Origin: Fibrobacterota bacterium
Lineage (GTDB): Bacteria; Fibrobacterota; Fibrobacteria; UBA11236
Assembly (NCBI GenBank): GCA_028287505.1
Contig: JAQBPN010000074.1
Location: 22,266-86,265 of the forward strand
Reading direction: 5' to 3'
Length of the DNA: 64,000 bases
Part shown: positions 1 through 64,000 of the stretch, one piece after another
How the letters are laid out: each line of letters begins with the position of its first letter
Position numbering within the stretch: the stretch's first letter is position 1
Translations under genes and position numbers: made by a program
The notes under the pieces: generated by a model
Databases searched by the model: none
What the model was told of the DNA's origin: nothing
Seen by the model: the letters and a program-made list of their open reading frames with translations, nothing else

Positions 1-1
1 G

Positions 2-406
2 CAGAACACCTTGCCCATCAATCTGCCTTCGGACCTGGAAGGCAAAATCCTCTTCGATGAGAAGCTGCGCCGCACCTTCCTGAAGTCGAAAATGGATTAT
101 TGCGAGTTCTTCCCGGAAAACTCCACCGAGCGCCTGCGCATCATCAAGCTCGATATCCCATTGGATATCGGTGGTGAGAAGTCGGTTTGCTATACGGTCG
201 AGTCTCGACCCACGACAGCGCAACGCAAAGCCGGTTACGCCGGGAGGTTGGAACCTCTCGAATGCACCGACTTTCTCAGGCTGAAGGCGGTATCCCAAAA
301 CGGCGAAGGCGCAAAATCCGACACTATGAACCCTTCGACCGACTCAGGAGAGCCGTCTTCGAAAGAAGTCGGAAAACCGGGAGTGGAAAAAGGTTCCGGC
401 CAATGA
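2..406 (+). CDS. hypothetical protein, 5'-partial (gene enters from upstream of the window)
   Basis: Open frame running from the window edge with no in-frame stop upstream; the N-terminal about 70 aa look protein-like, the C-terminus is low complexity. No recognisable motifs. Confidence 0.25.
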   Translation, partial: QNTLPINLPSDLEGKILFDEKLRRTFLKSKMDYCEFFPENSTERLRIIKLDIPLDIGGEKSVCYTVESRPTTAQRKAGYAGRLEPLECTDFLRLKAVSQNGEGAKSDTMNPSTDSGEPSSKEVGKPGVEKGSGQ

Positions 407-430
407 AGGCCGGAGTTTGGCTCGTCGCTA

Positions 431-452
431 TGGAGTTTGCTCTCGCAAACTC
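431..452. terminator. perfect 9-bp stem / 4-nt loop hairpin (ggagtttgc-tctc-gcaaactcc) between convergent genes
   Basis: Read directly from the sequence. There is no U-tract, so it is a weak or bidirectional terminator candidate between ORF 2..406 (+) and 489..740 (-). Confidence 0.3.
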
Positions 453-488
453 CACGCTCCTTACCTACTTGATACTAAGCGGGGAAAT

Positions 489-740
489 TCAGCCTGACTG
501 GCCTACCGAACTCACGTTGTAGGCGTCGACGACATCGGCCACTTTGTCCATTTTGCAAAACTCATCGAAACCGAACTCTTTTTGAAAAGTCTGGTTCAGC
601 TTCTCCAGCAAGGCTTTGCGTTCGCCGTAAGTAATTTTGTAATCGACAATGAACTTATCTTCGTCACTGATGTCTTCGAGATCGAAGCCCACCACCTCGG
701 CGATAATTCCCTTGATCAGTTTGGCTTTTTCGTTATCCAA
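489..740 (-). CDS. small acidic ACP-like protein (acyl-carrier-protein fold) without the canonical DSL serine
   Basis: The 83-aa product aligns by eye with ACP (IAEVVGFDLEDISDEDKFIVD vs [28 protein letters not shown]), but the Ser position is Tyr. The gene sits in a locally AT-rich segment. Confidence 0.35.
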   Translation of the reverse strand: MDNEKAKLIKGIIAEVVGFDLEDISDEDKFIVDYKITYGERKALLEKLNQTFQKEFGFDEFCKMDKVADVVDAYNVSSVGQSG

Positions 741-904
741 TTTGGTTCCTCTTTTTTCAAAGAAAGAAAAATAGTGGCAAAATCCAAGAGCCTGGGCGGA
801 TTTTCCTGGGCTCCAATAGCTAATAAGCTTAAACCCTCTATCCTTTAATTTACGAAGTAGAAGGGTCGGACACGATCTTTTTTTCGGGAAAACGAGTATA
901 ATCG

Positions 905-3364
905 ATGAAATTCCATTTTAGTCCCGTTTTGGCTCTGCTCCCCTTTGCCCTACAGGCTTGGGACTCCATTTTACCCTTCTCGAACGGGGTTGCCGCCACT
1001 ACCGGCCAGGCCGCATTCGCCAATCCCGCCGGCACCGCTTTCGGGTCGGATAACCGGGTCGATCTGGCCTGGTCCGACTGGGAAGCGCTTACCGGCGGAC
1101 CGCAACGGCTATGGGCCGTGCAGAACCAGGGGTCCGGACACGCGGAAGGATTCCGGTATTGGGAGGGAAACGGACCGTACCAGGCGCGTTTCGATCTGGC
1201 CCTGGGCTGGAAAGCGCTGGGCATATTCTCCCCGGCAATCCGGCCCGCCTATGTCTGGGATGGGGCGGGACCGGATCATCTCCTTCTGGACGCAGGCCTG
1301 GACTTCCGTCCCCTACCCCAATTCCTGCTGGGATATTGGGGGGAAAACCTATGGTCGGGCGTCTCCGAAGCTACCGTCCATCGATTCGCCGCCGCGGTGC
1401 GGCCTTGGGGCTCCCGGAGCGGCGCCCTTTCCGATTTCAACCTGGGCGTGGGAGTGACCAAGCCGGAAGATGGGAAACGCCGGAGTTTCCTGTTCGCGCA
1501 AGTGCCCCTTGGACTCGGTTTCAAACTGGAGTCGCAGTTGGATCCGAAGCACAGGGAGGGTTCCCTGGGCCTGGTTTTGCAGGCGACGGGCCGATGGGCG
1601 GCGGCGTTCGGTTGGGCGAAAGGATCCACGGAAGGCGCAGCCGGAATGGAAAGCCGCCTGGCGTCCAATCTGGATAAGGGCCGGCATCGCCAGGCGGCAG
1701 TGCAGTTCCGCGCCGATCAGAAAACACCGTTCCTTTTTTCCGGGGGGAACGTGGCGGAACTGGATCTGAACCGCACCATCGTGGAAGGGGAATCGCCCGA
1801 CGGCTGGCTGGCTCCCGGCGGACAACTGGGATTCCTGGATCTGCAGAAGCGGTTCGACGCCATCGAAGCCAATCCCCGCATCAAGTCCGTGCTGGTGAAG
1901 CTGGGAAAGGCCCGCTGCGGCTGGGCCATGGGCGAGGAGATCCGCGATCGTTTGCTGCGCTTGCGCGGGCGCGGCGTACGCGTAGTCGCCTACATGGAAC
2001 AGGTCACGCCCCTCAATTATTTCCTGGCCTCGGCCGCCGACGTGATCGCCATGCAACCGCAAGGCTATTTCGCCGTGAGCGGATTCGCGGCCGAAGTGAT
2101 GTTCTACCGCGGGCTTTTCGACAAGCTGGGAGTGGAACCCCAGTTCCTGCGCCACGGGAAATTCAAATCCTTCGAGGAGCCGTATACCCGCAAGGAAATG
2201 TCCGCGCCCATGCGGGCCGATTTGGAAGGATTCCTGGACGCGCTCTGGGACCATTACCTGGACGCGGTCTCCCAAGGCCGCGGCATGCCCAAGGACCTGA
2301 TGCGGGCGTCGCTGGAAACCGGGGAAATCAGCCTGGCCCACGCGCTCAAGGCCGATTTGATCGATACCCTCATCTATCAGGATCAGGCTTTGCAGCTGGC
2401 GGGCGGAAAAAAAGCCGACCTGGACCACGCCGACCCCAAGAGTAACGCCCGGGTGACGTGGGACATCCCGCCCCAGGTGGCGCTGGTGATAGTGACCGGC
2501 GACATGGTGCTGGGGAAAAGCGCCCGTTCCTGGCTGGCGGGACCGGACCTGGCGGGTTCGGAAACCGTGGCCGGCCAATTGCGCAAGGCCAGGCTCACCT
2601 CTTCCGTCAAAGCGGTGGTGCTGCGGGTGGATTCCCCCGGCGGCTCGGCCCAGGCCGCGGACATCATGTGGCGGGAAGTGGAGCTGTTGAAAAAGGCCGG
2701 AAAGCCCGTGGTGGCATCGGTGGGGCATGACGCGGCATCGGGCGGCTATTATCTGATCTGCGGCGCCGACAGGATCATTGCCGCACCCAACTCCGTGGTA
2801 GGGAGCATTGGCGTGCTTTGGGGCAAATTCGTGCTGAAAGGCCTGTACGAAAAGCTGGGTTTGAACACGGAAGCGGTCAAGACGTCGCCGCATGCGGACG
2901 CCAATTCCATGGCGCGCGCCTGGGATTCCTCGGAAGTGGACGTTTTGCAAAGCCACATGGACCAGTTCTACGACGACTTCATCTCCAAGGTCGCCACGGG
3001 CCGCAGGAAGACCAAGGCGGCCGTCGACAGCCTGGGACAGGGCCGAATCTACACCGGGACCCAGGCCCTGGGGAACGGCCTGGTGGACCGTTTGGGAGGC
3101 TTGCAGGACGCCATCGAGGAAGCCGTGAAACTGGCGGGCCTGGGACCGATGCGGAACGTGGACGTGGTGCCGTACTCGGCATCCGGGGATGCGACCGTGC
3201 TTTCCCTTGTCGGCCGGGACTGGGCCCATGCCCAGACGGTCCCCGTATTGGAAGCGTTACGGGGAGAAGCGGCGCGCATCGCGACGCTCACGGAACCGGG
3301 CCTTTGGGCCATCAGCCCGGAATTGGCGGGGTGGACGGGAATGCCGGGAACCGCAAAGGAATAG
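905..3364 (+). CDS. sppA: signal peptide peptidase SppA (protease IV, 67K type) with a long N-terminal extension
   Basis: Two ClpP/crotonase-fold halves are present. The conserved SppA motifs SPGGSAQAADIMWREV, VGHDAASGGYYLICGADRIIAAPNSVVGSIGV and the catalytic Lys region are all found. An N-terminal signal-like segment is present. Confidence 0.85.
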   Translation: MKFHFSPVLALLPFALQAWDSILPFSNGVAATTGQAAFANPAGTAFGSDNRVDLAWSDWEALTGGPQRLWAVQNQGSGHAEGFRYWEGNGPYQARFDLALGWKALGIFSPAIRPAYVWDGAGPDHLLLDAGLDFRPLPQFLLGYWGENLWSGVSEATVHRFAAAVRPWGSRSGALSDFNLGVGVTKPEDGKRRSFLFAQVPLGLGFKLESQLDPKHREGSLGLVLQATGRWAAAFGWAKGSTEGAAGMESRLASNLDKGRHRQAAVQFRADQKTPFLFSGGNVAELDLNRTIVEGESPDGWLAPGGQLGFLDLQKRFDAIEANPRIKSVLVKLGKARCGWAMGEEIRDRLLRLRGRGVRVVAYMEQVTPLNYFLASAADVIAMQPQGYFAVSGFAAEVMFYRGLFDKLGVEPQFLRHGKFKSFEEPYTRKEMSAPMRADLEGFLDALWDHYLDAVSQGRGMPKDLMRASLETGEISLAHALKADLIDTLIYQDQALQLAGGKKADLDHADPKSNARVTWDIPPQVALVIVTGDMVLGKSARSWLAGPDLAGSETVAGQLRKARLTSSVKAVVLRVDSPGGSAQAADIMWREVELLKKAGKPVVASVGHDAASGGYYLICGADRIIAAPNSVVGSIGVLWGKFVLKGLYEKLGLNTEAVKTSPHADANSMARAWDSSEVDVLQSHMDQFYDDFISKVATGRRKTKAAVDSLGQGRIYTGTQALGNGLVDRLGGLQDAIEEAVKLAGLGPMRNVDVVPYSASGDATVLSLVGRDWAHAQTVPVLEALRGEAARIATLTEPGLWAISPELAGWTGMPGTAKE

Positions 3365-3427
3365 GTTCGGGAATAGGCTACGGTTCCGGGCAAGGCGCCG
3401 AAGGGATTGACCCCGCGGCGGAATCCT

Positions 3428-5275
3428 TCAGGGAATATAAGGCAGGCGCGGCTGGGTGTTGCGGCTGCCTTTCAAATCCAGCAGGCTGAACAGCAGGGAC
3501 GGACACAGGATCGAAAAGGCCGCCTGGGGCTCGTGCAGATAGGGATGATCCCCGATGGCGGCGATATCGCGCAGGGACTTGGTGTCCAAGGCCGGAAAGG
3601 ACAGGCCCCGGACAGGGGTAACCTTGCCGGTACGGGAATCGTACATGTCCACTTCGCAGGGCTGGGTCAGGGAAAAGGAACCGCGTCCGTCCAGCCCGTC
3701 CGTAACCGCCAACTGCGCAGCCAGGGGATGGCGCAGCAGTTTGAAGGCGTCCTCGTCCAGCACTTTGGAGACGATCAGGCCGTACCCCGTTCCTTCGTCG
3801 GCTCCCATGGCGCCGAGTTTGGCGCGCAGATCCGCGTCGGACACGGGCTTGGAGGAACGCAATAGCGTGACTCCCGGGAACCCGCCCCCGTATCGCCAAT
3901 GTCCGTTGCTCTTATGGCCTTTCGCCTTGAGGACGGGAACCTTGCCCTGGAAGAAATCCTTGACCCGGCCGTCCTTGACCAGCACGATGTCTTCCGCCGG
4001 CTGGCCCTGCTGATCGAGGATGTAGTGCCCGAACAGGGCTCTCCCCTGCCAGGCCTCCATGGAAGGAGTATCTATGACGGTCACCTCGTTCGGAAACAAT
4101 TTCCTGCCGGCAAGGCTGATCATGAAATTGGGCTCGGATCCGGTGCCGGCCGGTTCCCGCAGACGCGCCTGGGGAACGAGGAGGGCCTTGTTGAGCAACT
4201 CTCCGGCGGCGCGGCCGGTAAAGAGCACGGGGCCGCGATAGTTCGCCAAAGGCGCCGCGCCGCGGAGATACTCCATGCGTTTCAGGATGGGCGCCAGGGA
4301 ATCCTTGAGCGCGGCCAGGCTCACGGACCCTTCCCCCAGGGTGAGCGGATCGCGCGTGGAGATCCTCAGGTAATCCCATAGCGGAGATCCGTCTTTGGCC
4401 TGGGTGAACAGGGCGACGGTCAAAGTATGCTCCTTGACCGTTTCGATGAACCTGGCGCCCTCCGAATCCACGTAGTAGAAAGTCGTGTAATAATATTGGT
4501 AGCCCACCCGCGATTCCAGCAGCCAGGGGAAACCCGCCAGATACCCGCTGAGCGACTTTCCCAAAGCGGCGGTCTTGGCGGTGTCCGGCGGAGTCCCGGG
4601 TTCGGCCCGGTAGCGGGTCAGGACCTGCTGGCGGGAGAAATCCGGAAGGCTGTCGCGGCCGCTGTGATTGGCCAGGAAGGCGCGCTTCTGGGCCAGCATT
4701 TCCACCGCCACCTTGTACTTGGCGTCCGTGGCGGCCCAGAGGGATAGGCGCAGGAGGTTGGTGTCGTTTTCCTGCGGCAAGGGCAGGCGCAGGCGCGGGC
4801 CGAAAACGATCCCGCCCTGGAAGTTGGTATTGTCCTCGTTATAGTCCCCGACCCGCAAATCGACTTCCGCCATGTGCTGGCGATCGTCGTCCGCCATTTC
4901 GCAGGAACCCAGGGAAGCCTGCATATGATGGGATTCCACGTCCCACAACAGGTAGGAAAGGAAATAAGGCCGGGGCCGGCCCTTGATGCGGAGGCTGTCC
5001 ATGGACCGCTTCAGTTCGTGTCCCATGGCCTTGAGCATCGTGGATGCTTCCAGCCGGACCCTGGAGGTATCGGACAGGTTACTGGAGCCGGACTGGGTGG
5101 GCTGAGGGGGCTTTCCGGGAACGTCCACGGGGCCATGGGGTTCCGTGGGCGGCATGGGAGCGGCTTTGTCTTTGCCCGCGGCCAATCCCAGGCACAAGGC
5201 CGCCGCCATCGCCCATGCCGGGACGCAGCGGAAAAGGAAACTCCGGGCCGGGTCGGAATGGATCGGGCGGATCAT
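3428..5275 (-). CDS. PmbA/TldE-like protein (peptidase U62 family partner), secreted
   Basis: U62-family architecture without HExxH. A signal peptide begins at the internal Met (MIRPIHS...AMAAALCLGLAAG). The start ATG overlaps the upstream TldD-like stop by 4 nt (ATGA); the track ORF extends to 5407 but the upstream part is rejected. Confidence 0.65.
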   Translation of the reverse strand: MIRPIHSDPARSFLFRCVPAWAMAAALCLGLAAGKDKAAPMPPTEPHGPVDVPGKPPQPTQSGSSNLSDTSRVRLEASTMLKAMGHELKRSMDSLRIKGRPRPYFLSYLLWDVESHHMQASLGSCEMADDDRQHMAEVDLRVGDYNEDNTNFQGGIVFGPRLRLPLPQENDTNLLRLSLWAATDAKYKVAVEMLAQKRAFLANHSGRDSLPDFSRQQVLTRYRAEPGTPPDTAKTAALGKSLSGYLAGFPWLLESRVGYQYYYTTFYYVDSEGARFIETVKEHTLTVALFTQAKDGSPLWDYLRISTRDPLTLGEGSVSLAALKDSLAPILKRMEYLRGAAPLANYRGPVLFTGRAAGELLNKALLVPQARLREPAGTGSEPNFMISLAGRKLFPNEVTVIDTPSMEAWQGRALFGHYILDQQGQPAEDIVLVKDGRVKDFFQGKVPVLKAKGHKSNGHWRYGGGFPGVTLLRSSKPVSDADLRAKLGAMGADEGTGYGLIVSKVLDEDAFKLLRHPLAAQLAVTDGLDGRGSFSLTQPCEVDMYDSRTGKVTPVRGLSFPALDTKSLRDIAAIGDHPYLHEPQAAFSILCPSLLFSLLDLKGSRNTQPRLPYIP

Positions 5276-7122
5276 CGCCTGACCTCCGGGGGCGGCAGGA
5301 TGGGCGGCATGTTCTGGTCCTTGGCGCGGCTTTCGAACTCCATCGATTCCAAAAGCAGGGAAGGCGCGACGGCGGAAACCGGAATCCAACCCGATTCGGC
5401 CCCGCAATACCCGTTGAAGACGGCGGGATCATCGCCCGCCAGGGCCACCTGCCGCAGGCTGACCAGAGGCGTGCCCACCGCGTCCACGCCGCGCACCACC
5501 TTGTCGGGACGGCCATCGGCGAAGATCTGGGATACGTACAGGGGTTCTACGCGGAAGGATTGCGGCAGGTCCCGCCCGGTATAGGTGAAGCCGCCGGAGA
5601 TGTCGTGCAGCAGGAGGCCGTAGGGCTTGCCGGACTTCTTCAGGATGGCCCTCAAGCTGTCGCGCAAGGAAGCGGCGGGCACGGTGCGCGAGGCTTCCAG
5701 GATGGTATTGCCCATGCGGGCGGTGGGCGACAGACCCAGCACGCCGCGGCCGTGGCCGTTGGAGGCGCCCTTGGGGGAAATCACCGAACGACTGAACAGG
5801 AAATCCCGGAAAACGCCTTTGACCATGAGCGGAGTGGGACGGGCCGCGACCCCTTCGTCGTCGTAGCGGTAATATCCGTTCAAGGGAACGCCTCCCGCGA
5901 ACTCCCGGGTGGGATCGTCCATGATGGATATGAACGGCGCGGCCAGGCTCTGGTTGATCTTGGTGACGAAGGTCTGCCCTTCGTCCACGGCCTTCTGCCG
6001 ATGGCCTTCCACGCGATGTCCGAACACCTCATGGGTGAAGACCGCCGCCGCGATGTTCTGCAGGATCACGGGTCCCACGTAGGTTTCCATCACCGGCGCG
6101 GCCCGCAAGGTGTCCAGACGGCGGAGCAGCAGATCGGCGGCCTGCGCCAGGGAGTCGTAGGGGAAATCGAGAGGGATTTCCTTGAAGAAGAAATCCTTGG
6201 TCAGCCAGAGGATCATCCCGTCCTGGGCCTTTGTCTCCACGTAGAGGCCGATGTTCCCGAGGGTTTCCGTATGCGACAGGGCGGTGCCGTCCGAATTGAC
6301 CAGGATTTTCTTCACCTTGCGGTAGTTGAAATCGATTTGGCTGGAATACAAGTGCGGCCGGTTGGCGAACAGCAGGGAGGCTTTCTTGATGTTCGCATAG
6401 AGTCCGTCCAGGGATTTGCGCGAGGCCGGGAGCGGGAAGGGCGGATCACTGTGGCGCACTGGGGGCGCGGAGGCGAAGTCGAGGCCGGTATCGTCTTCGG
6501 CCGGACGCACGTCCACGTTCGCCTTGATTTTGATGAATTGATCCTTTGCGGACCGGAACGCGAAATCGGTGGCCACCTTCAAGGCCTGCTCGGCGGGCTT
6601 GCCTTCCGGCTCGTAGGGCAGGCGGATATTCTGATAGCCGTCCCAGGCCGTGAAATCCAGATTCTCCCGCATGGGATGGGTATTGTCGAATTTGCCGCTG
6701 CCCACGCGCGCTTCCACGCCCAGGTACCGGGATACGCCGCTCTTATCCTCTATCACGCCGCCGCTGTTGGCCAAGAAGCTGTGGAAGAGGGTGTCATTGA
6801 TCCTGTAGGCCAGGAAATAAGGCTTGAGGGAGTCGGATTTTTGCAGGATGGAAAGGTATTTCTTCAGCCGATCCTGGTAAAACCGCAAGCGTACATCCGT
6901 CTTTCCTCCCTCGTCCGTCTCGGTAACGATTTTCGCGGGGGCGGCTTCGCTTTTTCCCATAGCCTTGGCCGCGAGATTCGGACTGCCTCCCTGCCCCCCC
7001 TGTGTATGGCCCACGGTGGCCAGAAAGAAAAAGGCGGCCAATGAAATGCCGGCGGAAGCGGACGCGGAACGGAATGATCGGGAAACGGGGCGGAGGTATT
7101 TATGGAGTGGAAATGAATTCAT
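5272..7122 (-). CDS. TldD-like metalloprotease (peptidase U62), secreted
   Basis: Contains the HEVFGHRVEGH (HExxxH) motif typical of TldD, has the expected U62 length, and carries an N-terminal signal peptide (ISLAAFFFLATVGHTQG). Confidence 0.7.
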   Translation of the reverse strand: MNSFPLHKYLRPVSRSFRSASASAGISLAAFFFLATVGHTQGGQGGSPNLAAKAMGKSEAAPAKIVTETDEGGKTDVRLRFYQDRLKKYLSILQKSDSLKPYFLAYRINDTLFHSFLANSGGVIEDKSGVSRYLGVEARVGSGKFDNTHPMRENLDFTAWDGYQNIRLPYEPEGKPAEQALKVATDFAFRSAKDQFIKIKANVDVRPAEDDTGLDFASAPPVRHSDPPFPLPASRKSLDGLYANIKKASLLFANRPHLYSSQIDFNYRKVKKILVNSDGTALSHTETLGNIGLYVETKAQDGMILWLTKDFFFKEIPLDFPYDSLAQAADLLLRRLDTLRAAPVMETYVGPVILQNIAAAVFTHEVFGHRVEGHRQKAVDEGQTFVTKINQSLAAPFISIMDDPTREFAGGVPLNGYYRYDDEGVAARPTPLMVKGVFRDFLFSRSVISPKGASNGHGRGVLGLSPTARMGNTILEASRTVPAASLRDSLRAILKKSGKPYGLLLHDISGGFTYTGRDLPQSFRVEPLYVSQIFADGRPDKVVRGVDAVGTPLVSLRQVALAGDDPAVFNGYCGAESGWIPVSAVAPSLLLESMEFESRAKDQNMPPILPPPEVRR

Positions 7123-7187
7123 GCAACCCTAGGGACAATCTACTATTGTTAGCCACCCTTCTGCACGCCGCCTGCTTCTTTGTGCGA

Positions 7188-8399
7188 TCAGGATGTGCGT
7201 AAAACCGGATGGTCGGCCAGGAATTCGGTCAGGGAGAATGGCCCGCCGTCCCGGGTCCGCCAGCTTTCCCGTTTCCATCGGACGAAACCTTCCCGCTCCC
7301 GCAATCTTTCCGCGGCGCCCGGAAGATCCAAAGCATCCTGTTCCATCCTGATCCCGGCCCCGGTCCTTTCCAGATGATCGGCCAGGTATTCCTGCTCGGA
7401 TTGTCCCGGAGTGGGAACCAGCACGACGGCGCGGGCGCCCAATCCCGCCAACTCCATCACCGTGGTGTACCCGGAGCGGGCCACAATCAGTCCCGCACCC
7501 GCGAAGAGCCGGGACAGATCCTCTCCGGACAGGTGGGCGAACTCGGTGAGGCCGCCGGGACGGATGGCGCCCAAGCCTGCGGCGGATCCGGGCGCCCCGC
7601 CCGCGGATCCGGGCGCCCCGCCCGCGGAACCGGAAGCTTCAACCGCCCCGGGCAGTCCCCGCACCAGTACCCGGGTTCCTTGCATGCGCCCCAATTCCTT
7701 GCGCAAGGCGCCTTCGAAAAATCCCCGCTGGGGTTCCGGTCCGCTCACCACCGCGAGCACGTCGACGCCAGAGGCCGGATTGCCGGAAACAGCTGGGTCA
7801 CCGGTTACTTTTCGGTTACCGGAAAAACGCGACAAAGGATGGATGAACTCCAGATTCCCGAGACCGCAGGGCTTATGGCTCAGATCCCCGGATAGGGAAT
7901 CGGAACCGGGGAAATCCGGAACCCACACGCGCACGAACCGTCGCAGCAACCGCAGGTTCAAGGCCAGGACCAGACGCTCGGCGAAGGCGGCGCCGGGGAA
8001 CCGGGCGGGAATGCGGATGAACACCTGATGGGTGATGAATACCGTGGGGACGCGGGAGCTATGGACTCCGTAACGCCCATCGGAAATGATCAGGTCGCAC
8101 GGGTTTTCCGAAAGGATTCGCCGCAAGCGCCGGGACTCGGCGAACAGACCGGCAAGCACCCGGGGGGATTGCGCAAGCAGGACGGGCAGGAAGAGGGCGG
8201 GCGAACGGGAATAGCGGACCCGATAGCCGGGAAAGTCGAAGACATCCAGGGCGGGAAACTCGGCTTGCAACAGGCTCCGGCCGCCGCCGGCCGCGCCGAT
8301 GCGGACCTGATGCCCGTTTTCGAGCAAGGCCCGGATGAGGGGAATGCAACGGGTGGCGTGGCCCAGGCCCCAATCCAAGGGGCATACCAGGATCCTCAT
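7188..8399 (-). CDS. GT1/GT28-family glycosyltransferase (MGT/MurG-like UDP-glycosyltransferase)
   Basis: The N-terminus MRILVCPLDWGLGHATRCIPLIRAL and the C-terminal GYTTVMELAGLGARAVVLVPTPGQSEQEYLADHLE are classic for GT1/GT28. The start is set at the internal Met that overlaps the mpaA-like stop (ATGA). The gene contains a 21-bp tandem repeat. Confidence 0.7.
   Translation of the reverse strand: MRILVCPLDWGLGHATRCIPLIRALLENGHQVRIGAAGGGRSLLQAEFPALDVFDFPGYRVRYSRSPALFLPVLLAQSPRVLAGLFAESRRLRRILSENPCDLIISDGRYGVHSSRVPTVFITHQVFIRIPARFPGAAFAERLVLALNLRLLRRFVRVWVPDFPGSDSLSGDLSHKPCGLGNLEFIHPLSRFSGNRKVTGDPAVSGNPASGVDVLAVVSGPEPQRGFFEGALRKELGRMQGTRVLVRGLPGAVEASGSAGGAPGSAGGAPGSAAGLGAIRPGGLTEFAHLSGEDLSRLFAGAGLIVARSGYTTVMELAGLGARAVVLVPTPGQSEQEYLADHLERTGAGIRMEQDALDLPGAAERLREREGFVRWKRESWRTRDGGPFSLTEFLADHPVLRTS
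7582..7631. repeat. 21-bp direct tandem repeat (gcggatccgggcgccccgccc x2.3) inside the glycosyltransferase gene
   Basis: Read directly from the sequence. It encodes a GAPGSAG-type Gly/Ala/Pro/Ser linker between the two Rossmann halves of the GT. Confidence 0.85.
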
Positions 8400-9220
8400 C
8401 CGGCGGCGTCCGCAGCGCGCGGCCAGACGTGGTCCAGACGGCAAGCGGCTTCCAGCATGCGGTGGACCGCATCCTGGACCCCGGCCAGATAGGCCTCCGG
8501 GCGGGTCCGCCACAAATCCCTGACTCCTTCCAGGTGATTGGCGGGAAGCGTTTCCGGGCGCGAAAAGACATTCGCGTGGTACGGAAGCTCCAAGGTTACC
8601 ATGGCCGGACGGGACCCGTCCGGATAGACCAGGCCGTGCCCGCACCACTGGCCCAGGGAACCCGGGCAATGCGCCGCCACGGGGACCTCCGGCCTATGCA
8701 CGCGCAGGCGGTAGGGCTTCCGCTCCTCTTCCCGCAACGCCTCCCACATCCTGAGGGCCAATGCGGTGCTTTGCGGTCCGTCCGCGTCGATTTCGGAAAG
8801 GGCCCAATGCAGGCTGACAATCTTCGCCGGCCGGTGGGCCAGGATGAAGGCGTGGACGGCGAGGGTCTCCGGTTCGGAAAGAGGGACGTGGCCGGGAGGC
8901 TCGTCGGAATCGGGGCTCCAGTTATGGGCGAAGTTGCGGTTCAGATCCACGCCGCGCCCATTGTAACGGGTATCGGCGGCGTGGCCGTCTGGATTGTGCA
9001 GGCTTACCACGGCCACGGGTTCGGCGATGCGGCCGGAATCGATGTGGCTGGCCACGAAATTGTCCAGGATGGAAACGGTGGCGCGCTCATCCCCGTGGGT
9101 TCCGCCGATCAGCAGGGTGGATTTCCGGGCTGCGCCGGGATCGGTTTTGCCGCGCAAGGGAAAGTTGGCGTGCAGGACCAGGTCCCGGCCTTCCACGGAT
9201 TTGCCTATGATGTTTCGCAT
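8396..9220 (-). CDS. mpaA: M14-family zinc carboxypeptidase / murein peptide amidase (MpaA-like), cytoplasmic
   Basis: Carries the HxxE zinc motif (LLIGGTHGDE) and the DLNRNF and SLH motifs of the M14 / succinylglutamate desuccinylase-aspartoacylase fold. No signal peptide. Adjacent to a ycjG-like epimerase as in E. coli. Confidence 0.7.
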   Translation of the reverse strand: MRNIIGKSVEGRDLVLHANFPLRGKTDPGAARKSTLLIGGTHGDERATVSILDNFVASHIDSGRIAEPVAVVSLHNPDGHAADTRYNGRGVDLNRNFAHNWSPDSDEPPGHVPLSEPETLAVHAFILAHRPAKIVSLHWALSEIDADGPQSTALALRMWEALREEERKPYRLRVHRPEVPVAAHCPGSLGQWCGHGLVYPDGSRPAMVTLELPYHANVFSRPETLPANHLEGVRDLWRTRPEAYLAGVQDAVHRMLEAACRLDHVWPRAADAAG

Positions 9221-9256
9221 GGCTTGATACGGCTTTCCTGTCCCATAATATCATAA

Positions 9257-9284
9257 AAAAGCCCGTATCGCGAAGAAGGCTTTT
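9257..9284. promoter_or_regulatory. 7-bp stem / 14-nt loop hairpin (aaaagcc..ggctttt) flanked by A6 and T4 in the divergent mpaA/epimerase intergenic region
   Basis: Read directly from the sequence. On the minus strand the hairpin is followed by TTTTTT. Could be a terminator-like attenuator or an operator palindrome. Confidence 0.3.
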
Positions 9285-9318
9285 CGATGTATATTCAACC
9301 AGTCGATCGAATGCTTCC

Positions 9319-10356
9319 ATGATACGCATCTATCACGTCGGCAAAGTCCTCCACCCCAGACATGTGTTCCGTATTTCACGCGCCAGCCGGCCGCAGGTGG
9401 ACAATGTCTTCCTGGTCCTGGAACAGGACGGCGTGCTCGGATACGGCGAGGCCTCTCCCAACTCGTTCTTCAAGGAGGACTTCTTCGACGTCAACATGCG
9501 GCTGGCGGGACTGCACGATTATTTCCGCAGGCAGACGCTTTCCGGCCCCGGCGATATCGGCCGGATCTGGAACGAGATCTGGGAACGCGTTGCCCCCTCC
9601 CGCGCCACCCAATGCGCCGTGGACGTGGCCCTCTGGGATCTCCACTCCAAACTGGCCGGCGAGAGCGCGACGGAATCCGCGACGGGCGCGGCTGCCCATG
9701 CCGTTCCCACTTCGGCCACCCTGGGAATCTGCCCGCGCGAGGAATGGCCGGAACGGATAGGCGAGGTGGCCGGCTTCCCCGCGGTCAAGGTCAAGCTCGA
9801 TGCCCAGGTGGATATGGATCTGCTCCAGGCCATTCGCGCCCGGACGCCCGCGGCCATAAGGGTGGATGCCAACGGGGCCTGGGGCGGCCTGGACATCGCC
9901 GATATAAGCGCGCGTCTGGAAGCCTTGGGAGTGGAGTTCATCGAACAGCCGCTGCCGCCTGGCGAAGACGCGCGCATGGAAGCGATCCTGCGCGTTTCCC
10001 GCCTCCCGATCTTCGCGGATGAAAGCTGCGCCGGCCCCGATGACGTGGCCAGGCTGCCGGGCCGATTCAGCGGGTTCAATATCAAGCTGGTCAAATGCGG
10101 CGGCATCACTCCCGCCCTGGCCATGTTGCGGGAAGGCAAGCGCCTGGGGCTGAAGGTCATGGTAGGTTGCATGCTGGAAAGCAGCCTGCTGATCGCCGCC
10201 GGCGCCGTGGTGGCCCAAGGGGCCGATTATGCCGACCTGGACGGAAGCTGGCTGTTGCGGGACGATCCCTTCCGGGGCCTGAAAATGGTCCAGGGCCGGA
10301 TTGAACCCAATTTCGCCCCGGGATTGGGCGTGAATCCCGAACCTCCCCGCGATTGA
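9319..10356 (+). CDS. ycjG: L-Ala-D/L-Glu epimerase (enolase superfamily dipeptide epimerase, YcjG-like)
   Basis: Enolase/MR-MLE superfamily motifs are present (KVKLDA, IEQPLP, IFADES). The N-terminus parallels E. coli YcjG. Divergent from the MpaA-like gene. Confidence 0.7.
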   Translation: MIRIYHVGKVLHPRHVFRISRASRPQVDNVFLVLEQDGVLGYGEASPNSFFKEDFFDVNMRLAGLHDYFRRQTLSGPGDIGRIWNEIWERVAPSRATQCAVDVALWDLHSKLAGESATESATGAAAHAVPTSATLGICPREEWPERIGEVAGFPAVKVKLDAQVDMDLLQAIRARTPAAIRVDANGAWGGLDIADISARLEALGVEFIEQPLPPGEDARMEAILRVSRLPIFADESCAGPDDVARLPGRFSGFNIKLVKCGGITPALAMLREGKRLGLKVMVGCMLESSLLIAAGAVVAQGADYADLDGSWLLRDDPFRGLKMVQGRIEPNFAPGLGVNPEPPRD

Positions 10357-10417
10357 GGCCTTACCGCCCAGGTGCGGCGGGCTCAGGGCTGCATGACCGC
10401 CGGGGACTGTATATATT

Positions 10418-10969
10418 ATGGATGTGGAACCGACCAAGCCCCTTTCCCTGCTCGACCGGGGCGATGAACGCCTGACCCTCAAGGCCGGGCGCATTCTGGA
10501 TATCGCCGATCCCGACTTCCAGGCTTTCATCGATGAGTTGATCCGTTGCGGACGTGAAAACCTCGGAGTGGGCATCGCCGCTCCCCAGGTGGGGAAATCC
10601 CTCCGGCTGTTCATCATGGCTTCGCAACCCAATACGCGCTATCCCGATGCCCCCGCCATGGAGCCCACCGCCGTCATCAATCCGGAAATCCTACGCATTT
10701 CGGAAGAGAAGGAAACGGGATGGGAAGGCTGCCTGAGCGTTCCCGGTTTCCGCGCCAAGGTGCCGAGGCATCTCGAGATTGACGTGGCCTTTACGGATCG
10801 CCACGGCCAAAACCGCACGGAGCGGTTCAACGGCTTCATGGCCCGGCTGTTCCAGCACGAGTTCGATCACCTGGAAGGGATTCTCTATCCGGAACGGTTG
10901 GACAAGGGCGAAGCCCTGATTACCCTGGAAGAATTCACGGCGCAGACCGGCATCGTCGTGCCGCGCTGA
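10418..10969 (+). CDS. def: peptide deformylase
   Basis: All three deformylase motifs are present: GIAAPQVG, EGCLSVPG and QHEFDHLEG. Confidence 0.9.
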   Translation: MDVEPTKPLSLLDRGDERLTLKAGRILDIADPDFQAFIDELIRCGRENLGVGIAAPQVGKSLRLFIMASQPNTRYPDAPAMEPTAVINPEILRISEEKETGWEGCLSVPGFRAKVPRHLEIDVAFTDRHGQNRTERFNGFMARLFQHEFDHLEGILYPERLDKGEALITLEEFTAQTGIVVPR

Positions 10970-11005
10970 AGGGATCAGCCCGGGCCGGCTGCCAAGCGGC
11001 AGCCT

Positions 11006-12487
11006 TCACCTGCCGTCCAGGACGCTCCTTACCTTACGGGAGAGGTCCATGGGAGTGAAAGGCTTGCGCAGGAAATCGAGCCCCTCTTCGATAACCTCTT
11101 GATGGACTATCGCACTGTCCGCATATCCCGAAATGTAAAGCACCTTGATGCCGGGTAGCAGCCCGGTAACCTCGTCGGCCAATTCCCGACCGTTCAGGCC
11201 CGCCATCACCACATCGGTCAACAACAATCGGATCTCGCCTTCGTTCCCTGGAAGCGTCCCGCCCCGGGAAGCCGCTTCCGCGGCCATTTCCAGGGCATCA
11301 TGTCCGTTCCCGGCTTCCAGCACCCGGTAACCTCTCCGTTCCAGCACCTCGCGCAGGAAGCCCCGCACGGCCTTCTCGTCCTCCACCACCAGGATGGTCT
11401 CGTTGCCGTCCGCTACCGGCGAGCTATCCGCCGGCGCCGCGCTTGCGGAGCGGGAAGGCGTTTCGAAACTGGCTTTCAGATAGATTTTGAAAACGCTTCC
11501 CCGGCCCGGTTCGGATTGCACGGAAAGATGGCCGCCACTCTGCTTTACGATGCCGTAAACCGTCGCCAGGCCCAATCCAGTCCCCTTGCCGGGAGCCTTG
11601 GTGGTGAAGAAAGGCTCGAACAAATGGGATCGGGTATCCTCATCCATACCGGTCCCGGTATCGGTGACGCCCAGCACCACGTAGTCGCCGGAACACATGC
11701 CTTCTTCCGGAGGCCGGTCTCCGGCGTCTAGGTGGAGATTCCGCGTCTGCACGACAAGCTTTCCCCCGTCCGGCATGGCGTCCCTCGCGTTTACGGCCAG
11801 ATTCATCAGCACCTGTTCCATCTGCCCCAAATCAGCCTTGACGGCCAGGAGCGGCTGATCGCCCACAGTAAGGATTTCCACATCCTCGCCGATGACGCGC
11901 CGCAAAAGCTTCTCCATGTTGCGGGACATCACGCCCAAATCCACCACACTGGGGGAAAGCATCTGCCTGCGGCTGAAAGCCAGCAACTGCTGAGTCAACT
12001 CCGCCGCCCTCTCCCCTGCCTCCTTGATTTGCACTATATCGTCGCGGGAGGCGTCGCGGTCCCCCATCTTCTGCAATGCAAGGTTGCTGTATCCGATGAT
12101 GGCCGTGAGCAGGTTGTTGAAATCATGGGCCACCCCTGCCGCCAGCCTGCCGATGGCTTCCATCTTGTGCTTCTGGGCCAGTTGCCTTTCCAGATTGTGG
12201 CGTTCGGTGACGTCGCGTAAAGCCAATACGCCGCCTTCCACCCCGCCTCTCTGTCCATTTACGGCTTCATAGCGCCGCTCCTTGGACGGGGAAGCGCCCT
12301 TCCGCGGAGCCACCTCGGTCAGCGGATGCCCCTTCTTGTCCTCCTCTTTCCAATTCATTAGCTGTTCGACGGCTTGGTTCATAAGGCGCACGGCGCCGAC
12401 CTTGTCGCTGGCGATGACGGCTTCGCTCACCGTGCGGAGCATGTCGGAGAACCATTCCAGCAACTGATCCGTTTTTTCAGGCGCCAT
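11006..12487 (-). CDS. hybrid sensor histidine kinase / response regulator
   Basis: HisKA H-box ([14 protein letters not shown]), HATPase N/G boxes ([24 protein letters not shown]) and a C-terminal REC domain ([11 protein letters not shown]...LLLTDVVM). Confidence 0.85.
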
Positions 12488-12762
12488 TCAACCTCATCGG
12501 CGGAACCCGGGCTTGGGCCCAATACCCTAGGTATTCTTTTCCGGCCGAGGACCCTATGAAAAAGGGACCGTCCAGGGAATTATCTTCCAAAGAAACCCCG
12601 ATTCCCCAAAGGCGCCCGCACGGGCCACGAGGAAAGACGGCTGCGATTTCGGGATAGGGAGAGAAGGATGGAGCGTAGATACCGGTCAGGAGGCAAACCG
12701 GATTGCACAGACTTGGGTGCCCAGCCCGATCAGCGCTCCAACGGCAGGTCTAAAGTTGGGGT

Positions 12763-12886
12763 GCTCATCCCGGTTGGCGGCGGACTTTGACACGGCACAT
12801 TGAGTTGATGCCTACCGTTGCTACTTTCGTCCTGGCGGGGTTCAGCTCTCGTCAATTGCGTGAGGTCCGGGCTTTCCGGGATGAGC
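12763..12886. other. long-range 11-bp perfect inverted repeat (gctcatcccgg / ccgggatgagc, about 100 nt apart) in a 700-bp ORF-free region
   Basis: Read directly from the sequence. No good ORF lies between the tadA stop and the HK start, so this is a candidate structured RNA or leader. Confidence 0.25.
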
Positions 12887-13186
12887 AGGACCAATATACC
12901 TATTGGCGCGCATGCTCCCAAGCCTTGCGGATCCATTCCGGCGTACCCATTTTTGGGGTATGACCCCACCCTGGATATCTCCCGATTTCCGCCTTCCCGG
13001 CCGGCATGTCCGCCTGGCTCCCTTGGAAGCGTCCCATGTCCCTTCCCTTTTCCAGGCCGGTTCTGATCCGGAAATCTGGAAGCACGTCCCCTTCAGGGTC
13101 CGCGCCCAGACAGACATGGAGGAGTACGTCTGGAATGCGCTTGGCGATCGGGAGCGGGGCGAGGCCCGCAGCGCCGCCCGCCAACT

Positions 13187-13702
13187 TTATTCTTCGGGAT
13201 CTTCGGCTTTGGAAGGCCGCTTCCGCATCTCCTGGAAGAAGGACCGCAACAAGTCGAGGCATTCGTCGGCCAGGACGCCGCCAACCACCTCAACGGGGCG
13301 GTTCAGGGGATTTCCCTCCAGGATATCATAGGCCGAGCCCAGGGCCCCCAAACGTTTGTCCCTTGATCCATAGACCACCTTCGCGACACGGCCGTTGAGG
13401 ATGGCTCCGGCGCACATGGGGCAGGGTTCCAGGGTGGCATACAGGGTGCATCCGTCCAGGCGCCAATTGTCCAGAGCGCCGCTGGCGGCTCCCATGGCCA
13501 GGATCTCCGCGTGCGCGGTGGGATCCTTCAGGGTCTCCATATGGTTGCGGCCCCGGCCCAGGATCTTCCCTTCTTTGACGATGACGCAGCCGATGGGCAC
13601 CTCCCCATCGTCGTAGGCGCCTTGCGCTTCCCGCAGGGCCTGGCGCATGAAGTATTCGTCATCGGGAGGCTGTAACATCGTGGTCTTCCGGATAGAGTTC
13701 AA
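13187..13702 (-). CDS. tadA: tRNA-specific adenosine deaminase
   Basis: CDA zinc motifs HAEILA and PCPMCAGA with an N-terminal YFMRQAL. The alternative start MLQPP lies at 13678. Confidence 0.85.
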   Translation of the reverse strand: MNSIRKTTMLQPPDDEYFMRQALREAQGAYDDGEVPIGCVIVKEGKILGRGRNHMETLKDPTAHAEILAMGAASGALDNWRLDGCTLYATLEPCPMCAGAILNGRVAKVVYGSRDKRLGALGSAYDILEGNPLNRPVEVVGGVLADECLDLLRSFFQEMRKRPSKAEDPEE

Positions 13703-13795
13703 AAGTCAAAGTTCAAAGCGCAAAAGTCAAGGTTTACGACCAATGGGCGATGTGAAGCGAAACGGTAGGCGGCTGGATTCTCTCTTCTCCCCGAC

Positions 13796-15607
13796 CTAGT
13801 TGTAAAACACCAGACGGTTCCGGCCGGTTTCCTTGGCCCGGTAAAGGGCCTTGTCCGCCTTTTCCAGGATTTCATGCCCGTGGCGCGAGTCCGTGGGATA
13901 GATGGCCCCGCCTATGCTCATGGTGACCTGGAAGCGAACGGTGCCGGACTCGAAGACCTTGGCGGCGATGCTTTCCCGGATCCGCTCAGCGGTCTCGCCC
14001 GCCCGGGCCCGATCCGTATCCGCCAGCATGACCACAAACTCCTCGCCGCCGTATCGCGCCAGCAGATCGATGCCGCCGCGGATGTTCTGGGAAATGATCT
14101 TGGCCACTTCCTTGAGGACCTGATCGCCCACCGGATGGCCGTAGGAATCGTTCACCTTCTTGAAGAAATCGATATCCATCATCATCACGGCCAATTGGTG
14201 ATCGTAGCGTTGCGCGCGCAGGATCTCGTTGAGGAACCGTTCCTGGAAGGTGCGATGGTTTTCCACCCCCGTCAGGCCGTCACGGCTGGCGAGCTGTTCC
14301 TTCTCCTGGTAAAGCCGCGCGCGGGACAGCGCGAAACCCGCCGCGCGCGCGATGGTGGACAGCATGTTCTGATGATGCTCGGAAAAGCGCCTGGGTTTTA
14401 CGGATTCCACCACCAGGGCCATGTCCACGCCCATGTCCGTGGGCACGGGAACGGCCAGCAGGCTGGCCATGCGCCCATGGGCCTTTTCCTTGGGGCTGAA
14501 GCGGGGCACGTGCGGGGTGGGAGGAAACGCGCGGTTGATGATTTGTTCCTTTTCGAATGCGAGCGCCACCAGGCCCTTTTCCGAAAGCCGGAACTCGAAC
14601 CCTTGCATCTCCTTGTCGTCCGCTCCGATGCAACTGACGATGCGGGCATCGTCCCCATGGCGAACCGTCCGTTCCACCACCAGGAATCTGTCGCCTTCCA
14701 GGCACTCGGCCATGTAGTTCTGCACGTGGGTGACGATGTTCTCGACGGACATGTTCTCCAGGAACTTGCGCTGGTAATTGGTCAATGCGGCCAGCTGCTC
14801 CTTGTGGTATCCGTGTTCGAAAGCCATATAGGCGTGATAGGCCAGATGTCCCAGCAGATTCGCGAGGGCGTCCAACCTCTCGACGGTATGGGCATCGAAG
14901 GCGTTTTCCTTCAGGCTGTCCACGATCACGGCGCCGCGGCGCACGCCTTTGACCAGAATGGGGACGCCCGCAAGGGACCGCACATTGTCGTGCCGTGAGT
15001 AGTAATGCAACTGGGTGGAATCGGCGATGATGTCCCCTTCCAGAACCCGCCGCACGCCGTCCTTGTTCAACTGTCCCACCAGGCCCTGGTTGCTGTTCAG
15101 GGTGGCGCCCGCGATGAGCGATTCGCTGTCCGTGACCCAGGCGCGCATGTAGAGTCCGTCGTTTTTCCCCGGGAACAGCACGGCATAGGTATGCCCGCCC
15201 GGAATCGATTGCTTCAGAAGGGCCAGGCCGTCGAAGATGGCCCCGTCGATGTTGTCTTCCAGTTCCCGCAGGGCCAGCTTGCGGGCCTCCCGCGCCTGGG
15301 CCTCGTTGCCCACCAAGGCCATATCGCCCTTCAAAAAGGCGCGCGTGGTGTCCTGGCGGCGCTCCTCCGTGGACGGCTCCTGGAAAGCGGGCTGGGGGAT
15401 CACGGTGGTCTTGCGGGTGCCTGAGCCCCCGCTTTTCGTCCGCCCTGGAGCCGGACGGCGGCCGGCCAAGCGCTCCGTTACCGCAAGCACGATACAAGCC
15501 GCGGCGGGCACGAATGCCAGCCGCCAGTTTCCGCCCAGAAATCCCACGCCGGCGAAAAGCCCTGCAAGGAAAAACCAGACGCCGCTCACACGCGGGCCGC
15601 CTTCCAT
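13796..15607 (-). CDS. diguanylate cyclase (GGDEF) with two N-terminal TM helices and GAF sensor domains
   Basis: GGDEF active-site motif RYGGEEF, the DIDFFKKVND I-site region and GAF-like segments. Overlaps the lptG-like stop. Confidence 0.85.
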   Translation of the reverse strand: MEGGPRVSGVWFFLAGLFAGVGFLGGNWRLAFVPAAACIVLAVTERLAGRRPAPGRTKSGGSGTRKTTVIPQPAFQEPSTEERRQDTTRAFLKGDMALVGNEAQAREARKLALRELEDNIDGAIFDGLALLKQSIPGGHTYAVLFPGKNDGLYMRAWVTDSESLIAGATLNSNQGLVGQLNKDGVRRVLEGDIIADSTQLHYYSRHDNVRSLAGVPILVKGVRRGAVIVDSLKENAFDAHTVERLDALANLLGHLAYHAYMAFEHGYHKEQLAALTNYQRKFLENMSVENIVTHVQNYMAECLEGDRFLVVERTVRHGDDARIVSCIGADDKEMQGFEFRLSEKGLVALAFEKEQIINRAFPPTPHVPRFSPKEKAHGRMASLLAVPVPTDMGVDMALVVESVKPRRFSEHHQNMLSTIARAAGFALSRARLYQEKEQLASRDGLTGVENHRTFQERFLNEILRAQRYDHQLAVMMMDIDFFKKVNDSYGHPVGDQVLKEVAKIISQNIRGGIDLLARYGGEEFVVMLADTDRARAGETAERIRESIAAKVFESGTVRFQVTMSIGGAIYPTDSRHGHEILEKADKALYRAKETGRNRLVFYN

Positions 15608-16665
15608 AAGAGCAGGAATCCGAGCGGCGCGAAAATCAGATTGCCCAACCAGGCTCCCACCACCGGCGACAGGCTTCCGTTCTGGCCCATGACCAGGCCC
15701 AGGCGGAGAGCGACATAGTAGAGGAAGGTGATCAGGAGCGCCACGCCGAAGTTCCGGGCCAATCCCGCTTTGACGGTGTGGACGGACATGGCGGTGCCGA
15801 TGAGAGCCATGAAAAGGTTCACCAGGCTGCTGGAGAACCTGAAATGGCGCTCCGTTTCCAGTACGCGCGAAGATTCGCCCGAGCGTTGCAGGATGGCGAT
15901 GCGTCGGTCCAGCTCGTTGATGCCCATCTCCTCCGGGTAGGAACGGTCGTCCAGCAGGTCCTTGGGCTTATCCTTGAATTCCGGAAAGGGCAATTCCTTG
16001 AACGGGCGGGAATCCAGCACGCCTTTGTAGAAGACCCGCTTGGTGCCGTCCCTGAGCATCCACATGTCCTTTTCCCAGACCATGGACCGGGCGTCGATGC
16101 GCATGGCCATGGGACCATGCTTGGGCTGGGAAATCACCGTGATGCCCTGCCCCGTGTTGCGATGGCCGGAATAGAAATCGAAGTAGAGCACGGTCCCGTC
16201 CGAGGCCGTGAACAGGTAGTTGAACTTTTCCAGAGGATCGCCCCCCTGATCCCCGTCCTGGGACTTGGGCTCGTTGATCTCGTACCGGCGATGGTTCGCA
16301 TCCGGCAGCACGGCGTCCTCGAACCAGAACATGACCCCGCTGGCCACCAGTCCGAACAGGAGGATGGGCGCCAGGATGCGCGTCACCGGAATGCCGGCCG
16401 CGCGCAGGGCCACCAGTTCCAGGTTACGCGACATGTTCCCGATGGAAAACACGGAAGCCAGCAGGACCGCGATGGGCAGGATCAGATAGAGGATATGGGG
16501 CAGGAAGTCCATATAATAGCGGAGCACTTCCTTGGGAGCCCGCGTCAGCCAGACCTTGCTGTTGCCCACGAAATCGATGACCACGAAGATCACCACGATG
16601 GAAACCACCGTCAGGAGCAGCAGCCCCAGAAAGCCCTTGAGGACGTGGCGGGTATGGATTTTCAT
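15586..16665 (-). CDS. lptG: LPS export ABC permease LptG (LptF/LptG YjgP/YjgQ family)
   Basis: YjgP/YjgQ-family topology with N-terminal TMs, a periplasmic beta-jellyroll region and C-terminal TMs. Start at the internal Met MKIHTRHVLKGF, ATGA-coupled to the upstream paralog. Confidence 0.7.
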   Translation of the reverse strand: MKIHTRHVLKGFLGLLLLTVVSIVVIFVVIDFVGNSKVWLTRAPKEVLRYYMDFLPHILYLILPIAVLLASVFSIGNMSRNLELVALRAAGIPVTRILAPILLFGLVASGVMFWFEDAVLPDANHRRYEINEPKSQDGDQGGDPLEKFNYLFTASDGTVLYFDFYSGHRNTGQGITVISQPKHGPMAMRIDARSMVWEKDMWMLRDGTKRVFYKGVLDSRPFKELPFPEFKDKPKDLLDDRSYPEEMGINELDRRIAILQRSGESSRVLETERHFRFSSSLVNLFMALIGTAMSVHTVKAGLARNFGVALLITFLYYVALRLGLVMGQNGSLSPVVGAWLGNLIFAPLGFLLLWKAARV

Positions 16666-18104
16666 GGAACGCTCCCGCCCATGGCGGCGTTCGCGCCCCC
16701 GGCGCCGGTTCCGCTCCGGGGCTTGCGCCGCACCATCTGGTAAAGCTTCTGCGGCAGGGAGATGTTGTTCAGGTAGTTCTCCCGCGACATGCGGAACACC
16801 AGGAACAGGCCGCCCAGCCCCACGATGATATTGGGCGCCCACATGGCCACCCAGGGACGGATGATGAGCTTGTCGGCCAGGACTTCGCCCCGAATCATGC
16901 ACACCCAATACAGCAGGTAGAACGCGACGCTGTAGATGACCCCGGTGCCGATTCCGCCGCGACGCGCCATGATCCCCAAGGGAACGCCGATGAAGACGAA
17001 TACCAGGCAGGCGACCGGTATCGAGAATTTCTTGTGGATTTCGACCATGAACTGGCTGATTTCCTTGAGTTCGTTTTCCTCCCGGCGCTCATACCTTTCG
17101 ATCAGGTAGATCTTGTCCTTCTCCTGGCGTTTCACTTCCGCGTAGGCGATGGTCCCGATGGGATCGTCCTTCCACCACTTTCCCTGAAGCAGCCTGGGCG
17201 GCACATCCTTGACGGTATCCGCGGAAAGCACGATATCCAGGGCGCGCAGCTCATCGAAAATCTTTTCCCGGTATTCCTGGCGCAATCCCTTCAAACGGGT
17301 CTCGCTGGCCTTCACGATGCCGACCATCTCCTGGATGGACATCTCCCGATCGGTCCGGTAGGAACGCTGGTGCCGTTCCAGAGTGGCGTCCACGTTGTCG
17401 ATGGCCACATCCTGGGTGCGGAACTTCACGCGGACATAGTTGGCGGTTTCCTTGGGGTCCACGAAATGGTTTTCCCCGCCCTGGAGGTGGATGACGATGC
17501 TCTTGCCCCCATTGGCGTATTCCATGGAAGCGGAATCGGCATAGGTATAGCGCACCGGCTTTCCCGCTTCCACGTTGTAGATGCGGACGCCGCTCAACTG
17601 TCCCGTATTCCGGTCCAGGCTCTCAATCCATATCAGGTAATTCTCGAAGTCCCGGATCAAGGTGCGCGGCGTAATCAGGGCGGTGGGTTTCTTCCGGCCG
17701 ATGTCGTTGCGGAGGGCGGCCGCCCGGAAATTGGCCTCCGGCAGGATATCGTTGTTGAAATACACCAGGCCCACGCCCAGCAGCGCGGCCACGATCAGGG
17801 CCGGCATCATGGCCTTGAACGGCGATATCCCCAGGGATTTCATGGCCGTGATTTCGTTATCGGAGGAAAACCGGCCGAAGGCCATCAGGGTGGCCACCAG
17901 CACCGCCATTGGAATGGACAGGGCCAGCATCCACGCCAGGTTAAGAACCAGGATCTCCAGGACCACGCGCCAGCCCAGGCCTTTGGAGAGAATCGAGGAG
18001 AGAATGCGGATGAGGAAGTCGACGAGGAAAAGGAACGTGATAACGAACAAAGCATAAAAGAAAGGGGCTATGTGCTCCTTCAGGATATACCTTGCTAGTA
18101 TCAT
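16662..18104 (-). CDS. lptF: LPS export ABC permease LptF (YjgP/YjgQ family)
   Basis: N-terminus MILARYILKEHIAPFFYALFVITFLFLVDF is typical of LptF/LptG; a paralog lies immediately downstream. Confidence 0.7.
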   Translation of the reverse strand: MILARYILKEHIAPFFYALFVITFLFLVDFLIRILSSILSKGLGWRVVLEILVLNLAWMLALSIPMAVLVATLMAFGRFSSDNEITAMKSLGISPFKAMMPALIVAALLGVGLVYFNNDILPEANFRAAALRNDIGRKKPTALITPRTLIRDFENYLIWIESLDRNTGQLSGVRIYNVEAGKPVRYTYADSASMEYANGGKSIVIHLQGGENHFVDPKETANYVRVKFRTQDVAIDNVDATLERHQRSYRTDREMSIQEMVGIVKASETRLKGLRQEYREKIFDELRALDIVLSADTVKDVPPRLLQGKWWKDDPIGTIAYAEVKRQEKDKIYLIERYERREENELKEISQFMVEIHKKFSIPVACLVFVFIGVPLGIMARRGGIGTGVIYSVAFYLLYWVCMIRGEVLADKLIIRPWVAMWAPNIIVGLGGLFLVFRMSRENYLNNISLPQKLYQMVRRKPRSGTGAGGANAAMGGSVP

Positions 18105-18144
18105 TTCAGTTGAATATACTACATCTTAAAGTAAGTAAACAGGA

Positions 18145-19089
18145 TTGCGATATAACATGAGAAACGGGAACCGGATACCGACGAAATTGCGACTGGATGG
18201 CCTGCTTCCCCGCCCCTTCGATTCCGCGCCGCGCTGGCTTGCGATCGCTTCCGTTCTTGCGTTTCTCACCGCCTGCGCCTCGGCCCCCAAGACCCGCGTG
18301 GGCGATCCATCCCTGCCGGAAATCGACGTGTTGCAGCTGAAGGAAAACTCGGACGAGGCCCTGAAGCTCGCCCAGGAAAACAAGCTCGACCTTCAGAGCC
18401 TGGAGACCAAGGTCCGGGAGCTTGAGAACCGCATCTCCTCCCTCGGCGATGAACTGGCCAATCTCCCCGTGTCCAAGCTCGATGAGCTCACCCAGCAGAT
18501 GGCCTTGATGACGGAACAGTTGCGTAACCTGGAGGACCGTCTGGCCAAAGGCGGTTCCGGCCCCGCCAAAAAGGAAATGCCCACCTTCTCCCCCACCGCC
18601 CTCGATACCACCGCCGCCAAAAAAGGGGCCGACAAGGCGGATTCCGCCCCCGCTTCCAAAATCGTCGTCAAGGCGCCCCAGGCCGCCAAACCCGCGGTCC
18701 GCAAGCCTCCGGCCAGCGATGTAGAGGCCCAACTCTACAAAAAGGCCTTCGATCTGTATTATGGCCGCGACTATGCCCAGGCCATCGGAAGGTTCGAGGA
18801 GTTATTGAAGAAATTCCCCTCCAGTACCTACGCGGACAACTGCTATTACTGGATGGGAGAATGCCAATTCGCCCAGGGCAACTACGCCAAGGCCATCGTG
18901 GGATTCCGCAAGGTCTTCACCTTTCCGGAAACCGAAAAGGCCGACGATGCGCAGCTCAAACTGGGCTATTGTTACCTGCGCCTCGGGGACAAGAAGGTGG
19001 CTGCCGAGGAATTCAAAAAAGTTGTATCTTTGTACCCCGATAGTGAATATACAGAACGTGCTAAGGAAGAATTGGCCAAATTGGAATGA
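18145..19089 (+). CDS. cpoB: TPR lipoprotein with N-terminal coiled coil, Tol-Pal system YbgF/CpoB-like
   Basis: Lipobox LAFLTAC, then a coiled coil, then C-terminal TPRs (YKKAFDLYYGRDYAQAIGRFEELLKKFP..., KLGYCYLRLGD). Confidence 0.55.
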   Translation: MRYNMRNGNRIPTKLRLDGLLPRPFDSAPRWLAIASVLAFLTACASAPKTRVGDPSLPEIDVLQLKENSDEALKLAQENKLDLQSLETKVRELENRISSLGDELANLPVSKLDELTQQMALMTEQLRNLEDRLAKGGSGPAKKEMPTFSPTALDTTAAKKGADKADSAPASKIVVKAPQAAKPAVRKPPASDVEAQLYKKAFDLYYGRDYAQAIGRFEELLKKFPSSTYADNCYYWMGECQFAQGNYAKAIVGFRKVFTFPETEKADDAQLKLGYCYLRLGDKKVAAEEFKKVVSLYPDSEYTERAKEELAKLE

Positions 19090-19169
19090 ACGGGGCACGC
19101 GCTTGCGCCCCTCGTTTGTCATGAGCCTGAATCAACCCCTTCTGCGCGAACCTTGAAATTGGGGCCCAA

Positions 19170-20036
19170 ATGCCTTTTTCCGCTACAGCAGCCATAGACA
19201 ATGATTCCCCGCCCAAAAGGGCGTTGTCCGTTCTCGCGATGGCCGCCTTGGGCGCCTTCGCTTTGCTCGGTTGCTCCTCGAGCAAGAAGCTGACCCAGGA
19301 ACAATCCTGCCAGGAAAAGTGGGACAAGGCGAAGCCCAAGTTCGACAAGAAGAAATTCGTCCAGGCCAAGGAACTGCTTTCGGAACTGGTGACCTCCTGC
19401 CCGGGCTCCCCGTTTACGGAAGAAGCCATGTTCGACCTGGGTGAATCCCATTATGGCCTCAAGGAATGGGACGAAGCCGAACAGGAATACTCCTCTTTCC
19501 TCAAGGATTTCCCGGCCTCCAAGCAATACGGGGAACTGGTGCGTTACCGTAGCGCGGAAGTCGCCGCCAACCAGGTGGAAACGCCGTCCCGGGACCAGAC
19601 CAAGACCTTGGACGCCATCGCGGCCTACGAGAATTTCCTGGATGAATACCCGGAAGGGCCGCGTTCCGACAGCGCCAAGGCGGAGCTGGACAAGTTGCGG
19701 GATCTGCTGGTGGAAAAACAGATGCAAATCGCCCGGCTCTACAGCCGCATGGGCGAGCCCCAAGCCGCGGCCATCTATTACAAGAACATGCTGAAGGAAT
19801 TCGGCAACCGTGTGAACCAGCGGGACATCAATCTGCGCCTGGCCCAATGCTATATCGCCATGGGCCAATTCGACGAGGCGGAATCCTACCTGAGCAAGTT
19901 CGACGGCATCGCCAAGGATGACCCTTTCAAGGAAAAGGTGAAGGACGCCTACCGCGATCTGGATAAGGCCCGCACCAAGCTGGCCCGGGAAAAGAAAGAA
20001 GAAGTGGAACAAGGCAAGCGCCAGGAAGCGATGTGA
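19170..20036 (+). CDS. bamD: outer membrane protein assembly factor BamD (YfiO/ComL TPR lipoprotein)
   Basis: Lipobox LLGCSS and a TPR architecture with BamD-like segments (FDLGESHYGLKEWDEA, AAYENFLDEYPEGP, ARLYSRMGEPQAA). Confidence 0.75.
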   Translation: MPFSATAAIDNDSPPKRALSVLAMAALGAFALLGCSSSKKLTQEQSCQEKWDKAKPKFDKKKFVQAKELLSELVTSCPGSPFTEEAMFDLGESHYGLKEWDEAEQEYSSFLKDFPASKQYGELVRYRSAEVAANQVETPSRDQTKTLDAIAAYENFLDEYPEGPRSDSAKAELDKLRDLLVEKQMQIARLYSRMGEPQAAAIYYKNMLKEFGNRVNQRDINLRLAQCYIAMGQFDEAESYLSKFDGIAKDDPFKEKVKDAYRDLDKARTKLAREKKEEVEQGKRQEAM

Positions 20037-20626
20037 AATACTGCATCTTCGGCGGTTCCTTCGATCCTCCCCATGAAGGCCATAAACATCTGGCCGAATC
20101 CGCCGGTTCGGCTTTGGAGCTGGACAAGATCTTGTGGGTGCCCGCGCAGGATCCTCCGCTCAAATCCAAGCCCGGGACGCCATTCGAGCATCGCTTGGCC
20201 ATGGTCCGCTTGATCACCGCCGGCATGCCCGGGAATGCGGTTTCCGACGTTGAAGCCCAGCTTTCCAGCCCTTCCTATTCCCTGAATACCATCAAGGCCC
20301 TGAAGCACGAGAACGGCCCCGGGCACCAATGGTTTTTCCTGATCGGCTCGGACAATTGGGCCATCTTCCCCACCTGGCACCGTTGGCAGGATATCCTCAG
20401 GGAGGTCACCATGCTGGTCTACCCCCGGGAAGGCCACGCCATGGGCAACAAACTGCCCCACGGCGTCCAGGAGCTGCAAATGCAACCGTTTCCCGGTGAG
20501 TCCCGCCTGATCCGCGAGACTCTGGAGAAATCCAAGGATCTGCAAGCGGCGGGAGTGATGCCGGAGATCCGGGACTACATCACCAAGCATGGGCTCTATG
20601 GAGTCGGATCCCGGGACGCCGCTTAG
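20033..20626 (+). CDS. nadD: nicotinate-nucleotide adenylyltransferase
   Basis: GGSFDPPHEGH (HxGH nucleotidyltransferase motif). GTG start overlaps the bamD stop (GTGA). Confidence 0.85.
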   Translation: MKYCIFGGSFDPPHEGHKHLAESAGSALELDKILWVPAQDPPLKSKPGTPFEHRLAMVRLITAGMPGNAVSDVEAQLSSPSYSLNTIKALKHENGPGHQWFFLIGSDNWAIFPTWHRWQDILREVTMLVYPREGHAMGNKLPHGVQELQMQPFPGESRLIRETLEKSKDLQAAGVMPEIRDYITKHGLYGVGSRDAA

Positions 20627-20627
20627 G

Positions 20628-21629
20628 ATGGCGGTTCGGGTCACGGCCTGGAAGCCCGCCCTGCATCCGGCAATCCTGTGCGCGCTTGCATACATCCTGA
20701 TTCCAGCCAGCCCCTCCCGGGCGCAATCCGCAGATTCCCTGCCCGCATTCAAGCCGGACTCCGCCGTACAGGATCCTTTCCGTAAGGTCGAAGCCGGACC
20801 TTCCGCCTGGTCCGCCAATCCCACCGCGGCCGCGCCCAAAAGCAAATCCGACAGCCTGGCCCAGACCGATACCGTAACCGCCAGGCTACGGCGGCGGCAC
20901 CCCGCGGTTTCCGCCTACCTGGGAATCGATTTTTTCGACCTGGATGCCAAAGAGGCCCTGGGGGCCGTGGTCACGGCCAGGGTGGCCAAAGACAGCCTGA
21001 AAGTGCTCCAGAACTACGACCCGGTCCATCTGGCCTTCCCGATCGGACTGCAGGCGATTCTGCCGTTGAACGGGTACCTGGACCTGGTGGTCAAAACCCA
21101 TTCCTATTGGTACAAGCAGACCGCCATCCTGGGCGACCGGAACTCCCGCCACGCCGACGACGAATGGTTCGCCGTGCAAGCCAACCTGGGCGGCATCGGG
21201 GTGCGCTATTACATCCCTCCCTCCCTGCTCTCGGTCACGGGAGGATTGGGGTTGTACGCCCAGGGAGTCTATTTCTGGAATCTGGGCAACTCGGAAATGT
21301 ATACGCCTTACGGTTCCGCGCCCGCGCGCTTCGACGCGACCGGTTCGGCCTATGAAATCCAGATGGGCATCCAACAGACCTTATCCGGGCCATGGCAATT
21401 GTCCGGCGGCATCGGCTTTCTCCAGCAGGATTTCAAATCAGGCAATTCCTGGTCCGATATCATCGTGTTCAGTCCGCCGGCCGGCAAGGTCCATTGGGGA
21501 AGCTCCGCCATTCTGGCCTCCCTGAATCTCTGGTATCATTTCGGAGTAAAAAGCGGAGTAAAAAGCGACACCACGGCCGCGGTCCCGGTTCCCACCGGGG
21601 TTCTGCCCGACAGCACCCTGCGCAAATAG
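20628..21629 (+). CDS. hypothetical outer-membrane beta-barrel-like protein
   Basis: Signal peptide ILCALAYILIPASPSRA, an alternating amphipathic pattern, and a terminal-strand-like LNLWYHF followed by a short extension containing a GVKSGVKS duplication. Confidence 0.4.
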   Translation: MAVRVTAWKPALHPAILCALAYILIPASPSRAQSADSLPAFKPDSAVQDPFRKVEAGPSAWSANPTAAAPKSKSDSLAQTDTVTARLRRRHPAVSAYLGIDFFDLDAKEALGAVVTARVAKDSLKVLQNYDPVHLAFPIGLQAILPLNGYLDLVVKTHSYWYKQTAILGDRNSRHADDEWFAVQANLGGIGVRYYIPPSLLSVTGGLGLYAQGVYFWNLGNSEMYTPYGSAPARFDATGSAYEIQMGIQQTLSGPWQLSGGIGFLQQDFKSGNSWSDIIVFSPPAGKVHWGSSAILASLNLWYHFGVKSGVKSDTTAAVPVPTGVLPDSTLRK

Positions 21630-21687
21630 ACCCGATTTTGTTCCGGCTCAAATTGACGCCCCTCCCCCACAGGGCTATTTTTGGGCC

Positions 21688-22581
21688 ATGAATAACCCGG
21701 TCACCTCCAGCCCGCCCCCGATCACGGAAATCCCCTTGTTTTCGAGGGGAAAGGTGCGCGACGTCTATGATTTGGGAGATACACTCCTGATGGTGGCCAC
21801 GGACCGGCTGTCCGCTTTCGATGTGGTGTTGCCCACCCCCATTCCGGACAAGGGCAAGATCCTCACCCAGCTCTCGGTTTTCTGGTTCAACCACCTGGGC
21901 GTGCCCAGCCATTTCCTTTCCGCGGACCTGAAGGATTTGCCGGCCTCCCTGGATCGCCATCGAGACTACCTGCGCGGGCGTTTCATGCTCGTCAAGAAGG
22001 CAAAGCGCTTCGACGTGGAGTGCGTGGCGCGCGGCTATCTGGTGGGTTCCGGCTGGAAGGATTACCTGGCCACGGAATCGGTATGCGGGCATGCCCTCCC
22101 CCCCGGACTCAGGCTGAGTTGCAAACTGGAACCGCCCCTGTTCACGCCCGCCGCCAAGAACGATATCGGGCATGACGAGAACATCGATTTCAAGACCATG
22201 GCAGCCATGGTGGGCGGCGCGGACGCGGAACGCCTGCGGGACCTGACCCTGGAGATTTACTCGCGGGCCCGGTCCTTCGCCTTGCAAAAGGGCGTCATCA
22301 TCGCGGACACCAAATTCGAATTCGGCGTGGTGGACGGACAGACCATCCTCATCGACGAAGTGCTGACCCCGGACTCCTCGCGCTTCTGGCCCGCGGACGG
22401 ATACGCGGAAGGCCGGGAACAGGACAGCTTCGACAAGCAATACGTGCGCGATTATCTCAACACCCTCGACTGGGGCAAGACCTATCCCGGTCCGGAACTG
22501 CCCGCGGAAGTGGTGAAGAACACCCGCCGCAAATATCTGGAAGCGTTCGCGCTTTTGACCGGAAAGGAATTTCGTGAGTGA
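21688..22581 (+). CDS. purC: phosphoribosylaminoimidazole-succinocarboxamide synthase
   Basis: SAICAR synthetase motifs GKVRDVYD and ATDRLSAFD. Confidence 0.9.
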   Translation: MNNPVTSSPPPITEIPLFSRGKVRDVYDLGDTLLMVATDRLSAFDVVLPTPIPDKGKILTQLSVFWFNHLGVPSHFLSADLKDLPASLDRHRDYLRGRFMLVKKAKRFDVECVARGYLVGSGWKDYLATESVCGHALPPGLRLSCKLEPPLFTPAAKNDIGHDENIDFKTMAAMVGGADAERLRDLTLEIYSRARSFALQKGVIIADTKFEFGVVDGQTILIDEVLTPDSSRFWPADGYAEGREQDSFDKQYVRDYLNTLDWGKTYPGPELPAEVVKNTRRKYLEAFALLTGKEFRE

Positions 22582-22636
22582 ATTCAATAAAGGCGTGGAG
22601 CGTGGAGTTGCCTCAGCAACTCCGGAGCGACGCGCG

Positions 22637-24259
22637 ATGAAGAGAACAGCCCTTATCAGCGTTTCCGACAAGACCGGATTGCTGGAGTTCGCCCAGGCCC
22701 TGGCCGGTATGGACATCCGCATCCTCAGCACCGGAGGAACCCTGAAATTCCTGAAGGACAAGGGCGTCCCCGCCACTGCCATCTCCGAGTACACCGGTTC
22801 GCCGGAAATCCTGGACGGCCGGGTCAAGACCCTGCATCCCAAGATCCATGGGGGCCTGCTGGGAGTGCGCGACAGCGCCGATCACCAGGATCAGATGCGG
22901 CAAAACGGCATCGAGCCGATCGATATCGTCGCGGTCAATCTCTATCCCTTCCGGGAAACCGTCGCCAAGCCGGACGTGGTCCTTGAAGACGCCATCGAGA
23001 ACATCGATATAGGCGGGCCGGCCATGCTCAGGTCCTCCGCCAAGAATTACCGTTTCGTCACCGTGGTATGCGACCCGGCCGATTACGGCAACGTGGTCCA
23101 GGAACTCAAGCGCGAGGGCGACACCTCCCCGGCCACCCGCCAGGCCCTGGCCCTCAAAGTGTTCCGCCACACCGCGGACTACGATTCCGCCATCGATGAA
23201 TATCTGTCGGCAACCCTGGCGAAGTCCCCGTCCCTGCGCCTCTCCTTCGTGGAAGGCAAGACGCTCCGTTACGGCGAGAACGATCACCAGAAGGCCACCT
23301 TCTTCCTGGAGAAGGACGTCCGATCCGGCAAGGAACCCAACATCGGTTCCGCCCGGCAATTGCACGGGAAGGAACTCAGCTTCAACAACCTGGTGGATGC
23401 GGATGCCGCGCTGGAATCGGTGCGGGAGCTGCAGGAAACCCCCGCCGTCTCCATCATCAAGCATATGAATCCTTGCGGTTACGCCACCGGCGCCACCCTG
23501 GCGGAAGCCTTCGAAGCCGCCTGGGACGGCGACCCGGTCTCGGCATTCGGTTCCGTGATCGCGGTAACGCGCCCTATGGATTTGGCCACCGCCGAAAAGC
23601 TGAAGGGCCGCTTCGTAGAGCTTCTCATCGCCCCGGGATTCGCCGCGGACGCCCTGGAATACCTGCAGAAGAAAAGCAAGGATATCCGCTTGCTGGACAT
23701 CGGCAAGCTGGTTCCGGCCTCGGAGCGCAAGGTGTATAAACACATCCTCGGCGGCATGCTGGTCCAGGACCGGGACGTGGAACTCAACCGCAAGTGGGAA
23801 TCCCCCACCCGGACCGCGCTTCCCGAATCGCTGAAAGCCCTGGCGCTCTTCACCTGGAAAGCCTGCAAGCACGTCAAGTCCAACGCCATCGTCATCGGCC
23901 AGGAATACGCCCCCGGCCAGTACACTTTGGTGGGCATGGGTCCGGGACAACCCAATCGCATCGACTCCAACCTCAAGCTATGCCAGCCCCGCGCCCGGGA
24001 GAATCTCAGGCGCCAGGCGGAACACAGCGGATTGACGGGCGCCGACGCGGACGCCTATGTGAATGCGGCCCTCTCCAAATGCGTCATGGCCTCCGATGCA
24101 TTCTTCCCTTTCGACGATAACGTGGTGGCCGCGCATGAAGGCGGCATCCGGTACATCCTGCAGCCCGGCGGATCGCTGCGGGACCAGGACGTGATCGCCA
24201 CCGCGGACAAATTGGGCGTGGCCATGGTCTTCACGGGGACGCGGCATTTCCGCCACTGA
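22637..24259 (+). CDS. purH: bifunctional AICAR transformylase / IMP cyclohydrolase
   Basis: N-terminus aligns with E. coli PurH ([18 protein letters not shown]...STGGT...[14 protein letters not shown]). Confidence 0.9.
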
Positions 24260-24271
24260 AAGCATGCCGGC

Positions 24272-24817
24272 ATGATCGATATCAATCCGCAACTGCAGTC
24301 CAAGATCTTCGACTCGCTGCTGTTGCACATGAAGGCGGAACGGAAAGGCTCGCGGCATCTGGCATCGCGCGCGGCCATCGTGCGCGGGAAAACCCCGCGG
24401 AACAAGGTCGCGGCAGGGAAGGTTCCTTCGGGAAAATCCGCGCGGCCCGCCCCCGCCGCGGATTCCTCGCCGCAATGGGACAGCCTGGCAGCGGACCTGA
24501 ATCGGCTGGGATTGCATAAGACCACGGCGGACGCTCTGGTTTCCTGGGCCGCCTCCCAGGCGGAACAAAGCCGGCAGTCTCCGGTGAAAATCCGCGTCCT
24601 CCATCCCATGGAGCGGGAATTCATTTCCGTGGAAGCCTACGACTATCTTCTCGAACTGTATCGCCTGGGTTTGATCGGGCCTCCCCAACTGGAGCAATTG
24701 ATCGAAAACTGCGCCTTCCTGACCTCGCTACCGGCCACACGCGAGCAGATCGGCAAAATGGCCCTGCGCGCCTTCGCGGAAAACCTGGAATTGCAAGGCC
24801 TGGGTTCCAGCCATTGA
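24272..24817 (+). CDS. hypothetical protein
   Basis: Compact 181-aa ORF in operon position after purH; no recognisable motifs. Confidence 0.35.
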
Positions 24818-24886
24818 TGCGGTCGCCGCTTCGTATTTTTTTCTGAACTTTCCTCTTTCCCTCCTTCATCGTCGAGCACATCATCC

Positions 24887-26212
24887 ATGGCAAAAGTCAA
24901 AATCATAGGCGGCGGGCTTTCGGGTTGCGAAGCCGCCCTGCAACTTGCGGACGCGGGCCTGGAGGTCGAACTCTGGGAAATGCGCCCACAGGTTACGACG
25001 CCCGCCCACAAAACCGGCAACCTCGCCGAACTGGTCTGCTCCAACTCCTTCAAAGGTCTGGCCTTCACCTCCGCCCATGGCATCTTCAAGGAAGAGCTGC
25101 GCCTCATGGGCTCGCGCCTGATCGCCATGGCCATGGAAACCCGCGTGCCCGCGGGGGAAAGCCTGGCCATCGACCGCGATCTTTTTTCCGCGGCCGTGGA
25201 AAACGCCATCGCCTCCCATCCCCGCATCAGCCTGCGACGCGAAGAGGCCGCGGACCTGGATCCGCAAGAGCTCACCTTGGTGGCCACCGGTCCCCTGAGT
25301 TCGGATCGCCTGACCAAGTCCCTGTTTTCCCTGATCGGATCCGAACGCTTGTACTTCTTCGACTCCATCGCCCCGGTGGTGGAGCTCGACAGCCTCGATC
25401 TGGATCAGACCTTCGCCAAGAACCGCTGGGACAAAGGCACGGAGCCGGACTTCCTCAACTGCCCATTGGACAAGGAAACCTATTTCGCATTCATCGAAGC
25501 CCTGCGCCAGGCGGATACGGTGGAACCCAAGCCTTTCGAGAAAGGGCAGCTCTTCGAGGGCTGCCTGCCCGTGGAGGAAATGGCCCGGCGCGGTCCGGAA
25601 ACCCTGCGTTACGGCCCCATGCGGCCTATCGGCCTGCACGATCCGCGCACCGGCAAAAGGCCCTTCGCCGTGATCCAATTGCGCGCCGAGAACCGGCAAC
25701 GGACCCTTTACAACCTGGTGGGTTTCCAGACGCGCCTCAAGTGGGGCACCCAGAAGGAGATTTTCTCCCTGGTTCCGGCCCTGCGCAACGCCGCCTTCGC
25801 GCGTTTCGGAGCCATGCACCGCAACACCTTTCTCAACTCCCCGCAAGTCCTGGAACCCTCCCTGCGCATCAAGAACACGCAGGTATTCTGCGCGGGGCAG
25901 CTCACCGGCGCGGAAGGCTACACGGAAGCCATCGGCACCGGCATGTACACCGCCTCCATGATCCTGGCCCACCTGCGCGGGGAAGCAGGCTTCACCTGGC
26001 CGGAAGCCACCTGCCTGGGTGCCCTGACGCGCCATCTCACGGATCCGAATCCGGATTTCCAGCCGATGAACTTCAATTTCGGGTTGCTGCCCAAGGTGGA
26101 AACGGCTTCGAAAAAAGACAAAAAAGGCGCGCAAATCGAAAACTGCCTGAAAGCGCTGGAAGGCTTCCAACCCTTTCCGGAACGGGCCTCCGCGGCTTTG
26201 CAGCCGGTTTAG
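24887..26212 (+). CDS. trmFO: methylenetetrahydrofolate--tRNA-(uracil-5-)-methyltransferase TrmFO
   Basis: FAD fold MAKVKIIGGGLSGCEAA and the TrmFO/Gid signature FCAGQLTGAEGYTEA. Confidence 0.9.
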   Translation: MAKVKIIGGGLSGCEAALQLADAGLEVELWEMRPQVTTPAHKTGNLAELVCSNSFKGLAFTSAHGIFKEELRLMGSRLIAMAMETRVPAGESLAIDRDLFSAAVENAIASHPRISLRREEAADLDPQELTLVATGPLSSDRLTKSLFSLIGSERLYFFDSIAPVVELDSLDLDQTFAKNRWDKGTEPDFLNCPLDKETYFAFIEALRQADTVEPKPFEKGQLFEGCLPVEEMARRGPETLRYGPMRPIGLHDPRTGKRPFAVIQLRAENRQRTLYNLVGFQTRLKWGTQKEIFSLVPALRNAAFARFGAMHRNTFLNSPQVLEPSLRIKNTQVFCAGQLTGAEGYTEAIGTGMYTASMILAHLRGEAGFTWPEATCLGALTRHLTDPNPDFQPMNFNFGLLPKVETASKKDKKGAQIENCLKALEGFQPFPERASAALQPV

Positions 26213-26437
26213 CCTGCCCATTTCCCCCATTCTGTCCGGCAGGTTACCGCAAGGGTACCGGTCCGGGCCCAAACACCCCAACAATCCCGTCAGCGGCTCC
26301 TCCGAAAACGGCAGAGGCGGGAAAACTTTTTATATTCTCTACCAAACCCATGTACAATTGTTCGAAGGCCGGCTTCCTCCCGCGGATACGCGAAGTCCCG
26401 GGCGGTCCCAAAGACAAGCAGCAAAGGAAACAGGATT

Positions 26438-26854
26438 ATGATGTACGATGAAGAAATGGTCACCCCGATGCGCGAAGAACTCACCGAACTCGGCATCAAG
26501 GAAACGCGCACGGCTCCCGAAGTCGACAGCTTCCTGAAGGAACCCAAGGGAACCACCTTGGTGGTGGTGAATTCCGTCTGCGGCTGCGCCGCGGCCAACG
26601 CCCGACCGGCGGTAAGCCTGGCCATGCGCCATCAGAAGCTCCCCGCCAACGCCATCACCGTGTTCGCCGGCAACGATGCCGAAGCCACGGCGCGCGCGCG
26701 GTCCTACTTCGTGGGCTACCAGCCCTCTTCCCCGCAAATCGCATTGCTCAAGGACGGGGAAGTCGTGTTCATGCTGGAACGGCACAATATCGCCGGGCGC
26801 AGCGCCCAGGATATCGCCGCCGAGATGACGGAAGCCTTCAACGAATTCTGCTGA
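26438..26854 (+). CDS. bacilliredoxin (BrxA/BrxB, YphP/YqiW DUF1094 family)
   Basis: TTLVVVNSVCGCAA with the CGC redox motif; near colinear with B. subtilis YphP. Confidence 0.75.
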   Translation: MMYDEEMVTPMREELTELGIKETRTAPEVDSFLKEPKGTTLVVVNSVCGCAAANARPAVSLAMRHQKLPANAITVFAGNDAEATARARSYFVGYQPSSPQIALLKDGEVVFMLERHNIAGRSAQDIAAEMTEAFNEFC

Positions 26855-26863
26855 GAGAGTCCC

Positions 26864-27481
26864 CTAAAGCAGGGCCGCGCGGACCACGGGACGCAGGGAC
26901 GGGAAATCCGTCGCCATGCGTTCCTTGAGCATGCTCAGGGTCGGCCGGCCCTCTTTGGACTCTTCCGTGATGACGCGGATTTCCCACCCGGTTTTTCCGC
27001 TGCGCCTCAGGAAGCGGTGGAAGCCCGCCCCTTCCCAGGCCAATGCCTTGGCCCCATAGCGCTCGAACAACGCCGCCTTTTCCGCCGGATCGAAAACATC
27101 CTTGTCCCCCGACAGGATGGGACCGGTCATGACCCGGCGCGATTCCGGGAACCCCCGTCGGGGACGGAATTCAGGCGGTTTGTCGGCATCGAAATCCCAT
27201 TCGATTCCCGGATCCGCGAGCACGATATCGCCGACAATCAATCCCGGATCCAGGGCCGTGGCGGAACCCAGAAGCATGATGGTGCGGGATTCCAAGGCAT
27301 CGGACAGGATCTGGCAGGTCAGGGCCGCCTCCACCTTCCCCTGCCCGCAAACGGCCAGGCGCCAAGCGGGTTCCGCGGGGACGGAGAATACGCGGATGCC
27401 GCGCACCTTGGTTTCCGTGCGGCCCTCCATGCCCGCCAGAAAAGCTTCCAACTCGAGTTGGAAGGGAAAGATCAGAAGCAT
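26864..27481 (-). CDS. MTA/SAH nucleosidase family protein (PNP_UDP_1 fold; short form, possibly futalosine hydrolase MqnB)
   Basis: The C-terminal 205 aa of track ORF 26864..28051 align with MtnN (GQGKVEAA, LLGSATALDPGLIVGDIVLAD, SGDKDV, EGAGF). The upstream 190 aa of that ORF is an Arg/Gly-rich antisense shadow of the RidA gene. The start codon directly abuts the RidA stop (TGAATG); the exact coordinate is uncertain by 1 nt. Confidence 0.55.
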   Translation of the reverse strand: MLLIFPFQLELEAFLAGMEGRTETKVRGIRVFSVPAEPAWRLAVCGQGKVEAALTCQILSDALESRTIMLLGSATALDPGLIVGDIVLADPGIEWDFDADKPPEFRPRRGFPESRRVMTGPILSGDKDVFDPAEKAALFERYGAKALAWEGAGFHRFLRRSGKTGWEIRVITEESKEGRPTLSMLKERMATDFPSLRPVVRAALL

Positions 27482-27945
27482 CAGTCGAACACCTCGAACA
27501 AGGCTTCGATCTCGACGGGAGCGTCCAGGGGCAGGGCGTTCACGCCCACGGCGGCGCGCGCATGGGCGCCCGCTTCCCCGAAAATCGCGCGGCAGAGATC
27601 GGAAGCCCCGTTGACGACCTTGGGCTGGTCCGCGAAGCCGTCCACGCATTGCACGAAGCCGCCCAGGCGTACCACCCGGGTTACCTGATCCGGATCGACG
27701 CTGATGGAAACCAGGGCCGCCAAGGCGTTCAGGAAACAGATGCGGGCCGCATCCTGGGCCTTTTCCACGTCCAGGTCCCTCCCCACCTTTCCCTTGTAGA
27801 CCAATTGGCCGTCGCGCATGGGCAACTGCCCGGACACGAAAACCAGGTTTCCGGTGCGCACGGCCGGGACGTATGAGCCCTGGGCCTTGGGGGCGGGGGG
27901 TAAATGCAGCCCCAGGTCTTGCAAGCGTTTCAAAATGCCTTCCAT
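27481..27945 (-). CDS. RidA/YjgF-family reactive-intermediate deaminase
   Basis: YjgF/chorismate-mutase-like motifs (YVPAVRTGNLVFVSGQLP, AARAAVGVNALP). Start at the internal Met MEGILKR. Confidence 0.8.
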   Translation of the reverse strand: MEGILKRLQDLGLHLPPAPKAQGSYVPAVRTGNLVFVSGQLPMRDGQLVYKGKVGRDLDVEKAQDAARICFLNALAALVSISVDPDQVTRVVRLGGFVQCVDGFADQPKVVNGASDLCRAIFGEAGAHARAAVGVNALPLDAPVEIEALFEVFD

Positions 27946-28024
27946 GGACAACCTCCTCGGGGCGGAACCGGACCTGCCGGCGCATCCCGTTCGTACGGCA
28001 CAGGGATAAATATATCTTTCCCGG

Positions 28025-28891
28025 ATGGACTTCATCGATACCCATTGTCACATGGACAGCATCCTGGAACGCCTGGAGCTTCCGGATTTCGCCGCTTTCA
28101 AATCCCGCTATCTTTCTGCGAACATGGGTGCGAACCTGGGCCCGGAAGGGGGCGTCCCGCCCGCCGAAGCCGGCGCCTCACCGGCCGAAACCGGCGTCTC
28201 GCCGGTCCATTTCGGCGGATGCATCACCATTTCCTGCGACCCCGATTCCGTGGAACCGGCCTTGGCCCTGATGCGGTCGGAGGGGGTTTACGGGGCTTTC
28301 GGCATCCACCCCCACGATGCCAAGGCCTACGGACCGGAGCTGGAAGCCAAGCTGCGGGCGGCCATGGCCAACCCCAAGACGCTGGCCTGGGGCGAGATCG
28401 GTCTGGACTACCATTACAACATGTCGCCGCCGGAAGTGCAACGGGAGGTCTTCGCCCGCCAGATCCGCATGGCCGTCGAGTCCGGCAAGCCTCTCATCAT
28501 CCACACCCGGGAAGCGGAAGCCGATACCTTGGAGATTATGGAACGGGAAGCGCCCAAGGATTGGAAGATCCACGTGCATTGCTTCACCTCTTCCCAGGAC
28601 ATGGCGGAACGTTTGCTCGCGGGGTTTCCCGGCCTCTGCCTGGGCTTTACCGGAATCGTGACGTTCAAGAACGCCCAGGAACTGCAACAGGTGGCCAAAA
28701 CCACGCCGATGGATCGCCTGCTGCTGGAAACGGACGGCCCTTACCTGGCGCCCATTCCCTACCGGGGAAAACCGGCGCACCCGGGACATATCCCGTTCAT
28801 CGCGCAAAAGCTGGCCGAGATCAAGGGAGTGCCTGTGGAGGAAGTGTATGCGGCGGCGCGGGAGAACACGCGCCGGATTTACGGAATCTGA
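28025..28891 (+). CDS. tatD: TatD-family metal-dependent hydrolase/DNase (with an internal insertion)
   Basis: MDFIDTHCH, GEIGLDYHY, IIHTREAEAD, HCF and LLETDGPYLAP motifs. Confidence 0.85.
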   Translation: MDFIDTHCHMDSILERLELPDFAAFKSRYLSANMGANLGPEGGVPPAEAGASPAETGVSPVHFGGCITISCDPDSVEPALALMRSEGVYGAFGIHPHDAKAYGPELEAKLRAAMANPKTLAWGEIGLDYHYNMSPPEVQREVFARQIRMAVESGKPLIIHTREAEADTLEIMEREAPKDWKIHVHCFTSSQDMAERLLAGFPGLCLGFTGIVTFKNAQELQQVAKTTPMDRLLLETDGPYLAPIPYRGKPAHPGHIPFIAQKLAEIKGVPVEEVYAAARENTRRIYGI

Positions 28892-28897
28892 GAACGG

Positions 28898-29335
28898 TTA
28901 TTTGTTCTCGAACTCCACGTCTTCGTTCTTGCCTTCGTTTTCCTTGACCTCGTTGTCGATCATCTGCTTCTCGATCTTCTCCTCGACGATCTTCTGCTCC
29001 CATTCCCGGTAGGACTGATCCAGCATCTTCCGTTTCTGATCGATCATGCCGGTCACGTCGATCAGCTTGGCGCGGACCTCGTCCCGTTCCTTGACCAGTT
29101 TCTCTTCCCCGGGATGTATTTCCAGGTTGTTGAGAACGATGATGTATTGGGTCTCCAGGGTGTGGCGCTTGTCCTCCATCCGGGCGATATCCAACTGTTC
29201 CTGATTGATCCGGTTTCCATACTCGGTAAAGGCGCAGGCGGACAGCAGGACGGCGGCGAGGAGAAACGACGGCGGGAGGATCGCCCGGGGAACCCTCCGG
29301 AGAAGCTGCCTAGTACTCGTAAAGGTCTTCTTCAT
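28898..29335 (-). CDS. hypothetical coiled-coil lipoprotein
   Basis: Signal peptide plus lipobox LLSAC; Glu/Lys-rich coiled coil; AT-rich gene. Confidence 0.4.
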   Translation of the reverse strand: MKKTFTSTRQLLRRVPRAILPPSFLLAAVLLSACAFTEYGNRINQEQLDIARMEDKRHTLETQYIIVLNNLEIHPGEEKLVKERDEVRAKLIDVTGMIDQKRKMLDQSYREWEQKIVEEKIEKQMIDNEVKENEGKNEDVEFENK

Positions 29336-30227
29336 ACCGATAGAGGTGGACGGGCATGGTGGCCTTTTCCTCTTTCAACTCCAGGGTCAGGTCGGAGGTT
29401 TCGGACTTCGAGGCGAAGCAAGGCAGGCCGGTCTCCCGCTCCACCGAATACTGCAGGATACCGTGGACCACGGAGGCGTTCCAGGAATATTTCTTGTACT
29501 TGCGGTTCTGGTTGGAAGAGTTGTAGAACTGCTCCATCAGCAGGGAAAGGGAGTCCGTGCGATGGTAATACAGGGTGTAGTCGAGGCAGGATTTCTTGAG
29601 GCGCGGACGCGGCCCATCGAAGCGGGCTGAATCCGCTTTCAGGGTTTCCAGGGTCTTGTTCAGCTCCTCGACGGGGAGCGGTTGGAATGCCTCGATCTTC
29701 CGGCCGCGGGGCAGGAAGCGGTTCATGCGCCACCAGTCGCGCCATTCGGCGCGATAGTGGGCGGTATCGCTCGCCTTGAGAAGCGCGGCGCGGTATTCGT
29801 CTTTTTGCTGGATGCGGGCGAGGATGGCCTTGAGAGAATCGTACCCATCCACGCGGGAGGGAACGAAGGCGGAATCCATGGTGAAGACCAGATTGACCTT
29901 TTTCTCCAGCTCATTGGGCATGGAGAATTTGTGGTAGCCTTTGGCTATCAAGGTATCGAGCTTGCGCCGCAAGCTCCACCCGGTCCCCTGCTTTTCCAGA
30001 TCGAAGGAAAGCGTGGTCTGGAAGATGGTCCCTTCGATTTCCTTTTCCTCGTCGAGCTTGCTGGAATAGGTCCCCAGGTGGAAAATGCGGTAATGCGCCT
30101 TGTCCGGGATCTTGGGGGTGAAAACGGCCGAGCGCTCGCATTGGAACAGGCCAAGCGCGGCGAAGATCAGGGCGGCCTTGCAAGCCAGGTCGGCGGCGGA
30201 TTTCGCCCTGGTGATACTCGTCTTCAT
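29310..30227 (-). CDS. hypothetical secreted protein
   Basis: Signal peptide MKTSITRAKSAADLACKAALIFAALGLFQC; no recognisable domain. Confidence 0.35.
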   Translation of the reverse strand: MKTSITRAKSAADLACKAALIFAALGLFQCERSAVFTPKIPDKAHYRIFHLGTYSSKLDEEKEIEGTIFQTTLSFDLEKQGTGWSLRRKLDTLIAKGYHKFSMPNELEKKVNLVFTMDSAFVPSRVDGYDSLKAILARIQQKDEYRAALLKASDTAHYRAEWRDWWRMNRFLPRGRKIEAFQPLPVEELNKTLETLKADSARFDGPRPRLKKSCLDYTLYYHRTDSLSLLMEQFYNSSNQNRKYKKYSWNASVVHGILQYSVERETGLPCFASKSETSDLTLELKEEKATMPVHLYRYEEDLYEY

Positions 30228-30255
30228 GGCATCCTTTCCAATCTCGAAAATATAG

Positions 30256-30717
30256 TCAACTGGGCCGTTCCGCACGCTCGGGCCAGATCCCGAAATGGGT
30301 CAAATCCTCGTCCACGCCGGGCATGACCTCCAGGCGGGCGTAAGCCGCCCGATCCACCCAGGCATAGGCGGTATGTTCGGCGCTGAGGCGGATCTCGCCT
30401 CCGGACCAGAGCATGTGCCACAAGTGGATGAAACCGCCGTATCCGCCGATGGCCTTCAAGGTGTCCGGTCCCCTCTTGGTCACCAGACGGATGTCCGGAC
30501 CCAGCTCTTCCAGGAGTTCCCGCGTCAACCCCTGTTCCGGAGTCTCGCCCGCCTCCACGCCTCCGCCGGCTATTCCCCATTTTCCCGGCCATCTCAAAGT
30601 GCCCGGCGATCTGCGCAGCAACAGGATCTCGTCCGCTTCGTTGACGATGATGGCGGCCGCGAACTCCCGCGGCCCCGAAGGATCCGGAATGCCCGGGGAT
30701 CGAAGGTCCTCAGCCAT
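30256..30717 (-). CDS. NUDIX hydrolase
   Basis: Nudix box GIAGGGVEAGETPEQGLTRELLEELG. Start at the internal Met MAEDLRS, overlapping the miaA stop. Confidence 0.75.
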   Translation of the reverse strand: MAEDLRSPGIPDPSGPREFAAAIIVNEADEILLLRRSPGTLRWPGKWGIAGGGVEAGETPEQGLTRELLEELGPDIRLVTKRGPDTLKAIGGYGGFIHLWHMLWSGGEIRLSAEHTAYAWVDRAAYARLEVMPGVDEDLTHFGIWPERAERPS

Positions 30718-31645
30718 GGGAAGCCTCCCCTCGATTCCAGAGCTCCAGGATCCCATCGACCCCTTGTCCGGGCTCCAGCCAAGTGATGGGAACGCCGCGC
30801 CTTTCCATGCCGCGAAAATATGTTTCCTGCCGTTTGGCCAACAGGTGGATTTCATGGCGCAGGCTCGCCGCCATTTCGTCGCGCGATTTGTCTCCCGCCA
30901 GATAGTCCGAGATCTCCCGGTACTCCATGCCCAGCACCTGCATCCGTTCCCGGGTCACGCCCCGCTTCAGCAAACCTTCCACCTCTTCCACCATCCCGGC
31001 CGCCAGCCTCTCTTCCAGGCGCGCATCGATGCGGGCCCGCAAGGCCGTCCGATCCATGCGCGTTCCGAACACGGTGAAGGAAAACCCGCGCTCGGGCGGC
31101 CGGCTGAACTCCACCGGCTGCGATTGCCCCGCATGCCACACTTCCAGGGCGCGGATGATGCGCTTGCCGCTGCTCAGATCCGATCGCGCCGCCAGGTCCG
31201 GATCCTTCCGCTTCAATTCCGCTTCCAGCTCATCCCGACTCCGGCCGGCAAGGCTTTCCCGCAAGGCCGGGTTCTCCGGCACATTGGCGATGCGGTAATG
31301 CCTCAACACCGCTTCCATGTACATCCCCGTGCCGCCCGCCATCACCATGGCTTCCGCTGTCCGCCCTCCCGCTTGTGCGCATGCGTCCATCAGCCGATAG
31401 CAATCCCGTTGATATTGATAAAGACTGTACCCGGATTCCGGTTCCGCGATATCGATAAGATGATAGCGCACCGGGGGAGTGAATTTTTGGTATTCCTGCA
31501 GGTCCTTGCCGGTTCCCAGATCGAGGCCCCGGTAGATCTGGCGCGAATCGGCGGAGATCAATTCCGTTCCCAAGCGGTGGGCCAGTCCAGCCCCCAAGGC
31601 GGTCTTGCCGGTGGCCGTGGGTCCGCAAATGACCAGCAACCGCAT
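30710..31645 (-). CDS. miaA: tRNA dimethylallyltransferase
   Basis: P-loop GPTATGKT with ISADSRQIYRGLDLGT and LIDI motifs. Confidence 0.9.
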   Translation of the reverse strand: MRLLVICGPTATGKTALGAGLAHRLGTELISADSRQIYRGLDLGTGKDLQEYQKFTPPVRYHLIDIAEPESGYSLYQYQRDCYRLMDACAQAGGRTAEAMVMAGGTGMYMEAVLRHYRIANVPENPALRESLAGRSRDELEAELKRKDPDLAARSDLSSGKRIIRALEVWHAGQSQPVEFSRPPERGFSFTVFGTRMDRTALRARIDARLEERLAAGMVEEVEGLLKRGVTRERMQVLGMEYREISDYLAGDKSRDEMAASLRHEIHLLAKRQETYFRGMERRGVPITWLEPGQGVDGILELWNRGEASHG

Positions 31646-32886
31646 CAGGAGCGCCCCATGGCCCGGGAGAATCCGGATTGCAAACGCGCCAAACCCTCCT
31701 CATCCTCCGCGCTGAACAGGATCCCCACCCGCTTGGGCCGCAGGGCTTGGCCCTTAGAGGCGGCGACCGGGCCCGTCCCGCCCGGAGCTTCCAAAGCCAG
31801 CGGCGATACCGCCAGGATGCCGGTCCCGGTGTCCCGTCGGAAGGCATGCGCACCCAAGCGCGCGTCGAAGGATCGGTAGTCGCCCGGGAGATCCAGTTTC
31901 CGGGGCTTGGACCACATCCACAAAAGGGTCTTGCCCGGGAGGCGATCGGCCAGGCCGTGGGCGGGCAGGGCCATGGAGTGCCGGGCGTTGATATCGACGG
32001 TCGGCCGCAGGCGAGGGCCCGCCGGACTGCTGAAAACATAAGCGTCCACGCTGACGGGACCGAAATATCCGATGGCGTCCAGGGCTTTCGCCAATGCGGA
32101 AGCGGAGGCGCGCAAATCCCGCGACCAGGGTTCCGGCGGCATCCGCGTCGGCAGGATTTTAACGCCCAGGAATGCCCCGTCCCGGGAATTCAAAAGCTGA
32201 TGGCCGCGGAAGGCCTTGAGCGCACCGCCCTTTTCCACGCTGAAGTTGACGGACATGTCCATGAGCCTTTGCTGCCAGGGTTCCGCCACCACGCATCCAT
32301 GTTCCTCGAGCAGCTGCGCCAGAGCTTGCCTGTCCACCTCGGCCAAGGGGCCGGAGGGAACCCGGCGGTTGGCGGTACCGGCATGACCGTGATTGCCCTT
32401 GACCACCCAGCCCTCCGGTTCGGCGCGGCCATGCAGGAAATCCTCCAGCTCCGGCAGGGAAACGAACAAGCTACCGTATCCTCCCGGTGGCTCGGCGCCG
32501 GCGCATTCCCGCTCCCAGGCCAGGCTGAAGACCCTGGAGTTGGCGGTTTTCACCGCGGCCGAATCGGGATGGGCCGGCTGCCCGGCATACCGTTCCGCCA
32601 GGCCCTCCGCATGCGCGTTCCACCCGAAAGGCGTGAAGACGGATTGCGCGGAATAGTCGGGATGCACCACGATACGCGGCAACGCCAATCCCTTTTCCGC
32701 CAGATAGGCCAGGAAGTCTCCGGGCAGAGGACGGTGGACAATCAGGCTATCGCTTTTGCCGCCCGCGAACAGGAAATGCCAGGCCATCTCATGGACGAAG
32801 GTGGGATCCGGGGATTCCAACAAAGACGGCCGGCCGCGCAGGCTGAGGTCGAAATCGGAATTGAGGTAGAATTCGAGGGATGGCAA
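31645..32886 (-). CDS. uncharacterised ATP-grasp-like protein
   Basis: ATP-grasp-like elements: WVVKGNHGHAGTANRRV (Lys/Gly-rich loop), CVVAEPWQQ and the C-terminal DINARHSM. Translationally coupled to miaA. The assignment is tentative. Confidence 0.4.
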   Translation of the reverse strand: MPSLEFYLNSDFDLSLRGRPSLLESPDPTFVHEMAWHFLFAGGKSDSLIVHRPLPGDFLAYLAEKGLALPRIVVHPDYSAQSVFTPFGWNAHAEGLAERYAGQPAHPDSAAVKTANSRVFSLAWERECAGAEPPGGYGSLFVSLPELEDFLHGRAEPEGWVVKGNHGHAGTANRRVPSGPLAEVDRQALAQLLEEHGCVVAEPWQQRLMDMSVNFSVEKGGALKAFRGHQLLNSRDGAFLGVKILPTRMPPEPWSRDLRASASALAKALDAIGYFGPVSVDAYVFSSPAGPRLRPTVDINARHSMALPAHGLADRLPGKTLLWMWSKPRKLDLPGDYRSFDARLGAHAFRRDTGTGILAVSPLALEAPGGTGPVAASKGQALRPKRVGILFSAEDEEGLARLQSGFSRAMGRS

Positions 32887-32951
32887 TGCGGTCCGCTGTC
32901 CTGTCCTGCCCGGTGGATTGGCTATGGCTTCCGGGTCCGTAAATCGTTTAT

Positions 32952-33605
32952 TTGAGTATGTTATTCGCCATGAGCACCAAAGTCAACCGATTCCCCGGAG
33001 ACGGCGCCGATTCCCCGACGCGATTCCTGGCCTGCGCCTGGGCCGTCCTCGCCTTGCTGCTTCTGGGCGCATGCACCCTGCATCCGGGACGGGGGCTGAA
33101 ATCCTGCCAGTACCGCTTCCAGACCTTCACGTTCCTGGGCATGGATGCGGGACAAACCCATTGGCAGGTGGATGTGGCCGTATCCAATCCCAACGACCAC
33201 GACGTCACCCTTACCCGCATGCGCTATGCCCTGCTGTATAACGCGGATACCCTGCTCTCCGGCTGGAACCCGGAAAAGCAGACCGTGGCCGCCAAGGACT
33301 CGATGATGCTCCGCACCACTTTGGACCTTCCCAACACCCTGCTCAAGCGGTTGCCGCCGGAAATCTGGACCCAGACCGATGCCAAATTCCTCATCCAGGC
33401 TGACGCCTATCTCACCACCTGGGTGGGCGATATCGTGGTTCCGGGAGCCGTCAAGGAAACCGTGCATATCAACATGATCGAACAGTTGGCCAGGTACAAG
33501 GACATGCTGATGCGGCAGTTCTTTACCTGGCCCGGCCGGCATCTGGAAGACGGAGGCATCAACGCCCCGGACGGAAGCGAGCCCGCGCCCAACGAGCACT
33601 TGTAA
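32952..33605 (+). CDS. LEA_2/WHy-domain lipoprotein (water-stress / hypersensitive-response-like)
   Basis: Lipobox LLLGAC and an NPN signature (VAVSNPNDHDVTL) with LEA_2 beta-sandwich periodicity. Confidence 0.5.
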   Translation: MSMLFAMSTKVNRFPGDGADSPTRFLACAWAVLALLLLGACTLHPGRGLKSCQYRFQTFTFLGMDAGQTHWQVDVAVSNPNDHDVTLTRMRYALLYNADTLLSGWNPEKQTVAAKDSMMLRTTLDLPNTLLKRLPPEIWTQTDAKFLIQADAYLTTWVGDIVVPGAVKETVHINMIEQLARYKDMLMRQFFTWPGRHLEDGGINAPDGSEPAPNEHL

Positions 33606-33629
33606 GCTCCGGTCGGCGCCCGCCGGGAA

Positions 33630-34517
33630 TCAGGCGAACACGTTTCCCGATAGGTAGCGGTCGCCGCGATCGCAAATGATGGCGACGATCACTCCGGACT
33701 TGATCCGCTTGGCGATTTCCAGGGCGCAATAGACGGCCCCTCCCGAAGAAATGCCCGCGAAGACTCCTTCCTTATGGGAAAGCTCCCGGGTCCAGAGCTC
33801 CGCATTGGCCTGGCTGACGTCCAGGATTTCATCGACGCGGGACTTCTCGTAAATCTTGGGCAGATATTCCACGGGCCAACGGCGGATGCCGGGGATGCAG
33901 GAACCGTCCGTGGGCTGGGCGCCTACGATGCGCACCTCGGGATTCTTCTCCTTGAGGTAGCGCGAGACGCCCATGATGGTTCCGGTGGTGCCCATGCTAG
34001 ACACGAAATGGGTGATGCGCCCTTCCGTATCCTTCCAAATCTCCGGACCCGTGGTCTCGTAATGGGCGGCGGGATTGTCGGGATTGGAAAATTGATCGAG
34101 CATGTGGAAACCGCCCTGGGCCACTTTGGCCCGGGCGTAATCGATGGTGCCTTCCATGCCCTTCTCCGCCGAAGTAAGATGCACGATGGCGCCGTAGGCC
34201 CGCATGGTCTTGACGCGTTCCGCGGTCGCGCTTTCCGGCATCACCAGATGCATTTCGAACCCGGACACCGCCGCGATCATGGCCAGGGCGATGCCGGTGT
34301 TGCCGCTGGTGGGCTCTATCAGCTTCATGCCGGGTTTGAGGGTTCCCCGCTCCAGGGCTTTGAGGATCATGGAACGCGCGGGCCTGTCCTTCACCGAACC
34401 GCCGGGATTGTTTCCCTCCAACTTGGCGAAAATCTTCACGTTGGGATTGGGGTTGATCCGCTTGAGCTCCACCATGGGAGTGTTGCCGACCAGGTCGAGT
34501 AAGGTCATGGGCGTCAT
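33630..34517 (-). CDS. cysK: cysteine synthase (O-acetylserine sulfhydrylase)
   Basis: PLP-lysine motif NPGGSVKDR, GNTG loop, and SSGGA. Confidence 0.9.
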   Translation of the reverse strand: MTPMTLLDLVGNTPMVELKRINPNPNVKIFAKLEGNNPGGSVKDRPARSMILKALERGTLKPGMKLIEPTSGNTGIALAMIAAVSGFEMHLVMPESATAERVKTMRAYGAIVHLTSAEKGMEGTIDYARAKVAQGGFHMLDQFSNPDNPAAHYETTGPEIWKDTEGRITHFVSSMGTTGTIMGVSRYLKEKNPEVRIVGAQPTDGSCIPGIRRWPVEYLPKIYEKSRVDEILDVSQANAELWTRELSHKEGVFAGISSGGAVYCALEIAKRIKSGVIVAIICDRGDRYLSGNVFA

Positions 34518-34602
34518 CGGGCTCCGTCCTCTATGCTTCCAGGATCACGGGAAGCAACGCGTCCCGTATCCCTTTGAAAATAGTAAAAATTGCTATTTTC
34601 GC

Positions 34603-36654
34603 ATGAATTCCCTGGCAGTCGCCGTTCCCTTCAAAGCAGAGATCCGGGCCGAAATGATGACCAAAAAGGAAGTCCAGAAAAAGATCCAGGAACTGCGGGC
34701 CGTCCTCGTGGACGCCAACGAAAAGTATTACCGCCTGGGCCGCTCCCCCATGTCCGATGAGGATTTCGATTTCAAGGTCAAGGAGCTGGCCGCCCTGGAA
34801 GCCGAGCATCCCGAATTCGCCCTGGAAGCATCCCCCACCGTGGCGGTGGGGAGCGATTTGAGCCCAGGCTTCCGCAAGGTGGAGCATAAGTATCCCATGC
34901 TCAGCATCCAGAACACCTATTCCGAAGAAGAGCTGGCGGATTGGCACCGGCAGGTCACCGAAAAGATAGACCCGGCGGACCTCGAATACGTGGTGGAACT
35001 CAAAATCGACGGCGTCGCCATGAGCCTGGTCTACGAGAACCGGAAACTCAACCTTGCCGTGACCCGCGGGGACGGGACCGTGGGCGACGAAGTGACCCGG
35101 AACGTCCTCAATATCAAGAGCATCCCGACCAAGCTCCCGCCTTCCTTTCCGGACGACCGCGTGGAAGTGCGCGGCGAGATCTATATGACCCGGCAGAACT
35201 TCAAAACCTTCAACGAGTATTCCCTGCTGACCTACGGCAAGGAACAGCAGAACCCGCGCAATACCGCCGCCGGCAGCCTGAAGCTCAAGGACCCGAAGGA
35301 AAGCGCCCTGCGCAAGCTGGATTTCTTCGCCTACGCCATCCTGGTGGATAAACCCGACGGCACCCATTGGGGCAACCTGAACGCCTTGGAAAAGGCCGGT
35401 TTCCCCGTGAACGACAAGCGCGCCAAGGTCAAGGACGTGGCCGGGATCATGGAAGTGTGCGCCGACTGGCTGAAAATCCGCGACGACCTCCCCTACAATA
35501 TCGACGGCGCCGTGGTGAAAGTGAACGACCTGCGCCAGCAAATCCAGCTGGGACGCACTTCCAAGAGCCCCAAGTGGGTCATCGCCTACAAATACAAGAC
35601 GGAAGCGGTGGAAACCGTACTGGAATCCGTGAGCTACCAGGTGGGACGTACCGGCGCGGTTACCCCGGTGGCCCATCTCAAACCCATTCTTCTGGGCGGC
35701 ACCCTGGTCAAACGCGCCACCCTGCACAACTTCGACGAAATCGAACGCCTGGGCTTGAAGATCAAGGACCACGTCATCGTGGAAAAGGGCGGGGAAATCA
35801 TCCCCAAGGTCGTTTCCGTGGTGGAGTCCAAGCGCCCAAGGAATGCGGAGACTATCGAGCCCCCGGCCCAATGCCCCGTTTGCGGTTCCGATCTCACCAA
35901 AGACGAGGAGGCGGTGGCCCTACGGTGCGACAATCTGCAATGCCCGGCCCAGGTCACGCGCTCCATCCTGCACTTCGTCGGCCGTCCCGCCATGAACATC
36001 GAACATATCGGCCCGGCCCTTGTAGAGTCCCTGCTCAAGGACGGATTGATCCGGTCCGTGGCCGATCTCTACTTCCTGAACCAGGAACAATTGGAATCCC
36101 TGGAACGCATGGCCGAGAAATCCGCCGCCAACGTCATTGAGTCCATCCAGGGAAGCAAGACCCGCGGCCTCGACAGGCTTATCCACGGCTTCGGCATCCG
36201 TTTTATCGGCAAGACCAGCTCAACCCTGCTGGCCCGGCATTTCAAGACGCTGGAAGCCCTCCGCGCGGCCTCCCTGGAAGACCTGCTGGCCATCCATGAA
36301 ATCGGCGACCGCATGGCGGAAAGCATTTTCAAATTCTTCCGGAATCCCATCACGGACGCCTTGATCGCCAAACTCGCGGAAGCCGGCGTCAGCCTGGAAT
36401 ATCAGGGGGCCGAAGGCTCGGATGAGCTGGCCGGCAAGACTTTCGTCCTGACGGGAACCCTGCCTACCTGGTCCCGGGAAGAGGCCAAGGAGATTATCGA
36501 AAAGGCCGGGGGCAAAACCACGGACTCCGTCAGCAAGAAGACCTCCTTCCTTTTGGCGGGCGAGGCCGCCGGATCCAAGCTGGAAAAGGCCAAAAAGCTG
36601 GGCGTATCGGTTATTTCCGAACCGGATTTGAAGAAGATGCTGGGGCTGTCTTGA
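34603..36654 (+). CDS. ligA: NAD-dependent DNA ligase
   Basis: KxDG adenylation motif (ELKIDGVAMSL), four-Cys zinc finger (CPVCGS...CDNLQC), HhH region and C-terminal BRCT (GKTFVLTGTL). The track ORF begins at 34204 inside cysK; the start is placed at the internal Met. Confidence 0.9.
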   Translation: MNSLAVAVPFKAEIRAEMMTKKEVQKKIQELRAVLVDANEKYYRLGRSPMSDEDFDFKVKELAALEAEHPEFALEASPTVAVGSDLSPGFRKVEHKYPMLSIQNTYSEEELADWHRQVTEKIDPADLEYVVELKIDGVAMSLVYENRKLNLAVTRGDGTVGDEVTRNVLNIKSIPTKLPPSFPDDRVEVRGEIYMTRQNFKTFNEYSLLTYGKEQQNPRNTAAGSLKLKDPKESALRKLDFFAYAILVDKPDGTHWGNLNALEKAGFPVNDKRAKVKDVAGIMEVCADWLKIRDDLPYNIDGAVVKVNDLRQQIQLGRTSKSPKWVIAYKYKTEAVETVLESVSYQVGRTGAVTPVAHLKPILLGGTLVKRATLHNFDEIERLGLKIKDHVIVEKGGEIIPKVVSVVESKRPRNAETIEPPAQCPVCGSDLTKDEEAVALRCDNLQCPAQVTRSILHFVGRPAMNIEHIGPALVESLLKDGLIRSVADLYFLNQEQLESLERMAEKSAANVIESIQGSKTRGLDRLIHGFGIRFIGKTSSTLLARHFKTLEALRAASLEDLLAIHEIGDRMAESIFKFFRNPITDALIAKLAEAGVSLEYQGAEGSDELAGKTFVLTGTLPTWSREEAKEIIEKAGGKTTDSVSKKTSFLLAGEAAGSKLEKAKKLGVSVISEPDLKKMLGLS

Positions 36655-36737
36655 CGCCGGAGGCGCCTTTTTCTAAACTATAACGCTCTTCAGGGATTTT
36701 CCGCATCACCAAGCGCGGATGTAACCCCTGGATTCAT

Positions 36738-36813
36738 GCGGGTTTAGCTCAGTTGGTAGAGCATCTCCTTGCCAAGGAGAAGGTCGAGGGTTCGAGTCTC
36801 TTAACCCGCTCCA
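36738..36813 (+). tRNA. tRNA-Gly (anticodon GCC)
   Basis: Manual cloverleaf: acceptor GCGGGTT/AACCCGC, D-arm GCTC-AGTTGGTA-GAGC, anticodon loop TTGCCAA, T-loop TTCGAGT, CCA encoded. Closely resembles E. coli glyV. Confidence 0.9.
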
Positions 36814-36816
36814 AAA

Positions 36817-36844
36817 GCCTCCTAGGAAACTAGGGGGCTTTTTT
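36817..36844 (+). terminator. rho-independent terminator after tRNA-Gly
   Basis: 9-bp stem gcctcctag / ctagggggc with a GAAA tetraloop followed by TTTTTT. Confidence 0.65.
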
Positions 36845-36938
36845 AATGGTGCCTCCGCCCGAATCCCCTTTTCGGCCCCGGGTTTTTAAGCAAGAATATA
36901 GTGGTGCTTTCCGCGAAGATTCCCGAAGGCCGAGGCCC

Positions 36939-37340
36939 ATGGACGAATCCATTAATTCCGTTATTCTGATCACCGATGATGATGCGGAGGACCGGAGCCG
37001 CATGAGACGGTATCTGCAATCCGAAGGCTATGGGGTGCTGGAAGCCATGGACGGCGAAGAGGCGCTGACCATGGCCGGGAATGCGGCTGTCCGTATCGAC
37101 TTGTTGATTACCGATATCCGCATGCCCCAAATGAACGGCAGCGATCTGGCGAAACGGATTCTGAACCTCCGTCCGGACCTGAAGGTGCTTTTCGTTTCCG
37201 GCTACTCGCTGGAAATATCGGCGCTCCTCAAAGCCTGCGTCGAAAAATCGGCCCTGATCAACAAGTCCGTCGATAAGAAAGAATTCCTGTCGCAGGTGAG
37301 GCAATTTATCGCCTCGCCCATCCCAAGCAATCCGGCTTGA
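36939..37340 (+). CDS. single-domain response regulator (CheY-like REC)
   Basis: REC signatures ILITDDDAED, LLITDIRMPQMNGSDL and KVLFVSGY. Confidence 0.7.
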   Translation: MDESINSVILITDDDAEDRSRMRRYLQSEGYGVLEAMDGEEALTMAGNAAVRIDLLITDIRMPQMNGSDLAKRILNLRPDLKVLFVSGYSLEISALLKACVEKSALINKSVDKKEFLSQVRQFIASPIPSNPA

Positions 37341-37364
37341 TGCAATCACCCTGGAGACCCAGGA

Positions 37365-38294
37365 TCAGAAGACCATCCCGTGGGCCAACCTCGAACCGGC
37401 TTTCCACTTCGGCAGTTTCTTGGAATCCCTGACTCTTTCCGGTACGCGCCTCAACTCCCGGACAAGACCGGCCATCGCCATCGCTTTGAGCAGATAGAAG
37501 GTGATATCCACCTCCCACCAGAAAAAACCCTGCCTGGCGGAAGCGGGGAAATGGTGATGGTTGTTATGCCACCCCTCTCCCAAGGTGAAAAGCGCAAGCA
37601 ACGGGCTGTTCCTGCTCTCGTCGCCCGTTTCGTACCGCGCTCTGCCCATCAGGTGCCCCAGGGAATTGATGCTGAAGGTCCCATGGTACACCATCACGGT
37701 GGAAACGAAAAAACCCCAGACCAGCATTTGCATGGCTCCGGTCCCGAGGGCTGGCCGCCAAGCCTGCAGGAAATACCCCAAGACGCACATACAGGCCCCG
37801 GCGATAAGCGGTGGGACCCAATGATACCGTTCCAGCCATCTGAGTTCAGGGTAGGCTAGCAAATCGCGGATCCGCTCCTCGCGGACGGCGTAGGACGAAG
37901 GGTTGAAGAACCAAAGGACGTGGCTGTACCAGAAGCCCATCCTCACCGGAGAATGGGGATCGCGCGGTCCATCGGAAAACATATGATGTTCGCGATGATG
38001 CGAAGCCCACCAGAGAGGGCCCTTCTGGCAGGCCATGCAACCCAGACAGGCGAAGACGAATTGGGTGGCCCTTCCGGTCTTGAAGGATCGGTGGGAGAAG
38101 TAACGATGATACCAGCCCGTAATGGCGAACATGCGGACCAGATAGAAGGCCAGCCCGACCAAGGCCGCAACCGGGCTGACCCCGGTCCAGATGGCCCCCA
38201 GGCAAACCGCATGGATGACCCAAAAGGAGATTCTTTTTTGTTTCCGGGAAACCTTGATAAGGAACGGCGTCAGGGAATCTTGATGCGCGATCAT
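37365..38294 (-). CDS. acyl-CoA (delta-9) fatty acid desaturase
   Basis: Three histidine boxes (HRYFSH, HHREHH, HNNHHHF) in a membrane desaturase layout. Confidence 0.85.
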   Translation of the reverse strand: MIAHQDSLTPFLIKVSRKQKRISFWVIHAVCLGAIWTGVSPVAALVGLAFYLVRMFAITGWYHRYFSHRSFKTGRATQFVFACLGCMACQKGPLWWASHHREHHMFSDGPRDPHSPVRMGFWYSHVLWFFNPSSYAVREERIRDLLAYPELRWLERYHWVPPLIAGACMCVLGYFLQAWRPALGTGAMQMLVWGFFVSTVMVYHGTFSINSLGHLMGRARYETGDESRNSPLLALFTLGEGWHNNHHHFPASARQGFFWWEVDITFYLLKAMAMAGLVRELRRVPERVRDSKKLPKWKAGSRLAHGMVF

Positions 38295-38446
38295 AGGGAC
38301 ATCCCTCCATTTATCAAAAAACAATATTTGGCCCCCTGACGTGGAGGCCATTACATGTTTTTACAAAAGGTTCGGAGGGACCCGGTGGAAGGGAAATCCG
38401 CCGGGGAATCGGCTCCCCGTCCCGATGGGACGGGGGTGCGCGTGGA

Positions 38447-40111
38447 TCAATCTATGAGGCTTATCTTGGCCGATCCGGATTTGACGACCTTGCTCCCCTG
38501 CAGAAGCTGGATGGACGCGAAATAGATTCCGGGAGCGACGCTCGCACCCTGCGAATCCTTCATCTCCCAGGACATGGCCGCGGACCCGGAGGCGGGATTC
38601 AAAGCGGAGGCGCTGGAGAAAATCGGGCGGCCGTCTATATCGCGCACCGTAAGGCGGGCCTGGGAGGCGCCTGTACCGGTCATGGTGATGCGGACGGGAT
38701 TGCCGCCGCGATGGGCCAGTCCGGGCTGCGCGAAGCAATCCGATGCGCCCTGCGTCCGGGACAGGCCGTTCCCGCCTACGAGGGTGGAAACCTTTCCGGT
38801 CCAGGGGATGGAAATCGTGGTGGTGGCGTTGGCGGCGATGGTCTTGTTGGTTTCCGTCGAGGCGATTTCCTTGGCGGTGCCCGAGGTGTAATCCATCAAA
38901 GTGACGCTATTGATGGTACCGGCGCCGCCTTTGGAAATGACATGCAGGAAAAAGCGCGCGTCCGAACCGGTCAGAAGCGGGACGAAATCCGTCACGTCCA
39001 GGCCGATTTCGATGGTCGAGCTCTGCCCGATGCCCATCATGGGAAAGGGGCCGCCACCGAAGTTGAATGCGCCGGCGTAGTCCATGTTCTTGGTGGCGGT
39101 GGTGGCTGCGGCGGAAGGAGCCACCCCGGTCATGATAGCGATGTTGTTGCGCTGGTTATGGGTGATGGACACCTTGAGCGCGAACATGGGCGAGTAGTTC
39201 TTCTTCACGTTGACGAACATGACCGGGGTTCCCTGGGCATTCGCCAATCCTGCGCCGGTCTTGAAAAGGGAGTATTTGGCCCAGAAATAATCGTTGCCGC
39301 CCCCCTCTCCCCAGCTGTTCACGAGCAGGTAGGAGCCTCCGTTGAAAGTGTCGTCGTACCCGACGATATCCAAGGCATGTCCGCCCGCGTTGCCCATCGA
39401 CGAAATGACCCTTCTGCCGCTCACGGTGGTCATGTGCTTATCGATATCGTCGCTGTTCATCTGGAAAACCAGCATCCCGCCGGCGGACGATCCGTCGGCA
39501 TGGTCGTAAAGGTATTGCTTGATCAACTCATCGCTGCCCGCCAGGCTGGCGTCGATCTTGTAGTATTCGCTGGCGCGGACCTTCATGGCGTTGTAGTACT
39601 TGGCGTAGCCGCTGGTCCATCCGCCGAAGCCGTTGCCCCAGGACATGCCGCCGAAATCGGTCGTGGCCATTCCCCCGGTCGCCTTCAGGATGTCGAAAGC
39701 CTCGACGAACATCCAGCCGTCGCCGCCTTCCGACTCATTGGCGCTGTTCAGGAAATGATAGGTGTATTCGAAGGTATACTTGGGAGTGCCTCCGCTGGTG
39801 GCCAGGTTCTGCGCCATCTGCTCTTCATAGGTGTAGGCGTAGGAGACCGCGGAAGCGTTCGCGCAGGCCCAACCGTTTATTCCCCAGGTACCCACCGGCG
39901 GCATCCACTTCTGCTTGGTGATATCCGCCGTGGCGGGAAGCGGATGGGCGGTCCTGTCCTTATACATCGCGGGCAGGACGAAGTTCGGGATCGAAGTCAT
40001 CTTGGCGGCCGTCACCGGGCCGAACTGCTTTCGCACCGGCGACGGGGTTTGGGAAAAAGCCGGTACCAGGACCCCGCCTATCATGATGGAAACGAGAATG
40101 CCTTGTTTCAT
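38447..40111 (-). CDS. secreted papain-like (C1 family) cysteine peptidase with a C-terminal T9SS/FlgD-Ig-type sorting domain
   Basis: Signal peptide; C1 motifs (GGHALDIVGYD, LVNSWGEGGGNDYFWAKY). The C-terminal about 85 aa match the Por-secretion-tail pattern (NPVRI..LTVRDIDGRPI..SWEMKDSQGASVAPGIYFASIQL..KISLID). Confidence 0.65.
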   Translation of the reverse strand: MKQGILVSIMIGGVLVPAFSQTPSPVRKQFGPVTAAKMTSIPNFVLPAMYKDRTAHPLPATADITKQKWMPPVGTWGINGWACANASAVSYAYTYEEQMAQNLATSGGTPKYTFEYTYHFLNSANESEGGDGWMFVEAFDILKATGGMATTDFGGMSWGNGFGGWTSGYAKYYNAMKVRASEYYKIDASLAGSDELIKQYLYDHADGSSAGGMLVFQMNSDDIDKHMTTVSGRRVISSMGNAGGHALDIVGYDDTFNGGSYLLVNSWGEGGGNDYFWAKYSLFKTGAGLANAQGTPVMFVNVKKNYSPMFALKVSITHNQRNNIAIMTGVAPSAAATTATKNMDYAGAFNFGGGPFPMMGIGQSSTIEIGLDVTDFVPLLTGSDARFFLHVISKGGAGTINSVTLMDYTSGTAKEIASTETNKTIAANATTTISIPWTGKVSTLVGGNGLSRTQGASDCFAQPGLAHRGGNPVRITMTGTGASQARLTVRDIDGRPIFSSASALNPASGSAAMSWEMKDSQGASVAPGIYFASIQLLQGSKVVKSGSAKISLID

Positions 40112-40174
40112 AGTTGCTCCTTTATGGCAAAAAACGTTCCCCACCGCGGCACCGCTGCCGGAGCCGGGTTCGAC

Positions 40175-40642
40175 TCAATCCGTTATCGTGAAAAATCCCG
40201 AATACAAAGTGATGGTGGAAGGAGGATAGTCGACGACTCTGACCTTCACGCTCTGACCGACCTTGATGAAGAAATCATCCCCGGGAACCCATTTGACCGT
40301 GTCTCTTCTGATGGCGCCTTTGTTTCCCTTGAGTACGATCGGGGTCAGGGAGTTTCCCTTCCCGCAATCCGGAGCCCAGCACGCGCCCGAATCCGTGCTG
40401 AAGGCGACATAGTAGGCCCTTCGCAAAAAACGCGCGGTATCGGTTTGGATGATGATGTAATTGGTATCCGTAATCTTGAACTTGGCCCCGGCCACCGGAG
40501 CGATAATCTGGACGGCGGCCTGATCGGAATCGGACTCCCCCGAGTTGCAATGCATGGCGGAAAGGGAAAGGATGGAAACCAATCCCAGGAAAAAAAGACC
40601 TTTGTTCCACCTGGATGCGACTTGCGAATTCTTGAATGGCAT
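40175..40642 (-). CDS. hypothetical secreted protein (upstream of, and co-oriented with, the protease)
   Basis: Signal peptide LFFLGLVSILSLSAM; no recognisable domain. Confidence 0.35.
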   Translation of the reverse strand: MPFKNSQVASRWNKGLFFLGLVSILSLSAMHCNSGESDSDQAAVQIIAPVAGAKFKITDTNYIIIQTDTARFLRRAYYVAFSTDSGACWAPDCGKGNSLTPIVLKGNKGAIRRDTVKWVPGDDFFIKVGQSVKVRVVDYPPSTITLYSGFFTITD

Positions 40643-40956
40643 TGACCGGATACTCCCTACGACGAATGATGGCGGCACAATCCGACGACCGTCGAATCAG
40701 GATTATATCCGGAACCGGCCGGATTGGCACCGTGAAAGGCGCCGCCTGCTCTCCATAATGTGGACTCCGCCCCGGAATAGTCGATTAAAATGCCTGCAAT
40801 TATTTAATTTTCCATCCAATCCAAATACTATTGGCGTTTTTATCGCATTTGAGGCTTCCGAAGCCACCAGAGGGGTTTCGCACGTTTTCCACAACGAAAC
40901 ACTTATTGGGTCCCAATGGTGAGCCGTCGTCGTCTCGCCATTGAGCTGTCGGGGCG

Positions 40957-41244
40957 CTAGTTGATGAAATAGGATAGGGCATTCAAAATGCCCCCGATGG
41001 CCAGGGCAGAAAATCCCCAGAAAAGGATTTTCTTTCCCTTTCTCAATTCCCGCCGTACCTTTTCATGCGACAGGTCCAAGGCCATGTCCTCTCCGTTTCC
41101 CCTCGAAACCTTTTGGATGGCGTTTCGGTTGGACTCGATCCCGATCAGAATGGCGTCTATGATGGCTTCCAAGCGGATTCCCAACACGATGGAACCTATG
41201 GCCGTAAGGACCGGCCCGGCCGCCTGTAGCACCACGGAATCCAT
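40957..41244 (-). CDS. hypothetical small membrane protein
   Basis: Two hydrophobic helices; AT-rich locus. Confidence 0.25.
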   Translation of the reverse strand: MDSVVLQAAGPVLTAIGSIVLGIRLEAIIDAILIGIESNRNAIQKVSRGNGEDMALDLSHEKVRRELRKGKKILFWGFSALAIGGILNALSYFIN

Positions 41245-41424
41245 GTGCACGATAAATAAGTTTTTTGCGGCGAAATCCCGGAATTTTTCAGTATGGAACG
41301 GCCGCGGCGGCAACGATTTTGATTTCCGTGGGAACCGGTAACACCTATGTTAAAACCGGCTATCGACGGATTCGGGCATCGCCTGAAAGAATCCGGAAAA
41401 TCCGTAAAAAACAAGGAGCGAGTT

Positions 41425-42297
41425 ATGAAAATCCTGGTGACCGGTGCGAATGGGCATTTGGGTTCGAAAGTGGTGGAGCATCTGCTGGCGACGGTTCCGG
41501 CCAAAAACGTGGCGGTCAGCGTCAGGGACCCTGGAAAGGCCGCGGCCCTGGGCGCCCGGGGCGTGGAAATCCGCAAAGGCGATTTCGAGGATCCGGTCTC
41601 CCTGGCAAATGTCTTCGCAGGCATAGACCGGCTGCTCATCATTTCGGTAATGGGGGACAACGAAACCCGCACCCGCCTGCATCTCAACGCCGTGGCCGCC
41701 GCAAAAAAGGCGAAAGTCGGGTACCTGGCCTACACCAGCCTCGCCAAAGCGGATTCCAGCACGCTGTGGTTGGGCGAGGTCCATCGCGCCACGGAAAAGG
41801 CCATCCGGGAAACCGGCATCCCCTATACCCTGCTGCGGAACAACTGGTACATCGAGAATGAACTCGATCTCATCCAAAGCATCGCATCGGGAGGGCCTTT
41901 GGTGACTTCGGCCGGGAACGGCCGCGTCAGTTGGGCCCCGCGCGCGGACTATGCCTTGGCGGCGGCCAACGTTCTTTCCGGAAGCGGACACGAGAACAAG
42001 ACCTACGAGCTATCGGGTCCATCCGCCACCTATATGGATCTGGCCGCGGCCCTTTCCAAGGTCCTGGGACGCGAGGTTCCCGTGCGACAAGCGGATGACA
42101 ATGCCTTGGGCACGGCCTTGGCCGGGATGGGCGTGCCTCATGAAATGATCCCCTTCGCGGTGGGAATCCATGCCGCAATCAGGCAGGGAGCCTTGGACGT
42201 CAAGAGCAAGGATTTCGAAACGCTATTGCGGCGATCCGTCACTCCCTTGAAGAGTCAGTTGGAATCCGTTCTGAAAGGACTTAGCGTTAGCGCATGA
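41425..42297 (+). CDS. NmrA-like / atypical SDR NAD(P)H-binding oxidoreductase
   Basis: Rossmann motif [16 protein letters not shown] and NmrA/YtfG-like length and profile. Confidence 0.7.
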
Positions 42298-43163
42298 AGA
42301 TAAACATCGAGAAGTTCCGGATCCCGGCCGGAAAAAAGGTCGACCTGGATAAATGGCCGACCCTGGTGAAGCCGTTCTATCAATCCGAAAAGGACTACCG
42401 GGATTCCCTTGGGGCCGGTCTGGACGAACTGACCGGCCTGCAGAAAAAGCTGTACGCATCCAACCAGTACTCCCTGCTCGTAATTTTCCAGGCGATGGAC
42501 GCGGCGGGCAAGGACAGCGCCATCAAGCATGTCATGTCCGGCGTCGATCCCCAGGGCTGCCAGGTATTCAGTTTCAAAAAACCGAGCGACGAGGAACTCA
42601 AGCACGATTTTCTCTGGCGCAGCAATTGCCGGTTGCCGGAGCGCGGCCGCATCGGCATTTTCAACCGTTCATATTACGAAGAAGTGCTGGTGGTCAAAGT
42701 CCATCCGGAATACCTGCGGCCCCAAGGCATCGATCCCGACCGCATCGACCGGAAGGCATTGTGGAAGGGGCGCTATGAATCCATCGTGGACTCGGAACGC
42801 CATCTCCATCGCAACAACACCCGCATCGTCAAGTTCTTCCTGCATGTATCGATGGAAGAGCAACGGAAGCGCCTCTTGTCCCGCATCGAGAGCCCGGATA
42901 AAAACTGGAAGTTCAATCTCGAGGACATCAAGGAACGCGAGCGCTGGAGCGACTACATGAAGGCGTACGAAGCCTGCCTCGCCGAAACCTCCACGGACCA
43001 GGCGCCCTGGTACGCCATCCCCGCCGATGACAAGAGGAATGCCCGGCTCATCATCTCCAAGGTCATAGTGGAAACCCTGGATAGCCTGAAGATGCGGTAC
43101 CCGGTGGCGGACAAGGCGAAGGCCCGGGAGCTTCAGGAGATCCGAAAGCTGCTTGCCGGTTAG
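42294..43163 (+). CDS. ppk2: polyphosphate kinase 2 family (polyphosphate:nucleotide phosphotransferase)
   Basis: Walker A in the PPK2 context ([17 protein letters not shown]) plus Walker B/lid regions. ATGA overlap with the upstream gene. Confidence 0.85.
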
Positions 43164-43182
43164 GATTGGTTGATGAGATGGA

Positions 43183-43485
43183 CTATTTGCATCCGGCGGA
43201 AAAGGCCCAGGGCGTATAGAGCTGCTGGGTGACCGCGGAGACCAGACCGGTTATGAACGATTTTTCGGTCAGCACCACGGACCAATCCTTGTCGTTGCAG
43301 ATCGTCTTCAGGTTTTCCGGTTGGCTGAACTCCACCAAGCCGAGAATGCCCACATGATGGAATTCCGGCGGCGGGACGGGCGCGGCCGGGGCCGTCCCGT
43401 TGTGGAAATAGATTTTCGAGCAACCCGCCGTAAGCAGCGGAATCAGGATCGCGGTTACGCGGGCGGCGTGCTTCCAGGTTTCCAT
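43183..43485 (-). CDS. Bor/Iss-family lipoprotein
   Basis: Lipobox LTAGC, then HHVGILG...ITGLVSAVTQQLYTPWAFSAGC; colinear with phage lambda Bor (HHFFVSGIGQ...GLLGFITLGIYTPLEARVYC). Confidence 0.65.
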   Translation of the reverse strand: METWKHAARVTAILIPLLTAGCSKIYFHNGTAPAAPVPPPEFHHVGILGLVEFSQPENLKTICNDKDWSVVLTEKSFITGLVSAVTQQLYTPWAFSAGCK

Positions 43486-43499
43486 TCCATTCTCCTTCC

Positions 43500-43796
43500 C
43501 TACCCGCACCAGATCCTGGCCGAGCGGGGCGCATAGATCCCCAAGGTGACGATATTCAGGAGAACGTCCATGCCGGAATAGACGGCCTGCATTTGTTCCA
43601 CGGGTTTCTCTCCGCAGGCCGCACGGGCATCCACATGACCCTCCCCGACCAGACCCCAAAGCCAGAACTGCTGCCGGGCCTCGAAGGGGGCGGGACGGGT
43701 ATCTTTCCGTCCGCCTTCCGGACGAATGGTCACCTGCGAGCAGGACACCAGCATGGCAAAGCCGAACAAAGTCGCAGTGATGGCGGCGCGTTGCAT
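43500..43796 (-). CDS. Bor/Iss-family lipoprotein (tandem paralog)
   Basis: Lipobox MLVSCS and VYSGMDVLLNIVTLGIYAPRSARIWC, matching the Bor C-terminal signature. Confidence 0.6.
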   Translation of the reverse strand: MQRAAITATLFGFAMLVSCSQVTIRPEGGRKDTRPAPFEARQQFWLWGLVGEGHVDARAACGEKPVEQMQAVYSGMDVLLNIVTLGIYAPRSARIWCG

Positions 43797-43895
43797 ATCC
43801 GGGTTCTCCTGGAATCCATTTTCACGGCTCCGGTAAAATAAATCCGGCAACCTGCGGCAACGCGGATTTTCATCTGACAAGATGGCAGCCATCGA

Positions 43896-45062
43896 TCACG
43901 GCTTGAGGAAAATCTTCATGCAGCCGTCCCTTTTTTCGAGGAACATCCTGTACCCTTCGGCGGCTTCCGCCAAGGGCATGCGGTGGGAGATGATGAAGCT
44001 GGGGTCGATGGCTCCGGCCTCGATGAGGTCCAACAGTTTCCGCCAATGGGCCTGGACATGCGCCTGGCATTCGTGGATGTTCAGGGCCTTGTTGAACATG
44101 GCCCCCAGGGGAATCTTGTCCCCGAAGCCTCCATAGGCGCCGATGATGGACAACACGCCTCCCTTGCGGCAGGCCATGATGGCCTGCCGCAGAGCGAAAG
44201 GACGATCCGTCTCGACGCGCATCAATTGCTTGACCTTGTCATACATGCCGATGAACCCGCCCTCATGGGCCTCCATGCCCACCGCGTCGATGCAAGCGTC
44301 GGGACCATGACCCCGAGTCAATTCCATAAGCGTATCGTGGACTTTCAGCTCATCGAAGTTCAAGGTCTTGGCCCCCGCCGCCCGGGCCTTCTCCAACCTT
44401 TCCGGGACATGATCGATGGCGAATACGCGTTCCGCTCCAAGGAGGAAAGCGCTGCGGATGGCGAATTGCCCCACCGGCCCGCATCCCCAGATGGCGACGG
44501 TTTCCCCGCCTTTCAGATCGCAATTGAGGGCGGCCTGGTACCCGGTTGGAAAGATATCCGAAAGGAAAAGCACCTTTTCATCGGGAAGATGGGATGGGAT
44601 CTTCAAAGTCCCCACATCCGCGTAGGGAATCCTGACGAATTCCGCTTGCCCGCCGGGGATGCCTCCGAACATATGGGAATAGCCGTAGATGGCGGCCGTA
44701 TGGTTCCCCAGGAATTTATCCTGGAGTTCTTTTTCGGGATTGCTGTTGTGGCATAGGGAAAACTGCCCCTTGAGGCAATACACGCATTCCCCGCAGGAAA
44801 TGGGAAAGGATGCGACCACGCGATCTCCCGGTTTCAGGGTTTTGACGGCGGCTCCCACTTCCATGACTTCGCCCATGAATTCATGTCCGAGAATGTCCCC
44901 CTTTTCAAGAGTCGCGACGAAACCGTCATAGAGATGCAAATCGGATCCGCAAATGGTGGTGGCGGTGATGCGGACTATGGCATCCTTGGGGTCTTGCAGG
45001 CGGGGATCGGGCGCATCTTCGACGCGGACATCCCGGGAATCATACCAACGCAACGCTTTCAT
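43896..45062 (-). CDS. zinc-dependent alcohol dehydrogenase (MDR; glutathione-independent formaldehyde dehydrogenase-like)
   Basis: Catalytic zinc GHEFMGEV, structural-zinc Cys cluster (CGECVYCLKGQFSLC) and Rossmann motif AIWGCGPVG. Confidence 0.85.
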   Translation of the reverse strand: MKALRWYDSRDVRVEDAPDPRLQDPKDAIVRITATTICGSDLHLYDGFVATLEKGDILGHEFMGEVMEVGAAVKTLKPGDRVVASFPISCGECVYCLKGQFSLCHNSNPEKELQDKFLGNHTAAIYGYSHMFGGIPGGQAEFVRIPYADVGTLKIPSHLPDEKVLFLSDIFPTGYQAALNCDLKGGETVAIWGCGPVGQFAIRSAFLLGAERVFAIDHVPERLEKARAAGAKTLNFDELKVHDTLMELTRGHGPDACIDAVGMEAHEGGFIGMYDKVKQLMRVETDRPFALRQAIMACRKGGVLSIIGAYGGFGDKIPLGAMFNKALNIHECQAHVQAHWRKLLDLIEAGAIDPSFIISHRMPLAEAAEGYRMFLEKRDGCMKIFLKP

Positions 45063-45312
45063 GGCGCCTCCTGGAAAGTCGGTTTGAATACACTGGTAAC
45101 TGAATAAATCCCGGATGCACCGGGGGTTATCCTACTAAAATACCTTTTGGACACAACGCGTACCCGGAGCGGCAGCCAACGATGGCATGCGGGAAATCCG
45201 GATGGCCTATCGGTTTTGATAGACAGCGCCTATCGATCGCATCGGTACAAACGATTGGCCTGGCGGGGGCGGTTGGGTGTAGCTTGTATCGAGGCAACAA
45301 ACGGGAGGATAG

Positions 45313-45789
45313 ATGAATAGCAGCGACAATTCCGCCACCATGAAAAACCTGGAGTCGGCCTTCGCGGGAGAATCGATGGCGCATATGAAATACCTCCACT
45401 TCGCCAAGCTGGCCCGGGCCAATGGCCACATCGAAGTGGCCAAGGTGTTCGAGGAAACGGCCGCCCAGGAAATCAAACACGCCCTGGCCCATGCCGAACT
45501 GATTTATCCCGCGCAACTGGTGGGCACAACCAAGGCCCTGGAACTGGCCATCGAGGGGGAAACCTACGAGTACACGGAAATGTATCCGGGCTTCCGTCAG
45601 GAAGCGGAAAGGGAAGGCAACCTTGCCGCCAAGCGCGAGCTCGAAGAGCAGATCCGGGAATCCCGGGAACACGCGGAACTGTTCCGCGCCACCCTGGCGA
45701 CGGCCGCCAAGCGCTTCGCGGCCCTGGCCCGCATCGAGGAAAAACACGCCAACCGATATCGGCAAACATTGAGCGGGATCAAGGCCTGA
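45313..45789 (+). CDS. rubrerythrin-like ferritin-fold diiron protein (lacks a fused rubredoxin domain)
   Basis: Diiron E..EXXH-type helices ([39 protein letters not shown]). Confidence 0.65.
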
Positions 45790-45806
45790 GGCCGGAGGAG
45801 AAGCAC

Positions 45807-45977
45807 ATGAAAAAATGGAAATGCATCGTATGCGGATTCATCTATGACGAGGCCCTGGGCCTGGCCGACGAAGGCATTCCGGCGGGAACGCGTTGGCAGG
45901 ACATCCCGGAAGATTGGAGCTGTCCCGATTGCGGAACCTTCAAATCGGATTTCGAAATGGCCGAGATGAAAGGTTAG
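45807..45977 (+). CDS. rubredoxin (56 aa; not in the ORF track)
   Basis: Translation [56 protein letters not shown] has two CxxCG knuckles. An RBS-like ggagga lies upstream. Confidence 0.85.
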
Positions 45978-46882
45978 GCGTTTACGGTATCCGGCTTCGC
46001 CAGATGCCGGCTGATTTCCTTGGCCCACTTCGCCAGAAAAGCCCCCCGCGGCGCGCCCTTGCGCCATGCCAAGGCTATTTTCCGGCTGGGACCGGGAGCT
46101 TTGAAGGGCAGATAGCGGATGGAGGCGGCCTGGCTGATGGGCGCCTTTACCGCCAGCCACGGCATCAAGGTGATCCCGTTTCCGGATCCGATCATCTGCC
46201 TCAGGGTTTCCAGGCTGGTGGCCCGGAAATACGGATGCTCGCGGGCGCCGGTCTGGTGGCACACCTCCAAGGCCTGATCCTTGAGGCAATGCCCGTCTTC
46301 CAACAGGTACAAGGTCTGGCCTGCCAGATCCTCCGCAGTGAGGGCGGCTTTCCGCGCCAGGGCATGTCCCGCCGGCACGGCCAGGTAAAAGGGTTCCAGG
46401 AGGATTTCCTCGGAAACCAGGCCCGCCTGGGCCACCGGCGTGGCCAGCAAAGCCGCTTCCACCCGGCCTTCCGCCAGGGCTTTCAGCAAATCCCTGGTCT
46501 GCATTTCCGATAGGAAAAGATCCAGGCGCGGATGGAGCTTGCGGGTCAGGGGAACCATCAAAGGCATCAGGTAGGGCGCCAAGGTGGGAATCACGCCCAG
46601 TTGCAAGGGACCGGAACGCGGATCCTTGAGAGCCTGGGCCGCTTCCGTCAATCGGCGCGCCTGCTCCAGGATCCCGGTGGCATAAGGCAGCAACCCTTCC
46701 CCTGCGGCGGTCAATCGAACCCCGCGCGCATGCCGTTCGAAAAGGCTGACCCCGAATTCCGCCTCCAGCTTTTTCAACTGACCGCTCAACGTGGGTTGCG
46801 AGACGAAGCAGCGTTCAGCGGCCTGGCGGAAATGCTTCAGTTCGGCCACGGCCGCGAAATATTCCAAATCCCTGATATTCAT
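45974..46882 (-). CDS. oxyR: LysR-family H2O2-sensing regulator OxyR
   Basis: Near colinear with E. coli OxyR, including MNIRDLEYF, the [12 protein letters not shown] and both redox cysteines ([11 protein letters not shown] ... EVCHQTGA). Start at the internal Met. Confidence 0.85.
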
Positions 46883-47213
46883 GCAATCAATATAGAACGG
46901 GAAAGGCCGGAAAAAGCGAATCCCCCCTCGCCGTTGCGAGGGGGGATTCTGGTACCGGCGACCGTGCGCCGTTGGGAGCGGCTTGCGCCGCGTGCGATCC
47001 GGGATGTCTCCGAGGCCAAGCCTCGCCTTGGTTGCCGCGCGCCCCCGGTATCGGCGCATCGGAACCCATCGCCCCCGTAACCTGCATGTGCATCCTGTGC
47101 ACACCGGGTAGCGACTGATCTCGAATCTACTCGATTCCGGTTCCGGACACCAAGAAAAATCTCCTTGAATTCAGCGATGGATTATCTGGGCCGATGGATC
47201 AGATTGCGAACCT

Positions 47214-48095
47214 TCAGATTTCCTGTTTTTCCCGCAACTTCAAGCGGAACCGGGCGAAGCCGGACTTGGGGAGCGGCCGCAACGAGGCGGCTTCGCGGGC
47301 AAATCTGTCTTTGATGGACCCGGATTGGGAATCCCCTTCCCTGCCCAACAGCCACCCAAGCAAAGCGGTGTTGGCGCCTTCCACCGATCGCAAGGGGTAG
47401 CCTTTCAGGAAAAGGGTTTCAATCATCCTTAGAGGCCTCTTCAGGCGCCCTGCCGACCAAGGGGCGAACGGTTCGGCCGTCACTGCCGAAAAACCGTGGT
47501 GCGCGGCGAATTGGGACATGGGAAGATTGAGTCCGGTTCCGCCCAGGAAAGCTTTGATCAAACGGTTGCGGGATTTTTCGTATTCGATTTCCGCGGGAAC
47601 GCCCTGGAAATAACGGAAAGCCCTCGCATGCCATTCGAGAAAGGCGTCCAGATCGGCGTGCTCGCACAGCTCGGCGTAAATCCGTCCCGAATATTCCAGG
47701 GTCAAAGTGAACAGGTGGATCTGGCCGCCTCCCGCTTCCACCTTGCCCAGATCCGCCCGGGCCCGCATTCCCGGCCCGCTTTCCGGCTTGCCGGCAAGGC
47801 TATCCTGCCTCAAGGCCCGGACCTTCCGCTTTACCAAATCGTAGCTTCCGGAATACCCGGCGGCCTGCAGGCGCCGGAAAACCTCAACAGCCCTGGTGGC
47901 GGGCCGCTCCCCGAGCATTCCGGACAAGGTATCGAGGTAACCTGCAAGTTTCCCAGGCTGATTCTGCGGAAAATGAGAGCCGAAGCCGGCGGTCAGGTAT
48001 TTTTTGAGGGTATTTCTGCTTACGCCCAACATCCGGGCGATTTTACGTCGGGAATAGCCCTCCCCGGCCAGAGCCAGGGCAGTCGCCATGTCCAT
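47214..48095 (-). pseudogene. IS21-family transposase (IstA-like) remnant, C-terminally truncated
   Basis: N-terminal HTH (GYSRRKIARMLGVSRNTLKKYL) and part of the DDE core (GYSGSYDLVKRKV, FTLTLEYSGRIYAEL, FRYFQGVPAEIEYEKSRN). Only 293 aa remain, there is no istB and no visible inverted repeats. Confidence 0.5.
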
Positions 48096-48198
48096 CCCAG
48101 TCCTCCGAAACCCCCCGGCACCGGATTCCTAATATAACGCGGCTTGGCTGGCACAGGTTTCAAAAACGCTCCGGAGGAGCGTTTTTCGAAGCGAGGGT

Positions 48199-48942
48199 CT
48201 AGCGGATGAAATTGCGCCTAAGCTCGATTGTGGGAGGATCGGAAAGAAACACCATCTGGAGTTTTTCACCCTGGGACATCAACCGTTGCAGGAGGGGAAG
48301 CACATGGGACTTGTAATGCTCCCGCACTTCCTCGGAAAAGCCGGTGGCGTCGATGGATTCGAGAATCTCCACGGTTTTGGTGGGGACGGCGGAAATGACA
48401 TGGATTTCCCTGGGTCCCACATGGGGTTTCTTTTCGCCGGCCTTGCGGCCCCGGCGGGTGCGGCTTTCTTCCGGAATCACGCCTTTTTTCCGGAGCTGGG
48501 TCTTCATGCTGAAGAAATGGGGCTTGGACAATTCCTTGAAGTCGAGGCTCTTGACGAGTTCTTCGTAAGTGCACCCCGGATGCTCCTTGATGTACTGTTT
48601 GGCCTTCTCGTTCAATTTCTTTTTCTCGAACTTTTTCAACGTCGATTCCTTTGCTTCTGGATTGTCGGTTTGTCCGGTTTTGGGCTTATCGAAGAGTCCC
48701 CCCATCAGGAACAACGCATTCACGTCTTTGGAACCGGTACGCGCCCGTTCCCGCTCTTCCCTGGCCTTGATGGCCTGTTCCACTTCATTGAAATGTTGGC
48801 GCGAAACGGTCGCATCCCCGGTGAGAACCTGGAATGTTTCGAAATCCTTGCCCGGATTGTTTTTCAGGAACACATATACTTTTTGTTTCAAAGGATTGTT
48901 AAAAAGCAAATCCGGTTTTTCTTTGATGATTGTAGTATTCAT
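48199..48942 (-). CDS. hypothetical Lys/Glu-rich protein with an internal duplicated about 45-aa module
   Basis: Two similar modules (KQKVYVFLKNNPGKDFETF... and KAKQYIKEHPGCTYEELV...). AT-rich gene next to the IS remnant. Confidence 0.3.
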   Translation of the reverse strand: MNTTIIKEKPDLLFNNPLKQKVYVFLKNNPGKDFETFQVLTGDATVSRQHFNEVEQAIKAREERERARTGSKDVNALFLMGGLFDKPKTGQTDNPEAKESTLKKFEKKKLNEKAKQYIKEHPGCTYEELVKSLDFKELSKPHFFSMKTQLRKKGVIPEESRTRRGRKAGEKKPHVGPREIHVISAVPTKTVEILESIDATGFSEEVREHYKSHVLPLLQRLMSQGEKLQMVFLSDPPTIELRRNFIR

Positions 48943-49138
48943 ATTGTTCCCGCTTACAATGACATATGGGCCAGAACACCCTTGGAAGGGCCGCGGATCA
49001 AGCTTTCGGCTCAATCCCCGTAAGTTTCAGCGGCTGTCGGTTTATTGCCGGAAATCCGTTTGGAATCCCCGGCATCCAGAGGCAATAGCCCGGCCTAAGC
49101 AATCTATACAATGATAAAGTTACATACTTTTACCTATT

Positions 49139-50086
49139 TTGAAAACCATGCCCCTTCACGACCCCCATGGACGCCATATCCGGAAACTCAGGGTACAACT
49201 GACGGATGCGTGCAATTTCCGCTGCTTCTACTGCATGCCTGAAGGCACCCGGTTCCAACCCTCCAACCGTCTGCTCTCCCCGGAGGAAATCGGGGATATT
49301 TGCGCGGCTCTGGAAACCATGGGGGTGGAAGAGATCCGCGTTACCGGCGGGGAACCCACGGTGAGGCCGGAATTCGACGCCATCATGGAAAAATTGGCCC
49401 GGATTCCCTGGAAAAAATTCGGTCTCACCACCAATGGTTTTCTCTTGTCCGACAAGTTGCCCCTTTTGCGCGACCTGGGATGCGGCCATATCAACGTCAG
49501 CCTCGACAGCCTTGTGGAGGGGAAGTTCCGGACCATTACGGGAAGCGCCCACTTCCAAAAGGTGCACGCCGCCATTTTGCGCGCCAAGGCGATGGGGTTC
49601 CAGGTCAAGGTCAACGCCATCGTATTCCGCGGGATCAACGATGACGAACTCCCCGCGTTCCTGGATTTTTCCGCCGAGCATGGGGTGGAAGTGCGCTTCC
49701 TGGAATTGATGCGGGTTGGTCCCGCCATCGGGGAGCATGACGAACGTTTCGTGGCCGCGCGGGAAATGATGGATCGCCTGGGCGCGACCGATGCATTGAT
49801 TCCGGTGGAATCCCCCAACGACTCGACCTCCTTCGGCTTCCGGACCGCGCGCGGGGCGCGCATCGGATTCATCGCGTCGGAATCGAAACCGTTTTGCGGC
49901 GCCTGTTCGCGGCTGCGCCTGTCCGCCACGGGAAAACTGCGCTCCTGCCTGTTCTCGGATACCGGCGTGGAATTGCGGGGACGGGATCGGCTGGACTATC
50001 CGGAAATCCTGCAAGAGGTGATGGCGCTCAAGCCTACGGGGCGTCTGCCGCGCATCCACCAGCCGATGAATCAAATCGGCGGATGA
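49139..50086 (+). CDS. moaA: GTP 3',8-cyclase (molybdenum cofactor biosynthesis)
   Basis: Radical-SAM CNFRCFYC, GGEPTVRP and the C-terminal second Fe-S cysteines (CGACSRLRLSATGKLRSC). Confidence 0.9.
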   Translation: MKTMPLHDPHGRHIRKLRVQLTDACNFRCFYCMPEGTRFQPSNRLLSPEEIGDICAALETMGVEEIRVTGGEPTVRPEFDAIMEKLARIPWKKFGLTTNGFLLSDKLPLLRDLGCGHINVSLDSLVEGKFRTITGSAHFQKVHAAILRAKAMGFQVKVNAIVFRGINDDELPAFLDFSAEHGVEVRFLELMRVGPAIGEHDERFVAAREMMDRLGATDALIPVESPNDSTSFGFRTARGARIGFIASESKPFCGACSRLRLSATGKLRSCLFSDTGVELRGRDRLDYPEILQEVMALKPTGRLPRIHQPMNQIGG

Positions 50087-50090
50087 GGAA

Positions 50091-52625
50091 TCACTCGGCC
50101 TTGTCGAAGCCGAGCTCGAATCCCGAACCCAGCCTCAGGAAATAGATGGGCGCGTCGTCTTCGACGCTCCCCAAGCCTGCGCGCAGGGTTCCCAGGGGCG
50201 TAACATACCCCGCCTGGACCTCCCAATGGAACCGGAACGGGATTTCCTGACCGCCGAAGCTTCCGAGTTCCGCTTGCTCGGGGAAGAAGGTGCCGCCGTA
50301 ATTCCGATAGGCGCCCGCAATCAGCCTCAGGCCCGCCTTTCCGAAAGTAGGCCCGTACTCGAGCTTGACGTCCCGGAAGCTCCGGGAACGCAAAAAGGTG
50401 AAGAAGTACTCGTCCTGGAAGGTAAAGGCGTCGATGCGCCCGGCTTCTATCATGTCATAGAGACCGAAATCCCTGGTTTCCTGATCCGACCAGAAATATT
50501 GGTCGGAAAGCCGGAAATCCCCCAATGTGAAACGCAGGCGGGATTCCAGGCTTGAAAAAGGGTATTTGACCTGGCCGACGGTATTCACGCGATTGTAGTT
50601 CCGAAAACGCAAACGCAATGCGTGCGGATAGAATCCTCCCGGATCCCGCTTTCCAAGGCCCAGGAATGCCGTCTCCTGGAAATCCGTGGACAGGAAGGAA
50701 GGTTCCCCTTCATCGGGGACGGACATCTCGTGTTTCTGGACGGCGGTGCGGAGATAGGCCGATGGGAAGGGGAAAATGGTGAGGAACAACTCCGACAGCG
50801 TCCGGTCCAAGCGAAAGGCCCAAGGGCCCTGGTACCGGGCCCCCTTGGGCGGGACGAAATTGGGATAGAGTTCATTCCAGTTGGTCCGCGTCAGGCCGAT
50901 TTCCAGGTGCAAAGGGAAGACCGGAGCGATCATGAAGCGACCTTGGTACCCCGGACGATGCCCGCCCAACAGCAGACCCGCTTCCGCCTCGAAAGGAATG
51001 TAAAAAGGTTCGCTCCAGGCCACGCCGCCATACACTTCCGGCGGGCGATCGGGGAGTTCCTCTCCCGTGAAGGTGAAGTTGTATCCCGCGCGGAAATCGA
51101 TCTTGGATTTTTCCTTGGCGTCGAAAATAAGCGACGCCTTCTCCTCCGGGCCTCCCCGGGACCATTCCAGATCGAGATCCGTGTAGAAACCGGACTCCAC
51201 CAGGGCGGCGATTGCCCCTTCCCCGCTGCTGTCTTCCGGATTCCTATCCGAAGTGCGGACGATATCGAGCAACAGCTCCCTGCCGCCGGAAGCCAGCGGA
51301 TTGACCGATAGCCGGTTGAGCCCCAGGCGTTCCTCACCGCCGGGCTTGGGGCCGGACGGCGGCGTATCCTTTTTGTGGGTCAGCACGGATTGCAGGATGT
51401 CCATGGACCGTAACGCGGAGGTATACCCCAGGTTCATCCAACGGATGGGATCCGTTTCTTCCGGATCGAATTCACCTTCCGGCTCCAGTTCGATGACCAT
51501 CCTTTCCCGCGCCTGTCCCGCGGAAGCCTCGCCTCCGACCCCGGGGGCCGGAATGCGGCGTTTGGTGCGGAGGTTCAGGGAATCGGTCCAGGAAACGGAA
51601 CCGCCCTCCAGGGACGAGGGCCTCAACCGGTGTCCGGGCTGGATCAAAATGATCCGGTCGCAGGAGAAAGGCAACTTGTCGGACATCACGGCGTTGCCGG
51701 ACAGCAGGGAGCCCGAAGCGAAGGGCCACAGGCGCTGCCGCTGGCGGACAACGCCGGCGGGCAGGAGGGAAGCTTTGACGATATTCTGGAGGTTCCCATC
51801 GGTCAGGACCGCCTCCTTGTCGGAAGTCAGGTCCGAAACCTGCACGGCCAGGCGCCGCGGCGTTTCCGCCAGGTCCTCCACCGGCCCTCCCGGGGCGTCG
51901 TGGGTCAGTTGCGCCACCATCCAGGAAAGGTGCAGGTATTCTCCCGTCTCCCCCATGGTCACATCGCTCCACCGCGATCCGGGAGTCTGCAGGCTTTGCA
52001 GTCCCAGGGGAACCTCCCATTGCATGGGATCCGGTCCGGGCGGGTAAAAGGTCCTCTCCGCGCCCCGGTCCCGGGTAGGAAAGGGACGCAGATATCCTTC
52101 CAACGGCCGGCGCATCAATTCCTTTTCGGTTGCGGCGGAGGAATAGCCCAAGGCCCAAGCCGCGCCGACCACCACCGCTTTCGATTCCGCCAGCACGGCG
52201 TCGGGTTCCAAACCGAATTCTTCCAATGCCTTCAAGACGCCCAGGTAGGCATAGACCAGCTTGCTGTCCGCGCTCAGGAACAGAACGTTGCCGTAGTGGT
52301 CGGGCGTGCGCGCGGTCCTGTTCGCGGGTGCCGCTTGCGGCAAGGCGCTCAAGGAATCCCGCCCGGCTTCCGGGGATTCCGGTTTCCCTCCGACGGCGGG
52401 AACAGGGGGCGTGGACCCGGGAGAAGCCGTGGCCGGAGGAAGGGCCTCGGGCGGCTTCGGGGATTCCTGACGGGAAGCGGAATCCCCTTTGGATGCCTTG
52501 TGCGGTCCGGAAGTATCCAGAAATACAAAAGCGAAGGCGGGGCTCAGGAGTCCGAGCGTCAGGGCCGCGAAAATGAAGCCGCAAAGGGCGTTACGGGCAG
52601 GTTGCCGTCCAGGCGAAATCAGCAT
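50091..52625 (-). CDS. PlpD-like two-domain protein: divergent patatin-like domain plus C-terminal Omp85-type beta-barrel (type Vd-like)
   Basis: Signal peptide. The patatin-like block is LFLSADSKLVYAYLGVLKALEEFG...AESKAVVVGAAWALGYS with a DGN Asp motif. A Pro-rich linker and a long C-terminal amphipathic beta-barrel region follow. Confidence 0.55.
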   Translation of the reverse strand: MLISPGRQPARNALCGFIFAALTLGLLSPAFAFVFLDTSGPHKASKGDSASRQESPKPPEALPPATASPGSTPPVPAVGGKPESPEAGRDSLSALPQAAPANRTARTPDHYGNVLFLSADSKLVYAYLGVLKALEEFGLEPDAVLAESKAVVVGAAWALGYSSAATEKELMRRPLEGYLRPFPTRDRGAERTFYPPGPDPMQWEVPLGLQSLQTPGSRWSDVTMGETGEYLHLSWMVAQLTHDAPGGPVEDLAETPRRLAVQVSDLTSDKEAVLTDGNLQNIVKASLLPAGVVRQRQRLWPFASGSLLSGNAVMSDKLPFSCDRIILIQPGHRLRPSSLEGGSVSWTDSLNLRTKRRIPAPGVGGEASAGQARERMVIELEPEGEFDPEETDPIRWMNLGYTSALRSMDILQSVLTHKKDTPPSGPKPGGEERLGLNRLSVNPLASGGRELLLDIVRTSDRNPEDSSGEGAIAALVESGFYTDLDLEWSRGGPEEKASLIFDAKEKSKIDFRAGYNFTFTGEELPDRPPEVYGGVAWSEPFYIPFEAEAGLLLGGHRPGYQGRFMIAPVFPLHLEIGLTRTNWNELYPNFVPPKGARYQGPWAFRLDRTLSELFLTIFPFPSAYLRTAVQKHEMSVPDEGEPSFLSTDFQETAFLGLGKRDPGGFYPHALRLRFRNYNRVNTVGQVKYPFSSLESRLRFTLGDFRLSDQYFWSDQETRDFGLYDMIEAGRIDAFTFQDEYFFTFLRSRSFRDVKLEYGPTFGKAGLRLIAGAYRNYGGTFFPEQAELGSFGGQEIPFRFHWEVQAGYVTPLGTLRAGLGSVEDDAPIYFLRLGSGFELGFDKAE

Positions 52626-52733
52626 TGCTATGGTTTCAATATCATACCAATTTGCAACGGCGCAAGGCCGTTTTTAGTAACTTAGCGTAGAGAAGCCGGC
52701 GCTCGGGATCTCTCTTCAACTTAACTCCGAACC

Positions 52734-53054
52734 ATGTCCGCGACAGTCGCATATATTACCGCCCGGGATCGCGAGCAGGCCCTGCTGATTGGCAAGGCCC
52801 TGTTGGAATCCCGTCTGGTCGCCTGCATCAATCTCATCGATAGGATGAAATCCATGTATTGGTGGGAGGGCCGGCTGGAAGAGGCCGAAGAATGCATCCT
52901 GATCGCCAAAACCGTGGACTCGCGGCATGAGGAAATCATCCGCAGGGTCAAAGAACTACACAGCTATTTGATTCCTTGCGTGGTATTCTGGCCGCTCAGC
53001 GGAGGGAACGCTGAGTATCTGTCCTGGATCGAAAAGGAAACCGGAAATGCCTAG
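52734..53054 (+). CDS. cutA: divalent-cation tolerance protein CutA
   Basis: CutA1 fold signature (YITARDREQALLIGKALLESRLVACIN, SMYWWEG). Confidence 0.85.
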   Translation: MSATVAYITARDREQALLIGKALLESRLVACINLIDRMKSMYWWEGRLEEAEECILIAKTVDSRHEEIIRRVKELHSYLIPCVVFWPLSGGNAEYLSWIEKETGNA

Positions 53055-53601
53055 GCTTTTCGTCGCTTTGGATTTTCCCGAAAGCGTCCGGGACAAGCTG
53101 GCGGAAATATCCCGCGACCTTCCGGGAGCGGATTGGGTCTATTCGGAACAATACCATCTTACCCTGCGTTTCATCGGTGAAACGGATCATGAGACTTTTC
53201 TCGCCGTACGCCAAGGCCTGGGAAGCCTGTCGGCGCGTTCCTTCTATCTCTCCTTGCGCGGAGTGGGATGTTTTCCCCTGCGCGGGGATCCTGACACTCT
53301 CTGGGCCGGCGTGGACCGCAATGAGGATCTGACCCGGCTCCGGCATAGAATCGAAAGCCTGCTGGGGCGGAATGGCGTGCCGCCGGATACCCGCAAGTTT
53401 TTTCCCCACGTTACCTTGGCCCGCATCCGGGAATCCAGGGAAGAATGGGTGGGGCAATACGTTGCCGGTCATTCCCTTTTTTCCATTCCGGAAGTGGCCA
53501 TCCAGGGTGTAAACCTTTATTCCAGCAAACTCACGCCGGAAGGAGCCATCCACACCCTGGAGGGAACGTATCCGTTGGAAGGGATTCTGGAAGCGGAGTG
53601 A
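53047..53601 (+). CDS. thpR: RNA 2',3'-cyclic phosphodiesterase (2H family; LigT/ThpR)
   Basis: Two HxT/SxR motifs (HLTLRF, HVTLAR). Overlaps the cutA stop by 8 nt. Confidence 0.85.
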   Translation: MPRLFVALDFPESVRDKLAEISRDLPGADWVYSEQYHLTLRFIGETDHETFLAVRQGLGSLSARSFYLSLRGVGCFPLRGDPDTLWAGVDRNEDLTRLRHRIESLLGRNGVPPDTRKFFPHVTLARIRESREEWVGQYVAGHSLFSIPEVAIQGVNLYSSKLTPEGAIHTLEGTYPLEGILEAE

Positions 53602-53645
53602 AGGAAAATGGAGCGAAGGCCTTCAAATGAAAACGCGGGCGCGAT

Positions 53646-54449
53646 TCAGATGAAATCGCGCTTATTGAACCACAGGCCCGCGATCAACAGATAAATACCG
53701 ATGAACATCAGGCCGTATAGGCTGCTGTACAGCACGTAGTGATGGCCGATGGGCAGATCATAAACCACCCGCCCGCGGATATTGAAGTTTTCCATGTTCG
53801 GGATGATGTAATACACCCCTTTGATGACTTTTTCCGTAAAGGGATTGATCACCGGGGTCCCGGGCAACCGTTTTCCGAATTTATGGATGAAGGCCAGATG
53901 GTTTACGATGTCCCCGGAGAGGTGGCCGGCCACGTAGACGCCCAAGGTAAAGAGCGCGCTCATGGTGGGCGTTGAAAAGGCGGAGAAGAGCAGCGCGGCG
54001 GCGGTAATGACGGCCATTTCCACGAAAATGAGATAGATGGCCCAGAGCAGATTCGCCTGCGGCCGCGTGCCGATAAGAATCAGGATGAGGAAGAAGACCA
54101 GCGTCATGAAAGCCAGGTTGAGGGCCAGCACCATCAACAGGCCCAGGTATTTGCCCACGATGAAATGCCACCGCGGCAAAGGCTTGGCCAAAAGGGTCAG
54201 AATCGTCTTGCGCTGGATTTCCTTCTGGACCAGGCCTATCCCCACGAAGATGGACATCAGCAGCCCGACCAGGGACATGACGGCCAGGGAAAAGTCGGAA
54301 ATGACGGTCTGCCTCGCGAACACGGACCATTCCCCGAGCATGAGGGAGAAAATGATGAGACCGATGGCGAAGAGCACCAGGTTGTAGAGGATTTTATCGC
54401 GAACGGTTTCCCGGAAAGCGTTCACGGCGATTATCAACATCGGTTTCAT
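53646..54449 (-). CDS. ABC-2 family transporter permease
   Basis: Six-TM ABC-2 profile. Start at the internal Met MKPMLIIAVN; ATGA-coupled to the ATPase. The 190 aa upstream in the track ORF are rejected. Confidence 0.7.
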   Translation of the reverse strand: MKPMLIIAVNAFRETVRDKILYNLVLFAIGLIIFSLMLGEWSVFARQTVISDFSLAVMSLVGLLMSIFVGIGLVQKEIQRKTILTLLAKPLPRWHFIVGKYLGLLMVLALNLAFMTLVFFLILILIGTRPQANLLWAIYLIFVEMAVITAAALLFSAFSTPTMSALFTLGVYVAGHLSGDIVNHLAFIHKFGKRLPGTPVINPFTEKVIKGVYYIIPNMENFNIRGRVVYDLPIGHHYVLYSSLYGLMFIGIYLLIAGLWFNKRDFI

Positions 54450-55354
54450 ACGTTTTTCGCAACCTCTTCGGCGAGCACGTCTTCCAGGGAGTGACGATTG
54501 CGGCTGATGGATTCGATGCCTATTCCCTGGGCCAAGGCCCATTGCAAAAAGGAACGCTGGGACTGCAGGTCCGGACAGGAGACTGCGCGCGCGCCAAGAG
54601 AAGTCCCTACGCCTTTGGGAAGGTCCTCGGGTTTGACTTCCGCCGTGAGCACGATTTGGTAATGTTCGGCCTCGCCTTCCAGAACCTGGGCGACGGTACC
54701 CTGACGGCGGATTTGCCCGTCGACCACCATGGCCAAGCGCGTGCAAATCGCTTCCACGTCGCTCAGGACGTGGCTGGAATAGAAAACGGTGATTCCCTGG
54801 GAATGCAGGTTCTGCAAAAGGGCGCGCACATCGCGGCGGCCCAGGGGGTCCAGTCCGGACATGGGCTCGTCCAGGATGACCAGCCGCGGCCGGGACAGAA
54901 GCGCCTGGGCCAGACCGATGCGTTGCAACATGCCTTTGCTGTATGTCCGCAGCTTGCGGTCCATGGCCTCCGGGCGGAGGCTGACGAGCTCGGTCACCTC
55001 GGCCACGCGCTTCTTCAGATCCTTCCATGCAAGGCCGGAAAGCTGGCCGTAGAACCAGAGGAATTCCCTGCCGCTGAGGTAATCGTAAAAGTAGGGTTGT
55101 TCCGGAAGGAACCCGACGTTCTGGCGGCTCCGGGGCGAACCCGCCGGCAGACCCATCAGGGTGGCCTTGCCGGAACCGACCTTGAGCAGCCCCAACAGGA
55201 TTTTGATGGTGGTGGATTTGCCCGCGCCGTTGGGCCCGATGAAGCCGTACAGGTCGCCCTCATTGACCTCGAAGCTGACGCCGCGCAACGCTTCCACGGA
55301 TTTGCGCCAGAAGCCGATCCGGTAGGTCTTGCGGAGATCCTCGACCTTGATCAT
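54446..55354 (-). CDS. ABC transporter ATP-binding protein
   Basis: Walker A GPNGAGKST, Q-loop, signature motif LSGGQ-like (YSKGMLQRIGLA), Walker B LVILDEP and H-loop. Confidence 0.85.
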   Translation of the reverse strand: MIKVEDLRKTYRIGFWRKSVEALRGVSFEVNEGDLYGFIGPNGAGKSTTIKILLGLLKVGSGKATLMGLPAGSPRSRQNVGFLPEQPYFYDYLSGREFLWFYGQLSGLAWKDLKKRVAEVTELVSLRPEAMDRKLRTYSKGMLQRIGLAQALLSRPRLVILDEPMSGLDPLGRRDVRALLQNLHSQGITVFYSSHVLSDVEAICTRLAMVVDGQIRRQGTVAQVLEGEAEHYQIVLTAEVKPEDLPKGVGTSLGARAVSCPDLQSQRSFLQWALAQGIGIESISRNRHSLEDVLAEEVAKNV

Positions 55355-55361
55355 GGCCGTG

Positions 55362-55673
55362 TCAGCCCTGTTGGCGCTTGCGGAACCTGCGATAGTAAGT
55401 GATGGCCCTGCCGCCCGCGTAGGATACGAAACCTGCCAGCAGCAGGTAGCGCCCCAGGACGTTGGGATTGAGGGAGAAGTCCTTGTGCTTGAAAAACTCC
55501 CTGGACCCGGTCCGATCCAGATAGAGACAGAGGGCCGCCAGCACCAGGAGACCGATGCCTATCGCCACCAGGTACCAGCTGACTGTCGCCAAGCCGTCCT
55601 CCTTCCCGAAGGAGTCGTAGGCTGAGGGATCGAATTTTCCGTTTTCGGTCGGCTGCTGATCTTGTTCCGGCAT
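55362..55673 (-). CDS. hypothetical small two-TM membrane protein
   Basis: Start at the internal Met MPEQDQ; two hydrophobic helices; stop adjacent to the ABC ATPase start. Confidence 0.35.
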   Translation of the reverse strand: MPEQDQQPTENGKFDPSAYDSFGKEDGLATVSWYLVAIGIGLLVLAALCLYLDRTGSREFFKHKDFSLNPNVLGRYLLLAGFVSYAGGRAITYYRRFRKRQQG

Positions 55674-55844
55674 GGGGGAAAATATAAACGTTCCGGGAGT
55701 CCTTGACCACGATCTGAGCCACCGCCCCCGCGAATGGCCCGTGAATGTTGACTGGCTTCGGCATATAACGGTCCTAGTATAAGCCTTGCGACGGGCGGGA
55801 TGCAACCCCTCCCCGTTCCCTGGGCGCCATGGACCGGGGGTGTT

Positions 55845-56483
55845 TCAGCGTTTCAGATCTTCCGCCAGTACCGTGCGCCCGCCGAACTGTTCCAAAATGA
55901 AAATCGCCTGCTCCAGATGGGTCGGCTTGCGCTGGCGGGCCAGCGACTCCGCCCCCTGGAGGATGAGCGGCAGGGATTTGACGAGATGGAATTTCCAGGC
56001 CCCGCCTTCCCGGATGAATTGGAACACGGGCACGTTAGGCGCTTCCCGCAGGCCGATTTCCCCCACCTCGCCGCGCACCTTCGCCTCGCCGATTTCGGAC
56101 TTGAGGAGGCTTTTCTTCACCGGCCAGCTCTGGATGACAAGCTTGTCCAGGATGGCTACGGGGCGATCGTCGAAGCCGGGGTTCAGGCGCCGCTCCACTC
56201 GCAAGGCAAGGATGCTGAGGATCTCATAAAAGGGACGCTCCGCCAGATAAGCGGGGGCCTCCGTGCGCGAGGCGCGGCGCATGTCGTCTATCCAATCCAG
56301 GGATTCCCGGGACAGATAGGCGGGAAGGGAGTCCGCCTTCCCTTCCTGGACCCGTTGGCGGAAGCGCAGGAAAAAGGCGTCCAGATCCTTGCCCGCCGCC
56401 GGGTCTTCCGGAAGCGGCGGCCCGGAACCGCCGCATGCGGCGAGCAGCAGGAAACCGCAAAAAAGGGCGGGATGGATTCTCAT
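55845..56483 (-). CDS. hypothetical lipoprotein
   Basis: Signal peptide plus lipobox LLLAACGG. Confidence 0.45.
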   Translation of the reverse strand: MRIHPALFCGFLLLAACGGSGPPLPEDPAAGKDLDAFFLRFRQRVQEGKADSLPAYLSRESLDWIDDMRRASRTEAPAYLAERPFYEILSILALRVERRLNPGFDDRPVAILDKLVIQSWPVKKSLLKSEIGEAKVRGEVGEIGLREAPNVPVFQFIREGGAWKFHLVKSLPLILQGAESLARQRKPTHLEQAIFILEQFGGRTVLAEDLKR

Positions 56484-56526
56484 CCGGAAAATATACCAAG
56501 CCGGCGGCGCGGTTTCCGGCCGGTAT

Positions 56527-58887
56527 TCACACGCCGGACTCGAGGCGGTTCCGGTAGATGCGGATCTTCTTCTCCCAGTTGCGCTGGTTGAATTCGTCGT
56601 CGGCCCGGAACTTCTTGAGTTTGTAGGCTTCCAGCAGTTCGGCGATGGCCTGGCGATCGTACGGATTCCATTTCACCAGATACCCCTCGATGATCGTAAG
56701 GGCCTCGTCGATATTGCGGAAATCCACGGTGGTATGCTTGCGCCAGGTCCAGAAGGCCAGGTCCGCCGCTGATCCCGGGATCTTGTCTTCCGACTCCAGC
56801 AGCTTCAGGGCGATGCGGCGTGCGGTCTCGGGATCGTCCTGCACGTAGCTCTGGCCCAGGAGAAACTCCAAGGTTACCGACTCCTGCTCGTCCAGGTCGA
56901 TGTACCCCAAAAGCACCTCGCCCGCCTTGGCATCGTCCCCCATCTGGTAGTAGCAACCCGCCAACAGGGTGGCCATCGCGCTGGACAGCCGGTTTTCCTT
57001 GCGATACCGTTCGATGAAGCCTATGGCGCGCGCATAGTCCCCGCGCTGATACAGGCTTTGCAGGTATTCCAGGATCTGGCTTTCATAAACATCATGGCCG
57101 ATCAGGAAACCCGAAATCACGGAGTCCTTGACCGCGGGCAAGGGGCGTTTGCCGATCAGGCTTTCATATTCCCAGTCCGCGAAGAAGAAACCGTGCCCGG
57201 CGGAACGGCCCAGGTGCGAGGCCTGCCGATCGACATCGTCCTCGTTCATGTGGGCGATCAGGAATTGCAGGTAGGCTTCGTTCTGGACATCGATATCCTG
57301 GCCCAGGATGGCCTTCAACTCCGGAATCTTGGCCTTGGGAACCACGATGCCCATGGTGTTGTACATGTGGCTCCAGTCCTGGCTGAACTCACTCCAGCGC
57401 TGATCGTCCCAGATGTCGTAAGTGTTGACATCATAGGTGACCAAGGTCTGCAACACCTGATCGTAGCCGAACACGGCGATCACATGGCCGGGAATGAACG
57501 CCAGCACCGGAATCCCGTGATCGATGAGCTTGAAGATGTCGTTCAGGGATCTCAAGGGAAGCACCATGTTGGCGAAGCCGCGGGATTCGCTGAAGAAGGC
57601 TTCGTCCGTGATCAGGCTGCCGCGATCCAGTTGGGTGATTTCCGCTCCGATCCGTTTGGCGCCGCTGCGGTCGCCCCAATAGTTGAGGACCAGGCCCAGG
57701 GAATTGGGAACGCAATAGGCGCTTTTGTATTCGGTGCGCGCTTCTATTCCGGGTATGACCACGCGCTTGAGGGTGCTGTCCCTATCCTTTTCCAGCTTGT
57801 CCCGGAAATCGTGGGCTTCCAGAAGCAGGCGGGAATCGTGATAGTACTTCACCAGCACCCGGATGAAGGCTTCCTTGGATTCCTCCAGGTTCCCGCTCTT
57901 GCGGTGCAACAGAGCCACGCGGAATTGCAGGTAGGATTTCAGATTGTCGGAACGGCTCCAGGTCAGGGCCCGGGAATACCAGGGAATGGCCTTTTGGGGC
58001 GTGCCGGATTTTTCATAATGCTGGCCCATGAGCAGAGCGTAATTGATGGGCAATCCGGTGACCACCGCCAGTCCGATCATGGCCAGCCCCACCGAGACCA
58101 GGCCCATGGCGTACGCGCCCAGGAAGCCTTTGCCGGATCGCCAGAGCCGCATGCAATGGTGCACCAGGATGGGGATGCTGGAAAACCACAGGACGAAGAA
58201 GAGGATCTGCCGCGTCCTGTCCAACCAGGCGGGAAAGATGGTCAATTCTTCCACCTGCCAGAGCGGAATGGTGACCAAGAGCAGATGGAGCTGGTTCACG
58301 AAAACATGCGCGCCGGTAACCAGCAGGATGAGGCCCACCAGGCCCGAGAGGGACCAGCCCTCCCCCTCCTTGGAGGTCTGCATGGCCGAGAAGAACAGCA
58401 GCAGGCCGAAGTTCAGCCAGACCACGCCCAGTTCCGAGGAGATGGAATCCACGGATGCATTGATGGGGTAGTAGCTGCTCCAAAGCAGATCGGACAACCA
58501 CTGTTCCATGCTGGCCAGGAATACGGCCATGGGCAACGCCGCCGCCGCCAGGGCCAGGGACGTGCGCAAGCGCCGATATGCGGGAACCGGGGAAGGCGTT
58601 CCCCTCTCGATGGGCATGATGACCATTGCCGCGAAGCCCCAAGCCAGGTTCCAGCCCGCGAGCAGTATGGAAATGAACAACCAATTGAAGGGCAGCCATG
58701 CGACCGCGGGAAGCGGAGCGAGCGAAGCCAGAATCATCAAGGCGCGGAAAAAGCGGGACCGGGCGCGCCCCACATAGGGCATGAAAGGCCACGGTCCGGC
58801 CAGCACCATCAGGAAATACACGAAGCCGGGCAGGTGCGCCAGGACCGGGCGGTGGGAAACGGCGGATTGCGGACCGGGTTTGATCAT
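56527..58887 (-). CDS. polytopic membrane protein with a C39-like (Peptidase_C39_2, papain-fold) domain and C-terminal TPR repeats
   Basis: About 9 N-terminal TM helices, then EYKSAYCVPNSLGLVLNYWG (the C39_2 Cys motif) and GHVIAVFGYD (His motif), then TPR-like repeats (LYQRGDYARAIGFIERY...). Confidence 0.5.
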   Translation of the reverse strand: MIKPGPQSAVSHRPVLAHLPGFVYFLMVLAGPWPFMPYVGRARSRFFRALMILASLAPLPAVAWLPFNWLFISILLAGWNLAWGFAAMVIMPIERGTPSPVPAYRRLRTSLALAAAALPMAVFLASMEQWLSDLLWSSYYPINASVDSISSELGVVWLNFGLLLFFSAMQTSKEGEGWSLSGLVGLILLVTGAHVFVNQLHLLLVTIPLWQVEELTIFPAWLDRTRQILFFVLWFSSIPILVHHCMRLWRSGKGFLGAYAMGLVSVGLAMIGLAVVTGLPINYALLMGQHYEKSGTPQKAIPWYSRALTWSRSDNLKSYLQFRVALLHRKSGNLEESKEAFIRVLVKYYHDSRLLLEAHDFRDKLEKDRDSTLKRVVIPGIEARTEYKSAYCVPNSLGLVLNYWGDRSGAKRIGAEITQLDRGSLITDEAFFSESRGFANMVLPLRSLNDIFKLIDHGIPVLAFIPGHVIAVFGYDQVLQTLVTYDVNTYDIWDDQRWSEFSQDWSHMYNTMGIVVPKAKIPELKAILGQDIDVQNEAYLQFLIAHMNEDDVDRQASHLGRSAGHGFFFADWEYESLIGKRPLPAVKDSVISGFLIGHDVYESQILEYLQSLYQRGDYARAIGFIERYRKENRLSSAMATLLAGCYYQMGDDAKAGEVLLGYIDLDEQESVTLEFLLGQSYVQDDPETARRIALKLLESEDKIPGSAADLAFWTWRKHTTVDFRNIDEALTIIEGYLVKWNPYDRQAIAELLEAYKLKKFRADDEFNQRNWEKKIRIYRNRLESGV

Positions 58888-58894
58888 CTGAGGT

Positions 58895-61525
58895 TCAAGT
58901 GCTCCGGTGCTGCCAGTTTAGGTGGACCTGCATTTCCGGCTTGTCCCCGCGATGGCGGTAGTAGTCGGCGAGCAAGGCGTGGGTCTCCCCTATCGATTTG
59001 TCCACCTTGAGGCTGCGCGCCAGGGCTGCGTAGGCCATGCGGTAATGCCCCTTGCGCATGGATACGGCTCCCTTCATGGTGAGATACTTCGCATCCTCGG
59101 CGAATCCGGGACAGCGGGCCAGCAGGCCCGGAAGCTCATCCACCTTGCCCAGCTTCAGTTTCGTCCAGGCCAGCCGGTACAATGCGGATTCGTTGCCGAA
59201 AGGGTACAGACCCGACAGTTCCGCATATAGGCCTTCGCTCCCTTTCAAATCCCCGCGGCGGGCCAGCAGGGTGGCCAGGGAGTCGGTGTACAGCGGTTCG
59301 TCAGGATCCATCCTATGCAATTCCCGGAACAGGCTGAGGGCCGTATCCATGGCCGCCTTGGACTCGGCCGAGGTGTCCGGCATGGGAGCGACATACCAAT
59401 TCATCATGAGGTAGGAACCCAACTCCCCTTTCATGATCCGGGCGACGATATCCTTTTCCACCTTCTTTTCCGGTCCCAGCTTTTCCATCCAGGCGGGCGG
59501 ATAGTCGTAGAACAGGTTCTGATAATCCCGCGCGTCCGAGGCGAACTCCCAATAGCGGCGCTTGAGATAGACCATGCGCGAAAAGACCTGGTCGCACGGA
59601 TGCAGGGACGCCGCCTGCCGATAAGAGGCCGCGGCCTGCTGGTAGTTTTCATGGTCCTGGTAGTAGACGTCCCCAAGCTCCACCAGGAAGGCGGCCTTGC
59701 GCTCCGAAGGGCCGACGAATGCGCTGTCCCCAAGGATCAGGCCCACCCCGCCGATGTCGAGGATGTGCTCTTCCAGATCGGGCCGGGAAACGAACTTCTG
59801 CAGGCTGTACTTGAACGCGCGGGTCTTCTTCTTCTCGGTTTCGCCCCCGAAAGCCTCCCCGGCATGGTGGTAGAAAAGATCGGTGTCCTCGTTGCGGAAC
59901 CAATCGAAGCCCCCCGGCGCATTGTACGAGTAGTAGTAGAACCCGTCCCTGCCCGGATCGTACCCGGAAATGGGAACCCAATGCCCGTAGAGGCTCAGGA
60001 ACGGAACCCGCCCGGCGGCGAGCGCCGCCTTGATCCGATCGGCGGTGAGAAAACAGGTCGAGGCGGGCAATTGCAGTTGCCGCAACGCCGGAATCAGCTC
60101 CGGAACGTTTTCCATCTTCGGCAAATGCAGTTGCACCGTATTGGACAAATCCAGCAGGCGTTTTTTCAATTCCAGATCCGTCCAATCCGGCTTGAGAAAG
60201 GCGACCGCGCTCAGCAGCGCGTACCATTCCTGATCCAGATAGGATGCGGGCTTGATGAGGGGAAGATCCAATTGCAAAGGCGCGGCGGCAGGCGTCCCCG
60301 CGGCCGTGCGTTCCATCAGCGCCAAGGCGCGATCCGCGCGCTTGCCCATTTTGGCGTAGAAGGGTTTGTTCCGGCACCTGCGCGAAAGGTTCCGCAAAAG
60401 CGCCCGGGCCTTTTCCGGATTACCGGCCTGGTATTCCAATTCCGCCCATTCCTCCAGGAGGAAAGGAGTCCGGTAGGCCGAGGGAGTGCGGGCCAATTGG
60501 GCTTTTGCCAGGAAGCGATAGAGGCCGTAGTCGTGCCCGTTGAAGCTGCGCTCCCGCATCCCGGCCAGGTAATAGTTCCAGTCCCCCAGCATGAAAAGCA
60601 TGTTGGCATACATGAGCAGGGAAGGAAGCCCCAGGAAAAATGCGCGCTTGGCGAACACGTTGGTGCGCCGCGAACCCACCAGATACCCGATGCCGAGCAG
60701 GAACGCGCTGCCGTAAAACACCGCCTTCACCGCCGTCCGCCATTTCTGTTCCAGGTTGAACGGGAGAAGGAGGGTCTCCCGATCGGAACCTTGCAATTGC
60801 GCCGACAGGAAAAGATCGAAGCGCTCCCAGATCATGATCCAGGCCAGGACGGCCAGGACGGCGGCGTAGAAATAAATCAGCGCGCGCAATCCCGGTTTCA
60901 GCGATGCCTTCCAGGCCGCCAGGCCCGCTATGCCCACCAAGGGGGTGGCATAGATCATCCACAGCAATCCGTCCGTATAGACATCGCTGGGGAGATGGAT
61001 GGAAAAATTGTCCAGCTCTCCGATATTGTGGAGCAGGGCCATGATATAGACCAGGGGATAGATGGCCAATGCGGCCGCCAGCAGGGACTGTTGCAGCGAA
61101 TCGAATCGGATTGCTTCCGCCCTTTCCGCCGCTGACGGATTGGCGGGCGCCAAGCCTCCGGAATCCGGTTTTTTCACTTCTTGATCAAAGCGGAACAAGC
61201 TCGCCCGATCCTTGCGGAGCATGGACCAGGCGCTGGCCAACGCCAAAACCATATAGAGTAAAAGCAGCGCGGCCCAATGCAGGGGAGCCAGAAAAAGAAA
61301 AACCTGGAAAACCAGAAAGCCAAGACTGAGAACGAGGTTTCGGTTATAAGCGCCTTTTAGCAGGTTTCTCCGCCGCATTTTGGCGAACAAAAGAAACCAC
61401 AGGGCAAATGGGCCCAATAAAATCGAAACCAGGCCGAACCAAAAGGCCTTCAGTCCAGACGCGAAATCCGGTTTTCGGAGCAATAGGGTCCCTTTTTCAA
61501 TGCAAGCATACTTTTCATAAGCCAA
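58895..61525 (-). CDS. paralogous polytopic membrane protein: C39-like domain lacking the catalytic Cys, plus C-terminal TPR repeats
   Basis: Same architecture as the downstream gene. The His motif is retained (GHWVPISGYD) but the Cys position reads LDQEWYALLSAVAFL. Extensive C-terminal TPR-like helices. Confidence 0.5.
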   Translation of the reverse strand: MAYEKYACIEKGTLLLRKPDFASGLKAFWFGLVSILLGPFALWFLLFAKMRRRNLLKGAYNRNLVLSLGFLVFQVFLFLAPLHWAALLLLYMVLALASAWSMLRKDRASLFRFDQEVKKPDSGGLAPANPSAAERAEAIRFDSLQQSLLAAALAIYPLVYIMALLHNIGELDNFSIHLPSDVYTDGLLWMIYATPLVGIAGLAAWKASLKPGLRALIYFYAAVLAVLAWIMIWERFDLFLSAQLQGSDRETLLLPFNLEQKWRTAVKAVFYGSAFLLGIGYLVGSRRTNVFAKRAFFLGLPSLLMYANMLFMLGDWNYYLAGMRERSFNGHDYGLYRFLAKAQLARTPSAYRTPFLLEEWAELEYQAGNPEKARALLRNLSRRCRNKPFYAKMGKRADRALALMERTAAGTPAAAPLQLDLPLIKPASYLDQEWYALLSAVAFLKPDWTDLELKKRLLDLSNTVQLHLPKMENVPELIPALRQLQLPASTCFLTADRIKAALAAGRVPFLSLYGHWVPISGYDPGRDGFYYYSYNAPGGFDWFRNEDTDLFYHHAGEAFGGETEKKKTRAFKYSLQKFVSRPDLEEHILDIGGVGLILGDSAFVGPSERKAAFLVELGDVYYQDHENYQQAAASYRQAASLHPCDQVFSRMVYLKRRYWEFASDARDYQNLFYDYPPAWMEKLGPEKKVEKDIVARIMKGELGSYLMMNWYVAPMPDTSAESKAAMDTALSLFRELHRMDPDEPLYTDSLATLLARRGDLKGSEGLYAELSGLYPFGNESALYRLAWTKLKLGKVDELPGLLARCPGFAEDAKYLTMKGAVSMRKGHYRMAYAALARSLKVDKSIGETHALLADYYRHRGDKPEMQVHLNWQHRST

Positions 61526-61667
61526 AAATTTAAAGAGGAAAGTATAAAACCCCTAGTTCACAAGCAATTTGGAGGCATGCGGGTTGCGTTCTAACACCCT
61601 ATCTTTCAAGGAACTATAAAACCTTAATCCCGTTTTGGTTACAACACGTGTGAAATCCAACAAATTG

Positions 61668-61698
61668 TTGACGTGGGCAAGAGCGGGAGCCTATCTTT
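61668..61698 (+). promoter_or_regulatory. weak sigma70-like promoter candidate (TTGACG ... TATCTT, 19-nt spacer) in the divergent intergenic region
   Basis: Read directly from the sequence. The spacing is sub-optimal; the candidate lies about 270 nt upstream of the 61975 ATG. Confidence 0.2.
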
Positions 61699-61974
61699 CA
61701 TGGTACTTTGGGAGCGGATCTTCGACCTGTTCCCAGCATAAATTGAAAGACAGATTCTCCGTGGGCGTACGAGGAGAAATCAGTGGCTGAACATCTTGTC
61801 TTGTCAGTCGAAATTACGCCGAAGTGCATTATGGGGGACATGACTGTGCTTGATTCGCCGAAGGGCCGCCTTTTCGACCGGGCCCGTAGGAATTCAGCCA
61901 TGTCCGTATTTTCCCCCACCTTTGAATTCTCCCGATGCCTGGGAGTCGCCTTTAGGAGTGTCGCATGAAACCAT

Positions 61975-64000
61975 CCCTCGTCGTCCTCGTTGCGAAGAGG
62001 CTTGCGGATTTGTTCGTCGGTTGGGTCGGCACCCTGTTTTTCGTCGTCACCTATCCCTTCATCGCTCTTCTGATCAAACTGGAATCCAAAGGGCCGGTCC
62101 TATATTCGCAACAGCGGATCGGCATCAATCGCCGCGCCAGTCCCTACCAGATCTTCAAGCCCAAGAAGGAAGATGCGGTGGCGGCGGACGAAGCGGGTGC
62201 GTTCATCCTTTCCAACCGCCAGGTGGACTATGGCGGCGAACTCTTCACCATTCTCAAGTACCGCACCATGCGCGTCGATGCTGAGAGCCTGGGCCCGCAG
62301 TTGGCCAAAAAGGGACTGGATCCGCGCGTAACCAAGATCGGAAAATGGCTGCGCGCTTTGCATGTCGATGAACTGCCCCAGTTCGTCAATATCCTCCGCG
62401 GCGATATGAGCCTGATCGGCCCCCGCCCGGAACGCCCCTATTTTACGCTTCAGTATTCCAAGTCCATCCCCCACTATCTCGATCGCACCTTGTGGATCAA
62501 ACCCGGGCTGACCGGGCTGGCTCAGATCATCCTCGGCTACGATGACTCCCTGGAAAGCGTGGTCCGGAAAGTCCACTTCGACTATTCCTACCGCTCCGCC
62601 ACCAGCAGCTTCCTGACCTGGATCCGGATGGAAATCTGGGTGGCCGTCAATACCGTCCTCTACCTGCTGATCAAACCCCAGTTCGAAGGCGGCGAGAATC
62701 GGGACTTGGTAGGCCTCCGCCGCGCCAGGGTGGTCGATTTCCGGGCCAACTCGCCGTCGAAGAAGGACCTTCCGGAGATCAAGACCCTGGTGCACCAGCA
62801 TCAGACCAAGAGATCGATGATCCTGGTGGGGAGCAGCCCATACGAACTGAGCCGCACGCTGAAGGACATGGAACTCAATCCCAAGAAAACCCTGGACGTG
62901 CAGGTGAGCCCGGATGAGAACTGGGATCTGGAAGACCTGGGATTCCTGATCAATCTGGTGCACCGCGTCAAACAGACCGGCGGCCGCGTGGCCATCAAGA
63001 ATTCAAGCCCGCGCGTCCAGAAAATGCTGAAGGAAATCCACATGGACAGGGTGGTGGATCTCCACCGCCCCCAGGATACCGTCAAGAACTTCATGACCGT
63101 GGACGTGGAATGCTGGTTCCACGCATACAACCTCAAGGAGCAGGTCCCGCCCTCCACCTGGCATCTTCAGCCCACCCGCGTGGTGGCGAACGTGAAGAAA
63201 ATCCTGGACCTGTTCCGCACCCACGACACCAAGGCGACCTTCTTCGTGCTTGGATGGGTCGCCGATCATTTCCCGGATGTGGTGAAGATGATCGAGGCGG
63301 AAGGCCACGAAATCGGCACCCACGGCTACTACCATAACCTGCTGACCAACATGACTCCGTCCCAGTTCGAAGAGGATTTGGAAAAGTCCCTGGTTTCCAT
63401 CGGCAAACTCACCAAGCAGACCATCATCGGCCACCGCGCATCGAACTTCACCATCGTGGAATCGACCTTGTGGGCCTTGGAAATCCTGCATAAATACGGC
63501 ATCGAATACGATTCCAGCGTCTTCCCCATCAAGCGGGAACGTTACGGCATTTCCAAATATCCCAACCGCCTGCCCCACCAGATGCAATTCCAGAACGGGA
63601 AACAGATCACGGAAATCCCCCTTTCAACCCTGGGATTGGGAAACAAACTGCTTCCGATTTCCGGGGGCGGATACCTGCGACTTTATCCGTATGCGGTCAC
63701 GGACCGGTACATCGAGCAGAAGAACCAGCGCGGGCTGCCCGCCATGGTCTATTTCCATCCCTGGGAACTGGACACGGAACAGAAGCGGCTGAACGTGGGG
63801 GCCATGAAAGGCTTCCAGCATTACGTGAATCTGGACAGCACGGAATGGAAGCTGAGCCGTATGATGGAGCGGTTTTTCTTCACCTCGGTCAAGGAGAACC
63901 TGCAATCCCGCCGCGTGCAGTCCTTGTTGCGCAAGAACCCCGTGAAAGTGGAACGGATGATGGGGATTGCCACCGGGGAAGAAGGCGCGTTCCGCCTGGC
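61975..64000 (+). CDS. fusion protein: polyprenyl-phosphate sugar transferase (PglC/EpsL-like), STAS-like domain and DUF3473/PEP-CTERM-locus-type polysaccharide deacetylase; 3'-partial
   Basis: ATG at 61975 is preceded by an aggag RBS. Manual translation is stop-free to the window end (over 675 aa). Sugar-transferase motifs: KRLADLFVGWVGTLFF, YRTMRVDAE, DELPQFVNILRGDMSLIGPRP. Deacetylase motifs: FMTVDVECWFH, TKATFFVLGWVADHFPDVVKMIEAEGHEIGTHGYYH, GGGYLRLYPY, YFHPWELD. Absent from the ORF track, presumably because there is no stop inside the window. Confidence 0.75.

Follow-up and report, generated by a model that had tools for sequence, protein, structure and literature searches.

A lineage-specific patatin-like Omp85 protein of uncultured Fibrobacterota with a degenerate patatin site

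PL-Omp85 proteins have been viewed either as secreted lipases or as periplasmic lipid-homeostasis factors. Their physiological role is still called a mystery, and the literature on their location is divided, with the newest work favouring the periplasm (PMC11116518). The gene described here lies in a window (the whole stretch of DNA analyzed) of 64,000 nucleotides and raises the question of what such a protein does when the catalytic motifs of its patatin domain have diverged. The initial annotation described it as a PlpD-like type Vd protein, with a patatin passenger that may be a pseudo-lipase or have altered activity.

Family assignment and domain architecture

An NCBI MAG protein with the name 'patatin-like phospholipase family protein [Fibrobacteres bacterium]' matched the encoded protein at 100% identity, and about 50 orthologs of the 844-aa protein were found. 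The core family comprised 41 aligned orthologs and a deeper set comprised six syntenic orthologs. A tblastn search of the window with 26 canonical PL-Omp85 proteins matched this gene alone and revealed no paralog.

The profiles PF01734, PF01103 and PF07244 had been proposed in the initial annotation as a check of the architecture, but none of these HMMs gave a sequence-level match to the query. The gathering threshold of Patatin (PF01734) was not reached, the query having no match even at E<=10, and weak matches to this profile were obtained with just six of the 41 orthologs (best E 1.2e-5). Among the Pfam and NCBIfam profiles, just RssA matched the query, and below threshold; Patatin, Omp85 and POTRA were not detected. 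The family assignment therefore rests on profile-profile and fold comparison. The phmmer and profile matches of the query were to PlpD only (phmmer, PlpD 5fqu). When the query family was compared by hhalign with the 26 canonical PL-Omp85 proteins (Patatin matched by all 26, Omp85 by 13 and Omp85_2 by 13), the two aligned over 448 collinear columns with a probability of 99.85% and an E value of 1e-30. The AF2 model of the query (pLDDT 74) contained 16 strands and a beta-alpha-alpha-beta-beta unit, and the same fold was confidently predicted for an ortholog of 24% identity.

The patatin plus Omp85 architecture thus holds at the fold level, and the PlpD-like combination of a patatin domain and a 16-strand barrel given in the initial annotation was borne out by hhalign, AF2 and fold search, with one POTRA in addition. 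From the N-terminus, a Sec signal peptide is followed by a patatin-fold domain, one POTRA and a 16-strand Omp85 barrel (Table 1). The gene is a lineage-specific ortholog, from uncultured Fibrobacterota, of the patatin-like Omp85 family (PlpD/FplA). The protein is a variant of the already known PL-Omp85 type.

Table 1. Features of the gene and its protein, with positions in the window
Feature	Residues	Position	Strand	Basis or remark
Whole gene, degenerate PL-Omp85 protein	844 aa	50091..52625	(-)	single ORF spanning exactly these coordinates
Predicted Sec signal peptide	1-32	52530..52625	(-)	basic n-region, hydrophobic core, A-F-A cleavage site; read from sequence and alignment
Mature N-terminal motif FVFLDTS	33-39	52509..52529	(-)	clade consensus [FYI]V[FTA]L[DN]TS
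Disordered Pro/Ser/Ala-rich tether	40-108	52302..52508	(-)	pLDDT <50, low conservation
Patatin-like alpha/beta domain	109-414	51384..52301	(-)	
Block I, FLSADSKLV, in place of Gly-rich oxyanion loop SGGGA[KR]G	116-124	52254..52280	(-)	phmmer, cross-family alignment, hhalign
Block II, AESKA, in place of nucleophile elbow GTSMG; S148 at nucleophile position	146-150	52176..52190	(-)	phmmer, cross-family alignment, hhalign
Probable lid with conserved PDPxQWxIPLxLQSLQ	177-230	51936..52097	(-)	inferred by position relative to PlpD lid
DGN, non-catalytic xGxL turn	276-278	51792..51800	(-)	matches the canonical 'G.L' that precedes block III
Block III, KASLLP, equivalent of canonical RASMxxP	284-289	51759..51776	(-)	cross-family alignment, hhalign
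Block IV, ASGS; Ser304 at catalytic Asp position of [VF]DGG	303-306	51708..51719	(-)	cross-family alignment, hhalign
Patatin-POTRA linker	415-438	51312..51383	(-)	low pLDDT; 4 Pro in 24 residues
Single POTRA-like domain, beta-alpha-alpha-beta-beta	439-503	51117..51311	(-)	fold/profile level only; PF07244 match absent
16-strand Omp85-type beta-barrel	504-836	50118..51116	(-)	
Clade hallmark WSEPFYIP, turn joining barrel strands 2 and 3	537-544	50994..51017	(-)	
Long insertion between strands 11 and 12, Omp85 loop L6 position	714-748	50382..50486	(-)	without (V/I)RG(Y/F); family reads AF[TS]FQDEYF

The predicted structure displayed the arrangement that characterizes the Omp85 superfamily, a 16-strand barrel after at least one POTRA. 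The POTRA elements assigned by DSSP in the AF2 model were E439-441, H448-459, H469-478, E484-489 and E498-503, and the same beta-alpha-alpha-beta-beta unit was present in the AF2 model of ortholog P0060, which is encoded on the 3.75-Mb contig ERZ25039538 contig_2699. This segment was collinear with the POTRA region of canonical PL-Omp85 proteins in hhalign, and the best Foldseek match was BamA with one POTRA (4c4v). Within the hallmark turn of the barrel, E539, P540 and P544 did not vary among the 11 sequences aligned across the clade, the WSEPFYIP motif being itself among the patterns used to retrieve genome loci. The protein ended in ...LGFDKAE, with an aromatic residue five positions from the end.

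The final 260 residues of the query, and of most core-family sequences inspected, contained no (V/I)RG(Y/F) motif of L6; two core-family sequences displayed an isolated pattern match off the L6 position (MGGF at 804 and LGGY at 763). At least one match to [LIVMF]xG[YFWH] was found in the same protein part in 17 of the 26 canonical PL-Omp85 proteins. Since the barrel and POTRA are invisible to Pfam and the L6 RGY/F motif is absent, the barrel may work differently from known Omp85 proteins.

A small-x-small site directly preceded the conserved N-terminal motif in all of the 41 aligned orthologs. A lipoprotein reading based on Cys15 was ruled out, as NALC is no lipobox and the Cys is not conserved. 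V34, T38 and S39 of the motif were invariant in the 41 core sequences and in the deep orthologs. The motif was undocked in both AF2 models (the query and an ortholog with a shorter tether), with pLDDT <50 and no secondary structure. It was also considered as a general sorting tag, but when the window and 22 loci, a small sample, were searched in six frames, it occurred solely in this gene family. The tether that follows is the least conserved part of the protein (dN/dS 0.3-0.6). Pro accounted for 20% of residues 33-108, the segment that separates the patatin domain from the signal peptide. The Pro-rich tract, which had been placed between the domains, thus mainly precedes the patatin domain, and the true interdomain linker is short.

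Motif blocks of the patatin domain

The initial annotation had read the oxyanion loop as SADSKL and the elbow as AESKA, and the alignments confirmed both. SADSKL (118-123) occupies the SGGGA[KR] position of canonical relatives according to phmmer to PlpD 5fqu, the cross-family alignment and hhalign. The Gly-rich oxyanion hole GGGxR/KG is absent, and a Gly-free variant of the SADSKL type was kept in all 41 orthologs, S118 and D120 being present in every one of them. The elbow variant was conserved as well, with E147 in 41/41 sequences, S148 in 39 (Gly in P0037 and P0043) and position 149 occupied by Lys in 38 and Arg in three. The strand 143-148, the turn and the helix 151-158 around S148 were predicted at a pLDDT of ~94 (AF2). 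Block III retained K284, L288 and P289.

Both the Ser and the Asp of a downstream DG(N) had been considered present. The Ser was found (S148), but the DGN at 276-278 is a turn that mostly begins with Glu in the core family (E 32, D 5, Q 2, N 1, S 1; n=41). The true position of the catalytic Asp is Ser304, and the degeneration therefore goes further than had been stated: a Ser-Asp dyad is not found in the query, and the elbow is AESKA rather than GxSxG. Position 304 was Ser in 36 of the 41 sequences, Pro in two, and Thr, Ala and Asp in one each; Asp was retained here in the divergent orthologs P0052 and P0063. The claim that all glycines are replaced was correct for blocks I and II but not for block IV, where G305 was invariant (41/41). 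Position 311 was His in 37/41 sequences and Asn in the query itself. The lid region had low pLDDT and a short predicted strand (203-208), with P200, Q202, P206 and Q213 conserved. The lid of PlpD covers residues 89-126 and begins about 29 residues past the Ser (PMC11116518).

Taken together, the sequence predicts loss of the canonical phospholipase A1 mechanism, comparable to the inactive FplA D243A. The expectation of a pseudo-lipase or of altered activity pointed in the right direction.

The patatin domain might still be a hydrolase with a rebuilt site, in which S148 is the nucleophile on an AxSxA elbow, and D120, E147, K149 or H311 replaces the lost Asp as base, with altered activity or substrate. 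Because S148, E147 and K149 are conserved and S118 and D120 are invariant, a remodelled catalytic site is possible for the core family. The prevalence of His311, the well-predicted strand-turn-helix around S148 and the strong purifying selection on the domain are in line with this reading. Ala at the first elbow position is also tolerated in some lipases, for example in the AHSMG motif of Bacillus lipases. However, the nucleophile position was Gly not only in two core members but also in five of the six deeper syntenic orthologs (P0055, P0060, P0062, P0063 and P0064), and the deeper set also varied at positions 120 and 149. With the nucleophile Ser replaced by Gly in relatives, the feature conserved across the whole clade is not catalysis. 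Moreover, the query carries Asn rather than His at 311 and has no Pfam Patatin match. In FplA, S98A or D243A singly abolished activity, so that loss of the Asp alone was sufficient, and Gly-to-Ala replacements in the oxyanion loop resulted in insoluble protein (PMC5724010). A rebuilt hydrolase is hence rather unlikely, although it deserves consideration for the core family.

Selection, gene neighbourhood and function

The gene is inherited vertically and in synteny as part of the core set, amid housekeeping neighbours, and is not a virulence or accessory locus. Its synteny was maintained down to orthologs of 24% identity. An ABC-2 exporter, an ABC_tran/ABC2_membrane_2 pair, is encoded immediately upstream throughout the clade; attempts to annotate it gave only generic DrrA/GldA-like matches below cut-offs, and neither its permease nor the small proteins matched anything. 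Purifying selection constrains the patatin domain as strongly as the barrel (dN/dS 0.14-0.22 and 0.15-0.21, respectively), and the patatin core was the best-conserved part of the protein, with a column identity of 0.77-0.81. The canonical active site has been lost and yet purifying selection persists; therefore, the scaffold probably has a non-enzymatic job.

On balance, we favour a lineage-specific PL-Omp85 pseudo-phospholipase that probably faces the periplasm and serves the outer membrane by binding lipids or as a structural component. The patatin domain would have lost canonical Ser-Asp hydrolysis and kept fold, pocket and lid. By analogy with PlpD, it may be placed on the periplasmic side under the barrel, where it could, for example, bind or present inner-leaflet phospholipids without catalysis. 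Alternatively, its contribution to outer-membrane lipid or envelope homeostasis might be that of a structural or regulatory partner to the Omp85 barrel. The FVxLDTS peptide on its flexible tether of ~70 residues is probably an intra- or intermolecular ligand of the barrel or POTRA, which is speculative.

A bolder proposal would extend this to the whole Fibrobacterota PL-Omp85 clade as a non-enzymatic Omp85 machine. The dead patatin domain would bind lipids or another substrate, or pass them on, under the barrel, and the invariant FVxLDTS would gate or plug the barrel or POTRA, similar to the H1 helix and linker of FhaC or the lid of PlpD. It may cooperate with the upstream ABC-2 exporter as a trans-envelope lipid or export pathway. 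In this full form the proposal is conjectural and has a low probability.

The domain order equals that of PlpD and FplA, both first assigned to the type Vd secretion systems, and the barrel is of the Omp85 type as in TpsB transporters. A type Vd autotransporter, the barrel of which exports the patatin passenger to the surface or medium to act, possibly weakly, on external lipids, would agree with both. However, this framing, also adopted in the initial annotation, is disputed: PlpD is homodimeric and its patatin domain remains in the periplasm, export of a folded 31-kDa domain having been argued to be implausible (Hanson et al. 2024, PMC11116518), and FplA was not detected in the culture medium (PMC5724010). 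A patatin domain without catalytic apparatus makes a secreted-lipase role doubly unlikely, and the position of the gene among housekeeping neighbours also speaks against export, which we consider very improbable. Decay of the patatin region into a functionless relic, with the barrel alone mattering, would fit the loss of canonical catalytic residues in different ways in different sub-lineages, but it was rejected on dN/dS and is hardly credible given the high conservation of the patatin core, the invariant S118, D120 and E147 and a fold confidently predicted at only 24% identity.

The favoured pseudo-phospholipase reading bears on the PL-Omp85 debate, since the clade represents a natural experiment. 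The full patatin-POTRA-barrel scaffold has long been kept under purifying selection, while the oxyanion loop and the catalytic Asp were lost, as was the nucleophile Ser in several branches. This argues for a scaffold function independent of hydrolysis. Literature searches on Omp85, patatin and Fibrobacter, and on outer-membrane patatin pseudoenzymes, returned nothing relevant. The label 'patatin-like phospholipase family protein' claims more than can be inferred for these genes. For mutagenesis, concrete handles exist in the conserved N-terminal peptide on its tether and in the WxEPFYxP turn of the barrel.

Comparison with known patatin and Omp85 proteins

Patatins of the RssA, CapV/CapE and ExoU/VipD types have no barrel; they are soluble enzymes or effectors in which GxSxG and DGA/G are intact, while the query lacks both motifs and is fused to an Omp85 barrel. 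Compared with BamA/TamA and the TpsB proteins (FhaC, CdiB), the query has a single POTRA and an N-terminal patatin-fold domain. It further differs from them in the absence of L6 (V/I)RG(Y/F) and of any Pfam match, in the clade-specific WxEPFYxP turn and in the ...LGFDKAE end.

FplA, the PL-Omp85 phospholipase A1 of Fusobacterium nucleatum, has the same architecture as the query. It displays an intact Ser98/Asp243 dyad, a Gly69-71 oxyanion hole and measurable PLA1 activity (PMC5724010), whereas the query is without the catalytic Asp and all of the oxyanion-hole Gly. Both carry an N-terminal extension before the patatin domain, a likeness of position. That of FplA (residues 20-59) is reported to influence catalytic efficiency (PMC5724010).

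PlpD of Pseudomonas aeruginosa (PDB 5FQU/5FYA), the prototype of PL-Omp85 or 'type Vd' proteins, shares its domain order with the query: signal peptide, patatin domain, short linker, one POTRA and 16-strand Omp85 barrel. The likely topology, dimer state and lipid binding of the query are drawn by analogy from PlpD alone. The query also possesses a lid-like, low-confidence segment at the equivalent position after the elbow. However, the patatin domains are just ~17-19% identical, and GG(A/G)xRG of PlpD corresponds to SADSKL, GTSMG to AESKA and the Asp of DGG to Ser304. The L6 region of the query is without an RGY/F-like motif, no Pfam domain is detectable, and the protein carries an extra N-terminal extension of ~75 residues, consisting of the FVxLDTS motif and its Pro-rich tether.

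Profile and fold-level identity of the protein

The gene encodes 844 amino acids in a single ORF, and the product shared 100% identity with a MAG protein at NCBI annotated as 'patatin-like phospholipase family protein [Fibrobacteres bacterium]'. Direct family scans were nearly blind to it: at E<=10 Pfam returned no Patatin, Omp85 or POTRA match, and the sole NCBIfam match was a sub-threshold RssA. Among 26 canonical PL-Omp85 proteins scanned with Pfam, Patatin was detected in all 26, Omp85 in 13, Omp85_2 in 13 and POTRA in six. About 50 full-length homologs shared 45-67% identity with the query and one shared 32%. When 1.8 billion representatives were searched exhaustively with the profile, just 23 proteins fell below 1e-30; these were followed, after a gap, by canonical proteins of ~750 aa, among them the 26 scanned with Pfam.

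The only PDB sequence match was the patatin domain of PlpD (E 8e-5 with the query, 8e-7 with the profile of 41 orthologs). This alignment paired FLSADSKL with VLSGGAARG and LAESKA with AGTSMG, reproducing the initial annotation, in which SADSKL was the oxyanion block and AESKA the nucleophile elbow. Comparison of the query family with the 26 canonical proteins by hhalign (probability 99.85%, E 1e-30) gave a collinear match of 448 columns that starts in the patatin domain, crosses the linker and POTRA and reaches into the first barrel strands. In Foldseek searches against the PDB, BamA and TamA (with POTRA) ranked first (E ~2e-9, TMt 0.65 to the TamA barrel), followed by PlpD (TMt 0.69). The AlphaFold2 model built on the 41-sequence alignment (pLDDT 74, pTM 0.65) predicted the domains listed in the table, and that of P0060, a deep ortholog 24% identical to the query (pLDDT 78, pTM 0.74), reproduced this layout of patatin domain, POTRA and 16 strands. 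Together, the hhalign, Foldseek and AlphaFold2 results confirm, at the level of profile and predicted fold, the PL-Omp85 architecture proposed initially. The insert at the L6 position of the query lacked an RGY/F-type motif.

Features of the PL-Omp85 gene, its product and its surroundings
Feature	Window position (strand)	Residues	Description
HTH_7 ORF	47214-48095 (-)		293 aa
moaA ORF	49139-50086 (+)		convergent
PL-Omp85 gene	50091-52625 (-)		spanned exactly by the ORF; stop codon 50091-50093
Conserved cluster	53646-58887 (-)		786-aa TPR/Peptidase_C39_2-like; 212-aa hypothetical, possible lipobox (LLAAC); 103-aa membrane protein; ABC ATPase; ABC-2 permease
FVFLDTS	52509-52529 (-)	33-39	clade [FYI]V[FTA]L[DN]TS; mature N-terminus, just after signal peptide
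Pro-rich tether	52302-52508 (-)	to 108	disordered, ~70 residues, 20% Pro
Patatin domain		110-415	alpha/beta (model)
Block I		118-124	canonical SGGGA[KR]G; query SADSKLV
Block II		146-150	canonical GTS[MI]G; query AESKA
Block III		284-289	canonical RASMxxP; query KASL-LP
Block IV		303-306	canonical [VF]DGG; query ASGS
POTRA		439-503	beta-alpha-alpha-beta-beta topology (model)
Barrel		508-833	sixteen long strands (model)
L6-position insert		within 508-833	long, strands 11/12 (model)
WSEPFYIP	50994-51017 (-)	537-544	clade WxEPFYxP; turn, barrel strands 2/3

Loss of oxyanion glycines and catalytic Asp

The cross-family alignment and hhalign agreed on the block equivalences. Both placed the position of the catalytic Asp at Ser304 and not in the 'DGN' (276-278) first taken for it; DGN pairs with an xGxL turn that precedes block III and is non-catalytic, and 32 of the 41 orthologs carry Glu in place of its Asp. 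Column 304 contained S in 36 orthologs, P in two, and T, A and D in one each. The divergent homologs P0052 and P0063 retain D here (SDGA and LDGS), which confirms the block IV register. Neither the oxyanion glycines nor the catalytic Asp is retained in the query. The nucleophile Ser is dispensable across the clade: position 148 was Ser in 39 of 41 core sequences and Gly in the other two, and among deeper orthologs it was Ser in P0056 and Gly in P0055, P0060, P0062, P0063 and P0064 (AEG, VEG or ADG). In FplA, either S98A or D243A is enough to eliminate activity, and the protein becomes insoluble when oxyanion-loop Gly residues are changed to Ala (PMC5724010). Given these losses and the FplA mutants, a canonical Ser-Asp mechanism is very unlikely to operate in the query.

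The best-supported reading is that of a pseudo-phospholipase PL-Omp85. Its main rival, which we consider improbable, is a rebuilt active site in which S148 would act with D120, E147 or K149; S118, D120, E147 and G305 were invariant in the core family (41/41), and position 149 was always K or R. Of 75 other long matches, 52 contained all three canonical motifs in a simple pattern test. Degeneration was also seen in six further relatives, whose elbows read A[ST]SWG or GSGWS and some of which have an RVFLNTS-like N-terminus.

Purifying selection, vertical inheritance and neighbourhood

The patatin core was the best-conserved part of the protein (column identity 0.77-0.81). Nei-Gojobori dN/dS ratios, which are rough because dS was near saturation, were 0.14-0.22 in the patatin domain and 0.15-0.21 in the barrel, and reached 0.3-0.6 in the N-terminal tether. 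The gene is under purifying selection and vertically inherited, and is maintained, not decaying. All 15 species-representative genomes matched were uncultured Fibrobacteria/Fibrobacterota MAGs, one with a doubtful 'Bifidobacteriales' label. A contig labelled 'uncultured Bifidobacteriales bacterium' (CAYNXV010000099.1) holds a 31%-identical ortholog, and its closest equivalent is a Fibrobacteria MAG (locus L019). It is probably mis-binned or mislabelled; an outer-membrane barrel protein is implausible in Bifidobacteriales. Large GH9 cellulase and Fn3_assoc/CHB_HEX_C_1 proteins were located near orthologs of distant lineages (loci L020, 1926-6860; L024, 1-1282; L021, 14264-18301), consistent with a Fibrobacterota (cellulolytic) origin of the whole clade.

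The conserved gene order was ABC ATPase, ABC-2 permease, LigT and CutA (opposite strand), the PL-Omp85 gene and convergent moaA. Orthologs at just 24-28% identity still adjoin LigT or LigT-CutA. The same-strand cluster was also conserved beside the gene at loci L002, L003, L020, L023 and L024, and in the lineage of the window the opposite-strand CutA-LigT pair is inserted between the ABC pair and the PL-Omp85 gene. At L023 and L024, two loci of very distant relatives from the degenerate set, the gene lies directly downstream of ABC_tran, ABC2_membrane_2 and T2SSE-family ATPases on the same strand; the ABC-2 exporter linkage therefore spans the whole clade. The linked ATPase is only generically DrrA/GldA-like, and a functional link with the ABC-2 cluster is possible. 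The gap between moaA and the PL-Omp85 stop codon is only 4 nt, so any terminators must lie within neighbouring coding sequence. The HTH_7 ORF, situated between a conserved 247-aa hypothetical gene and a LysR gene, was absent at the syntenic loci L002 and L003 and may represent the insertion of a mobile element, transposase-related or other.

Clade-specific motifs and possible function

The signal peptide is predicted to be cleaved after A-x-A at residue 32. The N-terminal motif that follows is kept clade-wide, even at 21-31% overall identity; V34, T38 and S39 were invariant in the core family and deep orthologs (FVTLDTS, FVTLNTS, IVFLNTS), so that conservation is higher at this motif than at the former catalytic residues. 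The motif was undocked in both AlphaFold2 models (query and P0060). The Pro-rich linker placed between the domains by the initial annotation corresponds mainly to the N-terminal tether. Between patatin and POTRA, the linker contains just four Pro in 24 residues. WxEPFYxP is the clade's most conserved barrel motif (E539, P540 and P544 invariant), and we know of no counterpart in BamA, TamA or PlpD.

By analogy with PlpD (PMC11116518), the patatin domain would be periplasmic. As a pseudo-phospholipase, the protein may have a non-catalytic role such as lipid binding or envelope homeostasis, with the tethered N-terminal peptide as a putative ligand or gate. A secreted (type Vd) passenger, as first suggested, is unlikely, since recent PlpD topology data count against it and the domain does not appear to be a competent lipase. 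In the searchable literature we came across neither an account of PL-Omp85 proteins with a degenerate catalytic site nor one of members from Fibrobacterota. The clade would be valuable as evidence from nature for the capacity of the PL-Omp85 scaffold to serve a hydrolysis-independent function. In canonical PL-Omp85 proteins the patatin domain begins at about residue 30, without the N-terminal motif and Pro-rich tether of the query.

Follow-up and report, generated by a model that had tools for sequence, protein, structure and literature searches.

The C39 domains of PCAT exporters (ComA, LagD and PCAT1; PF03412) belong to the papain-like superfamily and lie in the cytoplasm, fused to the exporter N-terminus, where they cut double-glycine leaders. 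Papain-fold domains also serve as acyltransferases (BtrH), transglutaminases and phytochelatin-synthase-like enzymes. In Pseudomonas aeruginosa, TgpA (PA2873) combines a polytopic inner-membrane anchor with a periplasmic transglutaminase-like Cys-His-Asp domain of the papain superfamily. In the LbcA-CtpA, NlpI-Prc and BepA systems, which have lipoprotein partners, a periplasmic protease receives its substrates through TPR modules; there the TPR adaptor is a lipoprotein distinct from the protease, which is a serine or metallo enzyme. The C39-like peptidases of PF13529, represented by the Bacillus anthracis structure 3erv (clan CA papain fold), have been described as single-domain, soluble proteins (PMC10318531).

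The window analysed here is a 64,000-nt stretch of DNA from a Fibrobacterota metagenome-assembled genome (MAG) from soil. Six ORFs between positions 53646 and 61525, all on the minus strand, were found as listed in the initial annotation, and encode two large membrane proteins (here big1 and big2), a lipoprotein, a small membrane protein, an ABC transporter ATPase and an ABC-2 permease. The accompanying picture of a tight operon holds in part: the big1-big2 gap is 7 nt and the ATPase stop overlaps the permease start (ATGA), but the lipoprotein gene and the probable start of the small-protein gene (nt 55673) are about 170 nt apart, so that one six-gene operon is not evident. What emerges from the comparison of related loci is that big1-big2 is a real, rare and uncharacterised two-gene enzyme/pseudoenzyme membrane module.

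The catalytic subunit, big2 (786 aa; 56527..58887, minus strand), has approximately eight TM helices, followed by a TPR linker, then a Peptidase_C39_2-like domain and finally C-terminal TPRs. The C39_2-like domain and TPRs, originally read from the letters of this gene, were both recovered by Pfam profile searches, the former at 24.0 bits, exactly the gathering cut-off of 24 for Peptidase_C39_2 (PF13529), while big2 orthologues of other phyla reach 28.3-30.7 bits. The AF2 model of big2 (pLDDT 82.6 overall, below 50 near the catalytic Cys at residues 383-393) matched 3erv in Foldseek with a probability of 1.0 and a target-normalised TM-score of 0.54. Both motifs described earlier are present, YCVPNSLGL around the Cys and PGHVIAVFGYD around the His; Cys392, His468 and Asp486 are invariant in an alignment of 24 Fibrobacterota sequences and, together with the CxPN and GYD motifs, are kept in all 40 of 40 divergent representatives of the family. 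The family is rare, with 68 representatives at E ≤ 1e-30 among the 1.84 billion searched. We infer that big2 is a predicted active cysteine hydrolase, either a peptidase or an amidase, with a Cys-His-Asp triad; because the papain fold also serves non-peptidase enzymes, the label "peptidase" is unproven.

The other subunit, big1 (58895..61525, minus strand), has the same layout: about eight TM helices precede a TPR linker, which is followed by a papain-fold domain of C39-like type and by C-terminal TPRs. Its start codon is uncertain (TTG 61525 or TTG 61483), and the public gene call, which begins at ATG 61378, would cut off the conserved first TM helix. Orthologues in other phyla were found at E values of 1e-12 to 3e-18. 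The aligned catalytic site of the big1 family is devoid of Cys in Fibrobacterota, Desulfobacterota and Acidobacteriota, and within the "His" motif the only invariant residues of the family alignment are W516, G521, D523 and R526. The initial annotation held that this paralog keeps only the His. His515 is indeed present in this genome, but the position is variable in the family (H, R, Q, S, G, T or N), and the His is also missing in other phyla (Desulfobacterota and Acidobacteriota). With neither a conserved Cys nor a conserved His in its family, big1 is therefore, judged from sequence, a pseudoenzyme. The suggested enzyme/pseudoenzyme pair of membrane-anchored C39-like/TPR proteins is thus borne out, the triad being kept in big2 and lost in big1.

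Tandem paralogy of the two proteins, also proposed at the outset, is not visible to BLASTP (E = 1) but is supported by profile and structure evidence. When the two family profiles are compared with hhalign, they align across 434 columns with E 1.2e-6; big1-like proteins of other phyla match the profile built for big2 with E values from 1.5e-7 to 1.3e-5; and the AF2 model of big1 (pLDDT 82.2) matches papain-fold C39-like 3erv as that of big2 does. big1 and big2 are remote, ancient paralogs. No family in Pfam or NCBIfam covers the membrane domain or big1, and no solved relative of either protein was found by sequence. The membrane domain had been described as having nine helices, whereas hydropathy and the models read eight. 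Odd loops carry a net positive charge in the two families (about +0.6 to +4.7), and even loops are neutral or acidic (0 to -3.2). Since the loop preceding TM8 is positive in both (+2.2 in big2, +3.1 in big1), the C-terminal domains would lie outside the cytoplasm and are predicted to be periplasmic, a topology based only on charge bias (the positive-inside rule) and hydropathy.

Among the roughly 40 related loci examined, the order big1 then big2 is the sole constant. The two genes are adjacent, amid otherwise unrelated neighbours, in every locus with upstream DNA except the distant L042, where two shorter genes upstream of big2 replace the single big1, and in most gene-called loci they overlap (often at the stop and start codons) or are separated by a gap of a few nucleotides. 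The pair also occurs in Desulfatibacillum alkenivorans and in two MAGs, one from Desulfobacteraceae and one from Acidobacteriota, in all of which the remaining neighbours are different; it is maintained together in at least three bacterial phyla, and the orthology of each subunit holds across phyla. Conservation of the gene neighbourhood therefore extends to big1-big2, but not to the other four genes, which vary. The lipoprotein (212 aa; 55845..56483, minus strand; lipobox LLAAC) was correctly recognised as such, its lipobox and Cys being kept in 18 of 18 orthologues, which share a conserved body of about 190 aa matching no Pfam or NCBIfam family. Its gene lies directly 3' of big2 in most Fibrobacterota loci, is missing in some (L001/L025/L026, L029 and L035) and was not seen downstream of the pair in any locus examined outside Fibrobacterota; it is a Fibrobacterota-specific companion of the pair. 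The view that no characterised system has such a composition also stands with respect to Pfam and NCBIfam families, solved structures searched by sequence and the literature, where nothing was found on the architecture of this pair.

The reading we favour, with a probability of about 0.6, is that the big1-big2 module, joined in Fibrobacterota by the downstream lipoprotein, is a membrane hydrolase complex that cleaves an envelope substrate, and that the neighbouring genes are not components of it. The big1 and big2 genes would be translationally coupled, and gene coupling together with paralogy suggests that the two products assemble as a heteromer in the cytoplasmic membrane. Each subunit would contribute a membrane domain of eight helices, with conserved acidic outer-face loops, and a periplasmic region made up of TPRs, the C39-like papain fold and further TPRs. 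Within such a complex big2 would act as the active cysteine hydrolase and big1 most likely as a scaffold, substrate receptor or allosteric partner, while the TPR arrays may bind substrate or partner proteins. The complex would act at the outer face of the inner membrane, cleaving and possibly transferring a peptide bond of an envelope substrate, which might be a cell-wall peptide or else a protein, secreted or lipid-anchored. Domain architecture, predicted fold, triad conservation or loss and the cross-phylum gene pair come directly from the analysis; the topology, heteromer formation, hydrolase activity and everything concerning the substrate are inferred.

A more specific version of this reading is a regulated cell-wall hydrolase, in which big2 would cut peptidoglycan stem peptides or cross-links and big1 and the lipoprotein would control place and timing. 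CHAP, NlpC/P60 and endolysin C39_2 domains cut such stem peptides or cross-links, and PF13529 domains are listed among the catalytic domains of phage endolysins (PMC8223927; PMC8310338). The predicted periplasmic location would also suit a wall hydrolase. Dead-paralog or lipoprotein activators are a recurrent theme for wall hydrolases, as illustrated by EnvC and NlpD for amidases and by LbcA or NlpI for proteases; LbcA appears among the TPR structural matches, at rank 47. However, no LysM, SPOR or PG_binding domain was detected in any component with Pfam or NCBIfam, no locus shows linkage to division or elongation genes, so rare and patchy a family would be unusual for core wall machinery, and it is apparently absent from Fibrobacter. 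This version is unlikely, although it is the foremost of the alternatives.

The initial annotation favoured a broader arrangement, in which all six genes and the divergent upstream gene, a Bac_transf, Polysacc_deac_1 and DUF3473 fusion, form one envelope system in which a surface polymer or peptide, processed or assembled by the C39-like/TPR proteins, would be carried by the ABC-2 exporter. The small membrane protein (about 103 aa; 55362..55673, minus strand) probably starts at Met45 of the listed 147-aa ORF and has two predicted TM helices, the first from a hydropathy scan and the second read from the sequence; orthologues of 93-109 aa lie immediately 5' of the ATPase gene in L001, L003 and L005. 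A 96-aa gene occupies the corresponding position in Fibrobacter sp. (L039), matched by position only. The ATPase (302 aa; 54446..55354, minus strand) matches ABC_tran at E 2.4e-25, its best NCBIfam matches being DrrA and GldA, both under cut-off. The ABC-2 permease (267 aa; 53646..54449, minus strand) matches ABC2_membrane_2 (PF12679) at 38.5 bits. A two-TM protein and an ABC-2 transporter do follow the lipoprotein gene. The transporter had been described as Wzm/Wzt-sized; the permease is NosY-like, and no Wzm/Wzt family occurs among its matches.

In favour of one system, the window's own clade keeps all six genes together with the fusion gene, the trio and the sugar-transferase gene consistently adjoining the pair, and the same set recurs in L005 and L024 (about 45% identity). 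Co-transcription would also fit the short gaps and the overlap between the ATPase and permease genes. Exopolysaccharide export scaffolds include TPR and lipoprotein components, which the parts encoded here resemble. Nevertheless, this adjacency weighs little, because the housekeeping genes LigT, CutA1 and MoaA are equally syntenic where all six genes co-occur, and an 844-aa gene is equally in order, pointing to general synteny; the ~170-nt interval also interrupts the series. In deep Fibrobacterota lineages the trio is displaced or absent: it lies 8 kb from the pair in L003/L032, and L004/L028 and L035 lack it within 10 kb, as do L029 and L031 within their shorter downstream stretches. Nor does it adjoin the pair in the Desulfobacterota, the Acidobacteriota or other loci. 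Conversely, Fibrobacter sp. locus L039 carries the trio without the pair nearby, no pair having been found in Fibrobacter, and the permease orthologues there (267 aa) show about 51% identity; the permease family is far larger, with 1713 homologues at E ≤ 1e-10. In L001 ResB/CcsA stands upstream in place of the sugar-transferase gene, as MnmG does in L003 and L004, whereas L005 retains the sugar-transferase gene with MnmG beyond. A coupled six-gene system is therefore quite unlikely, only big1-big2 being constant. The trio is a separate, far more widespread module, the small-protein gene goes with those of the ABC transporter rather than with the pair and is probably not part of the pair's module, and the transporter and sugar-transferase genes look like bystanders, although they may have a lineage-specific functional link with the pair.

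It is more doubtful still that the pair is a sorting or transpeptidase enzyme resembling exosortase, rhombosortase or PorU, whose membrane domain would hold an anchored protein substrate while the Cys-His domain removes a signal at the C- or N-terminus and may pass the protein on to an acceptor, either lipid or glycan. In support, the Cys-His catalytic domain is joined here to a polytopic membrane domain whose outer-face loops are conserved, sugar-transferase genes of the adjoining DUF3473/deacetylase type are associated with PEP-CTERM loci, and there are weak matches to PrsT (the XrtA-system TPR protein). However, the linkage to the sugar-transferase gene is unconserved, the PrsT matches score 13-18 bits against a cut-off of 312, no exosortase family was matched, and the catalytic domain is a soluble papain fold rather than an intramembrane site. 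A split bacteriocin-type system, in which a cytoplasmic C39 domain removes double-glycine leaders and the adjacent ABC transporter exports the products, is highly improbable and largely refuted: a C39-like fold does adjoin an ABC transporter in the window, but the domain matches PF13529 and not PF03412 and is predicted to be periplasmic, and the transporter, an ABC-2 type whose ATPase is a separate protein, is no PCAT-type exporter and is unlinked to the pair beyond one Fibrobacterota clade.

Returning to the membrane hydrolase complex, the nearest relatives of big2 are the PF13529 C39-like peptidases, with which it shares the Cys...His...Asp order and an HMM match at or above cut-off. Its domain, in contrast, lies between TPR arrays behind an 8-helix membrane domain and is encoded next to a dead paralog, and no characterised PF13529 member with this architecture was found in the literature. 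The C39 domains of PCAT exporters also have a catalytic Cys/His pair, whereas the big2 domain is predicted to be periplasmic and is not fused to a transporter, and the neighbouring ABC-2 transporter is not conserved with the pair. For that transporter only, the comparison is with NosY/COG1277 ABC-2 permeases and their DrrA-like ATPase; JGI annotates the permease orthologues as "Cu-processing system permease", but all specific NCBIfam models fall under cut-off and no NosD or NosL genes are adjacent, and the function of the trio appears independent of the pair. TgpA resembles big2 in having a polytopic anchor followed by a Cys-His-Asp domain, predicted to be periplasmic in big2, but its domain is Transglut_core rather than C39_2, it is not known to have TPR arrays or an obligatory dead paralog, and no TgpA-type sequence match to the pair was observed. 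Unlike in LbcA-CtpA, NlpI-Prc and BepA, the TPRs of the pair are part of the predicted cysteine hydrolase and of its dead paralog themselves, both integral membrane proteins.

All six minus-strand open reading frames that the initial annotation had described at 53646-61525, in a Fibrobacterota MAG from soil, were recovered as reported. The first two encode large membrane proteins, here called big1 (58895-61525, 876 aa from a TTG start) and big2 (56527-58887, 786 aa), whose genes are separated by 7 nt. They are followed by genes for a lipoprotein (55845-56483, 212 aa), a small membrane protein (listed as 55362-55805, but ~103 aa if read from Met45 at nt 55673), an ABC ATPase (54446-55354, 302 aa), and an ABC-2 permease (53646-54449, 267 aa). 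An ATGA overlap joins the ATPase stop to the permease start, and ~170 nt lie between the lipoprotein gene and the likely small-protein start. A plus-strand gene fusing Bac_transf, Polysacc_deac_1, and DUF3473 domains (61965-64000) is divergent from big1 and runs past the end of the window. An NCBI entry named 'hypothetical protein [Fibrobacteres bacterium]' is 100% identical to big2. The start of big1 is ambiguous between TTG 61525 and TTG 61483, and the public call (P0062, 827 aa, ATG 61378) would drop a first membrane helix that is conserved in the family. A promoter and terminator scan gave no signal above shuffled expectation, Rfam gave no match in the locus, and PADLOC returned generic ATPase matches only, with no defense-system match. 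Beyond the permease gene lie the CutA1 and LigT (2',5' RNA ligase family) genes (52734-53601, plus strand, 8-nt overlap), a unit retained beside the locus in many Fibrobacterota, and an 844-aa ORF without a Pfam match (50091-52625, minus strand), which, at 28-67% identity, keeps its place behind LigT and CutA1 in many Fibrobacterota loci. Further on, a 293-aa ORF with HTH_7 and integrase-core (rve) domains (47214-48095, minus strand) resembles an IS or transposase gene.

Comparison of ~40 related loci, including 28 from Fibrobacterota, those of Desulfatibacillum alkenivorans DSM 16219, a Desulfobacteraceae MAG, and an Acidobacteriota MAG, as well as further assemblies, showed big1 followed directly by big2 in every locus with upstream DNA; where gene calls exist, the two genes mostly overlap or lie a few nucleotides apart. 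This adjacency is the only constant of the neighborhood, and outside Fibrobacterota all other neighbors differ, being unrelated housekeeping genes. The pair is thus present in Fibrobacterota, Desulfobacterota, and Acidobacteriota, and no search for it returned a member from Fibrobacter. The big2 family is rare yet phylogenetically scattered: when its profile was run exhaustively with HMMER against 1.84 billion representative proteins, only 68 sequences reached E ≤ 1e-30, and 82 reached E ≤ 1e-10, with only a few source names ('hypothetical protein', 'TPR repeat protein', and 'C39 family peptidase'). Literature searches returned no description of this architecture. L042 (3615-6001), from the big2 subgroup most distant from the others, has two genes of 342 and 453 aa upstream instead of one of ~850 aa, which may reflect a split or frameshifted big1 or another partner altogether.

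The C39-like domain originally proposed for big2 is borne out by family, structural, and conservation evidence. Against Peptidase_C39_2 (PF13529, papain-like clan CA), big2 scores 24.0 bits, exactly the gathering cut-off of 24 bits, and its orthologs score 28.3, 30.7, and 30.7 bits; several TPR families also match. The AF2 model of big2 (pLDDT 82.6) matches the Bacillus anthracis C39-like peptidase 3erv in Foldseek (probability 1.0, TM-score 0.54) and agrees with a papain-like alpha+beta fold, in which the nucleophile lies just before a helix start and the His on a beta-strand, with low model confidence around the catalytic Cys. Cys392, His468, and Asp486 are invariant across 24 Fibrobacterota big2 sequences and, together with Pro394, Asn395, Pro466, and Gly474, in 40/40 divergent representatives of the family, giving the invariant catalytic signature CxPN...PxH...GYD...YD. 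NCBIfam yields no specific assignment; the PA2778-family cysteine peptidases (NF033920) are not supported, with 14.1 bits (E 0.024) against a cut-off of 150. A big2-profile search of PDB sequences returned TPR proteins only. The best-supported reading of the sequence and model data is that big2 would be an active, periplasm-facing papain-fold cysteine hydrolase.

BLASTP detects no significant similarity between big1 and big2 (E = 1), so that profile and structure methods were needed to assess paralogy. Alignment of the two family alignments with hhalign gave a probability of 90.8% and E 1.2e-6 over 434 columns, which run from the membrane domain through the TPR linker into the C39 region. Taken by single domain, the hhalign results are weak (E 1.9e-4 for the membrane domain and 6.7e-3 for the C39 domain), and the predicted paralogy becomes convincing only from full-length and cross-phylum comparisons. 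The big1-like proteins of three non-Fibrobacterota genomes match both profiles, with E 1e-12 to 3e-18 for big1 and 1.5e-7 to 1.3e-5 for big2. Moreover, the AF2 model of big1 (pLDDT 82.2) has the same order of elements as that of big2, namely membrane helices, TPR-like helices, an alpha/beta domain, and TPRs. In Pfam, big1 gives weak TPR matches alone; PF13529 does not match it, even at E ≤ 10 with the central domain, and the central-domain profile finds no C39 family in Pfam or among PDB sequences. The LCP-family protein TagT, which appeared in the big1 central-domain searches at a non-significant E of 0.07, was taken as a chance match.

In the hhalign alignment, big1 carries a Leu at the position of the big2 Cys. 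The initial annotation held that big1 keeps only the His; this is true of the present genome, whereas across the family the 'His' of the GHWVPISGYD motif varies (H/R/Q/S/G/T/N), with only W516, G521, D523, and R526 of the motif invariant, and in orthologs from other phyla both Cys and His are missing. With no aligned Cys and a varying or absent His, big1 is a member of the fold but a pseudoenzyme. Profiles and predicted structures therefore uphold the proposed paralogous enzyme/pseudoenzyme pair, in which big1 is entirely dead and which arose by duplication before the pair spread across phyla. The most divergent Fibrobacterota big1 (L003, 7529-10000) has a Cys where others have Tyr435 (NWCGIL vs EWYALL), a position different from that paired by hhalign with Cys392 of big2.

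Each protein has eight membrane helices according to hydropathy and the AF2 helices, rather than the nine first proposed. Loop charge alternates in the alignments of the two families: it is net positive (about +0.6 to +4.7) for loops 1-2, 3-4, 5-6, and 7-8, and neutral or negative (0 to -3.2) for loops 2-3, 4-5, and 6-7. By the positive-inside rule, this charge pattern predicts that the C-terminal TPR-C39-TPR regions of both proteins are periplasmic. The best-conserved loop motifs, EQWLxDxLWSxYYPVNAS and IPxWQ...IFPxW in big2 and FSIHLPSDVYTDG in big1, are predicted to lie on the same side as these regions. The membrane domain matches no described family, and the whole-model structure-search lists contained no structural relative of it; since TPR matches dominated every such search, its fold is left unclassified.

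Beyond the pair, the lipoprotein gene follows big2 in most, but not all, Fibrobacterota loci, with the lipobox Cys conserved in 18/18 orthologs. In the other phyla examined, none was seen behind the pair, and neither the lipoprotein nor the small protein matches a family in Pfam or NCBIfam. In D. alkenivorans the position behind the pair is taken by a 193-aa multi-pass membrane protein, which is unrelated and was rejected as a lipoprotein counterpart.

The broader proposal of a six-gene glycan or export system, in which the pair would work with an exporter of Wzm/Wzt size and the divergent sugar-transferase/deacetylase gene, fares less well. The trio of small membrane protein, ATPase, and permease genes adjoins the pair only in the clade with ~45% identity or more to the window. 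Four unrelated genes separate trio and pair in L003 and L032, the trio is absent within 10 kb of the pair in L004/L028 and L035, and it is absent within the shorter downstream DNA of L029 and L031. The permease matches PF12679 (ABC2_membrane_2) and PF12730 only, and neither it nor the ATPase matches a glycan-exporter family, which argues against a Wzm/Wzt-type polysaccharide exporter. The permease family is very large (1713 matches at E ≤ 1e-10) and includes orthologs of 267 aa and ~51% identity in Fibrobacter sp. In one Fibrobacter sp. locus (L039, 8791-10804), a 96-aa gene precedes ABC_tran and ABC2_membrane_2 genes; PLD-like and T2SSE genes flank this set, a protein with a weak Patatin domain is encoded close by, and there is no big pair nearby, a setting which suggests that the trio has its own conserved role. 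The sugar-transferase gene likewise lies upstream of the pair in some lineages only; in L005, a gene for 684 aa with the same domain fusion is transcribed divergently from the pair. Where all these genes co-occur, LigT, CutA1, MoaA, and the 844-aa gene are equally syntenic, so adjacency reflects lineage synteny rather than a functional system. With the trio separable and the sugar-transferase linkage not conserved, the six-gene system is not supported, though a lineage-specific link between pair and trio may exist in the window's own clade. For annotation, synteny in one lineage is insufficient to count neighboring ABC-2 transporter and glycan genes into a 'system'.

The best-supported interpretation is instead that the two genes form a self-contained module whose products make up a heteromeric complex in the inner membrane, of which we infer both the topology and the heteromeric state. 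In such a complex, big1 would have a scaffolding, receptor, or regulatory role, substrate or partner would be bound by the TPR arrays, and a dedicated lipoprotein would join in Fibrobacterota. Candidate activities would include cleavage of a cell-wall peptide, maturation of an envelope protein, or a sortase-like transfer, the first being considered because PF13529 domains occur in endolysins (PMC8223927; PMC8310338).

A bolder possibility, to which we assign roughly one chance in four, is that big1-big2 represents the first of a new class of heteromeric machines in the inner membrane, in which a polytopic domain of unrecognized fold would offer a membrane-embedded or lipid-linked substrate to the periplasmic papain-fold catalytic domain, the latter gated by an obligatory dead paralog. 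If true, several phyla would share a new activity in envelope maturation, sorting, or transfer (peptidase or transpeptidase/acyltransferase). Strictly conserved enzyme/pseudoenzyme pairs in the bacterial inner membrane are, to our knowledge, uncommon and usually mark a regulated envelope activity. As the cultured D. alkenivorans DSM 16219 carries the pair, it is open to experiment, and knowing what it acts on could uncover a new step in the processing of envelope proteins or of the cell wall.

Among known systems, the GldA/GldF/GldG gliding-motility transporter is not matched (GldA 179 bits against a cut-off of 402.6, no GldF match, and no GldG-like gene among the locus ORFs on inspection), nor are the exosortase/PEP-CTERM systems (PrsT 13.4 and 18.3 bits against 312, with no exosortase match among the six proteins). 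A classical double-glycine-leader role is largely excluded, because family, predicted location, and transporter type and linkage all differ. The bacteriocin-processing peptidase of PCAT transporters is a cytoplasmic PF03412 domain fused to the N-terminus of an ABC exporter; PF03412 has no match here at E ≤ 0.1. In contrast, the PF13529 domain of big2 is embedded in a membrane-TPR protein and, by the positive-inside rule in both families, predicted to lie outside the cytoplasm, and the transporter subunits are separate ABC-2-type genes unlinked to the pair. The pair is real, rare, and uncharacterized, an enzyme/pseudoenzyme membrane pair with an architecture new among the C39-like papain-fold peptidases.

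Follow-up and report, generated by a model that had tools for sequence, protein, structure and literature searches.

A phosphoglycosyl transferase, a STAS-fold domain and a PEP-CTERM-type polysaccharide deacetylase encoded as one open reading frame in Fibrobacterota

The long plus-strand open reading frame (ORF) at the end of the window, by which we mean the whole 64-kb stretch of Fibrobacterota DNA analysed, is a real gene. It encodes a small monotopic phosphoglycosyl transferase (PGT), a STAS-fold domain and a CE4 deacetylase of the TIGR03006 type in a single polypeptide. The TIGR03006/DUF3473 deacetylases are signature genes of exosortase/PEP-CTERM loci, and a PGT-deacetylase fusion that has evolved repeatedly provides a “Rosetta-stone” link between this deacetylase and the initiating transferase. 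This suggests that deacetylation takes place at the cytoplasmic lipid-carrier stage, during the first steps of glycan assembly and most simply on the first sugar. The domain order of transferase, STAS-like segment and deacetylase, as proposed in the initial annotation, was borne out by both the profile searches and the predicted structure.

Gene limits and reading frame

The gene and the features surrounding it are as follows.

61526 to 61964, no strand: divergent intergenic region of 439 bp that separates the minus-strand TPR gene from the fusion gene
61954 to 61958, plus strand: Shine-Dalgarno-like AGGAG with a 6-nt spacer to the ATG at 61965, read from the sequence
61965 to 64000, plus strand: fusion gene, 3'-truncated by the window end, assigned by its open frame, GC3, the L008 orthologue and the shared architecture
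62100 to 63587, minus strand: two shadow ORFs (62100-62963 and 63003-63587), not genes, judged by codon-position GC

The ORF at 61965-63998 comprises 678 codons with no stop up to the window end. Its ATG is the first start codon past the in-frame TAG at 61953-61955, and the resulting N-terminus, MKPS..V...KR, is kept across 63 aligned homologues. The initial annotation had started the ORF at an ATG at 61975 and described it as open to the end of the window, of which the openness stands and the start does not, being 10 nt off. Base 61975 is a C and not an A, the translation in its frame contains many stops, and the open frame is that of 61977. The 95%-identical orthologue L008 has 699 aa, so that about 21 codons of the fusion gene are expected beyond the window. 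The gene was correctly said to be absent from the ORF track, from which run-off ORFs are omitted, and the minus-strand ORFs that are listed there proved to be shadows. Their GC content peaks at codon position 1 (0.79-0.81), the mirror of the plus-strand GC3, which is 0.79 and uniform along the fusion ORF and compares with 0.75-0.81 for confirmed genes of the window. This 2-kb gene should be annotated as a bifunctional PGT/deacetylase and not only as “XrtA system polysaccharide deacetylase”.

The 439-bp upstream region contains no recognisable RNA family or convincing promoter: there was no Rfam match at E ≤ 1, and the one weak sigma-70-like site is no more than shuffled sequences yield.

The window stops inside the gene and the stop codon is not seen. 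Nothing was found that favours a false joining of two or three separate genes through an assembly error or a frameshift. Such a joining is extremely improbable, given the about 170 independent single-ORF homologues (48-95% identity) in Fibrobacterota MAGs from many samples and assemblers, the conserved domain junctions and the uniform GC3. No stop or frameshift splitting the ORF, a concern raised at the outset, was found, and the homologues carry the same single ORF.

Domains of the fusion protein

The transferase part contains the following features.

61965 to 62675, plus strand: small monotopic PGT domain, aa 1-237 (PF02397, Foldseek, phmmer)
61977 to 62084, plus strand: N-terminal membrane helix, aa 5-40 (AF2 helix 5-40, invariant Pro31)
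62127 to 62234, plus strand: low-confidence insertion of about 35 aa inside the PGT, aa 55-90 (pLDDT below 50 at aa 59-85, split Pfam match)
62367 to 62372, plus strand: catalytic dyad Asp135-Glu136 in HVDELPQ (invariant in 63 homologues, aligned to WbaP DELPQ)
62421 to 62435, plus strand: PRPER, aa 153-157, the PRP nucleotide-binding motif of monoPGTs (invariant in 63 homologues)

The description of the N-terminal domain as a single-helix initiating sugar transferase agrees with the Bac_transf match (PF02397, E = 9e-47, 159.3 bits against a gathering score of 27), with the invariant Asp-Glu dyad and PRP motif, both named as monoPGT features (PMC10186338), and with a PglC-like fold, where the Foldseek matches are 8e37_A and 8g1n_A (E = 1.1e-9, TM-score on the target 0.69-0.72, 26% identity). 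The domain is composed of an N-terminal hydrophobic helix, a catalytic core and a C-terminal amphipathic helix. The Bac_transf match comes in two stretches, the best of which ends at profile position 165 of 179, at aa 217, and phmmer places the domain at about equal distance from WbaP (65 bits) and PglC (62 bits), scores that point to no particular sugar. As the catalytic domain begins from residue 1, and the models TIGR03025, TIGR03023 and TIGR03013 match only via their C-terminal catalytic third, from about position 284 onward, the domain is a small PGT and not a large one of the WbaP/WcaJ type; it has neither an N-terminal four-helix TM bundle nor a CoA_binding_3-like domain.

The UDP-diNAcBac-specific cluster (PglC / EpsL) is recognised by a GLLLP loop motif, a five-residue aromatic box and a score of at least 200 against the published HMM. 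In the loop region, the fusion carries the insertion of about 35 aa in place of the GLLLP-motif loop, and membership of this cluster looks unlikely from the sequence.

In the AF2 model, aa 5-40 form one continuous helix, in which K11, R12, D15 and P31 are conserved among the 63 homologues. KD19 values of at least 1.6 are reached only in scoring windows starting at aa 15-22, with aa 15-40 being the sole segment that passes the TM threshold. By analogy to PglC, the helix may be re-entrant rather than membrane spanning.

Two features lie between the enzymes.

62676 to 62786, plus strand: linker before the STAS domain, aa 238-274, partly conserved (EG..R.L..LKRAK; alignment, low pLDDT in the domain-only model)
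62787 to 63074, plus strand: STAS-fold domain, aa 275-370, with the conserved block FDLEDLGFL...GGR (Pfam, profile, Foldseek)

The STAS-like segment reported between transferase and deacetylase is weak by Pfam alone and becomes clear by profile and predicted structure. On the window sequence, PF01740 reaches 18.1 bits with the whole protein and 21.4 bits with the domain alone, below its gathering score of 22.6, and it matches 21 of the 23 family members, the best at 2.5e-5. A search of the PDB with the domain profile returned TM1442 first (2.4e-4), followed by TM1081, RsbV and SpoIIAA. Nearly all of the top 28 Foldseek matches of the predicted domain are STAS proteins, led by 1th8_B (9.6e-6), and its structure resembles the STAS domains of SpoIIAA, RsbV, RsbS, MlaB and SLC26.

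The domain shares the beta-beta-alpha-beta-alpha-beta-alpha fold with SpoIIAA, RsbV and TM1442 and aligns without gaps around “DxxxLG...GG”, but it is embedded between two enzymes and differs at the phospho-Ser site (DSAGLG), where at least 90% of the members have a Leu (DLEDLG) at the position of the Ser in the TM1442 mDSaGLG motif. We take this Ser to be the phospho-acceptor of the TM1442/SpoIIAA motif, presumably SpoIIAA Ser58. With the phosphorylatable Ser missing, the domain would not be a classical partner-switching phospho-acceptor, and no partner kinase or phosphatase gene is conserved near the fusion paralogues. The STAS insert is confined to one Fibrobacterota subclade, being absent from the distant fusions and from some Fibrobacterota paralogues, which have linkers of 54-69 aa instead, such as the 55-aa linker of the G1 paralogue.

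The C-terminal part contains the following features.

63087 to 63896, plus strand: CE4 deacetylase of the TIGR03006 type, aa 375-644 (Polysacc_deac_1 at 408-501 and DUF3473 at 517-645)
63102 to 63110, plus strand: Asp380-Val-Glu382 in TVDVECWFH, variant CE4 motif 1 (D380, E382 and H386 invariant)
63321 to 63335, plus strand: His453-x3-His457 in THGYYH, CE4 metal-binding motif (H457 invariant and H453 at least 90% conserved in 63 homologues)

The C-terminal half is, as first described, a PEP-CTERM-type polysaccharide deacetylase, scoring 293.7 bits with TIGR03006 (NCBIfam cutoff 276.2) over model positions 1-269 of 272 and matching PF01522 (3.6e-19) and PF11959 (5e-39). The Foldseek matches include 3rxz, HP0310, ArnD and PuuE. 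The HMM searches support the transferase and the deacetylase directly, and the STAS assignment is upheld by family, profile and fold. DVECWFH is the most conserved peptide of the family, and CE4 motif 1 reads D-V-E here instead of the canonical D-D. The HxxxH motif aligns with the zinc ligands of HP0310 (HGYSH) and Bc1960 (HTYSH). Across the 63 homologues, conservation is complete or reaches at least 90% at D380, E382, H386, H453, H457, R491, D516 and H598. We take D380/E382, R491, D516 and H598 to represent CE4 motifs 1, 3, 4 and 5, following the general definitions of these motifs, with HxxxH being the motif matched by alignment. The literature searched contained no biochemical data on TIGR03006/DUF3473 proteins and no papers on DUF3473 itself.

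The bifunctional monotopic PGT (BiPGT) class, with Neisseria PglB (PGT and acetyltransferase) as an example, likewise has a PglC-like small PGT core, joined in a single chain to a second enzyme domain that tailors sugars in the same pathway. The fusion has the Asp-Glu dyad and the PRP motif in common with this class, together with a single N-terminal membrane helix. The accessible portion of the published description names acetyltransferases or glycosyltransferases as BiPGT partners (PMC11626204), and the fusion differs from the BiPGTs as described there in its CE4 deacetylase partner, which has the opposite chemistry, and in the STAS domain between the enzymes. The catalogue of bifunctional PGTs thereby gains a deacetylase partner and a STAS-containing form. 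O'Toole et al. reportedly catalogued PGT fusions in 2021, and their list may include this Pfam combination.

Recurrence and genomic context

Far from being rare, this uncharacterised fusion is widespread in Fibrobacterota MAGs, in which it is annotated automatically, and it is common in Fibrobacteria. The architecture occurs as one ORF in more than 120 cluster representatives and in all 40 of the Fibrobacterota loci examined, with three to four fusion paralogues per genome in Fibrobacterota MAGs. Independent PGT-deacetylase fusions exist elsewhere (P0127, P0128, P0129, P0131 and P0134), with CE4 domains that are closest to stand-alone enzymes and not to the Fibrobacterota fusions; two of them are located in exosortase/EPS loci. 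GT2 and GT4 glycosyltransferases likewise occur as fusion partners of this deacetylase, with either partner coming first.

In other phyla, PGT and deacetylase are separate genes, often adjacent, in exosortase/PEP-CTERM loci, which matches the earlier statement that this deacetylase subfamily is normally encoded separately there. The PGT gene is directly upstream of the deacetylase gene in L067, L069, L073 and L077. The deacetylase of such loci is found beside a PGT, a FemAB-like protein, a tyrosine kinase and PrsT, and it often stands among nucleotide-sugar-modifying genes (epimerases/dehydratases, amidotransferase).

In comparison with the XrtA/PEP-CTERM system (TIGR03006 with TIGR03013, EpsB_2), the C-terminal half of the fusion exceeds the TIGR03006 cutoff, whereas the two enzymes are fused here, the PGT is the small form corresponding to only the catalytic third of TIGR03013, and the window copy and most Fibrobacterota paralogues are located among housekeeping genes, far from an exosortase. 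The window copy belongs to paralogue group G7, which is monocistronic between mnmG and TPR genes; in L001 and L008 a convergent mnmG gene follows the fusion gene, and the same is expected here beyond the window end. Glycan, exosortase and FemAB-like genes are absent within 10 kb of this paralogue group and from the 64-kb window; a scan of every ORF of at least 80 aa in the window and within 10 kb on either side of the G7 orthologues returned no exosortase-like ORF, and no EPS-cluster genes are present in the window or the G7 orthologue flanks. No neighbour is common to all fusion paralogues, the synteny being paralogue-group specific and mostly with housekeeping genes (mnmG, MoeA, CitMHS). The divergent TPR/C39-like neighbours were considered as PrsT and rejected, as they show generic TPR likeness only (TIGR02917 E = 4e-4, BLASTP 1e-4 over 123 aa).

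Related Fibrobacteria do possess the exosortase system. One Fibrobacteria paralogue (L039) belongs to a full exosortase locus, amid PrsK, PrsR, a tyrosine kinase, an exosortase, EpsI and a TIGR03108 amidotransferase, and another Fibrobacteria locus (L089) contains a PrsR-like regulator and a PEP-CTERM protein. A distant fusion (L088) is part of an exosortase locus. The fusion in L003 overlaps at its end with a full-length TIGR03019 FemAB-like gene. Among the fusions, this neighbour is restricted to L003/L004, with no TIGR03019 FemAB-like/VimA-like gene in the window or near any fusion of groups G7, G8, G5 and G1, and in other phyla it accompanies stand-alone deacetylases at no fewer than 13 loci.

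A comparable gene pair is described in the Porphyromonas gingivalis Wbp/Vim pathway, for which Veith et al. (2020) proposed that the CE4 protein VimE removes the 2-N-acetyl group so that the TIGR03019-like VimA adds Ser or Gly, and noted the same gene set in PEP-CTERM loci (PMC7468200). The likeness, drawn at the CE4 level from the published description, lies in the combination of a CE4 deacetylase with a TIGR03019-type enzyme, as in L003, where a TIGR03019-like gene comes directly after the fusion. Unlike the fused CE4 domain, VimE is a protein of its own, and the window copy has no VimA-like gene nearby.

Cellular location and order of the reactions

We consider it somewhat better than an even bet that the protein is a bifunctional initiating enzyme whose product, a de-N-acetylated polyprenyl-diphosphate sugar, arises on the cytoplasmic side. 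The small PGT, with its one re-entrant-type helix, would load polyprenyl phosphate, at the cytoplasmic side of the inner membrane, with an N-acetylated sugar-1-phosphate taken from a UDP-sugar, initiating an envelope or exopolysaccharide glycan. The metal-dependent CE4 domain, tethered near the membrane, would then strip the N-acetyl group from the lipid-linked monosaccharide, probably of the N-acetyl-hexosamine type, and the resulting free amine would either stay or receive a new acyl group or an aminoacyl group from a FemAB/VimA-like enzyme encoded by another gene. The STAS domain might serve as an accessory module, either as a scaffold or as a regulatory protein-interaction domain.

The position of the deacetylase on the cytoplasmic face is well supported. 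If the helix at aa 216-236 spanned the membrane, the STAS and CE4 domains would be periplasmic and would deacetylate an exported polymer, like PgaB, PelA or PplD-type enzymes. The well-known polysaccharide CE4 enzymes are mostly extracytoplasmic, which counts for this topology, and the segment FLTWIRMEIWVAVNTVLYLLIK is fairly hydrophobic with a weak AA_permease_C match. However, the KD19 peak of this helix is 1.33 and thus below 1.6, and the Bac_transf profile reaches its C-terminal end at this helix. STAS domains are cytoplasmic modules, and the GT2 and GT4 fusion partners of the deacetylase are cytoplasmic as well. In stand-alone family members the sequence starts directly with the CE4 domain, and a signal peptide would not fit ahead of it. 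A periplasmic deacetylase is therefore very improbable.

The GT2 and GT4 partners, being cytoplasmic and acting on lipid-linked glycans, count for the proposed enzyme, and the recurrent PGT-deacetylase fusion together with the direct gene adjacency favours consecutive steps. The neighbours of the fusion in L003 and L039 and the Wbp/Vim proposal also speak for it, and the lack of glycan, exosortase and FemAB-like genes around the window's paralogue group speaks against it. A related activity is known from ArnD, the CE4-fold undecaprenyl-phosphate-L-Ara4FN deformylase, which takes an N-acyl group off a polyprenyl-phosphate-linked monosaccharide on the cytoplasmic face, handling formyl and not acetyl, and Und-P and not Und-PP. 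ArnD is among the structural neighbours of the deacetylase (8t0j, E = 1.4e-8, with only 11% identity), has neither the DUF3473 extension nor a fused transferase.

The order of the two activities might be reversed, with the CE4 domain de-N-acetylating a UDP-linked amino sugar in the cytoplasm, as sugars are modified at the nucleotide-sugar level in many tailoring pathways, and the PGT then loading the product, so that channelling would run the other way. The fusion alone leaves the order unfixed, and most of the genomic evidence also fits this order. The frequent position of the deacetylase amid nucleotide-sugar-modifying genes speaks for this order, and in the published Wbp/Vim scheme it is explicitly left unsettled at which point, before or after lipid transfer, VimE/VimA would act (PMC7468200). 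In canonical loci, however, the FemAB-like re-acylation would have to fall between the two fused activities. Furthermore, the recurrent fusion to GT2/GT4 and to a membrane-bound PGT indicates a membrane-proximal, lipid-linked substrate, and the nearest mechanistic precedent is an ArnD-type CE4 enzyme acting on lipid-linked sugars, making deacetylation at the UDP-sugar stage unlikely.

A second possible order is that the CE4 domain comes into play later, when the substrate is a lipid-linked oligosaccharide or repeat unit still on the cytoplasmic face, where the fusion would recruit it to a PGT-nucleated complex and the STAS domain would dock other members. The GT2/GT4 fusions fit this about as well, as these enzymes act after initiation, and STAS is a classical protein-protein interaction fold. 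Regulation of a PGT by a protein partner has a published example (PMC12802240). Against this stand the several independent PGT-deacetylase fusions and the frequent direct adjacency of PGT and deacetylase genes, and the STAS domain is dispensable, being missing from the paralogues with 54-69 aa linkers and from the distant fusions. We regard later-stage action as quite unlikely. For the preferred order, with deacetylation directly after sugar transfer, the fusion offers a single polypeptide in which the stage of deacetylation can be tested with existing PGT assays.

A more speculative extension of the proposed mechanism, which we hold to be rather improbable as a whole, is that the polyprenyl-diphosphate amino sugar made by the fusion is the long-sought exosortase acceptor for PEP-CTERM C-termini. 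The acceptor group would be the free amine or an aminoacyl group on that amine, much as the linking sugar of the type IX secretion system carries an amino acid. The STAS domain would gate initiation on a cellular signal, and the three to four paralogues would represent differently regulated entry points. If this were true, commitment to the exosortase anchor pathway would begin with the fusion enzyme.

The fusion gene and its domains

The long plus-strand ORF at the 3' end of the window, which encodes a phosphoglycosyl transferase (PGT), a STAS domain and a carbohydrate esterase family 4 (CE4) deacetylase, was described in the initial annotation as starting at ATG 61975. The substance of this description is right, but the start is off by 10 nt; in translation, the frame of 61975 has many stops, and 61977 gives the open one. 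An in-frame TAG is located upstream at 61953-61955, the first start codon past it is ATG 61965, and AGGAG (61954-61958) is found 6 nt ahead of this ATG, from which the frame is stop-free until the last full codon at 63998 (678 codons). As also stated there, the ORF track lists only minus-strand ORFs at this position. The track leaves out ORFs that run off an end, which explains the gap. These minus-strand ORFs were rejected as genes, being shadows with GC peaking at codon position 1 (0.79-0.81), while the plus frame of the fusion, with GC1/2/3 of 0.57/0.36/0.79, resembles the confirmed genes of the 60% GC window. The orthologue at locus L008 shares 95% protein identity with the window copy, with 83% DNA identity over 7.5 kb of conserved synteny, and its length of 699 aa suggests that the window ends about 21 codons short of the fusion stop codon.

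The Pfam search yields Bac_transf (9e-47), Polysacc_deac_1 (3.6e-19, aa 408-501) and DUF3473 (5e-39, aa 517-645), and NCBIfam assigns aa 375-644 to TIGR03006, "XrtA system polysaccharide deacetylase" (293.7 bits versus a cutoff of 276.2), supporting the proposed transferase and DUF3473-type deacetylase. In the NCBIfam matches to the large EPS, WcaJ and TIGR03013 transferases, the N-terminus covers only their C-terminal, catalytic third, indicating a small, PglC-sized PGT. The AlphaFold2 model, built with 63 homologues as input, is confident (pLDDT 84.5, pTM 0.77), and its Foldseek matches are CE4 enzymes (3rxz, HP0310, ArnD, PuuE) at one end and PglC and WbaP at the other, in agreement with the suggested PglC-type initiating transferase; the PGT domain is equally distant from WbaP and PglC. 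The N-terminal helix alone passes the hydropathy threshold. A second hydrophobic stretch, aa 216-236, reaches no more than 1.33; it coincides with the C-terminus of the Bac_transf profile, for which the best match ends at profile position 165 of 179 (aa 217).

The 63 aligned homologues share without exception the Asp-Glu dyad of the PGT (D135, E136), its PRPER motif (153-157) and the deacetylase residues D380, E382, H386, H457, R491 and D516; conservation of H453 and H598 is at least 90%. In alignments with HP0310 and Bc1960, the HxxxH motif falls on their metal ligands. With these catalytic and metal-motif residues kept, both catalytic domains look active.

The Pfam STAS match on the whole protein (E = 0.002, 18 bits) is under the gathering score of 22.6. 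The middle domain (aa 238-374) was cut out of the family members, and an alignment of 23 diverse copies was made, 21 of which match Pfam STAS individually. The profile ranks the anti-sigma antagonists TM1442 (2.4e-4), TM1081, RsbV and SpoIIAA ahead of all else in the PDB, and the top 28 Foldseek matches of an AlphaFold2 model of the domain alone (pLDDT 70.6) are nearly all STAS proteins (SpoIIAA, RsbV, RsbS, TM1442, MlaB, SLC26), so the STAS assignment was correct. A nearly invariant Leu (DLEDLG versus DSAGLG) stands opposite the Ser of the TM1442 mDSaGLG motif, taken here as the phospho-acceptor (Ser58 in SpoIIAA). The domain is optional in the family: 46 of the 63 homologues carry it, linkers of 50-78 aa take its place in 12 and Ala/Pro-rich ones in 5, and the STAS profile is matched by 91 of the 120 top-ranking cluster representatives.

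Paralogues and loci in Fibrobacterota

In the first homology search, more than 120 clusters (594-788 aa, most 600-750 aa) turned up in which one ORF carries these three Pfam domains, named "XrtA system polysaccharide deacetylase" or "sugar transferase" and originating from Fibrobacteria/Fibrobacterota MAGs; the fusion is thus neither an assembly artefact nor rare. In a scan of species-representative genomes, the single-ORF fusion occurs only in Fibrobacterota MAGs and a few "uncultured bacterium" or "uncultured Bifidobacteriales" bins. The search for orthologues in related MAGs, as had been proposed, revealed three or four paralogues per genome, for example L008, L018, L025 and L048 in MAG SMAG_U8957. 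The window copy belongs to paralogue group G7 (72-95% identity); groups G8 and G5 also carry STAS, and G1 has a linker of 54-69 aa without STAS.

The window fusion and all G7 orthologues are monocistronic. Downstream are a convergent mnmG, then prpD, citrate synthase and an isocitrate-lyase-like gene, and upstream is a divergent operon:

53646-61525, minus strand: divergent operon, conserved beside every G7 fusion

In the window, this operon encodes two large TPR proteins (876 aa, and 786 aa with a weak Peptidase_C39-like region), two small proteins without family match, an ABC ATPase and an ABC-2 permease. An identity of the TPR proteins as PrsT is not demonstrable. Neither a FemAB-like nor an exosortase ORF was found in the 64-kb window.

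The other paralogue groups are mostly located among unrelated genes, with three informative exceptions. In L003, on a 3.75-Mb contig, the fusion is the first gene of a polysaccharide locus and overlaps with the next one, a full-length FemAB-like gene of TIGR03019 (1.1e-56), which is followed by Wza, sugar-nucleotide enzymes, a pyruvyl transferase and Wzm/Wzt; many fusion loci have no FemAB-like partner. L039, from a Fibrobacteria MAG, is by its gene content a textbook XrtA/PEP-CTERM locus, with PrsR/PrsK (PrsK 342 bits, cutoff 300) on one side of the fusion and a tyrosine autokinase, a PrsT-like TPR protein, an exosortase (8TM_EpsH, 137 bits versus 105), EpsI, a TIGR03108 amidotransferase (760 bits) and an stp3-like glycosyltransferase on the other. 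The third is a G5 copy sharing its source metagenome with the window's close relative, whose neighbours suggest exosortase-system control of this paralogue:

L089:8341-9708, minus strand: PrsR-like sigma-54 response regulator, adjoining and divergent from the G5 fusion (TIGR02915, 438 bits)
L089:557-1063, plus strand: small protein near the G5 fusion with a PEP-CTERM-like C-terminus
L023:1830-3272, minus strand: PrsR-like regulator flanking a G5 fusion

At the G5 locus L025:7334-12082 (plus strand), the fusion frame is open for about 890 codons further upstream (1583 aa stop to stop), which is not seen at other G5 loci and could be a larger fusion or merely a stop-free GC-rich stretch. Stand-alone deacetylases also occur in Fibrobacterota (L043:9905-11077, L044:9611-10993, proteins P0124 and P0125), with 62-64% identity to the window CE4 domain and an N-terminal extension of about 80-100 aa; they may have split off from the fusion or represent its ancestral state. 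L044 has a FemAB-like ORF on the opposite strand, 2 kb off.

Related deacetylases and a possible function

Beyond Fibrobacterota, homologues of the deacetylase stand alone, as proteins of about 280-310 aa that start at the CE4 domain and are encoded among typical XrtA EPS genes, in line with the initial description of a normally separate gene in exosortase loci. Of 118 neighbouring ORFs, 14 match the XrtA tyrosine kinase, 9 PrsT, 8 FemAB and 8 the chain-length determinant. A FemAB-like gene directly follows the deacetylase in at least 13 loci, and a PGT gene directly precedes it in L067, L069, L073 and L077.

Further PGT-deacetylase fusions with 36-43% identity (P0127, P0128, P0129, P0131 and P0134) came from an exhaustive search of 1.84 billion representatives, none of the five matching the STAS domain profile. 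Their CE4 domains are nearer to stand-alone deacetylases than to those of the Fibrobacterota fusions, indicating that they arose independently. P0128 is encoded downstream of an exosortase, between EpsI and glycosyltransferases; P0131, whose PGT is the large form bearing CoA_binding_3, is preceded by a Wzz/kinase gene. Fusions of the DUF3473/TIGR03006 deacetylase to GT4 or GT2 glycosyltransferases also exist, with either partner first, and one protein of 1105 aa combines it with both:

P0140, P0142, P0152, P0164, P0174, P0187, P0188, P0200, P0203, P0248, P0263: deacetylase-GT4/GT2 fusions

The CE4 domain is predicted to be cytoplasmic and next to the membrane, since it is tethered to the PGT, the STAS fold is a cytoplasmic module, the stand-alone homologues have no signal peptides and the same deacetylase is fused to cytoplasmic glycosyltransferases. 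The repeated independent fusion, and also the adjacency to the initiating transferase, argue that PGT and CE4 catalyse neighbouring steps. In the simplest reading, the PGT would form polyprenyl-PP-HexNAc or a derivative, from which the CE4 domain would then strip an N-acetyl group. ArnD, a Foldseek match and a CE4 enzyme like the C-terminal domain of the fusion, acts on a polyprenyl-phosphate-linked sugar and provides a precedent.

The Porphyromonas CE4 protein VimE has been proposed to expose an amine for aminoacylation by the TIGR03019-like VimA, giving the attachment sugar for type IX cargo (Veith et al. 2020, PMC7468200). The authors noted the same set of deacetylase, FemAB and amidotransferase in PEP-CTERM loci, and by analogy this scheme is a plausible downstream logic for the fusion.

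Bifunctional monoPGTs are a recognised class, with acetyltransferases or glycosyltransferases as fusion partners in the part of PMC11626204 available to us. Here, the partner is instead a deacetylase, with or without a STAS insert, which is new for a monoPGT as far as could be checked; no mention of DUF3473 was found in the literature searched. The fusion proteins are already present in public databases under automatic names, including one JGI record with a double name. With the fusion, a signature enzyme of exosortase systems that is so far uncharacterised becomes open to concrete tests.

Further genes in the window

The remaining window encodes housekeeping functions (SppA, purC, purH, TrmFO-like, TatD, LigA, MoaA, LptF/G, BamD-like), and also a GGDEF protein and a hybrid kinase:

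11009-12487, minus strand: hybrid histidine kinase/receiver
13799-15607, minus strand: GAF-GAF-GGDEF diguanylate cyclase

These signalling genes are close to LptF/G (16665-18104) and near two BamD/YfiO-like TPR lipoprotein genes (18145-20033). Four large ORFs with coding-like GC3 have no Pfam match, one at 1e-3 (50094-52625, minus strand, 844 aa) and three at 1e-5 (38450-40144, minus strand, 565 aa; 30413-31876, plus strand, 488 aa; 9379-10632, minus strand, 418 aa). The adenylation domain of the NAD-dependent DNA ligase LigA (34204-36651, plus strand) starts only at residue 223 of the longest ORF, indicating either a true start further downstream or an unusual N-terminal extension.
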